A stretch of 64,000 bases of DNA from contig OZ059899.1 in the NCBI GenBank assembly GCA_964057225.1, forward strand, positions 11,346,001 through 11,410,000, in the 5' to 3' direction. A model generated the notes under the pieces. It did no database searches and was not told where the DNA came from. It worked only from the letters and a program-made list of their open reading frames with translations. Positions within the stretch are counted from its first letter, which is position 1, and each line of letters begins with the position of its first letter. Origin of the DNA: Auanema rhodensis. Lineage: Eukaryota; Animalia; Nematoda. Below are positions 1 through 64,000 of the stretch, one piece after another. The translations under genes and the position numbers were made by a program.

Positions 1-1492
1 TTTTGAAAAGTTTTTATTTTTCTGATAATTTTGATAATTATGATAATTTTTATTGTTTTGGTTATCACGTGGATAATTACGGTCGAAATTTCGGTTATCT
101 CGTCTCTCGTTTGTGCGCGCGAAAGGAGCTAGTGCTTTGTTTACAGCATTGACTAGCATGGACTGCGTGTCTGTTGTCTGGTTCATTATCGATTCTTCCC
201 AGCGAGCGGCCTCAATCGCATCCGTGAAGGATTTTGGCTTCGCTCGAATCACAGCTGGTTTCAGAGTATTTTTCAGTCCTCTGAGGAAAGTTGATCTTAA
301 TATGTGATCTTTGTGAGGGTCATCCGTGGCAAAAGCGCTTAGTGCAATCGTTCTCAGTGATTGAGCGTATGCGTCAATTGTCAGATCCCCTTGGGTTGTG
401 TTTTGGAGATTGATCAGCGCGGGGTCCTGATTATATTCAGGACAAAGCTTAGATGTTAAAGCTCTTAACAGGTCATTCCATGAACCGGTGGTTTTTAATT
501 GTTCAGGTACTTGCCTGTACGCTTTTTCCGCTGCTTCGTTTTTAAGAAGCAAAGGTAGAAGGGCTAATCTCTCCGGGATTAACAGACCTACAGCGTTGGC
601 AAATAGGTTGAATTTAGCCGTGAAATCTCGAAAGTTGCGACTGCCATCATAAGTTGGGTGATAACAAGGCTTGCGCTATGGTAGTTTTCCCTGCCCCAGG
701 TAAACAAGGTTCAGTTGCCATATTACTTGTACGGGCAGATGGCATTTTTATCACTCTGCCTGTTGTTAATGAGTTCTCAGACACAGGGGTTGTGTGTACT
801 GAGCGGCTGGGTTGGTTTGGTGCTTTTGAACTTCCTGTTGTTGTATTTGGTAAAATTGGGGTTGAAGTTTGGTTATCAGTAATAGCAAGATGTGTATGTT
901 CGGGTGGTTGTATGGGAGATAAATTAATGTTTGGAACCGACGAGTATCTATTCGTGTGGCTGGTGTTCAAGTTTCGATCTTTTGGTGAACGATTGAAGAG
1001 ATCAGAAACTATGTTTTTAAAAGTTTGTAAACCGCCTGCACTAGTAGTGGCTACTGAAGGTGAAACTGTTGGTTCAGGGATGGACAGAGAGAGAGATGCG
1101 TCCGATTTGCTTGAGTTTTTATTTTTATTTTTCTTATTTTTATTTGAATTAGAGGAGCGTACCTTTTTAGCAGTAACTGGTGTTTGTTCTTCCACTATGA
1201 TGGATGTTTCTTCTCCTCCTGGTGGTACGTAATCCTCGTCGCTTAATCGTTCAGTAGGTGAATAAGTGCCTGCACGAGGAGTAAAGAATTTGTCGGTTTT
1301 GTGCTCGGCTTTCTGCTCGTCTTCGATTATAGCGATGCTCTGCGCGCGAGCTCGGCTTCTGGTGAGTGGAGCTGAGTCTCGCAGATCAAAATCAGTTCGT
1401 GTACTGAGAGGTACAGCTGATCGGAATCGCTTATCCACTTTGGTAGCGCTCTTGGTTTGGAAAAACCTTGAGTGTTTAGTAACGTGGGGGAT
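1..1492 (-). pseudogene. gag: Frameshifted gag (N-terminal extension plus capsid-like domain)
   Basis: ORF 647-1438 matches the N-terminus of the intact polyprotein. An ~8-nt deletion near 655 shifts the frame; the other frame continues PTYDGSRNFRDFTAKFN...ARWEESI toward base 1. Confidence 0.88.
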
Positions 1493-2823
1493 TTTGAGAC
1501 GTTAATGAGTGTTATGGATAAGGAATTTTGGAAAAGGGGTGAGAAAGCTGTGAGTAACTGGTTTGTATAGTCGGCGTTAAGGAATGAATCTAAGTTGTGG
1601 CCATCAACAGAGATCCGCCTACTACCGTATGAAAATTTGGACTTTGTTCGCTTTCCAATTTAATATTCTTAAATGTATATAATTCAACCAGTTTGTATAT
1701 GTTCAAAAATGTTCAGTGCTCACTTGATTGATGCCTGAGCAATCTCCTTAGTCCTTATTCCCATTTTTTTTTCTTTTTCTGACGATTCTGATCTTCTTGG
1801 ACTCACGAGTGATCGAAAATGCCACGAAAATGGACTTTGGTAAATGTTCAAAGGATTTTAGCGGTTTTCATAATGTACATTCGTAATAGCATTACTCTTT
1901 TAAGGAAGCAATTTGGAAAACGAATGAATACCGTAGTCCCGTCATGATCAGAAATCTAGTTTTAAAATTATGGCTAGGAATAGATGAAGATTACAATAAC
2001 TATATTTAAAGAATTATGGTGTTTAGGAATGAGTCTTATGCTTCAAAACAACAATAACGGTATGAGGAAGGTGACATATAGTAAGGGGAGAAAATCCAAA
2101 CTGATATGCTTAAGCCAACACGACCTGATCACTAATAATAATTCAGTTCGTAAAATTGTACAGGATTTTTCGGACTATAGCGATCTTAAAATTCACTTCT
2201 CATAATATTCCTCCCATTTAGGTAAGGTTTCCCGTGTAAATTCAATGCGTTATCAAAATATTTTTGGATGTTAATGGCAAAAAGTTGTCTGAACAGAAAT
2301 GTAACGCAAAATAAAATAGTCCTGATCGCAAAATATGAAATAATCTCAATTTGGTGCGCAAAATTGTTTCATCCACAAAAATAAAGAAATAACCGTGGCT
2401 ATTCTTTCCTCGAAGCCAAAATCAATCCTTAAAAGGAGAAAATGTGGGCATAAATCTCAATAAAAATTATCCTTGGGTGAATTTGTTCACTAATTCATCC
2501 TAGGGTCCTCAAAAAAATGCTTCGAGTTCGGGTAACAGAGTATTCGATGTTAACAGCAAGGATATAAAAATTGTTGGGTTCAGACAGACAGAAAATTGTG
2601 AACAAACGGGAAATATAACTTCAGTTTCAAAAAATATAAAATATCCATCTCCAAAAGGAGTGGTCCTTGCATCTGTACCCTTTTAAACGTTGTTGGCCCC
2701 ACCGTATTGTGTTAAGACATGGAGTAGATGGTTTAGAGATATAAGAGAATTCAGATTCAATGAAATATTGAAAATAACGAAATATAAGAGAAAATAGTCA
2801 AGAAATCAAGATAAAATGTTCGA

Positions 2824-2836
2824 GGTGGAACCTCCA
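2824..2836 (-). promoter_or_regulatory. Primer-binding site complementary to tRNA-Gln 3' end
   Basis: Minus-strand TGGAGGTTCCACC directly abuts the LTR end; it is the reverse complement of ...GGTGGAACCT-CCA of eukaryotic tRNA-Gln. Confidence 0.85.
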
Positions 2837-3173
2837 CGTTCCGTTATGCTCTCACGTCGATCCTATAGACCAATAAAGCCTACAAGATGAGTGTGATAGT
2901 ATTCCAGATGTAGCGGTAGATAAAGAGCATAATGGATAAACATAAGACTCGAGAAAGAAAGGTTTATTATGTCTACATGATTACAACAAGTTATATAAGT
3001 CTACATAAAGATATAAAGTGAAAGAGAGCTAAGAAAGGAAGACCAACCATCCATAGTCATTCCATAAGGCAAAGCTGAAGTCTGTGTTCCATATGAAGGG
3101 CGTGTTGTCCTCTCTCAGCCTCATGTCGTCTGATTCTAACCCGCCTGCTACGTATTGATTTCCGAATGGAACG
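2837..3173 (-). repeat. LTR (337 bp) shared by two tandem elements
   Basis: Minus strand begins CGTTCCATTCGGA (same as the LTRs at 45299 and 57003) and ends GAGCATAACGGAACG; AATAAA at 2963-2968; PPT on one side, PBS on the other. Confidence 0.9.
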
Positions 3174-3175
3174 TG

Positions 3176-3185
3176 CCATTTTTTC
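3176..3185 (-). promoter_or_regulatory. Polypurine tract (imperfect)
   Basis: GAAAAAATGG-CA just before the LTR; equivalent to GAAAAAGGG-CA at 56992-57002. Confidence 0.7.
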
Positions 3186-3870
3186 GAGTTTATGTCGCGT
3201 CCTCGCGAATAGCAAAATATGTGGCTTGTTCCAATCGTAGCAGAAGGTTTAGTTTTAAAAAATAAAAATTACAATGTTAACATAAAAATAGTAAAGATAA
3301 ATTACAATATAATGTTAAACAATATTATCTGAAAAGAATTTAATAAAAATTATTTGAAAATACATGAATATTAAGTAATAAAACAATCTTTTAGAATACC
3401 AGGGCTATATTTTGTCAGCGAGAGTGCGCAAAATAGCTTTTTAGGCACGACGCTGCATGTCTAACTTGTTTGAGTATAGAGAAACGAGAGTCATGCTATA
3501 TTATCGATGGAGCTAGCATGTTTCTTCAGCGTATTCAAAGCGAATTGTAATAATAAAAAAAAATTAAACTAAATCCCATATAATTTCCGGAATTGAATCA
3601 TTAACTACTTGATAAGGACTGTTGCTCAGATGAATATGCAATATAATGTCTCTTATCTTTCATTTCTTCTTTATTTACGGGAAATTATTTGAAATTGATG
3701 AAGTTTTATAATCATATATGCTTTGAAACTGAAATGCTTTTTGATTATTAGCTTACATCTCGTCTTACTCAAGTTTTTCAATGATATAATAATATGAATA
3801 GCTCTGGTTTTTTAAAAGAAAGTTGATACAAAGTTTTACAATAATTTTATCAATCTCGAAATTATTTCTT

Positions 3871-5754
3871 TCATCGTCTTCTTCTTGGTGGTAGCCAATT
3901 TTGGTCCGATGGGTCTTCTGGTTCTGTTTCTTCAGTAGAGTCATAGTTATCGTTACCATTTATGACTTTTATGATCTCAATATCGCTGTCGTCGTCCGTG
4001 TCATAAGTCGTTGTATTTGATCGCGTGTTTTGAGCGATTGTATGGTCCATTTTTCGTTCAAAAAGTTTGAGATTGTCTTTGTGTACGTCTTGAATTTTTC
4101 CAAATGGATTCTTGAGTTGTACCATGTTTCCTTCAACGTTGATGACTTCAAATGGTCCATCATATGATTTGCGAAGCTTTTGACCTGGTTTATGCGCTTT
4201 AATTGCTAACATAACTTGGTCTCCTTTTCGGATATCTCTTTCTTCTATTCGTTGTCGTCCATCATGTTTTCTCTTCGCGGTTTTTTGATGTTTTGCAAGA
4301 TTTTCTTGAATGATGGTTCTTCTTTCTCCTCTGATATATTCGGTATTCTCAATTTCTTCCAAGATCTCTGGTTGTAATGTCTCGGGGAATAATTCTTTGT
4401 CTAATCTCATACGACTTTCTTTTCCAAATAATGCTATGCATGGAGAGATTCCTGTGGTTGTGTGTGTTATTGTATTTAACGCAAAAGTAATTTTTGGTAA
4501 ATACATGTCCCAATCAGTTACGTCTTCGTTGAGATAGTGTGTTAATCCTTCTTCTAGCGTTCTGTGTAGTCTTTCGACTTGTCCATTGGAGTTTTTCTGA
4601 TGAGGGAGTGTTGGCTCGTGTTTAATGCCAAGTTTTTCACACATTTCTTCAAATTTCTTTGATACAAAATTAGATCCACGATCGGTTATTAAACGATTTG
4701 GTGGTCCAAAAATATATACGAAATTCCTGAGGAATCTATCAATGATGACATCGGTGACAATTGTTGGTATAGCGATGGTTGTCGCCCATTTGGAGAATGA
4801 ATCTTGTATTGTTAGGACATAATTGTTGTTTCTTTTTGAAATAGGGAATGGTCCCATAATATCCATATGTATTCTCTCAAATGGTTTTGATGGTATTTCA
4901 AATTGACCCATAGGCTGAACGGTCATAGCGTGAGGATCTTTCTTCCTTTGTGCGCATTTAACGCATTGTTTCACAAAAATTGCTATGTCCGTTTGCATAT
5001 TTGTCCAGCAGAATCTTCGTAGTATGGCTTCTTTAGTTTTGTTAATTCCTTGATGTGCTCCAATTGCTGGGTCTTCGTGAAATTCTTCGATAATCTTGTT
5101 GATAAGTTCGCTTTCCCTTGGTAAAATCAAAGCTGGGTGTGGTCGTTTTCTGCTTGGTTTTGTGTATAACATGTTGTCAATAACACAATAACGATCATTA
5201 GAAAGCATGTTCTTTTTCGCTCTGTATTCTATTTCGGCGATAGTTCTCTTTATCCAAGGTGTATCCTCTTGAATTGCTCTAATGTCAGGTACATTAACGA
5301 AATTAATTTGAGCTTTCGGAATTTCTTTTGTTTTCTTTTTCTTTTCCGGTTTAGGATCATTTGCTTCATCTCCAATGTATCGTGAGAGAGCATCACAGAC
5401 TTTGTTTAGTCTGCCTTCTCGGTATCTTATCTCGATATCGTATTCCTGTATGACTAATTGAAATTTTGCTAGTCTTCCAAAAAGGTCTCTACGAGTCAAT
5501 AAGCTTGTTAATGGTCGATGGTCTGTGATACAGATTGTATGTGATCCAAGTATATATGTTCGAAACTGAGCTAAAGCGTATACGAGTCCTAACGCTTCTA
5601 TTTCAATAGGAGCATAGTTACGTTCCGCTTTTACAAGTTTACGGCTTGCAAATGCAATTGGATGTAAGTTTTTGAGTGGTTCATTGGGATCTTCAGGTTG
5701 TAATAACACTGCTCCCACTGCGATATTACTACCGTCACTTTCTATAATGAACAT
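3871..5754 (-). pseudogene. pol: pol fragment: RNase H and integrase (HHCC, DDE, GPF)
   Basis: IESDGS, AFASRKL, ITDHRPL, CDALSR; H..H..CVKC; HMDIMGP, ITDRGSNF, NGQVER; YDGPF. Separated from RT by a frameshift near 5790. Confidence 0.92.
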
Positions 5755-6501
5755 ACGGTCTGATCTTGGTGGTTTTAAGACCGGTGCATCAATTTTCTTT
5801 TTAGTGTATCAACAGCTTGTTGACTTTTGTCATTCCATTGAAATTTCACATCAAGTTTTGTATGGTCGTATAAAGAGCTTGCGATGTGTGCAAAATCTTT
5901 AATAAATTTCCGAAAGAATCCTACCATTCCCAAAAATGCTCTTACTCCTGTAGGTGACTTTGGAGCAGGATAGTCTTGAATGACGGAGACTTTCTGTGGA
6001 TCTGGTTTGACCCCATCTCTTCCGACAATTAAACCAAGAAATTTTACTTCAGGTCTTGCAAAAGCGCATTTCTTGAGTTTAATTTACATGCCTAATTTCT
6101 TTACTTCTCTGAGAATCTCAGCTATATCGTCAAGATGTTGTTCTGCAGTGTCTGATATAACAAGTAAATCATCCAAATAAACAAAGAGTCGGCATTTACA
6201 TCGGCTTTGAAGGTATCGTACTGCTGTTTGAAAGGTATGTGACCACATAACCCCATAGGCATCCTTCTATATTGATAAGTACCGGTGTTTGTTGTAAATG
6301 CTGTTAATGGTCGATCTGATTTTTTTAATGCTATTTGGAAGAATCCGGATACTAAATCAAAGTTAGAAAAATATTGTGATCCGGCTGCCATATCGACAAT
6401 GTCAGAGATGTTAGGTATGATGTATGTTTGCTTGCGAGTGACGTTATTTAGAGCACGGAAATCGGTTACGAAACGGAATGTTTCATCTTTCTTTTCTAAA
6501 A
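5755..6501 (-). pseudogene. pol: pol fragment: reverse transcriptase with several frameshifts
   Basis: FSNFDLVSGFFQI and RMPMGLCG; YLDD in another frame; small duplication near 6500 and deletions near 6240 and 5790 relative to the intact copy. Confidence 0.88.
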
Positions 6502-9365
6502 CTAAACTAAAACTACAGGACTATTGAAAAGAGATGTGGATGGTTCAATTATATTTTGCTTCAGCATCTCCTGTACCTGTCTTTCGACTTCTTCTTGTTT
6601 GCCTATAGGGATACGCGTTATACGCGGTCTAGGCATGTCCATATCTGTTCTTAGAGGTATTGAATGCTCTACAGGTCCTTTAAATAGTCCTATTTGTTTA
6701 TCCTCATTTAAAAATGCATCTCTATTACGTAGAATACAAAGCTGAAGAAGATCTTTTTGTTCTTTAGTTAGGTCGGCGTCTTTTAAATCAAGATCGTTCA
6801 TAAAGTCCTGAGGAAAATGAGGTAATTTATTTTCCCAATCCGCTTCGGGTGGTATATAGTCTGGATTGTGTTCGGTCGTAAAGATCTCGTATTGTGGCAG
6901 TACGCCTATTTTTGCTTTGTCAATAATGTTTCCGGGTGATAGATCTATAGGATGATCAGTGTTGTTTTTGAATGTCATGGTAATTGAATTGACGTCTCGA
7001 AATGCTGTTTCGTAGGTGGTAGATATCGTCTTTTCTTCATCGGGTTGTAGCACGGCGACTTCTTTGTGTGATATGGGTTCAGCTAACCTTACTGGTATTC
7101 TACAGGTCTGATGAGGAAAGATACATTGTGGATTTAAATTTATCAAATTAATGACAAATGATGTTTTTCTAATATTCCCGTTATTTCCATTGGCTAACGG
7201 TACTACCCGGTTTCCGATTTCTAACGTTTGTTTGAATGGTCGAAGTTTCATACCGATATTTTTACGATCGAGTGTTTTCATAAAATCTAATCCAATTATT
7301 GCTGGTGATGGACAGTCTTCATCTCTTGAAATGAAGAATGTATGATCTATTTCATATCCAGCAATTTCTACGGTTAAATCAATTGTTCCAAGAAATCGAA
7401 ATGCTGATCCGTTTGCTGTCGTTGCAACTGATTTATCCTTTTTTACAAAATCATTCAAAGTTAAGTAATGTAATGTCGAGAGTCTGATATAACTAATCGA
7501 TGATCCTGAATCCCAAAGAGTTAGGATTAGTCTATCGTTAACAGTCATCAATAGCAGTGGTAGAGTTTGGTCTTTGCGATTGGAAACTGAACAAACTATG
7601 GGCATAGCTAGTGGAACTAAAGTGAGAAACGATGGATAGTACTGTTTCATTATATTCTTTGGTATTGGCTGATCAGGTTGACTTACTAGCTCTAATGTTT
7701 CTTCATATGTGGGAAGATCGTTGGTTTGATCTCGAAGTTCGATATGCATGACTTGCATGCCTATTGGTTTGAAGAAATATATTTTCGCAACGAAGGCTAG
7801 TACGATCAGTATAACTACAATAATTGTAATTGCTCCAATAGTGATGAGTGTTCGTTCAATCGTTCCTGCTATTGTATCGACAAAAGAATTCCATGTACTT
7901 TTGGTGAATTCATTGGCTTTGGAGATGTAATCACTACTTTTCTTCAATATGCTGAATGCTGATGATATTTTTGGATCATGATGAATTGTGTGAAGCACGT
8001 GATTTTGACGAATCGATGCTAAACTAGCACCATAAGCAATGGCTGTTGTCATTGAGTACACTCGAGATGATAAGTTGGTGTATAAGTGTGCTCCGGTGAA
8101 TTTTGATGGCGTGATCTTTTCATGATGAAGTCCGTCCCACATGGATATGAGACTGACGTCTACAGTACCATTAATTCCTTTCCATTCACCGTCTGTTGAC
8201 CATACGTCTGTCGGTACGTGATCACAGTTAATTTCTTTACCATGAGGTAATAGGTCTTTCGATCCTGGTGCGGCAAACAGTAATTGTCCTTCTTGTGTTA
8301 ATACTGGAGTTTCGAGATAACATGTGCCATTCACAGTGTGATTGTGATATATAGTCCTTTGTAATACTACCGGGCAAACATGTATATGTAATATCTCGCT
8401 GCCTACAAATCTTGCGGCTATATCTTCTCTTCCCAGTATTGTACGCATAGCTATTGTTGGTTCAATTTGTAAAATTGATCTCCATAATTCAAGATACCTA
8501 TTTTGGATCTCACATATTGATTCGTATGACTCTTTAAAATGTTTCTGCAGTTCTTCTTGAATCATAGTTGTAGCATATTGCAAATGATCTTGGGCAATTC
8601 TGCTTGTTATGTTTTGGCGAAACTGTTGTTCGGAGTCAATTTTTGTGGCAATGTATTGAGCATTAGCCTGTACAGACTCTATATCGGTGGCTGTAGGCGT
8701 TGATGATGCTCTATGTTTGCGAATCAAAGATATTGGTGTATATGTTGTTTCTTCCATTATTGGAATTTGTTGATCTTGATGAACAGCGTAGAGAATAGTA
8801 GTTGGCGGCGCGCGGGTCGATATTGTTGCGCGCGCGGTTGTCGTTGCGGTTGTATGGCGCGCCGTTGTTTCGGGCTGGGCCATCGATGAAGGCGCGCGCG
8901 CGGTAGTTGCTGCGGCTGCCCGAGGGCTTGTAGATGTTTGCGGCAGTATTGCGGGATCTGTTGTGATCAGCGCCTCACGATCGATTATAGGGAGGGCTGC
9001 CATCTCGGCCGCGCCGCCTGCCGCGTTGCTTGGCGCACGCGTCGTGGTTTGCAACGATTTAAGTTGGATTTTCTCTGTCATTAATCTTTTTAACTGTTCT
9101 GATGATATTCTACTAGATGTATTAGGCAAAGTATTATCTTTTAGTAGTGGTAAAAATATTTCCAATAATAAGTCCTTAGAGATGTTGTTGGGCTCTATGA
9201 GCTTGGGATGTGGTCCAATTGGTATTCCAAAATTATTCTTGATGTCATAGAACAATTTATCAGTATCAAGTACAAACATTCGTGAAGATGGAAGGTTTAT
9301 AAATTTTATGTCATTAATATCAGCTGCTGTTTTATTTCTTCTAAGCGTAACGAGAGTTTTTAGCT
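6502..9365 (-). pseudogene. C-terminal half of gB-like env, TM, aspartic protease and start of RT in one frame
   Basis: 925-aa ORF whose frame stays open up to the array junction: mucin-like tract, RKHR, LQY...CEIQN...LGR...ARFVG, TM LITIGAITIIVVILIVLAFV, LWDSGS, IIGLDF. Confidence 0.9.
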
Positions 9366-9868
9366 CTAGATCGTGGTCAGCATTTTACAACATTGATAAA
9401 ATAGAAACTGAGAAAAAAACATCAACAAATGACACTATTAACTTGGTTTTTTGAACAGCTTTTTTATAATTCTTTTTCACTATGAGAGAACTTATATTTA
9501 TTGCTTTTTCAAAATTTTCCATTTTTAACATTATACATCTTGACTATCACACATTGAGAACAACAGTTGGCAATGTTGGTTGTCACGTCATATTTCATGC
9601 AGTTAGATTTTCAGACACATTAATACCTTTAACCATTCTTCTTATGAGTTTTGTAACGATAGATCGTAATAGGAAATGAATTGCTATAATATGAAAAAAT
9701 ACAAGACATAGTCAACATTGATTTCCCCAAATAGTATCATGTTTGCTTGTTATTCAATTAGAACACTTTTTTTTTGATTGTTTTCTTGAAATATTCTTTT
9801 TTTTCTTTAACAAAGTTATGACTGAGATCAAAATTTGAACTTACTTTTGAACAATTAAACAGAAATTT

Positions 9869-9874
9869 AAAAAA
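9869..9874 (-). terminator. Pol III oligo-T terminator (present in every unit)
   Basis: TTTTTT starts 5 nt after the tRNA discriminator base on the minus strand. Confidence 0.85.
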
Positions 9875-9878
9875 TATT

Positions 9879-9952
9879 TGCCGCCAGCAGGGGTCGAACC
9901 TGCGACCTTGGGCTTATTAGACCCACGCTCTAACCGACTGAGCTATGGCGGC
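9879..9952 (-). tRNA. tRNA-Ile(AAT)
   Basis: GCCGCCATAGCTCAGTCGGTTAGAGCGTGGGTCTAATAAGCCCAAGGTCGCAGGTTCGACCCCTGCTGGCGGCA folds to a full cloverleaf; anticodon loop CT-AAT-AA; A and B boxes; no encoded CCA. Confidence 0.98.
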
Positions 9953-9980
9953 TACGAAAGTACGAAATAACAAAGCGCTG

Positions 9981-9986
9981 ATTATA
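9981..9986 (-). promoter_or_regulatory. TATA-like element at about -30 from the tRNA (every unit)
   Basis: TATAAT at -34 to -29 on the minus strand, where TFIIIB typically binds. Confidence 0.4.
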
Positions 9987-10544
9987 GGAAACGTGAATGA
10001 ATGCAGATATTCTCAATTCCGATTCATTAACTAGATCGTGGTCAGCATTTTACAACATTGATAAAATAGAAACTGAGAAAAAAACATCAACAAATGACAC
10101 TATTAACTTGGTTTTTTGAACAGCTTTTTTATATTTCTTTTTTCACTATGAGAGAACTTATATTTATTGCTTTTTCAAAATTTTCCATTTTTAACATTAT
10201 ACATCTTGACTATTACACATTGAGAACAACAGTTGGCAATGTTGGTTGTCACGTCATATTTCATGCAGTTAGATTTTCAGACACATTAATACCTTTGACC
10301 ATTTTTCTTATGAGTTTTGTAACGATAGATCGTAATGGGAAATGAATTGCTATAATATGAAAAAATACAAGACATAGTCAACATTGATTTCCCCAAATAG
10401 TATCATGTTTGCTTGTTATTCAATTAGAACACTTATTTTTTGATTGTTTTCTTGAAATATTCTTTTTTTTCTTTAACAAAGTTATGACTGAGATCAAAAT
10501 TTGAACTTACTTTTGAACAATTAAACAGAAATTTAAAAAATATT

Positions 10545-10618
10545 TGCCGCCAGCAGGGGTCGAACCTGCGACCTTGGGCTTATTAGACCCACGCTCTAAC
10601 CGACTGAGCTATGGCGGC
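10545..10618 (-). tRNA. tRNA-Ile(AAT)
   Basis: Array copy of 9879-9952. Confidence 0.95.
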
Positions 10619-11209
10619 TACGAAAGTACGAAATAACAAAGCGCTGATTATAGGAAACGTGAATGAATGCAGATATTCTCAATTCCGATTCATTAACTAG
10701 ATCGTGGTCAGCATTTTACAACATTGATAAAATAGAAACTGAGAAAAAAACATCAACAAATGACACTATTAACTTGGTTTTTTGAACAGCTTTTTTATAA
10801 TTCTTTTTCACTATGAGAGAACTTATATTTATTGCTTTTTCAAAATTTTCCATTTTTAACATTATACATCTTGACTATCACACATTGAGAACAACAGTTG
10901 GCAATGTTGGTTGTCACGTCATATTTCATGCAGTTAGATTTTCAGACACATTAATACCTTTAACCATTCTTCTTATGAGTTTTGTAACGATAGATCGTAA
11001 TAGGAAATGAATTGCTATAATATGAAAAAATACAAGACATAGTCAACATTGATTTCCCCAAATAGTATCATGTTTGCTTGTTATTCAATTAGAACACTTT
11101 TTTTTTGATTGTTTTCTTGAAATATTCTTTTTTTTCTTTAACAAAGTTATGACTGAGATCAAAATTTGAACTTACTTTTGAACAATTAAACAGAAATTTA
11201 AAAAATATT

Positions 11210-11283
11210 TGCCGCCAGCAGGGGTCGAACCTGCGACCTTGGGCTTATTAGACCCACGCTCTAACCGACTGAGCTATGGCGGC
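11210..11283 (-). tRNA. tRNA-Ile(AAT)
   Basis: Array copy. Confidence 0.95.
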
Positions 11284-11875
11284 TACGAAAGTACGAAATA
11301 ACAAAGCGCTGATTATAGGAAACGTGAATGAATGCAGATATTCTCAATTCCGATTCATTAACTAGATCGTGGTCAGCATTTTACAACATTGATAAAATAG
11401 AAACTGAGAAAAAAACATCAACAAATGACACTATTAACTTGGTTTTTTGAACAGCTTTTTTATATTTCTTTTTTCACTATGAGAGAACTTATATTTATTG
11501 CTTTTTCAAAATTTTCCATTTTTAACATTATACATCTTGACTATTACACATTGAGAACAACAGTTGGCAATGTTGGTTGTCACGTCATATTTCATGCAGT
11601 TAGATTTTCAGACACATTAATACCTTTGACCATTTTTCTTATGAGTTTTGTAACGATAGATCGTAATGGGAAATGAATTGCTATAATATGAAAAAATACA
11701 AGACATAGTCAACATTGATTTCCCCAAATAGTATCATGTTTGCTTGTTATTCAATTAGAACACTTATTTTTTGATTGTTTTCTTGAAATATTCTTTTTTT
11801 TCTTTAACAAAGTTATGACTGAGATCAAAATTTGAACTTACTTTTGAACAATTAAACAGAAATTTAAAAAATATT

Positions 11876-11949
11876 TGCCGCCAGCAGGGGTCGAACCTGC
11901 GACCTTGGGCTTATTAGACCCACGCTCTAACCGACTGAGCTATGGCGGC
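11876..11949 (-). tRNA. tRNA-Ile(AAT)
   Basis: Array copy. Confidence 0.95.
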
Positions 11950-12540
11950 TACGAAAGTACGAAATAACAAAGCGCTGATTATAGGAAACGTGAATGAATG
12001 CAGATATTCTCAATTCCGATTCATTAACTAGATCGTGGTCAGCATTTTACAACATTGATAAAATAGAAACTGAGAAAAAAACATCAACAAATGACACTAT
12101 TAACTTGGTTTTTTGAACAGCTTTTTAATATTTCTTTTTCACTATGAGAGAACTTATATTTATTGCTTTTTCAAAATTTTCCATTTTTAACATTATACAT
12201 CTTGACTATCACACATTGAGAACAACAGTTGGCAATGTTGGTTGTCACGTCATATTTCATGCAGTTAGATTTTCAGACACATTAATACCTTTGACCATTT
12301 TTCTTATGAGTTTTGTAACGATAGATCGTAATGGGAAATGAATTGCTATAATATGAAAAAATACAAGACATAGTCAACATTGATTTCCCCAAATAGTATC
12401 ATGTTTGCTTGTTATTCAATTAGAACACTTATTTTTTGATTGTTTTCTTGAAATATTCTTTTTTTTCTTTAACAAAGTTATGACTGAGATCAAAATTTGA
12501 ACTTACTTTTGAACAATTAAACAGAAATTTAAAAAATATT

Positions 12541-12614
12541 TGCCGCCAGCAGGGGTCGAACCTGCGACCTTGGGCTTATTAGACCCACGCTTTAACCGAC
12601 TGAGCTATGGCGGC
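12541..12614 (-). tRNA. tRNA-Ile(AAT), D-stem variant (G22A)
   Basis: Array copy with c>t at 12592. Confidence 0.9.
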
Positions 12615-13206
12615 TACGAAAGTACGAAATAACAAAGCGCTGATTATAGGAAACGTGAATGAATGCAGATATTCTCAATTCCGATTCATTTACTAGATCG
12701 TGGTCAGCATTTTACAACATTGATAAAATAGAAACTGAGAAAAAAACATCAACAAATGACACTATTAACTTGGTTTTTTGAACAGCTTTTTTATATTTCT
12801 TTTTTCACTATGAGAGAACTTATATTTATTGCTTTTTCAAAATTTTCCATTTTTAACATTATACATCTTGACTATTACACATTGAGAACAACAGTTGGCA
12901 ATGTTGGTTGTCACGTCATATTTCATGCAGTTAGATTTTCAGACACATTAATACCTTTGACCATTTTTCTTATGAGTTTTGTAACGATAGATCGTAATGG
13001 GAAATGAATTGCTATAATATGAAAAAATACAAGACATAGTCAACATTGATTTCCCCAAATAGTATCATGTTTGCTTGTTATTCAATTAGAACACTTATTT
13101 TTTGATTGTTTTCTTGAAATATTCTTTTTTTTCTTTAACAAAGTTATGACTGAGATCAAAATTTGAACTTACTTTTGAACAATTAAACAGAAATTTAAAA
13201 AATATT

Positions 13207-13280
13207 TGCCGCCAGCAGGGGTCGAACCTGCGACCTTGGGCTTATTAGACCCACGCTTTAACCGACTGAGCTATGGCGGC
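13207..13280 (-). tRNA. tRNA-Ile(AAT), D-stem variant (G22A)
   Basis: Array copy with c>t at 13258. Confidence 0.9.
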
Positions 13281-13872
13281 TACGAAAGTACGAAATAACA
13301 AAGCGCTGATTATAGGAAACGTGAATGAATGCAGATATTCTCAATTCCGATTCATTTACTAGATCGTGGTCAGCATTTTACAACATTGATAAAATAGAAA
13401 CTGAGAAAAAAACATCAACAAATGACACTATTAACTTGGTTTTTTGAACAGCTTTTTTATATTTCTTTTTTCACTATGAGAGAACTTATATTTATTGCTT
13501 TTTCAAAATTTTCCATTTTTAACATTATACATCTTGACTATTACACATTGAGAACAACAGTTGGCAATGTTGGTTGTCACGTCATATTTCATGCAGTTAG
13601 ATTTTCAGACACATTAATACCTTTGACCATTTTTCTTATGAGTTTTGTAACGATAGATCGTAATGGGAAATGAATTGCTATAATATGAAAAAATACAAGA
13701 CATAGTCAACATTGATTTCCCCAAATAGTATCATGTTTGCTTGTTATTCAATTAGAACACTTATTTTTTGATTGTTTTCTTGAAATATTCTTTTTTTTCT
13801 TTAACAAAGTTATGACTGAGATCAAAATTTGAACTTACTTTTGAACAATTAAACAGAAATTTAAAAAATATT

Positions 13873-13946
13873 TGCCGCCAGCAGGGGTCGAACCTGCGAC
13901 CTTGGGCTTATTAGACCCACGCTCTAACCGACTGAGCTATGGCGGC
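13873..13946 (-). tRNA. tRNA-Ile(AAT)
   Basis: Array copy. Confidence 0.95.
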
Positions 13947-14537
13947 TACGAAAGTACGAAATAACAAAGCGCTGATTATAGGAAACGTGAATGAATGCAG
14001 ATATTCTCAATTCCGATTCATTAACTAGATCGTGGTCAGCATTTTACAACATTGATAAAATAGAAACTGAGAAAAAAACATCAACAAATGACACTATTAA
14101 CTTGGTTTTTTGAACAGCTTTTTAATATTTCTTTTTCACTATGAGAGAACTTATATTTATTGCTTTTTCAAAATTTTCCATTTTTAACATTATACATCTT
14201 GACTATCACACATTGAGAACAACAGTTGGCAATGTTGGTTGTCACGTCATATTTCATGCAGTTAGATTTTCAGACACATTAATACCTTTAACCATTCTTC
14301 TTATGAGTTTTGTAACGATAGATCGTAATAGGAAATGAATTGCTATAATATGAAAAAATACAAGACATAGTCAACATTGATTTCCCCAAATAGTATCATG
14401 TTTGCTTGTTATTCAATTAGAACACTTATTTTTTGATTGTTTTCTTGAAATATTCTTTTTTTTCTTTAACAAAGTTATGACTGAGATCAAAATTTGAACT
14501 TACTTTTGAACAATTAAACAGAAATTTAAAAAATATT

Positions 14538-14611
14538 TGCCGCCAGCAGGGGTCGAACCTGCGACCTTGGGCTTATTAGACCCACGCTCTAACCGACTGA
14601 GCTATGGCGGC
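14538..14611 (-). tRNA. tRNA-Ile(AAT)
   Basis: Array copy. Confidence 0.95.
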
Positions 14612-15202
14612 TACGAAAGTACGAAATAACAAAGCGCTGATTATAGGAAACGTGAATGAATGCAGATATTCTCAATTCCGATTCATTTACTAGATCGTGG
14701 TCAGCATTTTACAACATTGATAAAATAGAAACTGAGAAAAAAACATCAACAAATGACACTATTAACTTGGTTTTTTGAACAGCTTTTTAATATTTCTTTT
14801 TCACTATGAGAGAACTTATATTTATTGCTTTTTCAAAATTTTCCATTTTTAACATTATACATCTTGACTATCACACATTGAGAACAACAGTTGGCAATGT
14901 TGGTTGTCACGTCATATTTCATGCAGTTAGATTTTCAGACACATTAATACCTTTAATCATTCTTCTTATGAGTTTTGTAACGATAGATCGTAATAGGAAA
15001 TGAATTGCTATAATATGAAAAAATACAAGACATAGTCAACATTGATTTCCCCAAATAGTATCATGTTTGCTTGTTATTCAATTAGAACACTTTTTTTTTG
15101 ATTGTTTTCTTGAAATATTCTTTTTTTTCTTTAACAAAGTTATGACTGAGATCAAAATTTGAACTTACTTTTGAACAATTAAACAGAAATTTAAAAAATA
15201 TT

Positions 15203-15276
15203 TGCCGCCAGCAGGGGTCGAACCTGCGACCTTGGGCTTATTAGACCCACGCTCTAACCGACTGAGCTATGGCGGC
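15203..15276 (-). tRNA. tRNA-Ile(AAT)
   Basis: Array copy. Confidence 0.95.
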
Positions 15277-15867
15277 TACGAAAGTACGAAATAACAAAGC
15301 GCTGATTATAGGAAACGTGAATGAATGCAGATATTCTCAATTCCGATTCATTAACTAGATCGTGGTCAGCATTTTACAACATTGATAAAATAGAAACTGA
15401 GAAAAAAACATCAACAAATGACACTATTAACTTGGTTTTTTGAACAGCTTTTTTATAATTCTTTTTCACTATGAGAGAACTTATATTTATTGCTTTTTCA
15501 AAATTTTCCATTTTTAACATTATACATCTTGACTATCACACATTGAGAACAACAGTTGGCAATGTTGGTTGTCACGTCATATTTCATGCAGTTAGATTTT
15601 CAGACACATTAATACCTTTAACCATTCTTCTTATGAGTTTTGTAACGATAGATCGTAATAGGAAATGAATTGCTATAATATGAAAAAATACAAGACATAG
15701 TCAACATTGATTTCCCCAAATAGTATCATGTTTGCTTGTTATTCAATTAGAACACTTTTTTTTTGATTGTTTTCTTGAAATATTCTTTTTTTTCTTTAAC
15801 AAAGTTATGACTGAGATCAAAATTTGAACTTACTTTTGAACAATTAAACAGAAATTTAAAAAATATT

Positions 15868-15941
15868 TGCCGCCAGCAGGGGTCGAACCTGCGACCTTGG
15901 GCTTATTAGACCCACGCTCTAACCGACTGAGCTATGGCGGC
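15868..15941 (-). tRNA. tRNA-Ile(AAT)
   Basis: Array copy. Confidence 0.95.
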
Positions 15942-16542
15942 TACGAAAGTACGAAATAACAAAGCGCTGATTATAGGAAACGTGAATGAATTGCGAAAAT
16001 GCAGATATTCTCAATTCCGATTCATTAACTAGATCGTGGTCAGCATTTTACAACATTGATAAAATAGAAACTGAGAAAAAAACATCAACAAATGACACTA
16101 TTAACTTGGTTTTTTGAACAGCTTTTTTATATTTCTTTTTTCACTATGAGAGAACTTATATTTATTGCTTTTTCAAAATTTTCCATTTTTAACATTATAC
16201 ATCTTGACTATTACACATTGAGAACAACAGTTGGCAATGTTGGTTGTCACGTCATATTTCATGCAGTTAGATTTTCAGACACATTAATACCTTTGACCAT
16301 TTTTCTTATGAGTTTTGTAACGATAGATCGTAATGGGAAATGAATTGCTATAATATGAAAAAATACAAGACATAGTCAACATTGATTTCTCCAAATAGTA
16401 TCATGTTTGCTTGTTATTCAATTAGAACACTTATTTTTTGATTGTTTTCTTGAAATATTCTTTTTTTTCTTTAACAAAGTTATGACTGAGATCAAAATTT
16501 GAACTTACTTTTGAACAATTAAACAGAAATTTAAAAAATATT

Positions 16543-16616
16543 TGCCGCCAGCAGGGGTCGAACCTGCGACCTTGGGCTTATTAGACCCACGCTCTAACCG
16601 ACTGAGCTATGGCGGC
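16543..16616 (-). tRNA. tRNA-Ile(AAT)
   Basis: Array copy. Confidence 0.95.
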
Positions 16617-17207
16617 TACGAAAGTACGAAATAACAAAGCGCTGATTATAGGAAACGTGAATGAATGCAGATATTCTCAATTCCGATTCATTTACTAGAT
16701 CGTGGTCAGCATTTTACAACATTGATAAAATAGAAACTGAGAAAAAAACATCAACAAATGACACTATTAACTTGGTTTTTTGAACAGCTTTTTAATATTT
16801 CTTTTTCACTATGAGAGAACTTATATTTATTGCTTTTTCAAAATTTTCCATTTTTAACATTATACATCTTGACTATCACACATTGAGAACAACAGTTGGC
16901 AATGTTGGTTGTCACGTCATATTTCATGCAGTTAGATTTTCAGACACATTAATACCTTTAATCATTCTTCTTATGAGTTTTGTAACGATAGATCGTAATA
17001 GGAAATGAATTGCTATAATATGAAAAAATACAAGACATAGTCAACATTGATTTCCCCAAATAGTATCATGTTTGCTTGTTATTCAATTAGAACACTTTTT
17101 TTTTGATTGTTTTCTTGAAATATTCTTTTTTTTCTTTAACAAAGTTATGACTGAGATCAAAATTTGAACTTACTTTTGAACAATTAAACAGAAATTTAAA
17201 AAATATT

Positions 17208-17281
17208 TGCCGCCAGCAGGGGTCGAACCTGCGACCTTGGGCTTATTAGACCCACGCTCTAACCGACTGAGCTATGGCGGC
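17208..17281 (-). tRNA. tRNA-Ile(AAT)
   Basis: Array copy. Confidence 0.95.
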
Positions 17282-17872
17282 TACGAAAGTACGAAATAAC
17301 AAAGCGCTGATTATAGGAAACGTGAATGAATGCAGATATTCTCAATTCCGATTCATTAACTAGATCGTGGTCAGCATTTTACAACATTGATAAAATAGAA
17401 ACTGAGAAAAAAACATCAACAAATGACACTATTAACTTGGTTTTTTGAACAGCTTTTTTATAATTCTTTTTCACTATGAGAGAACTTATATTTATTGCTT
17501 TTTCAAAATTTTCCATTTTTAACATTATACATCTTGACTATCACACATTGAGAACAACAGTTGGCAATGTTGGTTGTCACGTCATATTTCATGCAGTTAG
17601 ATTTTCAGACACATTAATACCTTTAACCATTCTTCTTATGAGTTTTGTAACGATAGATCGTAATAGGAAATGAATTGCTATAATATGAAAAAATACAAGA
17701 CATAGTCAACATTGATTTCCCCAAATAGTATCATGTTTGCTTGTTATTCAATTAGAACACTTTTTTTTTGATTGTTTTCTTGAAATATTCTTTTTTTTCT
17801 TTAACAAAGTTATGACTGAGATCAAAATTTGAACTTACTTTTGAACAATTAAACAGAAATTTAAAAAATATT

Positions 17873-17946
17873 TGCCGCCAGCAGGGGTCGAACCTGCGAC
17901 CTTGGGCTTATTAGACCCACGCTCTAACCGACTGAGCTATGGCGGC
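17873..17946 (-). tRNA. tRNA-Ile(AAT)
   Basis: Array copy. Confidence 0.95.
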
Positions 17947-18538
17947 TACGAAAGTACGAAATAACAAAGCGCTGATTATAGGAAACGTGAATGAATGCAG
18001 ATATTCTCAATTCCGATTCATTAACTAGATCGTGGTCAGCATTTTACAACATTGATAAAATAGAAACTGAGAAAAAAACATCAACAAATGACACTATTAA
18101 CTTGGTTTTTTGAACAGCTTTTTTATATTTCTTTTTTCACTATGAGAGAACTTATATTTATTGCTTTTTCAAAATTTTCCATTTTTAACATTATACATCT
18201 TGACTATTACACATTGAGAACAACAGTTGGCAATGTTGGTTGTCACGTCATATTTCATGCAGTTAGATTTTCAGACACATTAATACCTTTGACCATTTTT
18301 CTTATGAGTTTTGTAACGATAGATCGTAATAGGAAATGAATTGCTATAATATGAAAAAATACAAGACATAGTCAACATTGATTTCCCCAAATAGTATCAT
18401 GTTTGCTTGTTATTCAATTAGAACACTTTTTTTTTGATTGTTTTCTTGAAATATTCTTTTTTTTCTTTAACAAAGTTATGACTGAGATCAAAATTTGAAC
18501 TTACTTTTGAACAATTAAACAGAAATTTAAAAAATATT

Positions 18539-18612
18539 TGCCGCCAGCAGGGGTCGAACCTGCGACCTTGGGCTTATTAGACCCACGCTCTAACCGACTG
18601 AGCTATGGCGGC
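18539..18612 (-). tRNA. tRNA-Ile(AAT)
   Basis: Array copy. Confidence 0.95.
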
Positions 18613-19203
18613 TACGAAAGTACGAAATAACAAAGCGCTGATTATAGGAAACGTGAATGAATGCAGATATTCTCAATTCCGATTCATTTACTAGATCGTG
18701 GTCAGCATTTTACAACATTGATAAAATAGAAACTGAGAAAAAAACATCAACAAATGACACTATTAACTTGGTTTTTTGAACAGCTTTTTAATATTTCTTT
18801 TTCACTATGAGAGAACTTATATTTATTGCTTTTTCAAAATTTTCCATTTTTAACATTATACATCTTGACTATCACACATTGAGAACAACAGTTGGCAATG
18901 TTGGTTGTCACGTCATATTTTATGCAGTTAGATTTTCAGACACATTAATACCTTTAACCATTCTTCTTATGAGTTTTGTAACGATAGATCGTAATAGGAA
19001 ATGAATTGCTATAATATGAAAAAATACAAGACATAGTCAACATTGATTTCCCCAAATAGTATCATGTTTGCTTGTTATTCAATTAGAACACTTATTTTTT
19101 GATTGTTTTCTTGAAATATTCTTTTTTTTCTTTAACAAAGTTATGACTGAGATCAAAATTTGAACTTACTTTTGAACAATTAAACAGAAATTTAAAAAAT
19201 ATT

Positions 19204-19277
19204 TGCCGCCAGCAGGGGTCGAACCTGCGACCTTGGGCTTATTAGACCCACGCTCTAACCGACTGAGCTATGGCGGC
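19204..19277 (-). tRNA. tRNA-Ile(AAT)
   Basis: Array copy. Confidence 0.95.
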
Positions 19278-19869
19278 TACGAAAGTACGAAATAACAAAG
19301 CGCTGATTATAGGAAACGTGAATGAATGCAGATATTCTCAATTCCGATTCATTAACTAGATCGTGGTCAGCATTTTACAACATTGATAAAATAGAAACTG
19401 AGAAAAAAACATCAACAAATGACACTATTAACTTGGTTTTTTGAACAGCTTTTTTATATTTCTTTTTTCACTATGAGAGAACTTATATTTATTGCTTTTT
19501 CAAAATTTTCCATTTTTAACATTATACATCTTGACTATTACACATTGAGAACAACAGTTGGCAATGTTGGTTGTCACGTCATATTTCATGCAGTTAGATT
19601 TTCAGACACATTAATACCTTTGACCATTTTTCTTATGAGTTTTGTAACGATAGATCGTAATGGGAAATGAATTGCTATAATATGAAAAAATACAAGACAT
19701 AGTCAACATTGATTTCCCCAAATAGTATCATGTTTGCTTGTTATTCAATTAGAACACTTATTTTTTGATTGTTTTCTTGAAATATTCTTTTTTTTCTTTA
19801 ACAAAGTTATGACTGAGATCAAAATTTGAACTTACTTTTGAACAATTAAACAGAAATTTAAAAAATATT

Positions 19870-19943
19870 TGCCGCCAGCAGGGGTCGAACCTGCGACCTT
19901 GGGCTTATTAGACCCACGCTCTAACCGACTGAGCTATGGCGGC
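19870..19943 (-). tRNA. tRNA-Ile(AAT)
   Basis: Array copy. Confidence 0.95.
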
Positions 19944-20534
19944 TACGAAAGTACGAAATAACAAAGCGCTGATTATAGGAAACGTGAATGAATGCAGATA
20001 TTCTCAATTCCGATTCATTAACTAGATCGTGGTCAGCATTTTACAACATTGATAAAATAGAAACTGAGAAAAAAACATCAACAAATGACACTATTAACTT
20101 GGTTTTTTGAACAGCTTTTTAATATTTCTTTTTCACTATGAGAGAACTTATATTTATTGCTTTTTCAAAATTTTCCATTTTTAACATTATACATCTTGAC
20201 TATCACACATTGAGAACAACAGTTGGCAATGTTGGTTGTCACGTCATATTTCATGCAGTTAGATTTTCAGACACATTAATACCTTTAACCATTCTTCTTA
20301 TGAGTTTTGTAACGATAGATCGTAATAGGAAATGAATTGCTATAATATGAAAAAATACAAGACATAGTCAACATTGATTTCCCCAAATAGTATCATGTTT
20401 GCTTGTTATTCAATTAGAACACTTATTTTTTGATTGTTTTCTTGAAATATTCTTTTTTTTCTTTAACAAAGTTATGACTGAGATCAAAATTTGAACTTAC
20501 TTTTGAACAATTAAACAGAAATTTAAAAAATATT

Positions 20535-20608
20535 TGCCGCCAGCAGGGGTCGAACCTGCGACCTTGGGCTTATTAGACCCACGCTCTAACCGACTGAGCT
20601 ATGGCGGC
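20535..20608 (-). tRNA. tRNA-Ile(AAT)
   Basis: Array copy. Confidence 0.95.
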
Positions 20609-21200
20609 TACGAAAGTACGAAATAACAAAGCGTTGATTATAGGAAACGTGAATGAATGCAGATATTCTCAATTCCGATTCATTTACTAGATCGTGGTCA
20701 GCATTTTACAACATTGATAAAATAGAAACTGAGAAAAAAACATCAACAAATGACACTATTAACTTGGTTTTTTGAACAGCTTTTTTATATTTCTTTTTTC
20801 ACTATGAGAGAACTTATATTTATTGCTTTTTCAAAATTTTCCATTTTTAACATTATACATCTTGACTATTACACATTGAGAACAACAGTTGGCAATGTTG
20901 GTTGTCACGTCATATTTCATGCAGTTAGATTTTCAGACACATTAATACCTTTGACCATTTTTCTTATGAGTTTTGTAACGATAGATCATAATGGGAAATG
21001 AATTGCTATAATATGAAAAAATACAAGACATAGTCAACATTGATTTCCCCAAATAGTATCATGTTTGCTTGTTATTCAATTAGAACACTTATTTTTTGAT
21101 TGTTTTCTTGAAATATTCTTTTTTTTCTTTAACAAAGTTATGACTGAGATCAAAATTTGAACTTACTTTTGAACAATTAAACAGAAATTTAAAAAATATT

Positions 21201-21274
21201 TGCCGCCAGCAGGGGTCGAACCTGCGACCTTGGGCTTATTAGACCCACGCTCTAACCGACTGAGCTATGGCGGC
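21201..21274 (-). tRNA. tRNA-Ile(AAT)
   Basis: Array copy. Confidence 0.95.
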
Positions 21275-21865
21275 TACGAAAGTACGAAATAACAAAGCGC
21301 TGATTATAGGAAACGTGAATGAATGCAGATATTCTCAATTCCGATTCATTAACTAGATCGTGGTCAGCATTTTACAACATTGATAAAATAGAAACTGAGA
21401 AAAAAACATCAACAAATGACACTATTAACTTGGTTTTTTGAACAGCTTTTTTATAATTCTTTTTCACTATGAGAGAACTTATATTTATTGCTTTTTCAAA
21501 ATTTTCCATTTTTAACATTATACATCTTGACTATCACACATTGAGAACAACAGTTGGCAATGTTGGTTGTCACGTCATATTTCATGCAGTTAGATTTTCA
21601 GACACATTAATACCTTTAACCATTCTTCTTATGAGTTTTGTAACGATAGATCGTAATAGGAAATGAATTGCTATAATATGAAAAAATACAAGACATAGTC
21701 AACATTGATTTCCCCAAATAGTATCATGTTTGCTTGTTATTCAATTAGAACACTTTTTTTTTGATTGTTTTCTTGAAATATTCTTTTTTTTCTTTAACAA
21801 AGTTATGACTGAGATCAAAATTTGAACTTACTTTTGAACAATTAAACAGAAATTTAAAAAATATT

Positions 21866-21939
21866 TGCCGCCAGCAGGGGTCGAACCTGCGACCTTGGGC
21901 TTATTAGACCCACGCTCTAACCGACTGAGCTATGGCGGC
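21866..21939 (-). tRNA. tRNA-Ile(AAT)
   Basis: Array copy. Confidence 0.95.
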
Positions 21940-22531
21940 TACGAAAGTACGAAATAACAAAGCGCTGATTATAGGAAACGTGAATGAATGCAGATATTCT
22001 CAATTCCGATTCATTAACTAGATCGTGGTCAGCATTTTACAACATTGATAAAATAGAAACTGAGAAAAAAACATCAACAAATGACACTATTAACTTGGTT
22101 TTTTGAACAGCTTTTTTATATTTCTTTTTTCACTATGAGAGAACTTATATTTATTGCTTTTTCAAAATTTTCCATTTTTAACATTATACATCTTGACTAT
22201 TACACATTGAGAACAACAGTTGGCAATGTTGGTTGTCACGTCATATTTCATGCAGTTAGATTTTCAGACACATTAATACCTTTGACCATTTTTCTTATGA
22301 GTTTTGTAACGATAGATCGTAATGGGAAATGAATTGCTATAATATGAAAAAATACAAGACATAGTCAACATTGATTTCCCCAAATAGTATCATGTTTGCT
22401 TGTTATTCAATTAGAACACTTATTTTTTGATTGTTTTCTTGAAATATTCTTTTTTTTCTTTAACAAAGTTATGACTGAGATCAAAATTTGAACTTACTTT
22501 TGAACAATTAAACAGAAATTTAAAAAATATT

Positions 22532-22605
22532 TGCCGCCAGCAGGGGTCGAACCTGCGACCTTGGGCTTATTAGACCCACGCTCTAACCGACTGAGCTATG
22601 GCGGC
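22532..22605 (-). tRNA. tRNA-Ile(AAT)
   Basis: Array copy. Confidence 0.95.
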
Positions 22606-23196
22606 TACGAAAGTACGAAATAACAAAGCGCTGATTATAGGAAACGTGAATGAATGCAGATATTCTCAATTCCGATTCATTAACTAGATCGTGGTCAGCA
22701 TTTTACAACATTGATAAAATAGAAACTGAGAAAAAAACATCAACAAATGACACTATTAACTTGGTTTTTTGAACAGCTTTTTTATAATTCTTTTTCACTA
22801 TGAGAGAACTTATATTTATTGCTTTTTCAAAATTTTCCATTTTTAACATTATACATCTTGACTATCACACATTGAGAACAACAGTTGGCAATGTTGGTTG
22901 TCACGTCATATTTCATGCAGTTAGATTTTCAGACACATTAATACCTTTAACCATTCTTCTTATGAGTTTTGTAACGATAGATCGTAATAGGAAATGAATT
23001 GCTATAATATGAAAAAATACAAGACATAGTCAACATTGATTTCCCCAAATAGTATCATGTTTGCTTGTTATTCAATTAGAACACTTTTTTTTTGATTGTT
23101 TTCTTGAAATATTCTTTTTTTTCTTTAACAAAGTTATGACTGAGATCAAAATTTGAACTTACTTTTGAACAATTAAACAGAAATTTAAAAAATATT

Positions 23197-23270
23197 TGCC
23201 GCCAGCAGGGGTCGAACCTGCGACCTTGGGCTTATTAGACCCACGCTCTAACCGACTGAGCTATGGCGGC
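23197..23270 (-). tRNA. tRNA-Ile(AAT)
   Basis: Array copy. Confidence 0.95.
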
Positions 23271-23862
23271 TACGAAAGTACGAAATAACAAAGCGCTGAT
23301 TATAGGAAACGTGAATGAATGCAGATATTCTCAATTCCGATTCATTAACTAGATCGTGGTCAGCATTTTACAACATTGATAAAATAGAAACTGAGAAAAA
23401 AACATCAACAAATGACACTATTAACTTGGTTTTTTGAACAGCTTTTTTATATTTCTTTTTTCACTATGAGAGAACTTATATTTATTGCTTTTTCAAAATT
23501 TTCCATTTTTAACATTATACATCTTGACTATTACACATTGAGAACAACAGTTGGCAATGTTGGTTGTCACGTCATATTTCATGCAGTTAGATTTTCAGAC
23601 ACATTAATACCTTTGACCATTTTTCTTATGAGTTTTGTAACGATAGATCGTAATGGGAAATGAATTGCTATAATATGAAAAAATACAAGACATAGTCAAC
23701 ATTGATTTCCCCAAATAGTATCATGTTTGCTTGTTATTCAATTAGAACACTTATTTTTTGATTGTTTTCTTGAAATATTCTTTTTTTTCTTTAACAAAGT
23801 TATGACTGAGATCAAAATTTGAACTTACTTTTGAACAATTAAACAGAAATTTAAAAAATATT

Positions 23863-23936
23863 TGCCGCCAGCAGGGGTCGAACCTGCGACCTTGGGCTTA
23901 TTAGACCCACGCTCTAACCGACTGAGCTATGGCGGC
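23863..23936 (-). tRNA. tRNA-Ile(AAT)
   Basis: Array copy. Confidence 0.95.
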
Positions 23937-24527
23937 TACGAAAGTACGAAATAACAAAGCGCTGATTATAGGAAACGTGAATGAATGCAGATATTCTCAA
24001 TTCCGATTCATTAACTAGATCGTGGTCAGCATTTTACAACATTGATAAAATAGAAACTGAGAAAAAAACATCAACAAATGACACTATTAACTTGGTTTTT
24101 TGAACAGCTTTTTAATATTTCTTTTTCACTATGAGAGAACTTATATTTATTGCTTTTTCAAAATTTTCCATTTTTAACATTATACATCTTGACTATCACA
24201 CATTGAGAACAACAGTTGGCATTGTTGGTTGTCACGTCATATTTCATGCAGTTAGATTTTCAGACACATTAATACCTTTAACCATTCTTCTTATGAGTTT
24301 TGTAACGATAGATCGTAATAGGAAATGAATTGCTATAATATGAAAAAATACAAGACATAGTCAACATTGATTTCCCCAAATAGTATCATGTTTGCTTGTT
24401 ATTCAATTAGAACACTTATTTTTTGATTGTTTTCTTGAAATATTCTTTTTTTTCTTTAACAAAGTTATGACTGAGATCAAAATTTGAACTTACTTTTGAA
24501 CAATTAAACAGAAATTTAAAAAATATT

Positions 24528-24601
24528 TGCCGCCAGCAGGGGTCGAACCTGCGACCTTGGGCTTATTAGACCCACGCTCTAACCGACTGAGCTATGGCGG
24601 C
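24528..24601 (-). tRNA. tRNA-Ile(AAT)
   Basis: Array copy. Confidence 0.95.
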
Positions 24602-25192
24602 TACGAAAGTACGAAATAACAAAGCGCTGATTATAGGAAACGTGAAAGAATGCAGATATTCTCAATTCCGATTCATTTACTAGATCGTGGTCAGCATTTT
24701 ACAACATTGATAAAATAGAAACTGAGAAAAAAACATCAACAAATGACACTATTAACTTGGTTTTTTGAACAGCTTTTTAATATTTCTTTTTCACTATGAG
24801 AGAACTTATATTTATTGCTTTTTCAAAATTTTCCATTTTTAACATTATACATCTTGACTATCACACATTGAGAACAACAGTTGGCAATGTTGGTTGTCAC
24901 GTCATATTTCATGCAGTTAGATTTTCAGACACATTAATACCTTTAATCATTCTTCTTATGAGTTTTGTAACGATAGATCGTAATAGGAAATGAATTGCTA
25001 TAATATGAAAAAATACAAGACATAGTCAACATTGATTTCCCCAAATAGTATCATGTTTGCTTGTTATTCAATTAGAACACTTTTTTTTTGATTGTTTTCT
25101 TGAAATATTCTTTTTTTTCTTTAACAAAGTTATGACTGAGATCAAAATTTGAACTTACTTTTGAACAATTAAACAGAAATTTAAAAAATATT

Positions 25193-25266
25193 TGCCGCCA
25201 GCAGGGGTCGAACCTGCGACCTTGGGCTTATTAGACCCACGCTCTAACCGACTGAGCTATGGCGGC
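25193..25266 (-). tRNA. tRNA-Ile(AAT)
   Basis: Array copy. Confidence 0.95.
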
Positions 25267-25857
25267 TACGAAAGTACGAAATAACAAAGCGCTGATTATA
25301 GGAAACGTGAATGAATGCAGATATTCTCAATTCCGATTCATTAACTAGATCGTGGTCAGCATTTTACAACATTGATAAAATAGAAACTGAGAAAAAAACA
25401 TCAACAAATGACACTATTAACTTGGTTTTTTGAACAGCTTTTTTATTATTCTTTTTCACTATGAGAGAACTTATATTTATTGCTTTTTCAAAATTTTCCA
25501 TTTTTAACATTATACATCTTGACTATCACACATTGAGAACAACAGTTGGCAATGTTGGTTGTCACGTCATATTTCATGCAGTTAGATTTTCAGACACATT
25601 AATACCTTTAACCATTCTTCTTATGAGTTTTGTAACGATAGATCGTAATAGGAAATGAATTGCTATAATATGAAAAAATACAAGACATAGTCAACATTGA
25701 TTTCCCCAAATAGTATCATGTTTGCTTGTTATTCAATTAGAACACTTTTTTTTTGATTGTTTTCTTGAAATATTCTTTTTTTTCTTTAACAAAGTTATGA
25801 CTGAGATCAAAATTTGAACTTACTTTTGAACAATTAAACAGAAATTTAAAAAATATT

Positions 25858-25931
25858 TGCCGCCAGCAGGGGTCGAACCTGCGACCTTGGGCTTATTAGA
25901 CCCACGCTCTAACCGACTGAGCTATGGCGGC
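25858..25931 (-). tRNA. tRNA-Ile(AAT)
   Basis: Array copy. Confidence 0.95.
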
Positions 25932-26532
25932 TACGAAAGTACGAAATAACAAAGCGCTGATTATAGGAAACGTGAATGAATTGCGAAAATGCAGATATTC
26001 TCAATTCCGATTCATTAACTAGATCGTGGTCAGCATTTTACAACATTGATAAAATAGAAACTGAGAAAAAAACATCAACAAATGACACTATTAACTTGGT
26101 TTTTTGAACAGCTTTTTTATATTTCTTTTTTCACTATGAGAGAACTTATATTTATTGCTTTTTCAAAATTTTCCATTTTTAACATTATACATCTTGACTA
26201 TTACACATTGAGAACAACAGTTGGCAATGTTGGTTGTCACGTCATATTTCATGCAGTTAGATTTTCAGACACATTAATACCTTTGACCATTTTTCTTATG
26301 AGTTTTGTAACGATAGATCGTAATGGGAAATGAATTGCTATAATATGAAAAAATACAAGACATAGTCAACATTGATTTCTCCAAATAGTATCATGTTTGC
26401 TTGTTATTCAATTAGAACACTTATTTTTTGATTGTTTTCTTGAAATATTCTTTTTTTTCTTTAACAAAGTTATGACTGAGATCAAAATTTGAACTTACTT
26501 TTGAACAATTAAACAGAAATTTAAAAAATATT

Positions 26533-26606
26533 TGCCGCCAGCAGGGGTCGAACCTGCGACCTTGGGCTTATTAGACCCACGCTCTAACCGACTGAGCTAT
26601 GGCGGC
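26533..26606 (-). tRNA. tRNA-Ile(AAT)
   Basis: Array copy. Confidence 0.95.
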
Positions 26607-27197
26607 TACGAAAGTACGAAATAACAAAGCGCTGATTATAGGAAACGTGAATGAATGCAGATATTCTCAATTCCGATTCATTTACTAGATCGTGGTCAGC
26701 ATTTTACAACATTGATAAAATAGAAACTGAGAAAAAAACATCAACAAATGACACTATTAACTTGGTTTTTTGAACAGCTTTTTAATATTTCTTTTTCACT
26801 ATGAGAGAACTTATATTTATTGCTTTTTCAAAATTTTCCATTTTTAACATTATACATCTTGACTATCACACATTGAGAACAACAGTTGGCAATGTTGGTT
26901 GTCACGTCATATTTCATGCAGTTAGATTTTCAGACACATTAATACCTTTAATCATTCTTCTTATGAGTTTTGTAACGATAGATCGTAATAGGAAATGAAT
27001 TGCTATAATATGAAAAAATACAAGACATAGTCAACATTGATTTCCCCAAATAGTATCATGTTTGCTTGTTATTCAATTAGAACACTTTTTTTTTGATTGT
27101 TTTCTTGAAATATTCTTTTTTTTCTTTAACAAAGTTATGACTGAGATCAAAATTTGAACTTACTTTTGAACAATTAAACAGAAATTTAAAAAATATT

Positions 27198-27271
27198 TGC
27201 CGCCAGCAGGGGTCGAACCTGCGACCTTGGGCTTATTAGACCCACGCTCTAACCGACTGAGCTATGGCGGC
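27198..27271 (-). tRNA. tRNA-Ile(AAT)
   Basis: Array copy. Confidence 0.95.
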
Positions 27272-27862
27272 TACGAAAGTACGAAATAACAAAGCGCTGA
27301 TTATAGGAAACGTGAATGAATGCAGATATTCTCAATTCCGATTCATTAACTAGATCGTGGTCAGCATTTTACAACATTGATAAAATAGAAACTGAGAAAA
27401 AAACATCAACAAATGACACTATTAACTTGGTTTTTTGAACAGCTTTTTTATAATTCTTTTTCACTATGAGAGAACTTATATTTATTGCTTTTTCAAAATT
27501 TTCCATTTTTAACATTATACATCTTGACTATCACACATTGAGAACAACAGTTGGCAATGTTGGTTGTCACGTCATATTTCATGCAGTTAGATTTTCAGAC
27601 ACATTAATACCTTTAACCATTCTTCTTATGAGTTTTGTAACGATAGATCGTAATAGGAAATGAATTGCTATAATATGAAAAAATACAAGACATAGTCAAC
27701 ATTGATTTCCCCAAATAGTATCATGTTTGCTTGTTATTCAATTAGAACACTTTTTTTTTGATTGTTTTCTTGAAATATTCTTTTTTTTCTTTAACAAAGT
27801 TATGACTGAGATCAAAATTTGAACTTACTTTTGAACAATTAAACAGAAATTTAAAAAATATT

Positions 27863-27936
27863 TGCCGCCAGCAGGGGTCGAACCTGCGACCTTGGGCTTA
27901 TTAGACCCACGCTCTAACCGACTGAGCTATGGCGGC
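27863..27936 (-). tRNA. tRNA-Ile(AAT)
   Basis: Array copy. Confidence 0.95.
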
Positions 27937-28528
27937 TACGAAAGTACGAAATAACAAAGCGCTGATTATAGGAAACGTGAATGAATGCAGATATTCTCAA
28001 TTCCGATTCATTAACTAGATCGTGGTCAGCATTTTACAACATTGATAAAATAGAAACTGAGAAAAAAACATCAACAAATGACACTATTAACTTGGTTTTT
28101 TGAACAGCTTTTTTATATTTCTTTTTTCACTATGAGAGAACTTATATTTATTGCTTTTTCAAAATTTTCCATTTTTAACATTATACATCTTGACTATTAC
28201 ACATTGAGAACAACAGTTGGCAATGTTGGTTGTCACGTCATATTTCATGCAGTTAGATTTTCAGACACATTAATACCTTTGACCATTTTTCTTATGAGTT
28301 TTGTAACGATAGATCGTAATGGGAAATGAATTGCTATAATATGAAAAAATACAAGACATAGTCAACATTGATTTCCCCAAATAGTATCATGTTTGCTTGT
28401 TATTCAATTAGAACACTTATTTTTTGATTGTTTTCTTGAAATATTCTTTTTTTTCTTTAACAAAGTTATGACTGAGATCAAAATTTGAACTTACTTTTGA
28501 ACAATTAAACAGAAATTTAAAAAATATT

Positions 28529-28602
28529 TGCCGCCAGCAGGGGTCGAACCTGCGACCTTGGGCTTATTAGACCCACGCTCTAACCGACTGAGCTATGGCG
28601 GC
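28529..28602 (-). tRNA. tRNA-Ile(AAT)
   Basis: Array copy. Confidence 0.95.
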
Positions 28603-29193
28603 TACGAAAGTACGAAATAACAAAGCGCTGATTATAGGAAACGTGAATGAATGCAGATATTCTCAATTCCGATTCATTAACTAGATCGTGGTCAGCATTT
28701 TACAACATTGATAAAATAGAAACTGAGAAAAAAACATCAACAAATGACACTATTAACTTGGTTTTTTGAACAGCTTTTTAATATTTCTTTTTCACTATGA
28801 GAGAACTTATATTTATTGCTTTTTCAAAATTTTCCATTTTTAACATTATACATCTTGACTATCACACATTGAGAACAACAGTTGGCATTGTTGGTTGTCA
28901 CGTCATATTTCATGCAGTTAGATTTTCAGACACATTAATACCTTTAACCATTCTTCTTATGAGTTTTGTAACGATAGATCGTAATAGGAAATGAATTGCT
29001 ATAATATGAAAAAATACAAGACATAGTCAACATTGATTTCCCCAAATAGTATCATGTTTGCTTGTTATTCAATTAGAACACTTATTTTTTGATTGTTTTC
29101 TTGAAATATTCTTTTTTTTCTTTAACAAAGTTATGACTGAGATCAAAATTTGAACTTACTTTTGAACAATTAAACAGAAATTTAAAAAATATT

Positions 29194-29267
29194 TGCCGCC
29201 AGCAGGGGTCGAACCTGCGACCTTGGGCTTATTAGACCCACGCTCTAACCGACTGAGCTATGGCGGC
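29194..29267 (-). tRNA. tRNA-Ile(AAT)
   Basis: Array copy. Confidence 0.95.
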
Positions 29268-29858
29268 TACGAAAGTACGAAATAACAAAGCGCTGATTAT
29301 AGGAAACGTGAATGAATGCAGATATTCTCAATTCCGATTCATTTACTAGATCGTGGTCAGCATTTTACAACATTGATAAAATAGAAACTGAGAAAAAAAC
29401 ATCAACAAATGACACTATTAACTTGGTTTTTTGAACAGCTTTTTAATATTTCTTTTTCACTATGAGAGAACTTATATTTATTGCTTTTTCAAAATTTTCC
29501 ATTTTTAACATTATACATCTTGACTATCACACATTGAGAACAACAGTTGGCAATGTTGGTTGTCACGTCATATTTCATGCAGTTAGATTTTCAGACACAT
29601 TAATACCTTTAATCATTCTTCTTATGAGTTTTGTAACGATAGATCGTAATAGGAAATGAATTGCTATAATATGAAAAAATACAAGACATAGTCAACATTG
29701 ATTTCCCCAAATAGTATCATGTTTGCTTGTTATTCAATTAGAACACTTTTTTTTTGATTGTTTTCTTGAAATATTCTTTTTTTTCTTTAACAAAGTTATG
29801 ACTGAGATCAAAATTTGAACTTACTTTTGAACAATTAAACAGAAATTTAAAAAATATT

Positions 29859-29932
29859 TGCCGCCAGCAGGGGTCGAACCTGCGACCTTGGGCTTATTAG
29901 ACCCACGCTCTAACCGACTGAGCTATGGCGGC
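29859..29932 (-). tRNA. tRNA-Ile(AAT)
   Basis: Array copy. Confidence 0.95.
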
Positions 29933-30523
29933 TACGAAAGTACGAAATAACAAAGCGCTGATTATAGGAAACGTGAATGAATGCAGATATTCTCAATTCC
30001 GATTCATTAACTAGATCGTGGTCAGCATTTTACAACATTGATAAAATAGAAACTGAGAAAAAAACATCAACAAATGACACTATTAACTTGGTTTTTTGAA
30101 CAGCTTTTTTATTATTCTTTTTCACTATGAGAGAACTTATATTTATTGCTTTTTCAAAATTTTCCATTTTTAACATTATACATCTTGACTATCACACATT
30201 GAGAACAACAGTTGGCAATGTTGGTTGTCACGTCATATTTCATGCAGTTAGATTTTCAGACACATTAATACCTTTAACCATTCTTCTTATGAGTTTTGTA
30301 ACGATAGATCGTAATAGGAAATGAATTGCTATAATATGAAAAAATACAAGACATAGTCAACATTGATTTCCCCAAATAGTATCATGTTTGCTTGTTATTC
30401 AATTAGAACACTTTTTTTTTGATTGTTTTCTTGAAATATTCTTTTTTTTCTTTAACAAAGTTATGACTGAGATCAAAATTTGAACTTACTTTTGAACAAT
30501 TAAACAGAAATTTAAAAAATATT

Positions 30524-30597
30524 TGCCGCCAGCAGGGGTCGAACCTGCGACCTTGGGCTTATTAGACCCACGCTCTAACCGACTGAGCTATGGCGGC
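30524..30597 (-). tRNA. tRNA-Ile(AAT)
   Basis: Array copy. Confidence 0.95.
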
Positions 30598-31198
30598 TAC
30601 GAAAGTACGAAATAACAAAGCGCTGATTATAGGAAACGTGAATGAATTGCGAAAATGCAGATATTCTCAATTCCGATTCATTAACTAGATCGTGGTCAGC
30701 ATTTTACAACATTGATAAAATAGAAACTGAGAAAAAAACATCAACAAATGACACTATTAACTTGGTTTTTTGAACAGCTTTTTTATATTTCTTTTTTCAC
30801 TATGAGAGAACTTATATTTATTGCTTTTTCAAAATTTTCCATTTTTAACATTATACATCTTGACTATTACACATTGAGAACAACAGTTGGCAATGTTGGT
30901 TGTCACGTCATATTTCATGCAGTTAGATTTTCAGACACATTAATACCTTTGACCATTTTTCTTATGAGTTTTGTAACGATAGATCGTAATGGGAAATGAA
31001 TTGCTATAATATGAAAAAATACAAGACATAGTCAACATTGATTTCTCCAAATAGTATCATGTTTGCTTGTTATTCAATTAGAACACTTATTTTTTGATTG
31101 TTTTCTTGAAATATTCTTTTTTTTCTTTAACAAAGTTATGACTGAGATCAAAATTTGAACTTACTTTTGAACAATTAAACAGAAATTTAAAAAATATT

Positions 31199-31272
31199 TG
31201 CCGCCAGCAGGGGTCGAACCTGCGACCTTGGGCTTATTAGACCCACGCTCTAACCGACTGAGCTATGGCGGC
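31199..31272 (-). tRNA. tRNA-Ile(AAT)
   Basis: Array copy. Confidence 0.95.
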
Positions 31273-31863
31273 TACGAAAGTACGAAATAACAAAGCGCTG
31301 ATTATAGGAAACGTGAATGAATGCAGATATTCTCAATTCCGATTCATTTACTAGATCGTGGTCAGCATTTTACAACATTGATAAAATAGAAACTGAGAAA
31401 AAAACATCAACAAATGACACTATTAACTTGGTTTTTTGAACAGCTTTTTAATATTTCTTTTTCACTATGAGAGAACTTATATTTATTGCTTTTTCAAAAT
31501 TTTCCATTTTTAACATTATACATCTTGACTATCACACATTGAGAACAACAGTTGGCAATGTTGGTTGTCACGTCATATTTCATGCAGTTAGATTTTCAGA
31601 CACATTAATACCTTTAATCATTCTTCTTATGAGTTTTGTAACGATAGATCGTAATAGGAAATGAATTGCTATAATATGAAAAAATACAAGACATAGTCAA
31701 CATTGATTTCCCCAAATAGTATCATGTTTGCTTGTTATTCAATTAGAACACTTTTTTTTTGATTGTTTTCTTGAAATATTCTTTTTTTTCTTTAACAAAG
31801 TTATGACTGAGATCAAAATTTGAACTTACTTTTGAACAATTAAACAGAAATTTAAAAAATATT

Positions 31864-31937
31864 TGCCGCCAGCAGGGGTCGAACCTGCGACCTTGGGCTT
31901 ATTAGACCCACGCTCTAACCGACTGAGCTATGGCGGC
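31864..31937 (-). tRNA. tRNA-Ile(AAT)
   Basis: Array copy. Confidence 0.95.
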
Positions 31938-32528
31938 TACGAAAGTACGAAATAACAAAGCGCTGATTATAGGAAACGTGAATGAATGCAGATATTCTCA
32001 ATTCCGATTCATTAACTAGATCGTGGTCAGCATTTTACAACATTGATAAAATAGAAACTGAGAAAAAAACATCAACAAATGACACTATTAACTTGGTTTT
32101 TTGAACAGCTTTTTTATAATTCTTTTTCACTATGAGAGAACTTATATTTATTGCTTTTTCAAAATTTTCCATTTTTAACATTATACATCTTGACTATCAC
32201 ACATTGAGAACAACAGTTGGCAATGTTGGTTGTCACGTCATATTTCATGCAGTTAGATTTTCAGACACATTAATACCTTTAACCATTCTTCTTATGAGTT
32301 TTGTAACGATAGATCGTAATAGGAAATGAATTGCTATAATATGAAAAAATACAAGACATAGTCAACATTGATTTCCCCAAATAGTATCATGTTTGCTTGT
32401 TATTCAATTAGAACACTTTTTTTTTGATTGTTTTCTTGAAATATTCTTTTTTTTCTTTAACAAAGTTATGACTGAGATCAAAATTTGAACTTACTTTTGA
32501 ACAATTAAACAGAAATTTAAAAAATATT

Positions 32529-32602
32529 TGCCGCCAGCAGGGGTCGAACCTGCGACCTTGGGCTTATTAGACCCACGCTCTAACCGACTGAGCTATGGCG
32601 GC
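32529..32602 (-). tRNA. tRNA-Ile(AAT)
   Basis: Array copy. Confidence 0.95.
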
Positions 32603-33194
32603 TACGAAAGTACGAAATAACAAAGCGCTGATTATAGGAAACGTGAATGAATGCAGATATTCTCAATTCCGATTCATTAACTAGATCGTGGTCAGCATTT
32701 TACAACATTGATAAAATAGAAACTGAGAAAAAAACATCAACAAATGACACTATTAACTTGGTTTTTTGAACAGCATTTTTATATTTCTTTTTTCACTATG
32801 AGAGAACTTATATTTATTGCTTTTTCAAAATTTTCCATTTTTAACATTATACATCTTGACTATTACACATTGAGAACAACAGTTGGCAATGTTGGTTGTC
32901 ACGTCATATTTCATGCAGTTAGATTTTCAGACACATTAATACCTTTGACCATTTTTCTTATGAGTTTTGTAACGATAGATCGTAATAGGAAATGAATTGC
33001 TATAATATGAAAAAATACAAGACATAGTCAACATTGATTTCCCCAAATAGTATCATGTTTGCTTGTTATTCAATTAGAACACTTTTTTTTTGATTGTTTT
33101 CTTGAAATATTCTTTTTTTTCTTTAACAAAGTTATGACTGAGATCAAAATTTGAACTTACTTTTGAACAATTAAACAGAAATTTAAAAAATATT

Positions 33195-33268
33195 TGCCGC
33201 CAGCAGGGGTCGAACCTGCGACCTTGGGCTTATTAGACCCACGCTCTAACCGACTGAGCTATGGCGGC
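33195..33268 (-). tRNA. tRNA-Ile(AAT)
   Basis: Array copy. Confidence 0.95.
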
Positions 33269-33859
33269 TACGAAAGTACGAAATAACAAAGCGCTGATTA
33301 TAGGAAACGTGAATGAATGCAGATATTCTCAATTCCGATTCATTTACTAGATCGTGGTCAGCATTTTACAACATTGATAAAATAGAAACTGAGAAAAAAA
33401 CATCAACAAATGACACTATTAACTTGGTTTTTTGAACAGCTTTTTAATATTTCTTTTTCACTATGAGAGAACTTATATTTATTGCTTTTTCAAAATTTTC
33501 CATTTTTAACATTATACATCTTGACTATCACACATTGAGAACAACAGTTGGCAATGTTGGTTGTCACGTCATATTTCATGCAGTTAGATTTTCAGACACA
33601 TTAATACCTTTAACCATTCTTCTTATGAGTTTTGTAACGATAGATCGTAATAGGAAATGAATTGCTATAATATGAAAAAATACAAGACATAGTCAACATT
33701 GATTTCCCCAAATAGTATCATGTTTGCTTGTTATTCAATTAGAACACTTTTTTTTTGATTGTTTTCTTGAAATATTCTTTTTTTTCTTTAACAAAGTTAT
33801 GACTGAGATCAAAATTTGAACTTACTTTTGAACAATTAAACAGAAATTTAAAAAATATT

Positions 33860-33933
33860 TGCCGCCAGCAGGGGTCGAACCTGCGACCTTGGGCTTATTA
33901 GACCCACGCTCTAACCGACTGAGCTATGGCGGC
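33860..33933 (-). tRNA. tRNA-Ile(AAT)
   Basis: Array copy. Confidence 0.95.
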
Positions 33934-34524
33934 TACGAAAGTACGAAATAACAAAGCGCTGATTATAGGAAACGTGAATGAATGCAGATATTCTCAATTC
34001 CGATTCATTAACTAGATCGTGGTCAGCATTTTACAACATTGATAAAATAGAAACTGAGAAAAAAACATCAACAAATGACACTATTAACTTGGTTTTTTGA
34101 ACAGCTTTTTAATATTTCTTTTTCACTATGAGAGAACTTATATTTATTGCTTTTTCAAAATTTTCCATTTTTAACATTATACATCTTGACTATCACACAT
34201 TGAGAACAACAGTTGGCAATGTTGGTTGTCACGTCATATTTCATGCAGTTAGATTTTCAGACACATTAATACCTTTAACCATTCTTCTTATGAGTTTTGT
34301 AACGATAGATCGTAATAGGAAATGAATTGCTATAATATGAAAAAATACAAGACATAGTCAACATTGATTTCCCCAAATAGTATCATGTTTGCTTGTTATT
34401 CAATTAGAACACTTTTTTTTTGATTGTTTTCTTGAAATATTCTTTTTTTTCTTTAACAAAGTTATGACTGAGATCAAAATTTGAACTTACTTTTGAACAA
34501 TTAAACAGAAATTTAAAAAATATT

Positions 34525-34598
34525 TGCCGCCAGCAGGGGTCGAACCTGCGACCTTGGGCTTATTAGACCCACGCTCTAACCGACTGAGCTATGGCGGC
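34525..34598 (-). tRNA. tRNA-Ile(AAT)
   Basis: Array copy. Confidence 0.95.
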
Positions 34599-35190
34599 TA
34601 CGAAAGTACGAAATAACAAAGCGCTGATTATAGGAAACGTGAATGAATGCAGATATTCTCAATTCCGATTCATTAACTAGATCGTGGTCAGCATTTTACA
34701 ACATTGATAAAATAGAAACTGAGAAAAAAACATCAACAAATGACACTATTAACTTGGTTTTTTGAACAGCTTTTTTATATTTCTTTTTTCACTATGAGAG
34801 AACTTATATTTATTGCTTTTTCAAAATTTTCCATTTTTAACATTATACATCTTGACTATTACACATTGAGAACAACAGTTGGCAATGTTGGTTGTCACGT
34901 CATATTTCATGCAGTTAGATTTTCAGACACATTAATACCTTTAACCATTCTTCTTATGAGTTTTGTAACGATAGATCGTAATAGGAAATGAATTGCTATA
35001 ATATGAAAAAATACAAGACATAGTCAACATTGATTTCCCCAAATAGTATCATGTTTGCTTGTTATTCAATTAGAACACTTTTTTTTTGATTGTTTTCTTG
35101 AAATATTCTTTTTTTTCTTTAACAAAGTTATGACTGAGATCAAAATTTGAACTTACTTTTGAACAATTAAACAGAAATTTAAAAAATATT

Positions 35191-35264
35191 TGCCGCCAGC
35201 AGGGGTCGAACCTGCGACCTTGGGCTTATTAGACCCACGCTCTAACCGACTGAGCTATGGCGGC
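35191..35264 (-). tRNA. tRNA-Ile(AAT)
   Basis: Array copy. Confidence 0.95.
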
Positions 35265-35855
35265 TACGAAAGTACGAAATAACAAAGCGCTGATTATAGG
35301 AAACGTGAATGAATGCAGATATTCTCAATTCCGATTCATTTACTAGATCGTGGTCAGCATTTTACAACATTGATAAAATAGAAACTGAGAAAAAAACATC
35401 AACAAATGACACTATTAACTTGGTTTTTTGAACAGCTTTTTAATATTTCTTTTTCACTATGAGAGAACTTATATTTATTGCTTTTTCAAAATTTTCCATT
35501 TTTAACATTATACATCTTGACTATCACACATTGAGAACAACAGTTGGCAATGTTGGTTGTCACGTCATATTTCATGCAGTTAGATTTTCAGACACATTAA
35601 TACCTTTAACCATTCTTCTTATGAGTTTTGTAACGATAGATCGTAATAGGAAATGAATTGCTATAATATGAAAAAATACAAGACATAGTCAACATTGATT
35701 TCCCCAAATAGTATCATGTTTGCTTGTTATTCAATTAGAACACTTTTTTTTTGATTGTTTTCTTGAAATATTCTTTTTTTTCTTTAACAAAGTTATGACT
35801 GAGATCAAAATTTGAACTTACTTTTGAACAATTAAACAGAAATTTAAAAAATATT

Positions 35856-35929
35856 TGCCGCCAGCAGGGGTCGAACCTGCGACCTTGGGCTTATTAGACC
35901 CACGCTCTAACCGACTGAGCTATGGCGGC
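35856..35929 (-). tRNA. tRNA-Ile(AAT)
   Basis: Array copy. Confidence 0.95.
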
Positions 35930-36520
35930 TACGAAAGTACGAAATAACAAAGCGCTGATTATAGGAAACGTGAATGAATGCAGATATTCTCAATTCCGAT
36001 TCATTAACTAGATCGTGGTCAGCATTTTACAACATTGATAAAATAGAAACTGAGAAAAAAACATCAACAAATGACATTATTAACTTGGTTTTTTGAACAG
36101 CTTATTAATATTTCTTTTTCACTATGAGAGAACTTATATTTATTGCTTTTTCAAAATTTTCCATTTTTAACATTATACATCTTGACTATTACACATTGAG
36201 AACAACAGTTGGCAATGTTGGTTGTCACGTCATATTTCATGCAGTTAGATTTTCAGACACATTAATACCTTTGACCATTTTTCTTATGAGTTTTGTAACG
36301 ATAGATCGTAATAGGAAATGAATTGCTATAATATGAAAAAATACAAGACATAGTCAACATTGATTTCCCCAAATAGTATCATGTTTGCTTGTTATTCAAT
36401 TAGAACACTTATTTTTTGATTGTTTTCTTGAAATATTCTTTTTTTTCTTTAACAAAGTTATGACTGAGATCAAAATTTGAACTTACTTTTGAACAATTAA
36501 ACAGAAATTTAAAAAATATT

Positions 36521-36594
36521 TGCCGCCAGCAGGGGTCGAACCTGCGACCTTGGGCTTATTAGACCCACGCTCTAACCGACTGAGCTATGGCGGC
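36521..36594 (-). tRNA. tRNA-Ile(AAT)
   Basis: Array copy. Confidence 0.95.
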
Positions 36595-37183
36595 TACGAA
36601 AGTACGAAATAACAAAGCGCTGATTATAGGAAACGTGAATGAATGCAGATATTCTCAATTCCGATTCATTTACTAGATCGTGGTCAGCATTTTACAACAT
36701 TGATAAAATAGAAACTGAGAAAAAAACATCAACAAATGACACTATTAACTTGGTTTTTTGAACAGCTTTTTAATATTTCTTTTTCACTATGAGAGAACTT
36801 ATATTTATTGCTTTTTCAAAATTTTCCATTTTTAACATTATACATCTTGACTATCACACATTGAGAACAACAGTTGGCAATGTTGGTTGTCACGTCATAT
36901 TTCATGCAGTTAGATTTTCAGACACATTAATACCTTTAATCATTCTTCTTATGAGTTTTGTAACGATAGATCGTAATAGGAAATGAATTGCTATAATATG
37001 AAAAAATACAAGACATAGTCAACATTGATTTCCCCAAATAGTATCATGTTTGCTTGTTATTCAATTAGAACACTTTTTTTGATTGTTTTCTTGAAATATT
37101 CTTTTTTTTCTTTAACAAAGTTATGACTGAGATCAAAATTTGAACTTACTTTTGAACAATTAAACAGAAATTTAAAAAATATT

Positions 37184-37257
37184 TGCCGCCAGCAGGGGTC
37201 GAACCTGCGACCTTGGGCTTATTAGACCCACGCTCTAACCGACTGAGCTATGGCGGC
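37184..37257 (-). tRNA. tRNA-Ile(AAT)
   Basis: Array copy. Confidence 0.95.
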
Positions 37258-37848
37258 TACGAAAGTACGAAATAACAAAGCGCTGATTATAGGAAACGTG
37301 AATGAATGCAGATATTCTCAATTCCGATTCATTAACTAGATCGTGGTCAGCATTTTACAACATTGATAAAATAGAAACTGAGAAAAAAACATCAACAAAT
37401 GACACTATTAACTTGGTTTTTTGAACAGCTTTTTTATAATTCTTTTTCACTATGAGAGAACTTATATTTATTGCTTTTTCAAAATTTTCCATTTTTAACA
37501 TTATACATCTTGACTATCACACATTGAGAACAACAGTTGGCAATGTTGGTTGTCACGTCATATTTCATGCAGTTAGATTTTCAGACACATTAATACCTTT
37601 AACCATTCTTCTTATGAGTTTTGTAACGATAGATCGTAATAGGAAATGAATTGCTATAATATGAAAAAATACAAGACATAGTCAACATTGATTTCCCCAA
37701 ATAGTATCATGTTTGCTTGTTATTCAATTAGAACACTTTTTTTTTGATTGTTTTCTTGAAATATTCTTTTTTTTCTTTAACAAAGTTATGACTGAGATCA
37801 AAATTTGAACTTACTTTTGAACAATTAAACAGAAATTTAAAAAATATT

Positions 37849-37922
37849 TGCCGCCAGCAGGGGTCGAACCTGCGACCTTGGGCTTATTAGACCCACGCTC
37901 TAACCGACTGAGCTATGGCGGC
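37849..37922 (-). tRNA. tRNA-Ile(AAT)
   Basis: Array copy. Confidence 0.95.
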
Positions 37923-38514
37923 TACGAAAGTACGAAATAACAAAGCGCTGATTATAGGAAACGTGAATGAATGCAGATATTCTCAATTCCGATTCATTAA
38001 CTAGATCGTGGTCAGCATTTTACAACATTGATAAAAAAAAAACTGAGAAAAAAACATCAACAAATGACACTATTAACTTGGTTTTTTGAACAGCTTTTTT
38101 ATATTTCTTTTTTCACTATGAGAGAACTTATATTTATTGCTTTTTCAAAATTTTCCATTTTTAACATTATACATCTTGACTATTACACATTGAGAACAAC
38201 AGTTGGCAATGTTGGTTGTCACGTCATATTTCATGCAGTTAGATTTTCAGACACATTAATACCTTTGACCATTTTTCTTATGAGTTTTGTAACGATAGAT
38301 CGTAATGGGAAATGAATTGCTATAATATGAAAAAATACAAGACATAGTCAACATTGATTTCCCCAAATAGTATCATGTTTGCTTGTTATTCAATTAGAAC
38401 ACTTATTTTTTGATTGTTTTCTTGAAATATTCTTTTTTTTCTTTAACAAAGTTATGACTGAGATCAAAATTTGAACTTACTTTTGAACAATTAAACAGAA
38501 ATTTAAAAAATATT

Positions 38515-38588
38515 TGCCGCCAGCAGGGGTCGAACCTGCGACCTTGGGCTTATTAGACCCACGCTCTAACCGACTGAGCTATGGCGGA
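38515..38588 (-). tRNA. tRNA-Ile(AAT), G1T variant
   Basis: Array copy with c>a at 38588, breaking the 1-72 pair. Confidence 0.85.
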
Positions 38589-39180
38589 TACGAAAGTACG
38601 AAATAACAAAGCGCTGATTATAGGAAACGTGAATGAATGCAGATATTCTCAATTCCGATTCATTAACTAGATCGTGGTCAGCATTTTACAACATTGATAA
38701 AATAGAAACTGAGAAAAAAACATCAACAAATGACACTATTAACTTGGTTTTTTGAACAGCTTTTTAATATTTCTTTTTCACTATGAGAGAACTTATATTT
38801 ATTGCTTTTTCAAAATTTTCCATTTTTAACATTATACATCTTGACTATCACACATTGAGAACAACAGTTGGCAATGTTGGTTGTCACGTCATATTTCATG
38901 CAGTTAGATTTTCAGACACATTAATACCTTTAACCATTCTTCTTATGAGTTTTGTAACGATAGATCGTAATAGGAAATGAATTGCTATAATATGAAAAAA
39001 TAGAAGACATAGTCAACATTGATTTCCCCAAATAGTATCATGTTTGCTTGTTATTCAATTAGAACACTTTTTTTTTGATTGTTTTCTTGAAATATTCTTT
39101 TTTTTTCTTTAACAAAGTTATGACTGAGATCAAAATTTGAACTTACTTTTGAACAATTAAACAGAAATTTAAAAAATATT

Positions 39181-39254
39181 TGCCGCCAGCAGGGGTCGAA
39201 CCTGCGACCTTGGGCTTATTAGACCCACGCTCTAACCGACTGAGCTATGGCGGC
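39181..39254 (-). tRNA. tRNA-Ile(AAT)
   Basis: Array copy. Confidence 0.95.
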
Positions 39255-39845
39255 TACGAAAGTACGAAATAACAAAGCGCTGATTATAGGAAACGTGAAT
39301 GAATGCAGATATTCTCAATTCCGATTCATTAACTAGATCGTGGTCAGCATTTTACAACATTGATAAAATAGAAACTGAGAAAAAAACATCAACAAATGAC
39401 ACTATTAACTTGGTTTTTTGAACAGCTTTTTAATATTTCTTTTTCACTATGAGAGAACTTATATTTATTGCTTTTTCAAAATTTTCCATTTTTAACATTA
39501 TACAACTTGACTATCACACATTGAGAACAACAGTTGGCAATGTTGGTTGTCACGTCATATTTCATGCAGTTAGATTTTCAGACACATTAATACCTTTGAC
39601 CATTCTTCTTATGAGTTTTGTAACGATAGATCGTAATAGGAAATGAATTGCTATAATATGAAAAAATACAAGACATAGTCAACATTGATTTCCCCAAATA
39701 GTATCATGTTTGCTTGTTATTCAATTAGAACACTTATTTTTTGATTGTTTTCTTGAAATATTCTTTTTTTTCTTTAACAAAGTTATGACTGAGATCAAAA
39801 TTTGAACTTACTTTTGAACAATTAAACAGAAATTTAAAAAATATT

Positions 39846-39919
39846 TGCCGCCAGCAGGGGTCGAACCTGCGACCTTGGGCTTACTAGACCCACGCTCTAA
39901 CCGACTGAGCTATGGCGGC
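39846..39919 (-). tRNA. tRNA-Ile-derived gene with Thr anticodon AGT
   Basis: + strand ttACTag at 39881-39887 instead of ttATTag; the rest is identical to the Ile copies. Confidence 0.88.
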
Positions 39920-40508
39920 TACGAAAGTACGAAATAACAAAGCGCTGATTATAGGAAACGTGAATGAATGCAGATATTCTCAATTCCGATTCATTAACTA
40001 GATCGTGGTCAGCATTTTACAACATTGATAAAATAGAAACTGAGAAAAAAACATCAACAAATGACACTATTAACTTGGTTTTTTGAACAGCTTTTTTATA
40101 ATTCTTTTTCACTATGAGAGAACTTATATTTATTGCTTTTTCAAAATTTTCCATTTTTAACATTATACATCTTGACTATCACACATTGAGAACAACAGTT
40201 GGCAATGTTGGTTGTCACGTCATATTTCATGCAGTTAGATTTTCAGACACATTAATACCTTTAACCATTCTTCTTATGAGTTTTGTAACGATAGATCGTA
40301 ATAGGAAATGAATTGCTATAATATGAAAAAATACAAGACATAGTCAACATTGATTTCCCCAAATAGTATCATGTTTGCTTGTTATTCAATTAGAACACTT
40401 TTTTTGATTGTTTTCTTGAAATATTCTTTTTTTTCTTTAACAAAGTTATGACTGAGATCAAAATTTGAACTTACTTTTGAACAATTAAACAGAAATTTAA
40501 AAAATATT

Positions 40509-40582
40509 TGCCGCCAGCAGGGGTCGAACCTGCGACCTTGGGCTTATTAGACCCACGCTCTAACCGACTGAGCTATGGCGGC
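40509..40582 (-). tRNA. tRNA-Ile(AAT)
   Basis: Array copy. Confidence 0.95.
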
Positions 40583-41173
40583 TACGAAAGTACGAAATAA
40601 CAAAGCGCTGATTATAGGAAACGTGAATGAATGCAGATATTCTCAATTCCGATTCATTAACTAGATCGTGGTCAGCATTTTACAACATTGATAAAATAGA
40701 AACTGAGAAAAAAACATCAACAAATGACACTATTAACTTGGTTTTTTGAACAGCTTTTTTATAATTCTTTTTCACTATGAGAGAACTTATATTTATTGCT
40801 TTTTCAAAATTTTCCATTTTTAACATTATACATCTTGACTATCACACATTGAGAACAACAGTTGGCAATGTTGGTTGTCACGTCATATTTCATGCAGTTA
40901 GATTTTCAGACACATTAATACCTTTAACCATTCTTCTTATGAGTTTTGTAACGATAGATCGTAATAGGAAATGAATTGCTATAATATGAAAAAATACAAG
41001 ACATAGTCAACATTGATTTCCCCAAATAGTATCATGTTTGCTTGTTATTCAATTAGAACACTTTTTTTTTGATTGTTTTCTTGAAATATTCTTTTTTTTC
41101 TTTAACAAAGTTATGACTGAGATCAAAATTTGAACTTACTTTTGAACAATTAAACAGAAATTTAAAAAATATT

Positions 41174-41247
41174 TGCCGCCAGCAGGGGTCGAACCTGCGA
41201 CCTTGGGCTTATTAGACCCACGCTCTAACCGACTGAGCTATGGCGGC
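41174..41247 (-). tRNA. tRNA-Ile(AAT)
   Basis: Array copy. Confidence 0.95.
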
Positions 41248-41838
41248 TACGAAAGTACGAAATAACAAAGCGCTGATTATAGGAAACGTGAATGAATGCA
41301 GATATTCTCAATTCCGATTCATTAACTAGATCGTGGTCAGCATTTTACAACATTGATAAAATAGAAACTGAGAAAAAAACATCAACAAATGACACTATTA
41401 ACTTGGTTTTTTGAACAGCTTTTTTATAATTCTTTTTCACTATGAGAGAACTTATATTTATTGCTTTTTCAAAATTTTCCATTTTTAACATTATACATCT
41501 TGACTATCACACATTGAGAACAACAGTTGGCAATGTTGGTTGTCACGTCATATTTCATGCAGTTAGATTTTCAGACACATTAATACCTTTAACCATTCTT
41601 CTTATGAGTTTTGTAACGATAGATCGTAATAGGAAATGAATTGCTATAATATGAAAAAATACAAGACATAGTCAACATTGATTTCCCCAAATAGTATCAT
41701 GTTTGCTTGTTATTCAATTAGAACACTTTTTTTTTGATTGTTTTCTTGAAATATTCTTTTTTTTCTTTAACAAAGTTATGACTGAGATCAAAATTTGAAC
41801 TTACTTTTGAACAATTAAACAGAAATTTAAAAAATATT

Positions 41839-41912
41839 TGCCGCCAGCAGGGGTCGAACCTGCGACCTTGGGCTTATTAGACCCACGCTCTAACCGACTG
41901 AGCTATGGCGGC
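41839..41912 (-). tRNA. tRNA-Ile(AAT)
   Basis: Array copy. Confidence 0.95.
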
Positions 41913-42504
41913 TACGAAAGTACGAAATAACAAAGCGCTGATTATAGGAAACGTGAATGAATGCAGATATTCTCAATTCCGATTCATTAACTAGATCGTG
42001 GTCAGCATTTTACAACATTGATAAAATAGAAACTGAGAAAAAAACATCAACAAATGACACTATTAACTTGGTTTTTTGAACAGCTTTTTTATATTTCTTT
42101 TTTCACTATGAGAGAACTTATAATTATTGCTTTTTCAAAATTTTCCATTTTTAACATTATATATCTTGACTATTACACATTGAGAACAACAGTTGGCAAT
42201 GTTGGTTGTCACGTCATATTTCATGCAGTTAGATTTTCAGACACATTAATACCTTTGACCATTTTTCTTATGAGTTTTGTAACGATAGATCGTAATGGGA
42301 AATGAATTGCTATAATATGAAAAAATACAAGACATAGTCAACATTGATTTCCCCAAATAGTATCATGTTTGCTTGTTATTCAATTAGAACACTTATTTTT
42401 TGATTGTTTTCTTGAAATATTCTTTTTTTTCTTTAACAAAGTTATGACTGAGATCAAAATTTGAACTTACTTTTGAACAATTAAACAGAAATTTAAAAAA
42501 TATT

Positions 42505-42578
42505 TGCCGCCAGCAGGGGTCGAACCTGCGACCTTGGGCTTATTAGACCCACGCTCTAACCGACTGAGCTATGGCGGC
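42505..42578 (-). tRNA. tRNA-Ile(AAT)
   Basis: Array copy. Confidence 0.95.
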
Positions 42579-43170
42579 TACGAAAGTACGAAATAACAAA
42601 GCGCTGATTATAGGAAACGTGAATGAATGCAGATATTCTCAATTCCGATTCATTAACTAGATCGTGGTCAGCATTTTACAACATTGATAAAATAGAAACT
42701 GAGAAAAAAACATCAACAAATGACACTATTAACTTGGTTTTTTGAACAGCTTTTTTATATTTCTTTTTTCACTATGAGAGAACTTATATTTATTGCTTTT
42801 TCAAAATTTTCCATTTTTAACATTATACATCTTGACTATCACACTTTGAGAACAACAGTTGGCAATGTTGGTTGTCACGTCATATTTCATGCAGTTAGAT
42901 TTTCAGACACATTAATACCTTTAACCATTCTTCTTATGAGTTTTGTAACGATAGATCGTAATAGGAAATGAATTGCTATAATATGAAAAAATACAAGACA
43001 TAGTCAACATTGATTTCCCCAAATAGTATCATGTTTGCTTGTTATTCAATTAGAACACTTTTTTTTTGATTGTTTTCTTGAAATATTCTTTTTTTTCTTT
43101 AACAAAGTTATGACTGAGATCAAAATTTGAACTTACTTTTGAACAATTAAACAGAAATTTAAAAAATATT

Positions 43171-43244
43171 TGCCGCCAGCAGGGGTCGAACCTGCGACCT
43201 TGGGCTTATTAGACCCACGCTCTAACCGACTGAGCTATGGCGGC
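43171..43244 (-). tRNA. tRNA-Ile(AAT)
   Basis: Array copy. Confidence 0.95.
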
Positions 43245-43835
43245 TACGAAAGTACGAAATAACAAAGCGCTGATTATAGGAAACGTGAATGAATGCAGAT
43301 ATTCTCAATTCCGATTCATTAACTAGATCGTGGTCAGCATTTTACAACATTGATAAAATAGAAACTGAGAAAAAAACATCAACAAATGACACTATTAACT
43401 TGGTTTTTTGAACAGCTTTTTAATATTTCTTTTTCACTATGAGAGAACTTATATTTATTGCTTTTTCAAAATTTTCCATTTTTAACATTATACATCTTGA
43501 CTATCACACATTGAGAACAACAGTTGGCAATGTTGGTTGTCACGTCATATTTCATGCAGTTAGATTTTCAGACACATTAATACCTTTAACCATTCTTCTT
43601 ATGAGTTTTGTAACGATAGATCGTAATAGGAAATGAATTGCTATAATATGAAAAAATACAAGACATAGTCAACATTGATTTCCCCAAATAGTATCATGTT
43701 TGCTTGTTATTCAATTAGAACACTTTTTTTTTGATTGTTTTCTTGAAATATTCTTTTTTTTCTTTAACAAAGTTATGACTGAGATCAAAATTTGAACTTA
43801 CTTTTGAACAATTAAACAGAAATTTAAAAAATATT

Positions 43836-43909
43836 TGCCGCCAGCAGGGGTCGAACCTGCGACCTTGGGCTTATTAGACCCACGCTCTAACCGACTGAGC
43901 TATGGCGGC
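43836..43909 (-). tRNA. tRNA-Ile(AAT)
   Basis: Array copy. Confidence 0.95.
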
Positions 43910-44500
43910 TACGAAAGTACGAAATAACAAAGCGCTGATTATAGGAAACGTGAATGAATGCAGATATTCTCAATTCCGATTCATTAACTAGATCGTGGTC
44001 AGCATTTTACAACATTGATAAAATAGAAACTGAGAAAAAAACATCAACAAATGACACTATTAACTTGGTTTTTTGAACAGCTTTTTAATATTTCTTTTTC
44101 ACTATGAGAGAACTTATATTTATTGCTTTTTCAAAATTTTCCATTTTTAACATTATACATCTTGACTATCACACATTGAGAACAACAGTTGGCAATGTTG
44201 GTTGTCACGTCATATTTCATGCAGTTAGATTTTCAGACACATTAATACCTTTAACCATTCTTCTTATGAGTTTTGTAACGATAGATCGTAATAGGAAATG
44301 AATTGCTATAATATGAAAAAATACAAGACATAGTCAACATTGATTTCCCCAAATAGTATCATGTTTGCTTGTTATTCAATTAGAACACTTTTTTTTTGAT
44401 TGTTTTCTTGAAATATTCTTTTTTTTCTTTAACAAAGTTATGACTGAGATCAAAATTTGAACTTACTTTTGAACAATTAAACAGAAATTTAAAAAATATT

Positions 44501-44574
44501 TGCCGCCAGCAGGGGTCGAACCTGCGACCTTGGGCTTATTAGACCCACGCTCTAACCGACTGAGCTATGGCGGC
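44501..44574 (-). tRNA. tRNA-Ile(AAT)
   Basis: Array copy. Confidence 0.95.
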
Positions 44575-45165
44575 TACGAAAGTACGAAATAACAAAGCGC
44601 TGATTATAGGAAACGTGAATGAATGCAGATATTCTCAATTCCGATTCATTAACTAGATCGTGGTCAGCATTTTACAACATTGATAAAATAGAAACTGAGA
44701 AAAAAACATCAACAAATGACACTATTAACTTGGTTTTTTGAACAGCTTTTTAATATTTCTTTTTCACTATGAGAGAACTTATATTTATTGCTTTTTCAAA
44801 ATTTTCCATTTTTAACATTATACATCTTGACTATCACACATTGAGAACAACAGTTGGCAATGTTGGTTGTCACGTCATATTTCATGCAGTTAGATTTTCA
44901 GACACATTAATACCTTTAACCATTCTTCTTATGAGTTTTGTAACGATAGATCGTAATAGGAAATGAATTGCTATAATATGAAAAAATACAAGACATAGTC
45001 AACATTGATTTCCCCAAATAGTATCATGTTTGCTTGTTATTCAATTAGAACACTTTTTTTTTGATTGTTTTCTTGAAATATTCTTTTTTTTCTTTAACAA
45101 AGTTATGACTGAGATCAAAATTTGAACTTACTTTTGAACAATTAAACAGAAATTTAAAAAATATT

Positions 45166-45239
45166 TGCCGCCAGCAGGGGTCGAACCTGCGACCTTGGGC
45201 TTATTAGACCCACGCTCTAACCGACTGAGCTATGGCGGC
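45166..45239 (-). tRNA. tRNA-Ile(AAT), 59 bp from the retroelement 5' LTR
   Basis: Array copy. Confidence 0.95.
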
Positions 45240-45298
45240 TACGAAAGTACGAAATAACAAAGCGCTGATTATAGGAAACGTGAATGAATGCAGATATT

Positions 45299-45664
45299 CG
45301 TTCCATTCGGAGACTCTATATATGTAACTGCAGGGTTAGAGCCAGACCGACTAGAGGAATGAGGAATGGCACCGCCTTCCCTCATGCCCCTATTCGGGAG
45401 TTCGCCCCTTTACAAGCCCATGGACGGTTTGCATCTAACTTAGTTAATCTTATATATTAGTCTTTGTCTTGTAAATGTAGTTTACTTTATACTTGTGTTA
45501 TTGTATTGTAATGATATTGTATTGTGTATAATAAACCTATATATTTCCTTATCTTATGTAATCCTTATGCTCTGTTTCCATACCGCTACATTTATGGAAT
45601 ACTATACGCGTAGTTGAGCAGACTGCAATGGTCTGTTCAATATACGTAGGAGCATAATGGAACG
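45299..45664 (+). repeat. 5' LTR (366 bp)
   Basis: Direct repeat of 57003-57368 (5 substitutions by eye); termini CGTTCCATT...AATGGAACG; AATAAA at 45530-45535. Confidence 0.96.
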
Positions 45665-45677
45665 TGGAGGTTCCACC
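45665..45677 (+). promoter_or_regulatory. Primer-binding site complementary to tRNA-Gln 3' end
   Basis: TGGAGGTTCCACC immediately after the LTR. Confidence 0.87.
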
Positions 45678-46648
45678 TCGAACTCATTTTTGTCGCAAAA
45701 ACTCGCATAAAAAGTCCATATTTTGATATCTAAATTAAAACTTCCTCCACGGTTAGCAACATAATGAGGGCGCCAACTTGTATAAGGTGCAGGTACAAGG
45801 GATCTCTCTTTTAGAGAGCTAGGACTATATAATTTTGAAATTTCACCCGCTGTCCCCACTCATAAAACCGTCTGAGTGTCCACCCTTATAATACCGTATC
45901 CTGCACCGCTTCTCTTGCATTTTTTTTTGAGGACGTTTGGATCGAAATAGGGGACAATTTCACCAAACGAAATTTTGATTACATTATTATTTGGCAACGA
46001 GGAGTTAGAATGAAATTTTGAAAGCGCACAAAGTTTAATATTTTATTGTGGTCAGGACTAGAGATTTGAAAGTTAAATTCAGGCGTAAAAGAGCATGCTA
46101 ACTAAATATTTTTGCGGGAGCCGTTATTCGGTTTTTATTTTTTTTTTTTTGATTGTGAGAATAGACCACACTAGTCCGAAAAATCCTGGCACAAATTTTA
46201 TTGCCTGTCAGGTCATTTTGGCGAAAGCACATGGGCTACGGATGTTTTCTTCTCCGTAGAATGTGTCACCTTCCTCAGCTCATTTTTGTTGCTAACATCA
46301 TAAGATATTCCCACACACCTACCGTAGTCTTCATATTGTAATATTCTATAAATTAGTAGAATGGTTTAAAGAAAAAATTGCGTTTTATAAACGAGCTTTG
46401 GTCTCAGTCCATTAGTAAAATGAGCAATCTTTTTAAATATTCTCGGAATCTCATTAACATGCCATAATCATTCCGAAAAAGAATCGCCCACGGCTTTTAA
46501 TAATCAACGTGCACATGAGCCATTTTCCCAAGGCGCACGCACTCCTTCTTTATTAATAAGCTCGACCAAAGTTTGTGTTATGGAAAAAAAAAAGAGAGAG
46601 AGAGAACAAATGAGTGAAATTAAGTATTTATTATATATAAAACAATTG

Positions 46649-47182
46649 TTAAAAGCCCCATTTAAAATGCAACTGTCTCACAAATTCTATAGGCTGTGAG
46701 ATGGGCTCATCGCTAGGCTCTAAATACTGCGAATACACTGAATCCGCAGAGGTCCTTAGCAATAAGCCCATAGGAGACTGTTCATAAAATAAATAAATTT
46801 TAAACAAAATTTTAGACATATAATCATAAAAATCATGAGACTTATGCTCATACCAATTCCAAGGGGATGCGACCAGATTTGGGTTTTCATACCAATGCGC
46901 GCACAAGTCGGTGAGGCACCATCGCTGGATAGCTGCAACCTCATCCGCTATTTCCTGCATTAGGGAGAAGTTTACTAATCCCCTTCCCAGATAATGCATC
47001 TTTAAATCCTCAATAAACTAAAAATTCTTATTAAGATAACATGTTTCTTTGTTTTAACCAACCATCTTAATTATGTCTGGGTGCGGCCTATAAGCTAACA
47101 CTTCGTCTTGATCATACAAGACGAGGTCAGCGTACAGCTTCCTCAAGACAAAAGTCATTCCCGATAGACCTTCATAAGCCAT
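46649..47182 (-). CDS. Predicted two-exon antisense accessory gene, 162 aa, unknown function (exons 47182-47063 and 47017-46649)
   Basis: 40-codon exon, 45-nt GTTGGT...TTTTTAG intron, in-frame join to the 116-aa ORF; A-rich start context; AATAAA 16 nt after the stop. Confidence 0.6.
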
Positions 47183-47595
47183 TCTTTGATTTATTTTTTT
47201 TTTTCAGCTCTACAAATATAAAGATTCTTATGCATAAAAAGGGGACATAAAACGACTGAAAATCTCTCTCATACTTTCAAGAATTCAATTAGAGTAAAGT
47301 ATTAAGATTGAGGCTAGAAAGAGCGAAGACCAACAAAATTTATAATTGATGAACATCTGTGAAATAGAATAAAGAAAAGAGAATACGGTAGATAGGCGGA
47401 GCCAGATCTCAGGCCAAGATTTTAAAACTCTTTCTCATCTAATAACGATTCTCGGCGAAAGACGCCACGTCTCAATCTTCAAACTTTTCTTACTTTTCCC
47501 TATAACCGACCTGAATTTCTTGTCACTCATTCAACGTCAACATCCCCCATATAACGAAACACTCGCGGTTTTTCCAAACCAAGAGTGATTCCAAA

Positions 47596-50500
47596 GTGGC
47601 ACGAAGATACTCTTCGGCCGTCCCTGCTTTATACCCTTCTGAGTCCAGTGACGACATCGCAGTCGCCAGTCGAACTAGAAGCCGCACTCGACTCCTCAGT
47701 GTTCAGATTGAAGAGCCTGAACAAGAGGTAAAACCCAAAGTCGAGAAAACCTTCATTCCTCGAGAAGGCACGTATTCACCTCCGGACAACACCGAGGAGG
47801 ACCCTGATTTCTATATTCAGGACTACAATATTCAAACTTCAGCTTCAACTCCAAAGGTACACTCTTTTAAAAGTAATAAAAAGATTCAAAAAATTCAAAA
47901 ACCAAAACAAATAACCTCTAATACTTCACCAGCCACTCCCCACCTAAACTTATCAACTTTATCAGTTAATACTGATAACGATCTTGCATCTTCTTTTGAA
48001 CTAACTCTAACACCGCAGGCATTTTCCACTCCGATAGAAAACTCACAACTTAATAAAACCTCATCTCTCACTATTCGCAAATCACCCTTATCAGTTATCA
48101 CTGATAAGCTTGATTCGAAAAAGCTTGATTCTAAAAAGATTAATAAAAGAAAAACTAATACACCGCGTAGGCGCTCAACCTCTAATAATCCCATAGAACC
48201 AAATCAGGAAATTACCGAAGTTTTGCCCTTATCACTAACTACTGATAAGTTCAAAAGTAAGAAATCTTTAACAGCTCGCTTAATAAAAGTTTTGAATTTG
48301 TCTCCAGGGGAGGTAACAACAGAACAAGTTGATAACTCTCTTCACGTATCCTCCAACCCAACCCTTAATAAGTCAGATAGCGCTATACCCAGCTCAAGCG
48401 TTTCAATACATTCGACGCCTCAGGCAACGAGTCGAGTTATCAAACTCCCAGGGAAGCGGTTCTCCTCAGCCGCCCCTACCATTAGTTATCCAACATCTGG
48501 TAACTCGAAAAAGGGAGGTAAGAACTTAACGGCGAGAAGCTCAGGCAGTAAAGGGATTACGTCATCTCGCACATACCCTGAGGATATACCAACCATGACG
48601 GAGACACCACGTCTTCCGGGAGCTGGTAAATCTACCATTGCGCACGCATTAAGCTCACCTTATTGCCCCATATACGACGGAAGTCGTAACTTTAGAGATT
48701 TCGTGGCAAAGTTTAATACCTTTTCTAACGCCTTAGGCTTAGTGATGCCCGAAAGACTAACTATTTTACCATTACTATTGAAAAATGATAGAGCAGAGGA
48801 AGCTTATTTAGAGCTACCTGACAAGGTCAGAACAGCTGGACCTTGGGTTACCCTAATAGAAGAGTTAACATCCAAGCTGTGTCCCGAATACAATCAAGAC
48901 CCTGCCCTTATCACACTTCAAAACAGCACTCAAGGCGATTTATCAATTGATGGTTTTGCACAAACGTTAAGAAACCTCAGCTTAAATGCTTTCTCTAATA
49001 GTGATACTCATAAAGATCACATTCTGAGGTCCACATTTTTGAGAGGCTTGAAAAATACGATACGCCCAGGGGTAATTCGAGCAAAACCCAAAACTTTTGC
49101 TGAGGCTGTTGATAGTGCTCGCTGGGAGGAATCAATTGCAAACCAAGTAGCAGACCCTCAGGCGCTATTGGTTAACGCAATTGAAAGAACTTTCCCCCCG
49201 CGCAGAAACAATGGTGGGAGAGGTATGGCAAGAGGTTATCAATCTTTTAATAATAAAAATTATCAAAATTATAATAATTATAACAATTATCATCCAAACT
49301 TTCAAAACAATCAAAATTATCATAAATTTGCAAAAAATCAAAAAGGCTGGAATTTCCAAAACCCATTTGCTAGGAACCGCAATTTTGGTGACCGCGGTCG
49401 AAATTATCAAAATCAAAATCAAAATGGGTATCAAAGAAGCCATAATGCATCACAAAATCAAGAAATGAGCAATAATAGACAGAGAAATAACAGTACCTTT
49501 AGGGGAAATAACAACAATAGAGGCAGAGGTAGAGGCTCAAGAGTCAATAATTTGACTCTGATATCTCCTTTGACTTTAGCCGTAGCTTTATCAGTAATCT
49601 TATCACTGGTTACAACAGCTGAAGCATACCAGCTATGTACTAAAGCTACTGGAGGAGCCCTTCTCCGTCCCCCATCTCTCCGAAAATGCTTATTACCACC
49701 AATAAAGCATATCTTACGAACAAAAGTTCATCTTTATACAAGGAATCAAACGGCACATGAATGGGATGCATGGAGATGCTCCAAAGAAATTCATAAAATG
49801 TGTATCAGAGACCTTTTGTTCCTTAGAGATACCAATACAACGATAGCGAGAATTGAAAAGATACCAGCTGCAGAATGCAGACTGGCAGTGAGAGATAGAA
49901 GATGGAATTGGAGTGAATTAAAGAAGATCGACAGCATAACATATGCAACTGACGAGCCTTCCTTCTCGCCAGGCCGATCTTTTAATAATGAACTATGTGA
50001 AGAGAAAGCCAGATTGGTTATCGAAAGAGGGGTTATGACACGGATGCCAGATGAAACTATAATCTCCAATTTAATACTAAATACTGAAGGATGCTTAGCG
50101 CATCATGGAGAATGTGCATCAGATACCTCAATCATCATATGGGAGAAACAGCCTTATGAATATCGATGCAACTATATCGACATGAGTGAATATGATGCGA
50201 TAATTGGAGACGGCATTATTCTGTTACCAACCACTCAATCAGCCCTTGTAATCGATCAAAAAGAGATGCCGAAGCAAATATCTTCTTGTTTTAAACAGCC
50301 AATCTTCCACACCACAACTGGCAATTACATTCTCTTACCACAGTACCCAAATGACACCAATATCCATGTTTTAATAGAGAGAGAATATAAGAAACTTCCG
50401 GCGAAAAGAAATAAAAGAGCAATTGCGGAATGCACGGTTGAATTAAACAAGGAGTGGATACAAAAACAGGAAGATTTTGAAACTTTAATATTAAATATTT

Positions 50501-53500
50501 GTCCTTATCCTTTCTTACGACCGGTGATGAGTAATCCTGGTATTTATCAGATAATACCGCTTATAAAGGCCAGACGAGCTGTCAACCCTTCATATTCAAT
50601 TATTGATTGGGTTTCAGCACATCCCGAGAAGTTTTATTTCTTCTTAAGAAGTCCCGTATCTGATAAATCCATACAACGTTTCCTTCAAACATACGAAATA
50701 CACGACCCTGAGGAAGCAATACTTTATTTTCTTGCGCAAAAGGAACTGGCAGCAACCACTCGCGGCGCTATACGGTATTTAACCTCAAAACAATTATTAG
50801 AACAGATAGGTGACAGATTAACAGCACACGAATTTGACGAAAAACTACTAGAAAAGGACGGATCCTACCGCGAAAGAGCCGAAAGCATAGCGATGGAGCT
50901 AGCTTATACACCGGTAATATTTGAAAACAATCTGTCGGTACCATCAAGGCAAGAGGTTTTAAAATCCTTTGTGAACATGCCGCCTATCCGACCAACTTTA
51001 ACAACTGACAATGCTGATGAGCGTATAGTACTTAGAAATACACTTTACTTATACCATAACTTGATGACATTGCGAGTAATAAGGCCAAATAAAACAGCAG
51101 CAGCCGTAGATGATGAAAAGTTCCGACAATTAACAATCAATGTGCCAGATACCAACAAACTATATCGAGATAAAGATTCTAACTACGGTATATCGATGGG
51201 CCCCCACCCTCGCATTCAAACCCCAAGCGCGGATACACGCCAGCTACTTATAAAAACATTTTTACCACTGTTAGAGGATATTGAAACACCGCCTTATCTG
51301 ACTAGAAGACTGTCATTAACGACAACAACGGACAAACCCGCTTCACTAGTTCAGGAGACAACTATAAGCTATACGACTCGGATTCCGACGACAACCATAG
51401 TTGACACGACAACAGCCGTGATAACTACGACTCTCTCGCCAACAACATTAGCAACAGTCACTGACACGGCGTCACGAACCTTAAGGAAACAAAGAACATC
51501 ATCTCCACCCGTAGAAACCAGAGAAATTCAGGCTCAGGCAACGTATACAGCGTCAAAAGTGAACAACGAAATACAATTCAACCTCAACGTATCTCGCAGA
51601 ATAGCTCAAGATCATCTACAATATACAACAACACTCATACAAGAAGAGCTACAGAAACGTTTTATGGAATCTTATGAATCCATATGTGAGATTCAAAATA
51701 GATACCTCGAGCTATGGCGTTCTATTTTACACATAGAACCCACAATAGCAATGAGGACTATTTTAGGAAGAGAGGATATTGCAGCCCGTTTCGTAGGCAG
51801 CGATATAGTTCATGTTCATATATGCTTACCTCTTCAACCTAAAGCTGTTTATCATAATCATAAGATTAATGATACATGCTATTTGGAAACACCAGTAATA
51901 ACAGAAGATGAGAGATTATATTTTGCTGCTCCAGGATCAAGAGACTTATTAACACATGGAAAAGAGATAGATTGCGAACATGTACCAACAGATGTGTACT
52001 ATCAAAATGGAGAATGGATAAATATAAATGGATCGGTTGAAGTAAAACCAATATCACTCTTTGATAAAGCGCAATACCACCAATTAACACCTTTAAAGTT
52101 CACAGGCGCTAACTTATACACCAATTTATCATTGAGAGTTTACTCAATGTCAACAGCTATTGCATATGGAGCAAGTTTAGCATCCATACGACAGAACCAT
52201 GTTTTACATACTATTCACAACGATCCAAAAATTACGTCCGCCTTTAATCTTTTGAAAAAGGGCAGTGACTATATCTCTAAAGCAGCTGAGTTCACAACTT
52301 CCGCCTGGATTAGCGTAAAGCAATTTCTAATAGGATCAATTGAGAGAACACTCATCTTCATAGGATCAATGGTTACGATTGCCGCAGTATTAATAATTCT
52401 TTTCGTTGTTGCTAAATTTTGGTTCTTCAGAGCCACTCCACTAACCGTAATGCATGTCCACGAAATAGATAATGAGCCCCCAGGCTATGAAGAAACATTG
52501 GAACTTGTAAGCCGCCCAGACCAACAGATGCCAGATAACATCATGAAGCAATACTATCCTGCTTTAGTAACATTTATTCCAATCGCAATACCATTTGTTG
52601 CTTCTATTGCATCAGCGGAAACAAAGTTACCATTAATATATATATCAGTTGAAGATAAACTGATTTTAGCTTTATGGGATTCAGGCTCATCAGTGTCATA
52701 TGTTAGGCTCTCCACCCTCAAATATCTGAACATGGCCGAAAATGTCAAGAAGAGACATTTAGTAGCGATGGCAGCCAACAAGTCCACTTTCACATTTTAT
52801 GGAAAGATAAATCTTGTAATTGAAATTGCCGGCTACGAGATCGAACACACCTTTTTGGTCTCAAACGATCATGACTGTCCTGCTCCCGCTTTAATTGGAC
52901 TAGATTTCATGAAAGCGCTTGACAGCGAAAACATCGACGTCAGCCTTAAACCATCCAAGAAGAGGTTGGAGATTGGAAACAATGCCATCCCATTAATAGG
53001 AAACGAATCTATTAAGCATACGGAGATAACTGTGAATATCATTAATTTAAGAACAAAAACATTAAAGCCTGATGAAGAGGCACCTATCCCAATAAAGACA
53101 GATAAACCACTAGAATCTAACGAAGTGGTTGTCTTAGGGGATAGTGGAAGCGCATTAAAATCATTATATCCAACTGCGTTTCGTGATACCAGTGGAGTAT
53201 ATGTTATGTTCCGTAACAATACCGATGAAACAATAGCTATGGAAGCTAATTCAGTCATCGGACAGGCAATAATTGGAGAAATTCCGGCTTGTGAACCCTT
53301 TAAGCATAAGCCAATTCTCCCATATGTTCCGCCAGAAGCCGATTGGGAGAGTAAACTACCATATTTTCCAAGAGACTTCATAAAAGATCTTGATCTAGAG
53401 AATGCTGATCTCACGAAAGAAGAAAAACATGAGCTTACAAAAATAATTGAAAGCCATCGTGAGGCATTTCTTAACGAGGACAGGAAAATAGGCTTATTTA

Positions 53501-56301
53501 AAGGTCCTATAGAGCATACCATACCATTGAGAACAGATATGGATATGCCAAAGCCGAGAATAACACGTATTCCCTTAGGAAAACAGGAAGAAATTGAAAA
53601 ACAAGTCAAAGAAATGCTTGAGCAAGGCATAATAGAGCCTTCTACATCTCTATTTAATAGCCCTGTAGTACTAGTTAAGAAGAAAGATGACACGTATAGG
53701 TTTGTGACAGATTTTCGAGCTTTAAATAATGTCACACGCAAGCAAACTTATGTCATTCCAAGCATTTCTGACATAGTTGATTTGGCAGCAGGCGCCCAAT
53801 TTTTCTCAAACTTCGATTTAGTGTCAGGATTTTTTCAAATATCCTTGAGAAAATCAGATCGACCACTAACAGCATTTACGACCACATCCGGCACATACCA
53901 GTACAAACGGATGCCGATGGGCCTTTGTGGAGCCCCTCATACCTTTCAAACAGCAGTAAGGTATTTGCAAAGTAAATGTTCTTGTAAACTATTTGTTTAT
54001 TTGGACGATCTATTAGTTATATCTGATACAAGAGAACAACATCTCAAAGATATCGATGATTTACTGCAAGCAGTAGAAGAATTGGGAATGAAGATAAAGC
54101 TTAAGAAATGCGCTTTTGCTCAACCAGAAGTGAAATTTCTAGGACTTATTGTAGGACGTCAAGGTATAAAACCTGACCCTCAAAAAGTCGCCGCCATACA
54201 AGATTATCCGGCACCAAAGAATGCAACAGGTGTACGAGCATTCTTGGGAATGGTTGGATTCTTTCGCAAATTCATGAAAGATTTTGCACGTATCGCAAGC
54301 CCTTTATACGATCTGACAAAGGCAGATACTGAATTCAAATGGGAAAACAAACATCAAGAAGCTTTAGACCTCCTTAAAAGAAGTTTAATACAGGCACCCG
54401 TTTTAAGCCCACCTAAATCGGACCGCTTGTTTATAGTTGAAAGCGACGGTAGTAACATCGCCATAGGTGCTGTATTATTACAACCGGAAGATCCAAAACA
54501 ACCTCTGAAAAATCTACACCCTATCGCATTTGCAAGCAGAAAACTAGTTAAAGCCGAACGTAACTACGCACCAATCGAGATAGAAGCATTAGGCCTTGTA
54601 TATGCATTAAATCAATTCCGTACATACATTCTTGGAACTCATACTATATGTATTACGGACCATCGACCTCTTACCAGCTTAATGACACGCAGAGACTTAT
54701 TTGGTCGTCTTGCGAAGTTCCAGCTGGTCATCCAAGAATATGATATTGAAATAAAATATCGCGCAGGCCAATTAAATAAAGTATGCGATGCTCTATCTCG
54801 ATATATAGGTGAAGAAGCTAACGATGCTAAGCCGGAAACAAAGAAGAAGAAAATGGAAGAAATTCACATTAACGCCATAAATACACCAACAATAAAGGAA
54901 ATTCAACTAAGCACCCCTTGGATTAAACGGACGATAGCGGAGATTGAATATAGAGCACAAAAGAACATGACAGCTAATGACAGATATTGTGTCATAAATG
55001 ACTTGCTCTATACAAAACCAACAGACAAAAAGCCACAACCCGCTATCGTAATACCACAAGAACACCCCATAATTGAGGAAATAATCAAAGTTTTTCATGA
55101 GGATCCTACAATTGCAGCACATCAAGGAATTATTAAAACAAAAGAAGCAATTCTAAGAAGATTCTATTGGACAAATATGCAGAACGACATTACTAAATTC
55201 ATCAAGAACTGCATTAAATGTGCTCAAAGAAAAAAAGATCCACATTCCATGACGGTACAACCAATAGGTCATTTTGAGATACCAAGCAAGCCATTTGAAC
55301 GAGTCCACATGGACGTAATGGGACCATTTCCCCCTTCAAAAAGAAACTGTACCTACGTCATTACCATGCAAGACGCATTTACAAAATGGTCAACAACAAT
55401 TGCTGTACCACAAATAACAACGGAAATCACAATTGACCGATTTCTAAGACATTTCGTTTACATTTTTGGACCACCCCATCGCTTGATCACCGATAGAGGT
55501 TCGAACTTTGTATCCAAAAAGTTCGAAGAAATGTGTACTAAACTTGGAATCAAACATGAACCAACACTACCACACCAAAAGAACTCAAATGGACAAGTGG
55601 AAAGACTTCACAGAACCCTCGAAGAAGGATTAACCCACTACTTAAAAGAGGACCTTAGTGACTGGGATACTGTATTACCAAAAATCACTTTTGCTATTAA
55701 CAATATTCAGCACGCGACTACAGGGATTGCGCCTTACATTGCATTATTCGGTAAAGAATGCAGAATGTCAATGGACGCTGAATTACCAGAAACGATCACC
55801 AAAATTCAAGAAATTTCTGAAGAATTACTCCAAAGAAGACCAGATATGGACAAGAGAGACGAAATAATAAAGAACCGCATAGCTAAAAATCAAGAAAATG
55901 CGAAAAAGAAGAAAGATAGAACGCAAAGAGCACACCATAGAGACATTCAACCGGGCGACATGGTGATGACGACTATAAAATCACACCAAATCGGCCAAAA
56001 GCTTCGGAAAAGCTATGATGGACCATACGAAGTCATCAACGTAGAAGGATCAAAAGTTCAAATCAGAAATTCATCAGGAAAATTACAAGATATCCACAAA
56101 GATAACTTGAAAATCTTCTCTCCTGCTTCACAAAACATCTCTTACAACACTCGCGCAAGATTTCTAGAAAGTCAAGCAGAAGAAGATAGCGACATCGAAA
56201 TAATAGAAGTGATCAACAGGAACAACAAGGATAGCATAGATACAGAGCCAGAAGATGAAAATGAAGACGAAATATGGCTTCCGAGGAATGAAGAAGAATA
56301 A
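47596..56301 (+). CDS. Gag-Env-Pol polyprotein (capsid; gB-like class III fusogen; protease; RT; RNase H; integrase). True start uncertain: frame open from 47515, first ATG at 48595
   Basis: Capsid motifs 48660-49140; signal-like segment ~49552-49626; Cys-rich ectodomain; TM ~52350-52428; LWDSGS 52672; YLDD 53998; RNase H ESDGS/TDHRPL/DALSR; integrase HHCC, DDE, YDGPY. Confidence 0.96.
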   Translation: MARRYSSAVPALYPSESSDDIAVASRTRSRTRLLSVQIEEPEQEVKPKVEKTFIPREGTYSPPDNTEEDPDFYIQDYNIQTSASTPKVHSFKSNKKIQKIQKPKQITSNTSPATPHLNLSTLSVNTDNDLASSFELTLTPQAFSTPIENSQLNKTSSLTIRKSPLSVITDKLDSKKLDSKKINKRKTNTPRRRSTSNNPIEPNQEITEVLPLSLTTDKFKSKKSLTARLIKVLNLSPGEVTTEQVDNSLHVSSNPTLNKSDSAIPSSSVSIHSTPQATSRVIKLPGKRFSSAAPTISYPTSGNSKKGGKNLTARSSGSKGITSSRTYPEDIPTMTETPRLPGAGKSTIAHALSSPYCPIYDGSRNFRDFVAKFNTFSNALGLVMPERLTILPLLLKNDRAEEAYLELPDKVRTAGPWVTLIEELTSKLCPEYNQDPALITLQNSTQGDLSIDGFAQTLRNLSLNAFSNSDTHKDHILRSTFLRGLKNTIRPGVIRAKPKTFAEAVDSARWEESIANQVADPQALLVNAIERTFPPRRNNGGRGMARGYQSFNNKNYQNYNNYNNYHPNFQNNQNYHKFAKNQKGWNFQNPFARNRNFGDRGRNYQNQNQNGYQRSHNASQNQEMSNNRQRNNSTFRGNNNNRGRGRGSRVNNLTLISPLTLAVALSVILSLVTTAEAYQLCTKATGGALLRPPSLRKCLLPPIKHILRTKVHLYTRNQTAHEWDAWRCSKEIHKMCIRDLLFLRDTNTTIARIEKIPAAECRLAVRDRRWNWSELKKIDSITYATDEPSFSPGRSFNNELCEEKARLVIERGVMTRMPDETIISNLILNTEGCLAHHGECASDTSIIIWEKQPYEYRCNYIDMSEYDAIIGDGIILLPTTQSALVIDQKEMPKQISSCFKQPIFHTTTGNYILLPQYPNDTNIHVLIEREYKKLPAKRNKRAIAECTVELNKEWIQKQEDFETLILNICPYPFLRPVMSNPGIYQIIPLIKARRAVNPSYSIIDWVSAHPEKFYFFLRSPVSDKSIQRFLQTYEIHDPEEAILYFLAQKELAATTRGAIRYLTSKQLLEQIGDRLTAHEFDEKLLEKDGSYRERAESIAMELAYTPVIFENNLSVPSRQEVLKSFVNMPPIRPTLTTDNADERIVLRNTLYLYHNLMTLRVIRPNKTAAAVDDEKFRQLTINVPDTNKLYRDKDSNYGISMGPHPRIQTPSADTRQLLIKTFLPLLEDIETPPYLTRRLSLTTTTDKPASLVQETTISYTTRIPTTTIVDTTTAVITTTLSPTTLATVTDTASRTLRKQRTSSPPVETREIQAQATYTASKVNNEIQFNLNVSRRIAQDHLQYTTTLIQEELQKRFMESYESICEIQNRYLELWRSILHIEPTIAMRTILGREDIAARFVGSDIVHVHICLPLQPKAVYHNHKINDTCYLETPVITEDERLYFAAPGSRDLLTHGKEIDCEHVPTDVYYQNGEWININGSVEVKPISLFDKAQYHQLTPLKFTGANLYTNLSLRVYSMSTAIAYGASLASIRQNHVLHTIHNDPKITSAFNLLKKGSDYISKAAEFTTSAWISVKQFLIGSIERTLIFIGSMVTIAAVLIILFVVAKFWFFRATPLTVMHVHEIDNEPPGYEETLELVSRPDQQMPDNIMKQYYPALVTFIPIAIPFVASIASAETKLPLIYISVEDKLILALWDSGSSVSYVRLSTLKYLNMAENVKKRHLVAMAANKSTFTFYGKINLVIEIAGYEIEHTFLVSNDHDCPAPALIGLDFMKALDSENIDVSLKPSKKRLEIGNNAIPLIGNESIKHTEITVNIINLRTKTLKPDEEAPIPIKTDKPLESNEVVVLGDSGSALKSLYPTAFRDTSGVYVMFRNNTDETIAMEANSVIGQAIIGEIPACEPFKHKPILPYVPPEADWESKLPYFPRDFIKDLDLENADLTKEEKHELTKIIESHREAFLNEDRKIGLFKGPIEHTIPLRTDMDMPKPRITRIPLGKQEEIEKQVKEMLEQGIIEPSTSLFNSPVVLVKKKDDTYRFVTDFRALNNVTRKQTYVIPSISDIVDLAAGAQFFSNFDLVSGFFQISLRKSDRPLTAFTTTSGTYQYKRMPMGLCGAPHTFQTAVRYLQSKCSCKLFVYLDDLLVISDTREQHLKDIDDLLQAVEELGMKIKLKKCAFAQPEVKFLGLIVGRQGIKPDPQKVAAIQDYPAPKNATGVRAFLGMVGFFRKFMKDFARIASPLYDLTKADTEFKWENKHQEALDLLKRSLIQAPVLSPPKSDRLFIVESDGSNIAIGAVLLQPEDPKQPLKNLHPIAFASRKLVKAERNYAPIEIEALGLVYALNQFRTYILGTHTICITDHRPLTSLMTRRDLFGRLAKFQLVIQEYDIEIKYRAGQLNKVCDALSRYIGEEANDAKPETKKKKMEEIHINAINTPTIKEIQLSTPWIKRTIAEIEYRAQKNMTANDRYCVINDLLYTKPTDKKPQPAIVIPQEHPIIEEIIKVFHEDPTIAAHQGIIKTKEAILRRFYWTNMQNDITKFIKNCIKCAQRKKDPHSMTVQPIGHFEIPSKPFERVHMDVMGPFPPSKRNCTYVITMQDAFTKWSTTIAVPQITTEITIDRFLRHFVYIFGPPHRLITDRGSNFVSKKFEEMCTKLGIKHEPTLPHQKNSNGQVERLHRTLEEGLTHYLKEDLSDWDTVLPKITFAINNIQHATTGIAPYIALFGKECRMSMDAELPETITKIQEISEELLQRRPDMDKRDEIIKNRIAKNQENAKKKKDRTQRAHHRDIQPGDMVMTTIKSHQIGQKLRKSYDGPYEVINVEGSKVQIRNSSGKLQDIHKDNLKIFSPASQNISYNTRARFLESQAEEDSDIEIIEVINRNNKDSIDTEPEDENEDEIWLPRNEEE

Positions 56302-56991
56302 CAACAAGATAATGCTACGTTATTTAAATTATTGTAACAAAATAACGATGAATTAGAAAAAAAAAAAAATTAATGTTAAATAACATTCAAAATAAAAATA
56401 GCATTTAATAGAGATTGAGAAAGGAAAAATAAGGCAAATTCTAAACGAGGAGATGTTATGACTAATGGTTCCAAGTTACCGTAATCCTATGCGGACTAGA
56501 GGACATTTTGACAACCATCCGAGCTCCATGTGCCTCTCCAAATAAGATGAGATAAACACTGGTAGGCGTATCAACCACAATTTCATCTTAAGTGGTAGTC
56601 TCCATTAGTAATCAAGGATTCACTCTGGGAGACATATGGAGACACATTATTAAATCATAATCTCGGTTCAATTTAGAAATGAGTACTTCTTGAGACCATT
56701 AGTCAAAATAATAACATATTCCCATTCATTACTAGCCCCTTATTCTACAATCTCTATTAGGAAATGCTTGAATATTAAGATAATTAATTTATGAAATTAA
56801 TAATATTCTAATTCATCGTCACTTCATATTATATTGAACCCTTCTTATAAATTATTGTAATTTTGTTTGTATACTAACTAAAACTCTATCATACTATAGT
56901 TATTGTGAAGCTAAAACAATTGAACTCTAAAACTCAGTTACATATAAGCCCAAATTTTTGTTTAAAATATCGCGAGGTCGCGACAATCTTT

Positions 56992-57000
56992 GAAAAAGGG
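56992..57000 (+). promoter_or_regulatory. Polypurine tract
   Basis: GAAAAAGGG, 2 nt before the 3' LTR. Confidence 0.8.
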
Positions 57001-57002
57001 CA

Positions 57003-57368
57003 CGTTCCATTCGGAGACTCTATATATGTAACTGCAGGGTTAGAGCCAGACCGACTAGAGGAATGAGGAATGGCACCGCCTTCCCTCATGCCCCTATTCG
57101 GGAGTTCGCCCCTTTGCAAGCCCATGGACGGTTTGCATCTAACTTAGTTAATCTTATATATTAGTCTTTGTCTTGTAAATGTAGTTTACTTTATCCTTGT
57201 GTTATTGTATTGTAATGATATTGTATTGTGTATAATAAATCTATATATTTCCTTATCTTATGTAATCCTTATGCTCTGTTTCCATACCGCTACACTTATG
57301 GAATACTATACGCGTAGTTGAGCAGACTACAATGGTCTGTTCAATATACGTAGGAGCATAATGGAACG
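57003..57368 (+). repeat. 3' LTR (366 bp)
   Basis: Direct repeat of 45299-45664. Confidence 0.96.
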
Positions 57369-57896
57369 ATTCCGATTCATTAACTAGATCGTGGTCAGCA
57401 TTTTACAACATTGATAAAATAGAAACTGAGAAAAAAACATCAACAAATGACACTATTAACTTGGTTTTTTGAACAGCTTTTTAATATTTCTTTTTCACTA
57501 TGAGAGAACTTATATTTATTGCTTTTTCAAAATTTTCCATTTTTAACATTATACATCTTGACTATCACACATTGAGAACAACAGTTGGCAATGTTGGTTG
57601 TCACGTCATATTTCATGCAGTTAGATTTTCAGACACATTAATACCTTTAACCATTCTTCTTATGAGTTTTGTAACGATAGATCGTAATAGGAAATGAATT
57701 GCTATAATATGAAAAAATACAAGACATAGTCAACATTGATTTCCCCAAATAGTATCATGTTTGCTTGTTATTCAATTAGAACACTTTTTTTTTGATTGTT
57801 TTCTTGAAATATTCTTTTTTTTCTTTAACAAAGTTATGACTGAGATCAAAATTTGAACTTACTTTTGAACAATTAAACAGAAATTTAAAAAATATT

Positions 57897-57970
57897 TGCC
57901 GCCAGCAGGGGTCGAACCTGCGACCTTGGGCTTATTAGACCCACGCTCTAACCGACTGAGCTATGGCGGC
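57897..57970 (-). tRNA. tRNA-Ile(AAT)
   Basis: Array copy. Confidence 0.95.
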
Positions 57971-58560
57971 TACGAAAGTACGAAATAACAAAGCGCTGAT
58001 TATAGGAAACGTGAATGAATGCAGATATTCTCAATTCCGATTCATTAACTAGATCGTGGTCAGCATTTTACAACATTGATAAAATAGAAACTGAGAAAAA
58101 AACATCAACAAATGACACTATTAACTTGGTTTTTTGAACAGCTTTTTAATATTTCTTTTTCACTATGAGAGAACTTATATTTATTGCTTTTTCGAAATTT
58201 TCCATTTTTAACATTATACATCTTGACTATCACACATTGAGAACAACAGTTGGCAATGTTGGTTGTCACGTCATATTTCATGCAGTTAGATTTTCAGACA
58301 CATTAATACCTTTAACCATTCTTCTTATGAGTTTTGTAACGATAGATCGTAATAGGAAATGAATTGCTATAATATGAAAAAATACAAGACATAGTCAACA
58401 TTGATTTCCCCAAATAGTATCATGTTTGCTTGTTATTCAATTAGAACACTTTTTTTTGATTGTTTTCTTGAAATATTCTTTTTTTTCTTTAACAAAGTTA
58501 TGACTGAGATCAAAATTTGAACTTACTTTTGAACAATTAAACAGAAATTTAAAAAATATT

Positions 58561-58634
58561 TGCCGCCAGCAGGGGTCGAACCTGCGACCTTGGGCTTATT
58601 AGACCCACGCTCTAACCGACTGAGCTATGGCGGC
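58561..58634 (-). tRNA. tRNA-Ile(AAT)
   Basis: Array copy. Confidence 0.95.
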
Positions 58635-59234
58635 TACGAAAGTACGAAATAACAAAGCGCTGATTATAGGAAACGTGAATGAATGCAGATATTCTCAATT
58701 CCGATTCATTAACTAGATCGTGGTCAGCATTTTACAACATTGATAAAATAGAAACTGAGAAAAAAACATCAACAAATGACACTATTAACTTGGTTTTTTG
58801 AACAGCTTTTTTATATTTCTTTTTTCACTATGAGAGAACTTATATTTATTGCTTTTTCAAAATTTTCCATTTTTAACATTATACATCTTGACTATCACAC
58901 ATTGAGAACAACAGTTGGCAATGTTGGTTGTCACGTCATATTTCATGCAGTTAGATTTTCAGACACATTAATACCTTTGACCATTCTTCTTATGAGTTTT
59001 GTAACGATAGATCGTAATAGGAAATAGGAAATGAATTGCTATAATATGAAAAAATACAAGACATAGTCAACATTGATTTCCCCAAATAGTATCATGTTTG
59101 CTTGTTATTCAATTAGAACACTTATTTTTTGATTGTTTTCTTGAAATATTCTTTTTTTTTCTTTAACAAAGTTATGACTGAGATCAAAATTTGAACTTAC
59201 TTTTGAACAATTAAACAGAAATTTAAAAAATATT

Positions 59235-59282
59235 TGCCGCCAGCAGGGGTCGAACCTGCGACCTTGGGCTTATTAGACCCAC
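59235..59282 (-). pseudogene. 5'-truncated tRNA-Ile (3' 48 nt only)
   Basis: tRNA sequence stops after agacccac; D arm and 5' acceptor strand replaced by the insert. Confidence 0.92.
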
Positions 59283-60286
59283 ATTTTTTTTCATTTTGAA
59301 GATAGAGGGCTCTTCAAATAGCCTCCCAGGTTCACACTTTCTATTCTATGCCCTGTTAACGTAAAAGACTATTAGAGGAAGAAAGATTCATTCATATGCC
59401 ATTCAGATATACATAATACAGAATATAAGGACTAGAAGATATATAATAAGACTAGATAAAGTACATAGAAGACTAGAGTGAATGTAATAAGACTAGATAT
59501 ACATCACTAATGAGACTAGAGATAGTCTTACTAAAGGACAAGGATAAAACGGTGGTTCAGACTAGATGAGTCATAAGATAAAGACAGCAACGAGGAGAGA
59601 GAAAAGCGACCGTCCGCGACGGTGGTATAAAACAGAGTGCCCGTGAATCTCATCAGCCAACGTGATGAGATTGCATCGATTGAATGATGAATAATCGCAT
59701 TCGCGATATTCCGGGCCAGGAGAGAGAAATCAGAACTGATTTCATTCTGCTAGTTCCTCCGCAAACTGCAGCTTGCATAATACACCAGGATGATCGTGGT
59801 CCAGTCCGCTTCCTTTGCACACATGACATATTTTCTTCATCTTCTCCACTGCTAGTTCCTCCGCAAACTGCAGCTTGCATAATACACCAGGATGATCGTG
59901 GTCCAGTCCGCTTCCTTTGCACACATGACATATTTTCTTCATCTTCTCCACACACGGTTTTCCAAAGTGGTTCCGCAAACACTTCAAGCACATGTTGATC
60001 AACTTGCAACGCTTGACGCGTTGTGCTGCAGTCTTGTAGACTGTGCATTTTCCCATGGTGTGGCCCTTCTTCCAACAGAGTTGACATTTCATGTCTTCTT
60101 CCATTTTTCTGTACTTCACTTTAGAGTTGTTCTGCTTTTTTGGTGCAGACATATTCTGACTTTTGTTAGGCATCTTTGCGTTGCCGTTATCCTGGAGTTG
60201 ATCAAGGGAATCGCTCCATTCTTTGATGTTATCAAGACTGAAATAATGATGGTTTTTATACATAGTATACCTCCCCCCGGCGAACA
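59283..60286 (-). mobile_element. ~1-kb BEL/Pao-like fragment with zinc-knuckle ORF
   Basis: Foreign sequence replacing ~266 bp of array; right end ...GGCGAACA (TGTT on the minus strand); Cys/His motifs typical of BEL/Pao Gag. Confidence 0.6.
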
Positions 60287-60287
60287 T
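59742..60287 (-). CDS. Multi zinc-knuckle protein, BEL/Pao Gag-like (181 aa; 173 aa from the ATG at 60263)
   Basis: CQLCWKKGHTMGKC, CLKCLRNHFGKPC, and two copies of CHVCKGSGLDHDHPGVLC. Confidence 0.6.
   Translation of the reverse strand: MFAGGRYTMYKNHHYFSLDNIKEWSDSLDQLQDNGNAKMPNKSQNMSAPKKQNNSKVKYRKMEEDMKCQLCWKKGHTMGKCTVYKTAAQRVKRCKLINMCLKCLRNHFGKPCVEKMKKICHVCKGSGLDHDHPGVLCKLQFAEELAVEKMKKICHVCKGSGLDHDHPGVLCKLQFAEELAE
59747..59950. repeat. Perfect 102-bp tandem duplication (34 codons)
   Basis: ctgctagttcc...cttctcca starts at 59747 and again at 59849. Confidence 0.93.
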
Positions 60288-60634
60288 TATACATCTTGAC
60301 TATCACACATTGAGAACAACAGTTGGCAATGTTGGTTGTCACGTCATATTTCATGCAGTTAGATTTTCAGACACATTAATACCTTTAACCATTCTTCTTA
60401 TGAGTTTTGTAACGATAGATCGTAATAGGAAATGAATTGCTATAATATGAAAAAATACAAGACATAGTCAACATTGATTTCCCCAAATAGTATCATGTTT
60501 GCTTGTTATTCAATTAGAACACTTTTTTTTTGATTGTTTTCTTGAAATATTCTTTTTTTTCTTTAACAAAGTTATGACTGAGATCAAAATTTGAACTTAC
60601 TTTTGAACAATTAAACAGAAATTTAAAAAATATT

Positions 60635-60708
60635 TGCCGCCAGCAGGGGTCGAACCTGCGAACTTGGGCTTATTAGACCCACTCTCTAACCGACTGAGCT
60701 ATGGCGGC
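60635..60708 (-). tRNA. tRNA-Ile(AAT) with two substitutions (D stem, variable loop); possibly defective
   Basis: c>a at 60662 and g>t at 60683. Confidence 0.8.
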
Positions 60709-61299
60709 TACGAAAGTACGAAATAACAAAGCGCTGATTATAGGAAACGTGAATGAATGCAGATATTCTCAATTCCGATTCATTAACTAGATCGTGGTCA
60801 GCATTTTACAACATTGATAAAATAGAAACTGAGAAAAAAACATCAACAAATGACACTATTACCTTGGTTTTTTGAACAGCTTTTTAATATTTCTTTTTCA
60901 CTATGAGAGAACTTATATTTATTGCTTTTTCAAAATTTTCCATTTTTAACATTATACATCTTGACTATCACACATTGAGAACAACAGTTGGCAATGTTGG
61001 TTGTCACGTCATATTTCATGCAGTTAGATTTTCAGACACATTAATACCTTTAACCATTCTTCTTATGAGTTTTGTAACGATAGATCGTAATAGGAAATGA
61101 ATTGCTATAATATGAAAAAATACAAGACATAGTCAACATTGATTTCCCCAAATAGTATCATGTTTGCTTGTTATTCAATTAGAACACTTTTTTTTTGATT
61201 GTTTTCTTGAAATATTCTTTTTTTTCTTTAACAAAGTTATGACTGAGATCAAAATTTGAACTTACTTTTGAACAATTAAACAGAAATTTAAAAAATATT

Positions 61300-61373
61300 T
61301 GCCGCCAGCAGGGGTCGAACCTGCGACCTTGGGCTTATTAGACCCACGCTCTAACCGACTGAGCTATGGCGGC
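61300..61373 (-). tRNA. tRNA-Ile(AAT)
   Basis: Array copy. Confidence 0.95.
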
Positions 61374-61965
61374 TACGAAAGTACGAAATAACAAAGCGCT
61401 GATTATAGGAAACGTGAATGAATGCAGATATTCTCAATTCCGATTCATTAACTAGATCGTGGTCAGCATTTTACAACATTGATAAAATAGAAACTGAGAA
61501 AAAAACATCAACAAATGACACTATTAACTTGGTTTTTTGAACAGCTTTTTTATATTTCTTTTTTCACTATGAGAGAACTTATATTTATTGCTTTTTCAAA
61601 ATTTTCCATTTTTAACATTATACATCTTGACTATCACACATTGAAAACAACAGTTGGCAATGTTGGTTGTCACGTCATATTTCATGCAGTTAGATTTTCA
61701 GACACATTAATACCTTTAACCATTCTTCTTATGAGTTTTGTAACGATAGATCGTAATAGGAAATGAATTGCTATAATATGAAAAAATACAAGACATAGTC
61801 AACATTGATTTCCCCAAATAGTATCATGTTTGCTTGTTATTCAATTAGAACACTTTTTTTTTGATTGTTTTCTTGAAATATTCTTTTTTTTCTTTAACAA
61901 AGTTATGACTGAGATCAAAATTTGAACTTACTTTTGAACAATTAAACAGAAATTTAAAAAATATT

Positions 61966-62039
61966 TGCCGCCAGCAGGGGTCGAACCTGCGACCTTGGGC
62001 TTATTAGACCCACGCTCTAACCGACTGAGCTATGGCGGC
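61966..62039 (-). tRNA. tRNA-Ile(AAT)
   Basis: Array copy. Confidence 0.95.
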
Positions 62040-62638
62040 TACGAAAGTACGAAATAACAAAGCGCTGATTATAGGAAACGTGAATGAATGCAGATATTCT
62101 CAATTCCGATTCATTGACTAGATCGTGGTCAGCATTTTACAACATTGATAAAATAGAAACTGAGAAAAAAACGTCAACAAATGACACTATTAACTTGGTT
62201 TTTTGAACAGCTTTTTTATATTTCTTTTTTCACTATGAGAGAACTTATATTTATTGCTTTTTCAAAATTTTCCATTTTTAACATTATACATCTTGACTAT
62301 CACACATTGAGAACAACAGTTGGCAATGTTGGTTGTCACGTCATATTTCATGCAGTTAGATTTTCAGACACATTAATACCTTTGACCATTCTTCTTATGA
62401 GTTTTGTAACGATAGATCGTAATAGGAAATAGGAAGTGAATTGCTATAATATGAAAAAATACAAGACATAGTCAACATTGATTTCCCCAAATAGTATCAT
62501 GTTTGCTTGTTATTCAATTAGAACACTTATTTTTTGATTGTTTTCTTGAAATATTCTTTTTTTTCTTTAACAAAGTTATGACTGAGATCAAAATTTGAAC
62601 TTACTTTTGAACAATTAAACAGAAATTTAAAAAATATT

Positions 62639-62686
62639 TGCCGCCAGCAGGGGTCGAACCTGCGACCTTGGGCTTATTAGACCCAC
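62639..62686 (-). pseudogene. 5'-truncated tRNA-Ile (3' 48 nt only)
   Basis: Same junction as 59235-59282. Confidence 0.92.
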
Positions 62687-63690
62687 ATTTTTTTTCATTT
62701 TGAAGATAGAGGGCTCTTCAAATAGCCTCCCAGGTTCACACTTTCTATTCTATGCCCTGTTAACGTAAAAGACTATTAGAGGAAGAAAGATTCATTCATA
62801 TGCCATTCAGATATACATAATACAGAATATAAGGACTAGAAGATATATAATAAGACTAGATAAAGTACATAGAAGACTAGAGTGAATGTAATAAGACTAG
62901 ATATACATCACTAATAAGACTAGAGATAGTCTTACTAAAGGACAAGGATAAAACGGTGGTTCAGACTAGATGAGTCATAAGATAAAGACAGCAACGAGGA
63001 GAGAGAAAAGCGACCGTCCGCGACGGTGGTATAAAACAGAGTGCCCGTGAATCTCATCAGCCAACGTGATGAGATTGCATCGATTGAATGATGAATAATC
63101 GCATTCGCGATATTCCGGGCCAGGAGAGAGAAATCAGAACTGATTTCATTCTGCTAGTTCCTCCGCAAACTGCAGCTTGCATAATACACCAGGATGATCG
63201 TGGTCCAGTCCGCTTCCTTTGCACACATGACATATTTTCTTCATCTTCTCCACTGCTAGTTCCTCCGCAAACTGCAGCTTGCATAATACACCAGGATGAT
63301 CGTGGTCCAGTCCGCTTCCTTTGCACACATGACATATTTTCTTCATCTTCTCCACACACGGTTTTCCAAAGTGGTTCCGCAAACACTTCAAGCACATGTT
63401 GATCAACTTGCAACGCTTGACGCGTTGTGCTGCAGTCTTGTAGACTGTGCATTTTCCCATGGTGTGGCCCTTCTTCCAACAGAGTTGACATTTCATGTCT
63501 TCTTCCATTTTTCTGTACTTCACTTTAGAGTTGTTCTGCTTTTTTGGTGCAGACATATTCTGACTTTTGTTAGGCATCTTTGCGTTGCCGTTATCCTGGA
63601 GTTGATCAAGGGAATCGCTCCATTCTTTGATGTTATCAAGACTGAAATAATGATGGTTTTTATACATAGTATACCTCCCCCCGGCGAACA
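62687..63690 (-). mobile_element. Second copy of the ~1-kb BEL/Pao-like fragment
   Basis: Near-identical to 59283-60286, offset 3404 bp, identical junctions. Confidence 0.6.
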
Positions 63691-63691
63691 T
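63146..63691 (-). CDS. Multi zinc-knuckle protein, BEL/Pao Gag-like (copy 2)
   Basis: Translation identical to 59742-60287. Confidence 0.6.
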   Translation of the reverse strand: MFAGGRYTMYKNHHYFSLDNIKEWSDSLDQLQDNGNAKMPNKSQNMSAPKKQNNSKVKYRKMEEDMKCQLCWKKGHTMGKCTVYKTAAQRVKRCKLINMCLKCLRNHFGKPCVEKMKKICHVCKGSGLDHDHPGVLCKLQFAEELAVEKMKKICHVCKGSGLDHDHPGVLCKLQFAEELAE

Positions 63692-64000
63692 TATACATCT
63701 TGACTATCACACATTGAGAACAACAGTTGGCAATGTTGGTTGTCACGTCATATTTCATGCAGTTAGATTTTCAGACACATTAATACCTTTGACCATTCTT
63801 CTTATGAGTTTTGTAACGATAGATCGTAATAGGAAATGAATTGCTATAATATGAAAAAATACAAGACATAGTCAACATTGATTTCCCCAAATAGTATCAT
63901 GTTTGCTTGTTATTCAATTAGAACACTTATTTTTTGATTGTTTTCTTGAAATATTCTTTTTTTTCTTTAACAAAGTTATGACTGAGATCAAAATTTGAAC

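Follow-up and report, generated by a model that had tools for sequence, protein, structure and literature searches.

A probable spliced antisense gene upstream of gag in an envelope-bearing Ty3/gypsy element of the nematode Auanema rhodensis, and its possible role as an accessory gene

The window, a stretch of 64,000 nucleotides from contig OZ059899.1 of Auanema rhodensis, contains two LTR elements that are related to each other and face opposite ways, and the remainder of these 64 kb is mostly a 665-bp tandem array. The array extends from about 9370 to 45312 and from 57370 to 64000, with both elements inserted in it; 62 copies of the reference piece are 96 to 100% identical and display a higher-order periodicity. 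The right-hand part of the array is interrupted twice by a non-array insert of about 500 bp (about 59650 to 60300 and 63050 to 63700, spacing 3404 bp), which has overlapping ORFs in both directions, includes an internal repeat of 103 bp, and gave no meaningful Pfam match. The right element is intact, with mismatches between its two LTRs at 5 of 365 positions. Its sense-strand features are as follows.

45300 to 45664, plus strand: 5' LTR, 365 bp, with 5 differences from the 3' LTR
45665 to 45676, plus strand: tRNA-Gln primer binding site, the reverse complement of a listed 12-mer
47515 to 48594, plus strand: open frame without ATG, continuous with the polyprotein, its start under coding constraint
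48595 to 56301, plus strand: single ORF of 2568 amino acids, GAG, gB-like ENV, PR, RT, RNaseH and IN
57004 to 57368, plus strand: 3' LTR with AATAAA at 57234

In supplement 1 of PMC13524379, of which the leading 15 nematode rows were used here, the 12-mer is the Gln_UUG_CUG entry of two Caenorhabditis elements. Within the 2568-residue product, the capsid-like gag match was weak (Pfam, E = 0.025). A gB-type glycoprotein is located between gag and pol (PF24664, E = 7e-15, and PF00606, E = 8e-9; residues 1005 to 1148), in a region bounded by hydrophobic windows at residues 321 to 339 and 1254 to 1272. Protease, reverse transcriptase, RNase H, and integrase follow in Ty3/gypsy order, with Pfam positions 1351 to 1440, 1694 to 1852, 1943 to 2049, and 2159 to 2327. 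Nine of the best 10 of 524 polyprotein matches (E up to 1e-20) were nematode records; Auanema, Caenorhabditis, Diploscapter, and Meloidogyne were among the genera of the best matches, and the best ones in Auanema, Caenorhabditis, and Diploscapter had 38 to 49% identity. Judged by these protein matches, the nearest kin of the right element are rhabditid nematode elements. GAG-ENV-POL elements with a gB-type env are known in Nematoda (PMC13524379, crediting Sacco et al. 2022). The right element shares with these retroviruses the single ORF for gag, gB-like env, PR, RT, RH, and IN, the tRNA-Gln site, and an LTR length of about 365 bp, and the agreement in env layout and primer site indicates that it is a new member of this known group. 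A 253-aa ORF antisense to the protease and RT region (52869 to 53630, minus strand) has no Pfam match and is probably a shadow of pol. The motif ATTC is present on both sides of the element (45296 to 45299 and 57369 to 57372). Two ATTC copies three bases apart occur in all 58 empty array units, which means that the flanking copies may reflect a 3-base loss at insertion instead of a true target-site duplication.

The sense frame is open from 47515, far upstream of its first ATG at 48595. Comparison of 19 codons from position 47542 with the left family yielded 11 identical, 5 synonymously changed, and 3 non-synonymously changed codons. Such a conserved block without ATG suggests, from the codon pattern, either initiation at a codon other than AUG or an upstream exon joined by splicing; among the contigs described below, no sense-strand splice joint for the upstream frame was found. 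A frame of this kind lies upstream of the first gag ATG in both families, with 360 codons in the right one (47515 to 48594, plus strand) and about 270 in the left one (650 to 1501, minus strand). With the sense frame open from 47515, the true leader is about 1.85 kb long, and just 360 bp or so separate the sense coding region from the ATG of a minus-strand gene, in a head-to-head arrangement.

This gene had been proposed by an initial annotation made from the letters alone. Two sources bear on it: four public runs, X1 to X4, which contain the stretch, come from one study and one organism, and were available as contigs with the RNA type guessed; and a homologous protein, P0122. The features of the gene are as follows.

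47256 to 47262, minus strand: TTTTCAG upstream of the antisense ATG, a candidate trans-splice or cis acceptor by its sequence
47063 to 47182, minus strand: coding part of exon 1, 40 codons from the ATG at 47182, which stands in the context AAAGAATGG, present in junction-spanning contigs of X1, X2, and X3
47018 to 47062, minus strand: 45-nt phase-0 intron, GTTGGT to TTTTTAG, skipped exactly in three of the four runs
46649 to 47017, minus strand: coding part of exon 2, 122 codons plus stop, 58% identity to P0122 over the full length
46627 to 46632, minus strand: AATAAA, predicted poly(A) signal

Exon 1 begins with AAAGA-ATG at 47182 on the minus strand, and joining of the two exons gives a product of 162 amino acids. 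The minus-strand ORF is intact, lies inside the LTRs, and does not overlap gag-pol. A second AATAAA is located downstream at 46554 to 46549, minus strand. All coordinates that had been put forward hold, from the ATG at 47182, the 40 codons, and the 45-nt GT..AG segment to the stop at 46649 and AATAAA at 46632 to 46627. The intron had been described as containing an in-frame stop; a stop is indeed present, but the count is two, a TAA and the TAG of the acceptor itself. The label of a Trp/Tyr-rich product needed correction to the measured 3.1% Trp and 8.0% Tyr.

Evaluation of the gene model needs to consider how often such frames arise by chance. A stop-free frame of at least 122 codons appeared in 6.3% of 5,000 Markov-1 resamples of the 1849-nt leader, which makes exon 2 taken alone weak evidence. 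The full model, defined as an ATG, a 40- to 60-nt GT..TTTYAG intron, at least 160 codons, and AATAAA within 60 nt, was found in none of 3,000 leader resamples, with the model having been specified after the real gene was seen. Eight minus-strand ATGs are located upstream of the exon 1 start, within 47183 to 47620, so that translation of the antisense frame depends on the position of the 5' end. No joint or loose end was found at the TTTTCAG at 47256 to 47262, and contigs of X2, X3, and X4 run through it. On the sense strand, a T-run ending in TTTTCAG, a consensus nematode acceptor, is present just upstream of the antisense ATG (47189 to 47207, plus strand). A sense trans-splice at this site would strip the complement of the antisense gene from the gag-env-pol mRNA; no loose end occurs there in the contigs of the four runs.

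The splice junction between 47063 and 47017, which the initial annotation had named as a check capable of refuting the gene, was found in contigs of three of the four runs. When contigs were aligned to 45300 to 48800, those of X1, X2, and X3 had position 47017 joined to 47063 with 45 bases skipped, the ends of the skipped segment reading CT..AC on the plus strand, and the shorter side of the junction contigs comprises 78, 229, and 57 letters, respectively. The X4 contig stops at 47018 with a 9-letter overhang that equals the adjoining exon 1 letters. In all four runs the bin depths over 46938 to 47054 are those of the exon-2 contigs alone, meaning that no contig of any run covers the intron. 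Across the whole element, 47017/47063 is the sole splice-type joint, the other listed joint being that of the LTR to the primer site. A processed antisense transcript is thus indicated by the spliced junction in three of four runs of one study with the RNA type guessed, and it is assigned to the minus strand by its GT..AG ends. On the exon-2 side, contig cover ends at 46673 to 46854, short of the poly(A) site near 46610 named in the initial annotation, and 46232 to 46672 is not covered in any of the four runs. The spliced contigs reach element sequence common to the sister family, up to 47611 in X2 and 47412 in X3.

Contig cover of the element is strongly uneven. In X2 and X3, it is deep at the 3' end of the element (about 53.9 to 57.27 kb) and terminates at 57272 and 57253, respectively, shortly after the AATAAA of the 3' LTR at 57234. 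Cover of the central part is absent in X2 (48794 to 52703) and almost absent in X3, and a separate shallow patch of cover extends from 46.75 to 48.8 kb in both. This pattern is a weak hint of 3'-biased poly(A) libraries plus a second polyadenylated transcript, since it fits both, with the limit that contigs reveal neither strand, level, nor RNA ends and drop rare forms. Depth is 2 to 6 and patchy, and the summed length of the assemblies is about 20 million letters. Roughly 1% of contig letters disagree with the window, which indicates that the contigs come from other copies or alleles; two differences fall into exon 2, one synonymous and one non-synonymous.

The left family, at positions 1 to 9370 on the minus strand, appears to be a head-to-tail arrangement with one LTR, near 2830 to 3180, in common. 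Its first copy has a frameshifted pol and a 5' side cut by the array, and is followed by another copy represented by its leader and gag. Protein identity between the right and the left family is 60% for env-protease and 71% for RNase H-integrase. The initial annotation had stated that the equivalent interval is about 650 bp shorter in the left family and the cassette absent there. The earlier anchors do yield about 650 bp, and between two strong flanking anchors the interval measures 1245 bp in the right element and 551 bp in the left, a difference of 694 bp. A profile of exon 2 and its homologue matched exon 2 only in the six-frame window, the next best match having an E of 5.8 and lying outside the left leader, so the absence of the cassette was borne out. 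This indicates that the antisense gene is not essential to such elements, albeit with the left copy being itself broken. Loose ends of X1 to X3 match the left LTR and leader, so the left family is present in the same runs. Terminal repeats of a nested transposon around the cassette were not found above chance, only short pairs. One 12-nt inverted pair with the earlier anchor motif brackets the cassette (46319 to 46330 and 47380 to 47391); as the leader contains 65 short pairs of this kind, it is possibly due to chance.

A HMMER search with the X read-through as the query against 1.84 billion protein representatives (E up to 0.001) returned two matches. The first, P0122, comprises 125 amino acids from a 1035-nt Logan contig and has 58% identity over all of exon 2 (E = 6.9e-38), with 70 invariant columns, both Cys and all four Gly kept, and the same final residues. 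Conservation of the frame in other copies had been set as a further check that could refute the gene, and in this diverged homologue both frame and C terminus are kept. Similarity starts at the splice acceptor, which is the beginning of exon 2. As read from the protein letters alone, the residues before it are F-Q, encodable by TTTCAG where the window has TTT TAG, and TTTCAG is a verified acceptor quoted in PMC10309623. P0122 may thus represent exon 2 as predicted from unspliced DNA, with an intron that matches in position and phase. Splice-site conservation, also proposed as a check, therefore extends to a probably kept acceptor position. The 58% identity is near the 60% and 71% between the two families, so P0122 would suit a sister element family, with no proof attached, and its source may lie outside any retroelement. 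The second match, P0123 (E = 1.2e-10 summed over seven repeats), is a repeat protein and was rejected as chance, the match having 26 bits and running into the intron. Exon 1 had no homologue in the same HMMER search of 1.84 billion representatives. A word-indexed homologue search with exon 2 alone gave no candidate, a two-sequence profile recovered only P0122 among 26 candidates of lengths 67 to 219, and related loci were found neither in metagenome contigs nor in viral contigs.

The predicted protein has 19.3 kDa, a pI of 5.0, 3.7% Arg, and 4.3% Lys, and its highest 19-residue hydropathy is 0.9, with no transmembrane stretch. Conserved with P0122 are a C-x4-C-x-H stretch, a P-W-x-W-Y patch, and a C-terminal K-W-G-F. 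WG dipeptides occur in Argonaute-binding viral suppressors, and the K-W-G-F contains a single one, which is a lead only. AlphaFold2 single-sequence models were all-helical with low confidence (mean pLDDT of 41 and 54). No Pfam family matched either protein version at E up to 10; in PHROGs, the best E was 0.12 for P0122 and no match resulted for the 162-aa protein (P0001), which had none among PDB sequences either. The profile gave five PDB sequences at E = 0.2 to 0.86, three of them pertussis toxin S3 chains, which is chance level. The fold comparison that had been recommended earlier was done with Foldseek at E up to 0.001 against PDB and viral structures and gave no match. The ESM Atlas leads Peptidase_S28 (0.83) and DUF3800 (0.81) were rejected, because the homologues disagree and shuffled proteins score alike. 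None of these comparisons pointed to a partner or a pathway. An acidic, soluble, predicted-helical protein with aromatic patches would fit protein binding better than Rev-like RNA binding.

On this evidence, the locus very probably contains a real spliced coding gene on the minus strand. The preferred interpretation, given a probability of about 0.5, is that an antisense coding gene in the leader of a GAG-ENV-POL Ty3/gypsy retrovirus encodes an accessory factor that acts in trans, likely in counter-silencing by protein binding. That the 162-aa protein serves the element in trans has slightly better than even odds when taken by itself. Counter-silencing is the single most likely specific function, but as such it is tentative; it is favored because an element in the nematode germline gains most from blunting small-RNA silencing. 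The antisense transcript would be driven by a promoter at or above about 47.3 to 47.6 kb, run away from gag-pol, and end at the AATAAA near 46630. The genomic RNA would carry only the complement of the intron, and each new copy should consequently inherit the whole gene, with intron and poly(A) signal. The initial annotation had argued in the same sense that an intron placed antisense can outlast reverse transcription. The logic is sound, and the intron is present in an element with LTRs differing at 5 of 365 positions, but the orientation is not demonstrated as the cause, as Cer1 retains sense-strand splice sites in unspliced genomic RNA (PMC10309623). The proposal that the gene was captured is unsupported, since no host-gene homologue was found and the difference between the families may reflect either a gain in the right one or a loss in the left one.

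In the C. elegans germline, silencing is the default for genes that lack introns (PMC12055998), which offers a reason to keep an intron, and introns protect from Argonaute silencing (PMC12055998, citing Makeyeva 2021). The intron may therefore help the mRNA to escape default germline silencing of intronless genes, and the protein would bind proteins in trans to blunt host silencing. Against this, a single intron did not suffice for extrachromosomal arrays to be expressed in the germline (PMC12055998). The absence of the gene from the sister family, the lack of a homologue of exon 1, and the eight upstream ATGs also count against the preferred interpretation. A much wider reading would be that the leader of nematode GAG-ENV-POL retroviruses is a swappable slot for intron-bearing antisense genes, that the 162-aa protein founds a new counter-silencing family directed against small RNAs, and that the antisense-protected intron licenses germline expression; taken together, this is doubtful.

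Should the protein of the same gene regulate the RNA of its own element instead, it may damp transcription as HBZ does or export unspliced genomic RNA as CERV does. The head-to-head position of the antisense gene and the sense frame agrees with this, as do two precedents: HBZ, which is encoded by a spliced antisense mRNA, represses the sense transcription of HTLV-1 (PMC10186651), and export of the genomic RNA of a nematode gypsy element requires CERV, an accessory product that this element makes by splicing (PMC10309623). The protein is acidic, however, with the low Arg and Lys contents given above and with no bZIP or other Pfam domain, it has 162 amino acids compared to 517 in CERV and is encoded antisense, and the sister family manages without the gene, so that this explanation is unlikely, albeit the leading one of the alternatives. 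Next to it, and likewise unlikely, comes the gene as cargo with no action on retrotransposition, in the form of a captured host gene, a piece of a mobile element, or a selfish gene of the toxin/antidote type. A self-contained unit of ATG, intron, stop, and AATAAA in an interval of 650 to 700 bp that the sister family does not have would be expected of cargo, opposite-strand read-through capture would retain introns, and P0122 may have a non-element context. Among 1.84 billion representatives, though, no host or mobile-element homologue beyond P0122 was found, convincing terminal repeats at the cassette are lacking, and no partner gene is present in the leader.

The antisense RNA could also be the working part, by pairing with the leader of the genomic RNA or by hindering sense transcription, with the protein being secondary. 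Its complementarity to this leader would allow that, the assembled form at the locus is the spliced one in all four runs, and dual RNA and protein roles are discussed in PMC7264820 and PMC10186651; the conservation of 122 codons at 58% identity up to a common stop would nevertheless be left unexplained, making this account improbable. Even less can be said for the runs being DNA and the joined form an element copy without the 45 bases, in which case there would be no splicing at all. The guessed RNA type would permit it, a depth of 2 to 6 with patchy cover also fits shallow DNA, and the divergence of about 1 in 100 points to other copies or alleles. Against it, the missing segment has exact GT..AG ends, no intron-bearing contig exists in four runs, the assemblies have about 20 million letters with strongly uneven cover along the element, and P0122 independently marks the same exon boundary. 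A size of 45 nt is, moreover, typical of nematode introns, and precise loss of the intron from a DNA copy would need an earlier splicing event, which leaves this explanation very improbable. The preferred interpretation remains that of a spliced gene with a product acting in trans for its element.

Antisense extra ORFs are known from plant and fungal LTR retrotransposons, such as Grande gene23, RIRE2, and Retand TRP28 (PMC7264820, PMC11963269), and Boty brtn is a fungal antisense extra gene named in PMC8365987. The gene described here resembles them in being an extra antisense gene within an element, and in those also no function is assigned in the sources cited. The antisense gene of Grande has its own internal promoter (PMC7264820, PMC11963269). 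Most of the plant and fungal ORFs are located between pol and the 3' LTR and some upstream, whereas the present gene lies between the primer site and gag, in an env-carrying element of an animal host, and has no TRP28 or other Pfam domain. With its position upstream of gag and no Pfam match at E up to 10, it is not of the plant aORF-3R/TRP28 type. The word "intron" is absent from PMC7264820 and PMC11963269, which treat the plant antisense ORFs.

With HBZ of HTLV-1 the gene has a spliced minus-strand mRNA and a small extra protein in common (PMC10186651). HBZ is a bZIP protein driven from the 3' LTR, whereas this is a 5'-end gene without a bZIP match. A long HBZ-like splice from the 3' LTR to exon 1 gave no joint among the contigs, which drop rare forms; without bZIP and within this limit for the LTR link, the gene is not of the HBZ type. 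CERV of Cer1 is likewise an accessory protein that a nematode Ty3/gypsy element produces by splicing, and it has no homology outside nematodes (PMC10309623). It is encoded on the sense strand by five exons, has 517 amino acids, exons common with gag, and a G-protein-like domain, none of which applies to an antisense gene for 162 residues, so the gene is not of the CERV type. The main text of PMC13524379, in which "antisense", "accessory", and "splic" do not occur, describes no extra leader gene for nematode GAG-ENV-POL elements, which distinguishes them from the present one. A search of mainly open-access literature yielded no description of spliced antisense genes in nematode LTR elements, upstream of gag or elsewhere, with Sacco et al. 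2022 possibly bearing on the point. Antisense extra genes are therefore already known in LTR elements, and one that is spliced and precedes gag in an element of a nematode appears to be new as far as the literature search reached.

A gene that is antisense, split by an intron, and positioned upstream of gag is missed by ordinary ORF-based annotation. Leaders of several Caenorhabditis relatives appear to be 1.2 to 1.9 kb long, as estimated from LTR coordinates and the 3000-nt extension of PMC13524379, so that the same slot is open to study in tractable species. If the preferred interpretation is true, envelope-bearing nematode elements would rank as "complex" retroviruses by virtue of an accessory gene. 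A small, expressed orphan protein carried by such an element would also provide a direct handle on the question of how LTR elements withstand small-RNA silencing in the nematode germline.

Follow-up and report, generated by a model that had tools for sequence, protein, structure and literature searches.

The nematode endogenous retroviruses named NERV, which Sacco, Lau, Godinez-Vidal and Kaloshian are said to have described in J Gen Virol in 2022, reportedly possess a continuous gag-env-pro-pol open reading frame (ORF) with an env resembling Nyamiviridae glycoproteins, and some members are said to carry an extra small hypothetical ORF. According to the accessible text of a later survey, elements of Nematoda, Bryozoa and Platyhelminthes encode ENV of the HSV/gB type only, in the order GAG-ENV-POL, and Sacco et al. 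2022 are credited there with the first report of the flipped env/pol order in nematodes; the entry mechanism of the gB-type elements is stated to be unknown (Chary and Hayashi, eLife 2026, PMC13524379). The complete Ty3/gypsy LTR element analysed here, at positions 45299–57368 of a 64,000-nucleotide stretch of DNA (the window), is an intact member of this published GAG-ENV-POL, gB-envelope kind, likely of a nematode. Like the nematode errantiviruses in the accessible parts of PMC13524379, it combines a Ty3/gypsy Pol with a gB-type Env between gag and pol, and an ectodomain flanked by a signal and a transmembrane (TM) segment or, in some of those elements, by two TM segments; several Caenorhabditis rows of that source also resemble it in LTR size (~370 bp), and a total length of ~12 kb is likewise shared. 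A tRNA-Gln primer-binding site (PBS) is given for 8 of 30 rows compared among the 36 Nematoda rows of its supplement 1, and the reverse complement of the PBS of our element is the Gln PBS 12-mer of Clat_4 and Ctro_1 in that supplement. The gene order, which the original prediction had implied to be new while itself flagging doubt on that point, is thus already published, and the added value of this young, intact example of a known order is sequence evidence for membrane threading and processing. No single-ORF fusion, polyprotein, frameshift, late domain or processing model was found in the accessible main text of PMC13524379, and the accessible preprint text mentions neither single-ORF fusion nor polyprotein. 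A literature search with most subscription papers outside its coverage likewise found no single-ORF or processing model and no late domains in such elements, and nothing further on planarian Burro elements. The division of cleavage sites by topology, late motifs in the Env tail, an AUG-free extension, an antisense ORF and CG...CG termini, all described below, were not found in accessible text.

The element lies on the forward strand between two 366-bp LTRs (45299–45664 and 57003–57368) that differ at 5 of 365 compared bases, with a tRNA-Gln-type PBS (45665–45676) directly 3′ of the 5′ LTR and a polypurine tract (PPT; 56992–57000) preceding the 3′ LTR. The LTR termini, which lie in a short inverted repeat, read CG...CG and not TG...CA, both here and in a relative at the left end of the window; a contig from one sequencing run (X4) places the LTR end at the same base. 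TG...CA termini and a target-site duplication are usual in Ty3/gypsy elements, typical rather than strictly defining, and no clean duplication was seen at the flanks of this element, where 4 bp of the surrounding array unit are missing. Six-frame translation and the order of Pfam domains bear out an uninterrupted Gag-Env-Pol frame, stop-free over 47515–56301 (2928 aa stop to stop) and 2901 aa long when counted from the GTG at 47596 to 56301, the count on which all residue numbers are based. It opens with an in-frame extension (47542–48594), followed by the first AUG and a Ty3-type capsid (48595–49185, aa 334–530; Ty3_capsid at aa 438–512, a weak Pfam match with E 0.03) and by an N/Q/RG-rich nucleocapsid-like tract (49186–49545) that has no Cys, and hence no CCHC knuckle, and closes with a protease-like site (aa 650). 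A predicted internal signal peptide (49546–49626, cleavage after A677), an Env ectodomain (49627–52350), a TM helix (52354–52410, core aa 1587–1605) and a spacer between Env tail and protease (52411–52635) precede the Pfam-supported enzymes, namely an aspartyl protease (PR; 52645–52914, aa 1684–1773), reverse transcriptase (RT) with RNase H (53674–54741; aa 2027–2185 and 2249–2382) and an integrase with H2C2 and core domains (aa 2492–2660) and a C-terminal tail up to the stop codon (55069–56301). Hydropathy places hydrophobic segments at aa 650–678 and 1581–1618, in agreement with the signal-like segment and TM helix of the original prediction, and a third, weaker one at aa 1653–1675 that was overlooked there. 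The ectodomain, described there as rich in Cys and sequons, is only moderately so: its 908 aa contain 16 Cys and 10 sequons, the 1221 aa of Pol 14 and 9.

At the left end of the window (1–9365, minus strand), two related units stand in tandem and have one LTR (~2836–3175) in common, preceded by a PPT, followed directly by a tRNA-Gln PBS and likewise ending in CG...CG. They comprise the 3′ part (env-pol) of one unit and the 5′ part (extension and gag) of the next, the latter broken near 660–675. In the first (3871–9365), a single frame still runs from the C-terminal half of env through the TM and PR into the beginning of RT; downstream, RT, RNase H and integrase have breaks near 6505, 6240 and 5790, and the unit is cut at 9365 by a tRNA gene array. 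The original prediction had taken the region 6502–9365 as the same in-frame fusion, which holds from the C-terminal half of env to the start of RT; gag and the N-terminal half of env are absent, and this region therefore supports the env-pol junction only. Over pol the left units and the main element share ~70% DNA identity, and the ratio of nonsynonymous to synonymous divergence (pN/pS) lies between 0.20 and 0.45 in every comparable part.

The left relative also bears on where translation begins. Codon 47596 is GTG. In alignments, the first AUG (48595, aa 334) falls on a Met of the left element, and a related database protein (P0003) begins there. Codon-level conservation with the left element extends upstream of the GTG to 47542, and the start assumed at 47596 is therefore probably wrong. 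Neither element has a stop in the upstream frame (against 18 and 12 in shuffles), the first part of the extension retains 51% identity over 86 codons with pN/pS of 0.45, and 5 of the 8 codon differences upstream of the GTG are synonymous. No ATG occurs in any frame of the 351 codons of the main extension, compared with 12.7 expected from base shuffles, 5.7 from codon shuffles and 1.9 from synonymous recoding, and the left extension has one, compared with 8.5, 5.6 and 4.2; under synonymous recoding, the strictest control, the depletion is weaker (P 0.056 for the main and P 0.007 for the left element). The two elements would most simply be read as initiating at a non-AUG codon, the ATC at 47542 or one near it, with ribosomes scanning leakily on to 48595, so that most translation would begin at that AUG and a minor N-extended form near 47542. 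The leader, which holds 23 AUGs, also contains an antisense ORF (46649–47182, minus strand) of two exons (47182–47063, 40 aa; 47017–46649, 122 aa and stop) separated by a 45-nt GT-AG intron (47062–47018), and one contig, of low depth and from a run (X12) whose RNA nature is a guess, shows a matching 45-nt joint. For this ORF we found no Pfam match, no homolog, no atlas match reaching 0.9 and no counterpart in the leader of the left element.

The Pol order PR-RT-RH-INT, a Ty3-type RT, and the LTRs, PBS and PPT are those of Ty3/gypsy elements (Metaviridae), and the best PDB match of RT-RNase H is Ty3 RT (E 1.8e-77; next family 3e-45). The BEL/Pao markers Peptidase_A17, DUF1759 and DUF5641 gave no Pfam match in the element and were present in seven BEL/Pao controls. 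BEL/Pao elements with a gB-like env nevertheless carry a homologous fusogen, as seven of them matched the env query (P0053, P0071, P0084, P0086, P0088, P0095 and P0115), but these encode Peptidase_A17, most of them also DUF1759/DUF5641, and have env after pol. In an RT tree of 21 rows the element groups (100/98) with P0012, a Caenorhabditis japonica record, and P0025; this tree, built from sequences other than the published GAG-ENV-POL elements, was used for nearest neighbours only because 3 of its 18 inner branches were well supported and it had no outgroup. An env search returned 302 relatives, the named ones being nematode records of Auanema, Caenorhabditis, Acrobeloides and Aphelenchoides. 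Among 151 proteins examined (the best 150 of the 302 plus P0002), a capsid precedes env in 27, a pol domain follows env in 50 and both hold in 16, so that the same order recurs in one chain in other nematodes; in seven, a single chain spans capsid, env, RT and integrase. Pfam was run on 33 of the 151, and since these relatives are gene predictions, some may hide splicing. Among them, P0003 (an Aphelenchoides avenae record) has a tandem run of three aspartyl-protease-like domains at aa 1490–1950, between its Env TM and RT, and P0016 has two; such repeats could form a single-chain protease dimer. The Gag-Env-Pol relative P0039 carries an RRM (aa 500–555), and another, P0116, a weak Vps4_C match (aa 2954–2996, E 0.0024).

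By profile and fold, Env is a class III (gB-like) fusogen. A 49-row env profile matched herpes gB (E 1e-14) and, at ~5e-4, a further group of glycoproteins that we take to be rhabdovirus G; Pfam assigned aa 1338–1481 to Monjiviricetes_fusion (E 8e-15) and Glycoprotein_B (E 9e-9). An AlphaFold (AF2) model of Env (pLDDT 70.7, pTM 0.49) aligned with prefusion HSV-2 gB over 367 residues (VIA-align, Z 13.6, rmsd 5.8 Å); the nominal top row of that comparison had Z 14.4 but an rmsd of 22.9 Å. Foldseek matched the model to gB at E 1e-11 with low TM-scores (0.16–0.25), and its top BFVD matches were rhabdo-like, nyami-, chu- and herpesvirus glycoproteins, a Nyavirus glycoprotein ranking fourth. A fusogen fold for aa 678–1585, the absence of which would by its own terms have refuted the original prediction, is thus supported by the gB profile and by the structural match to prefusion gB. 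The ectodomain further contains a furin-like RNKR (aa 938–941), a Thr-rich linker and, after the furin-like site, a predicted helical insert of ~280 aa (50449–51276, aa 952–1227) that is common to P0002; among 82 relatives the linker at this position has a median of 92 aa. All atlas matches of the insert were below 0.9, and its single-sequence fold was uninformative (pLDDT 36.8). It is possibly a receptor-binding or accessory domain.

The membrane topology assigned to the polyprotein draws on hydropathy, charge and motif statistics across the relatives. Of 53 proteins that extend far enough upstream of Env, a set that takes in the query and some BEL/Pao proteins, 48 have a signal-like segment ahead of it. 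Between Env and PR, 33 of 34 show one strong TM, and in 30 of 33 the sequence beyond the TM has the more positive net charge. In our element a motif of the form [VI][NH]x[VIL] occurs at the domain borders (aa 526, 650, 1621, 1813 and 2425) and at four internal places. It is enriched in Env tails (26/33, against 5.4 in shuffled sequences) and in capsid-to-signal stretches (21/25 against 4.1) but not in luminal linkers (17/82 against 17.0) or in RT (0/22), although this enrichment is post hoc, the motif having been picked by eye from the same sequences. Furin motifs show an excess in the luminal linkers (35/82, against 6.9 expected). The resulting division, with protease-like sites in putatively cytosolic and furin-like sites in putatively luminal segments, is the pattern that a two-pass topology predicts, and together with signal, TM and charge it supports the threading of the polyprotein through the ER membrane that had been proposed from the window sequence.

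We posit that the single frame likely yields one Gag-Env-Pol precursor that crosses the ER membrane twice. Gag would be made in the cytosol and tethered to the membrane by the internal signal peptide, which would substitute for a matrix domain much as in an anchored flavivirus capsid. Signal peptidase would cut after A677, and Env would enter the lumen, to be glycosylated and cut by furin at RNKR, while the TM helix would stop transfer and so leave Pol in the cytosol, initially tethered to the Env tail and potentially packaged via Env. Trimerisation of Env and assembly of the particle would concentrate the protease, which may then cut at [VI][NH]x[VIL]-like sites and so release Gag from its anchor as well as Pol from the Env tail. 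In the structural polyproteins of flaviviruses and alphaviruses, a cytosolic capsid is likewise followed by an internal signal that translocates a glycoprotein, and a viral protease releases the capsid. The resemblance is one of functional analogy and not of homology, as those viruses have class II fusogens and the element a class III fusogen, and the enzymes downstream in the element are those of a packaged retroelement Pol. A point against such a precursor is that it leaves the 1:1:1 ratio of Gag, Env and Pol unaccounted for.

The spacer between Env tail and protease, which in our element holds a PPxY motif (aa 1628) close to a protease-like site (aa 1621), may also carry the signal for budding. 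PPxY- and PT/SAP-type motifs recruit Nedd4 or TSG101. PPxY/LPxY or PT/SAP occurs in 9 of 33 of these spacers (1.3 expected), and in 6 of 30 (1.0 expected) once the three closest relatives are left out. PT/SAP alone was found in five tails (0.12 expected), PPxY alone was only marginally enriched (3/33, P 0.024) and YPxL was not enriched (P 0.22). There was no excess of late motifs in capsid-to-signal stretches (2/25 against 1.6 expected) or luminal linkers (5/82 against 4.5), while 24 of the 33 tails, whose rows are related to one another, have no canonical late motif. The tail motifs of such elements could recruit Nedd4 or TSG101, and in our element the PPxY would recruit Nedd4/ESCRT for budding. 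Taken together with the leader, these patterns suggest a broader reading that we advance tentatively and hold to be possible though somewhat doubtful, in which the spacer between Env tail and protease has taken over the role of budding signal from Gag, and one membrane-threaded precursor supplies the Gag anchor, spike, ESCRT late domain and tethered Pol; this lineage would additionally make an N-extended Gag from a non-AUG start and an accessory protein from the spliced antisense ORF. If this is true, no retrovirus or insect errantivirus would assemble in the same way.

An assembly artefact or a chance fusion of two elements might be suggested by the position of the element inside a long tandem array and by its flanks without a clean target-site duplication. 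The window or part of it is present in 15 runs from 4 studies; four runs were compared, one of which may be the window's own source. Contigs of X1 (48570–51028) and X3 (47615–50022) each bridge the gag-env junction, and the env-pol junction from TM to PR is covered by two overlapping contigs per run rather than by a single spanning one. All eight indels listed fall outside the ORF, and the 30 substitutions in the ORF among the rows listed (49 further rows lie beyond these) comprise 19 synonymous and 11 missense changes without any stop, so that none of the listed contig differences interrupts the frame. With the left relative and 16 database proteins sharing the order, an accident of assembly is already largely refuted, as the original prediction had argued, and we regard its probability as negligible. 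A real frame could still be expressed in parts, with env mostly spliced out or placed on a subgenomic RNA and Gag-Pol and Env made separately. Retroviruses as a rule express env from a spliced RNA, such a scheme would ease the stoichiometry problem, and RNA evidence for the element is thin (one run guessed to be RNA). Protease-like sites nevertheless flank Env on both cytosolic sides even in distant relatives, and the frame is open in many lineages, features that make sense mainly if a fused precursor is made; no env-skipping joint appears among those listed, which is weak evidence since it comes from the same single run. We consider separate expression improbable. More remote still is the suggestion that Pol is sent into the lumen, or detached by signal peptidase, by a second signal at aa 1653–1675, a stretch that in our element reaches KD 2.07 and has an A-x-A-like end. 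It is proline-rich, scores 1.49 and 1.61 in the two closest relatives and attains a KD of at least 2.0 here only, in 1 of 34 proteins, so that it is probably no membrane segment, and a luminal Pol would be unable to replicate RNA; we give this suggestion very little credence.

A less radical departure keeps the precursor as described but has budding directed into the ER and the particles retained intracellularly, as IAP-like particles, with Env serving for anchoring or local soma-to-germline transfer and not for free infection. Co-translational anchoring of Gag at the ER, if it occurs, would favour this outcome, the ectodomain carries the large helical insert, and the entry mechanism of gB-type elements is stated to be unknown in the accessible text of PMC13524379. 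Against it speak the excess of furin-like sites in the luminal linker, that of late-domain-like motifs in the tail, and purifying selection on an Env that retains a fold like prefusion gB. Intracellular budding appears unlikely to us, though less so than separate expression of Env. For the membrane-threaded precursor, which we prefer, the family-wide motif pattern maps out concretely how processing could run in a class of elements for which both assembly and entry are stated in the accessible text of PMC13524379 to be unknown. If the late domain in the tail and the anchored Gag are real, they would amount to a second route by which a retrotransposon can gain an envelope, one that would need no matrix domain, frameshift or separate env message.

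The main element is embedded in a tandem array of tRNA-Ile genes, at a point 59 bp upstream of one of them. The array occupies 9366–45298 and 57369–64000 in units of 665–675 bp, each with one minus-strand tRNA-Ile(AAU) gene; 59 genes were called, one of which has the anticodon AGU (39846–39919) and is read as tRNA-Thr. Targeting of tRNA genes as in Ty3 is not supported by this one event in an array that offers a tRNA gene every 666 bp anyway, and in an X4 contig the LTR continues into other sequence. A 1000-bp insert, copied within a 3.4-kb higher-order duplication, breaks a tRNA gene at 59283–60282 and again at 62687–63686. No significant Pfam match was found for this insert, in which 102 bp are duplicated internally and frames on the minus strand contain Cys/His knuckle-like motifs; it may be a retroelement gag fragment.
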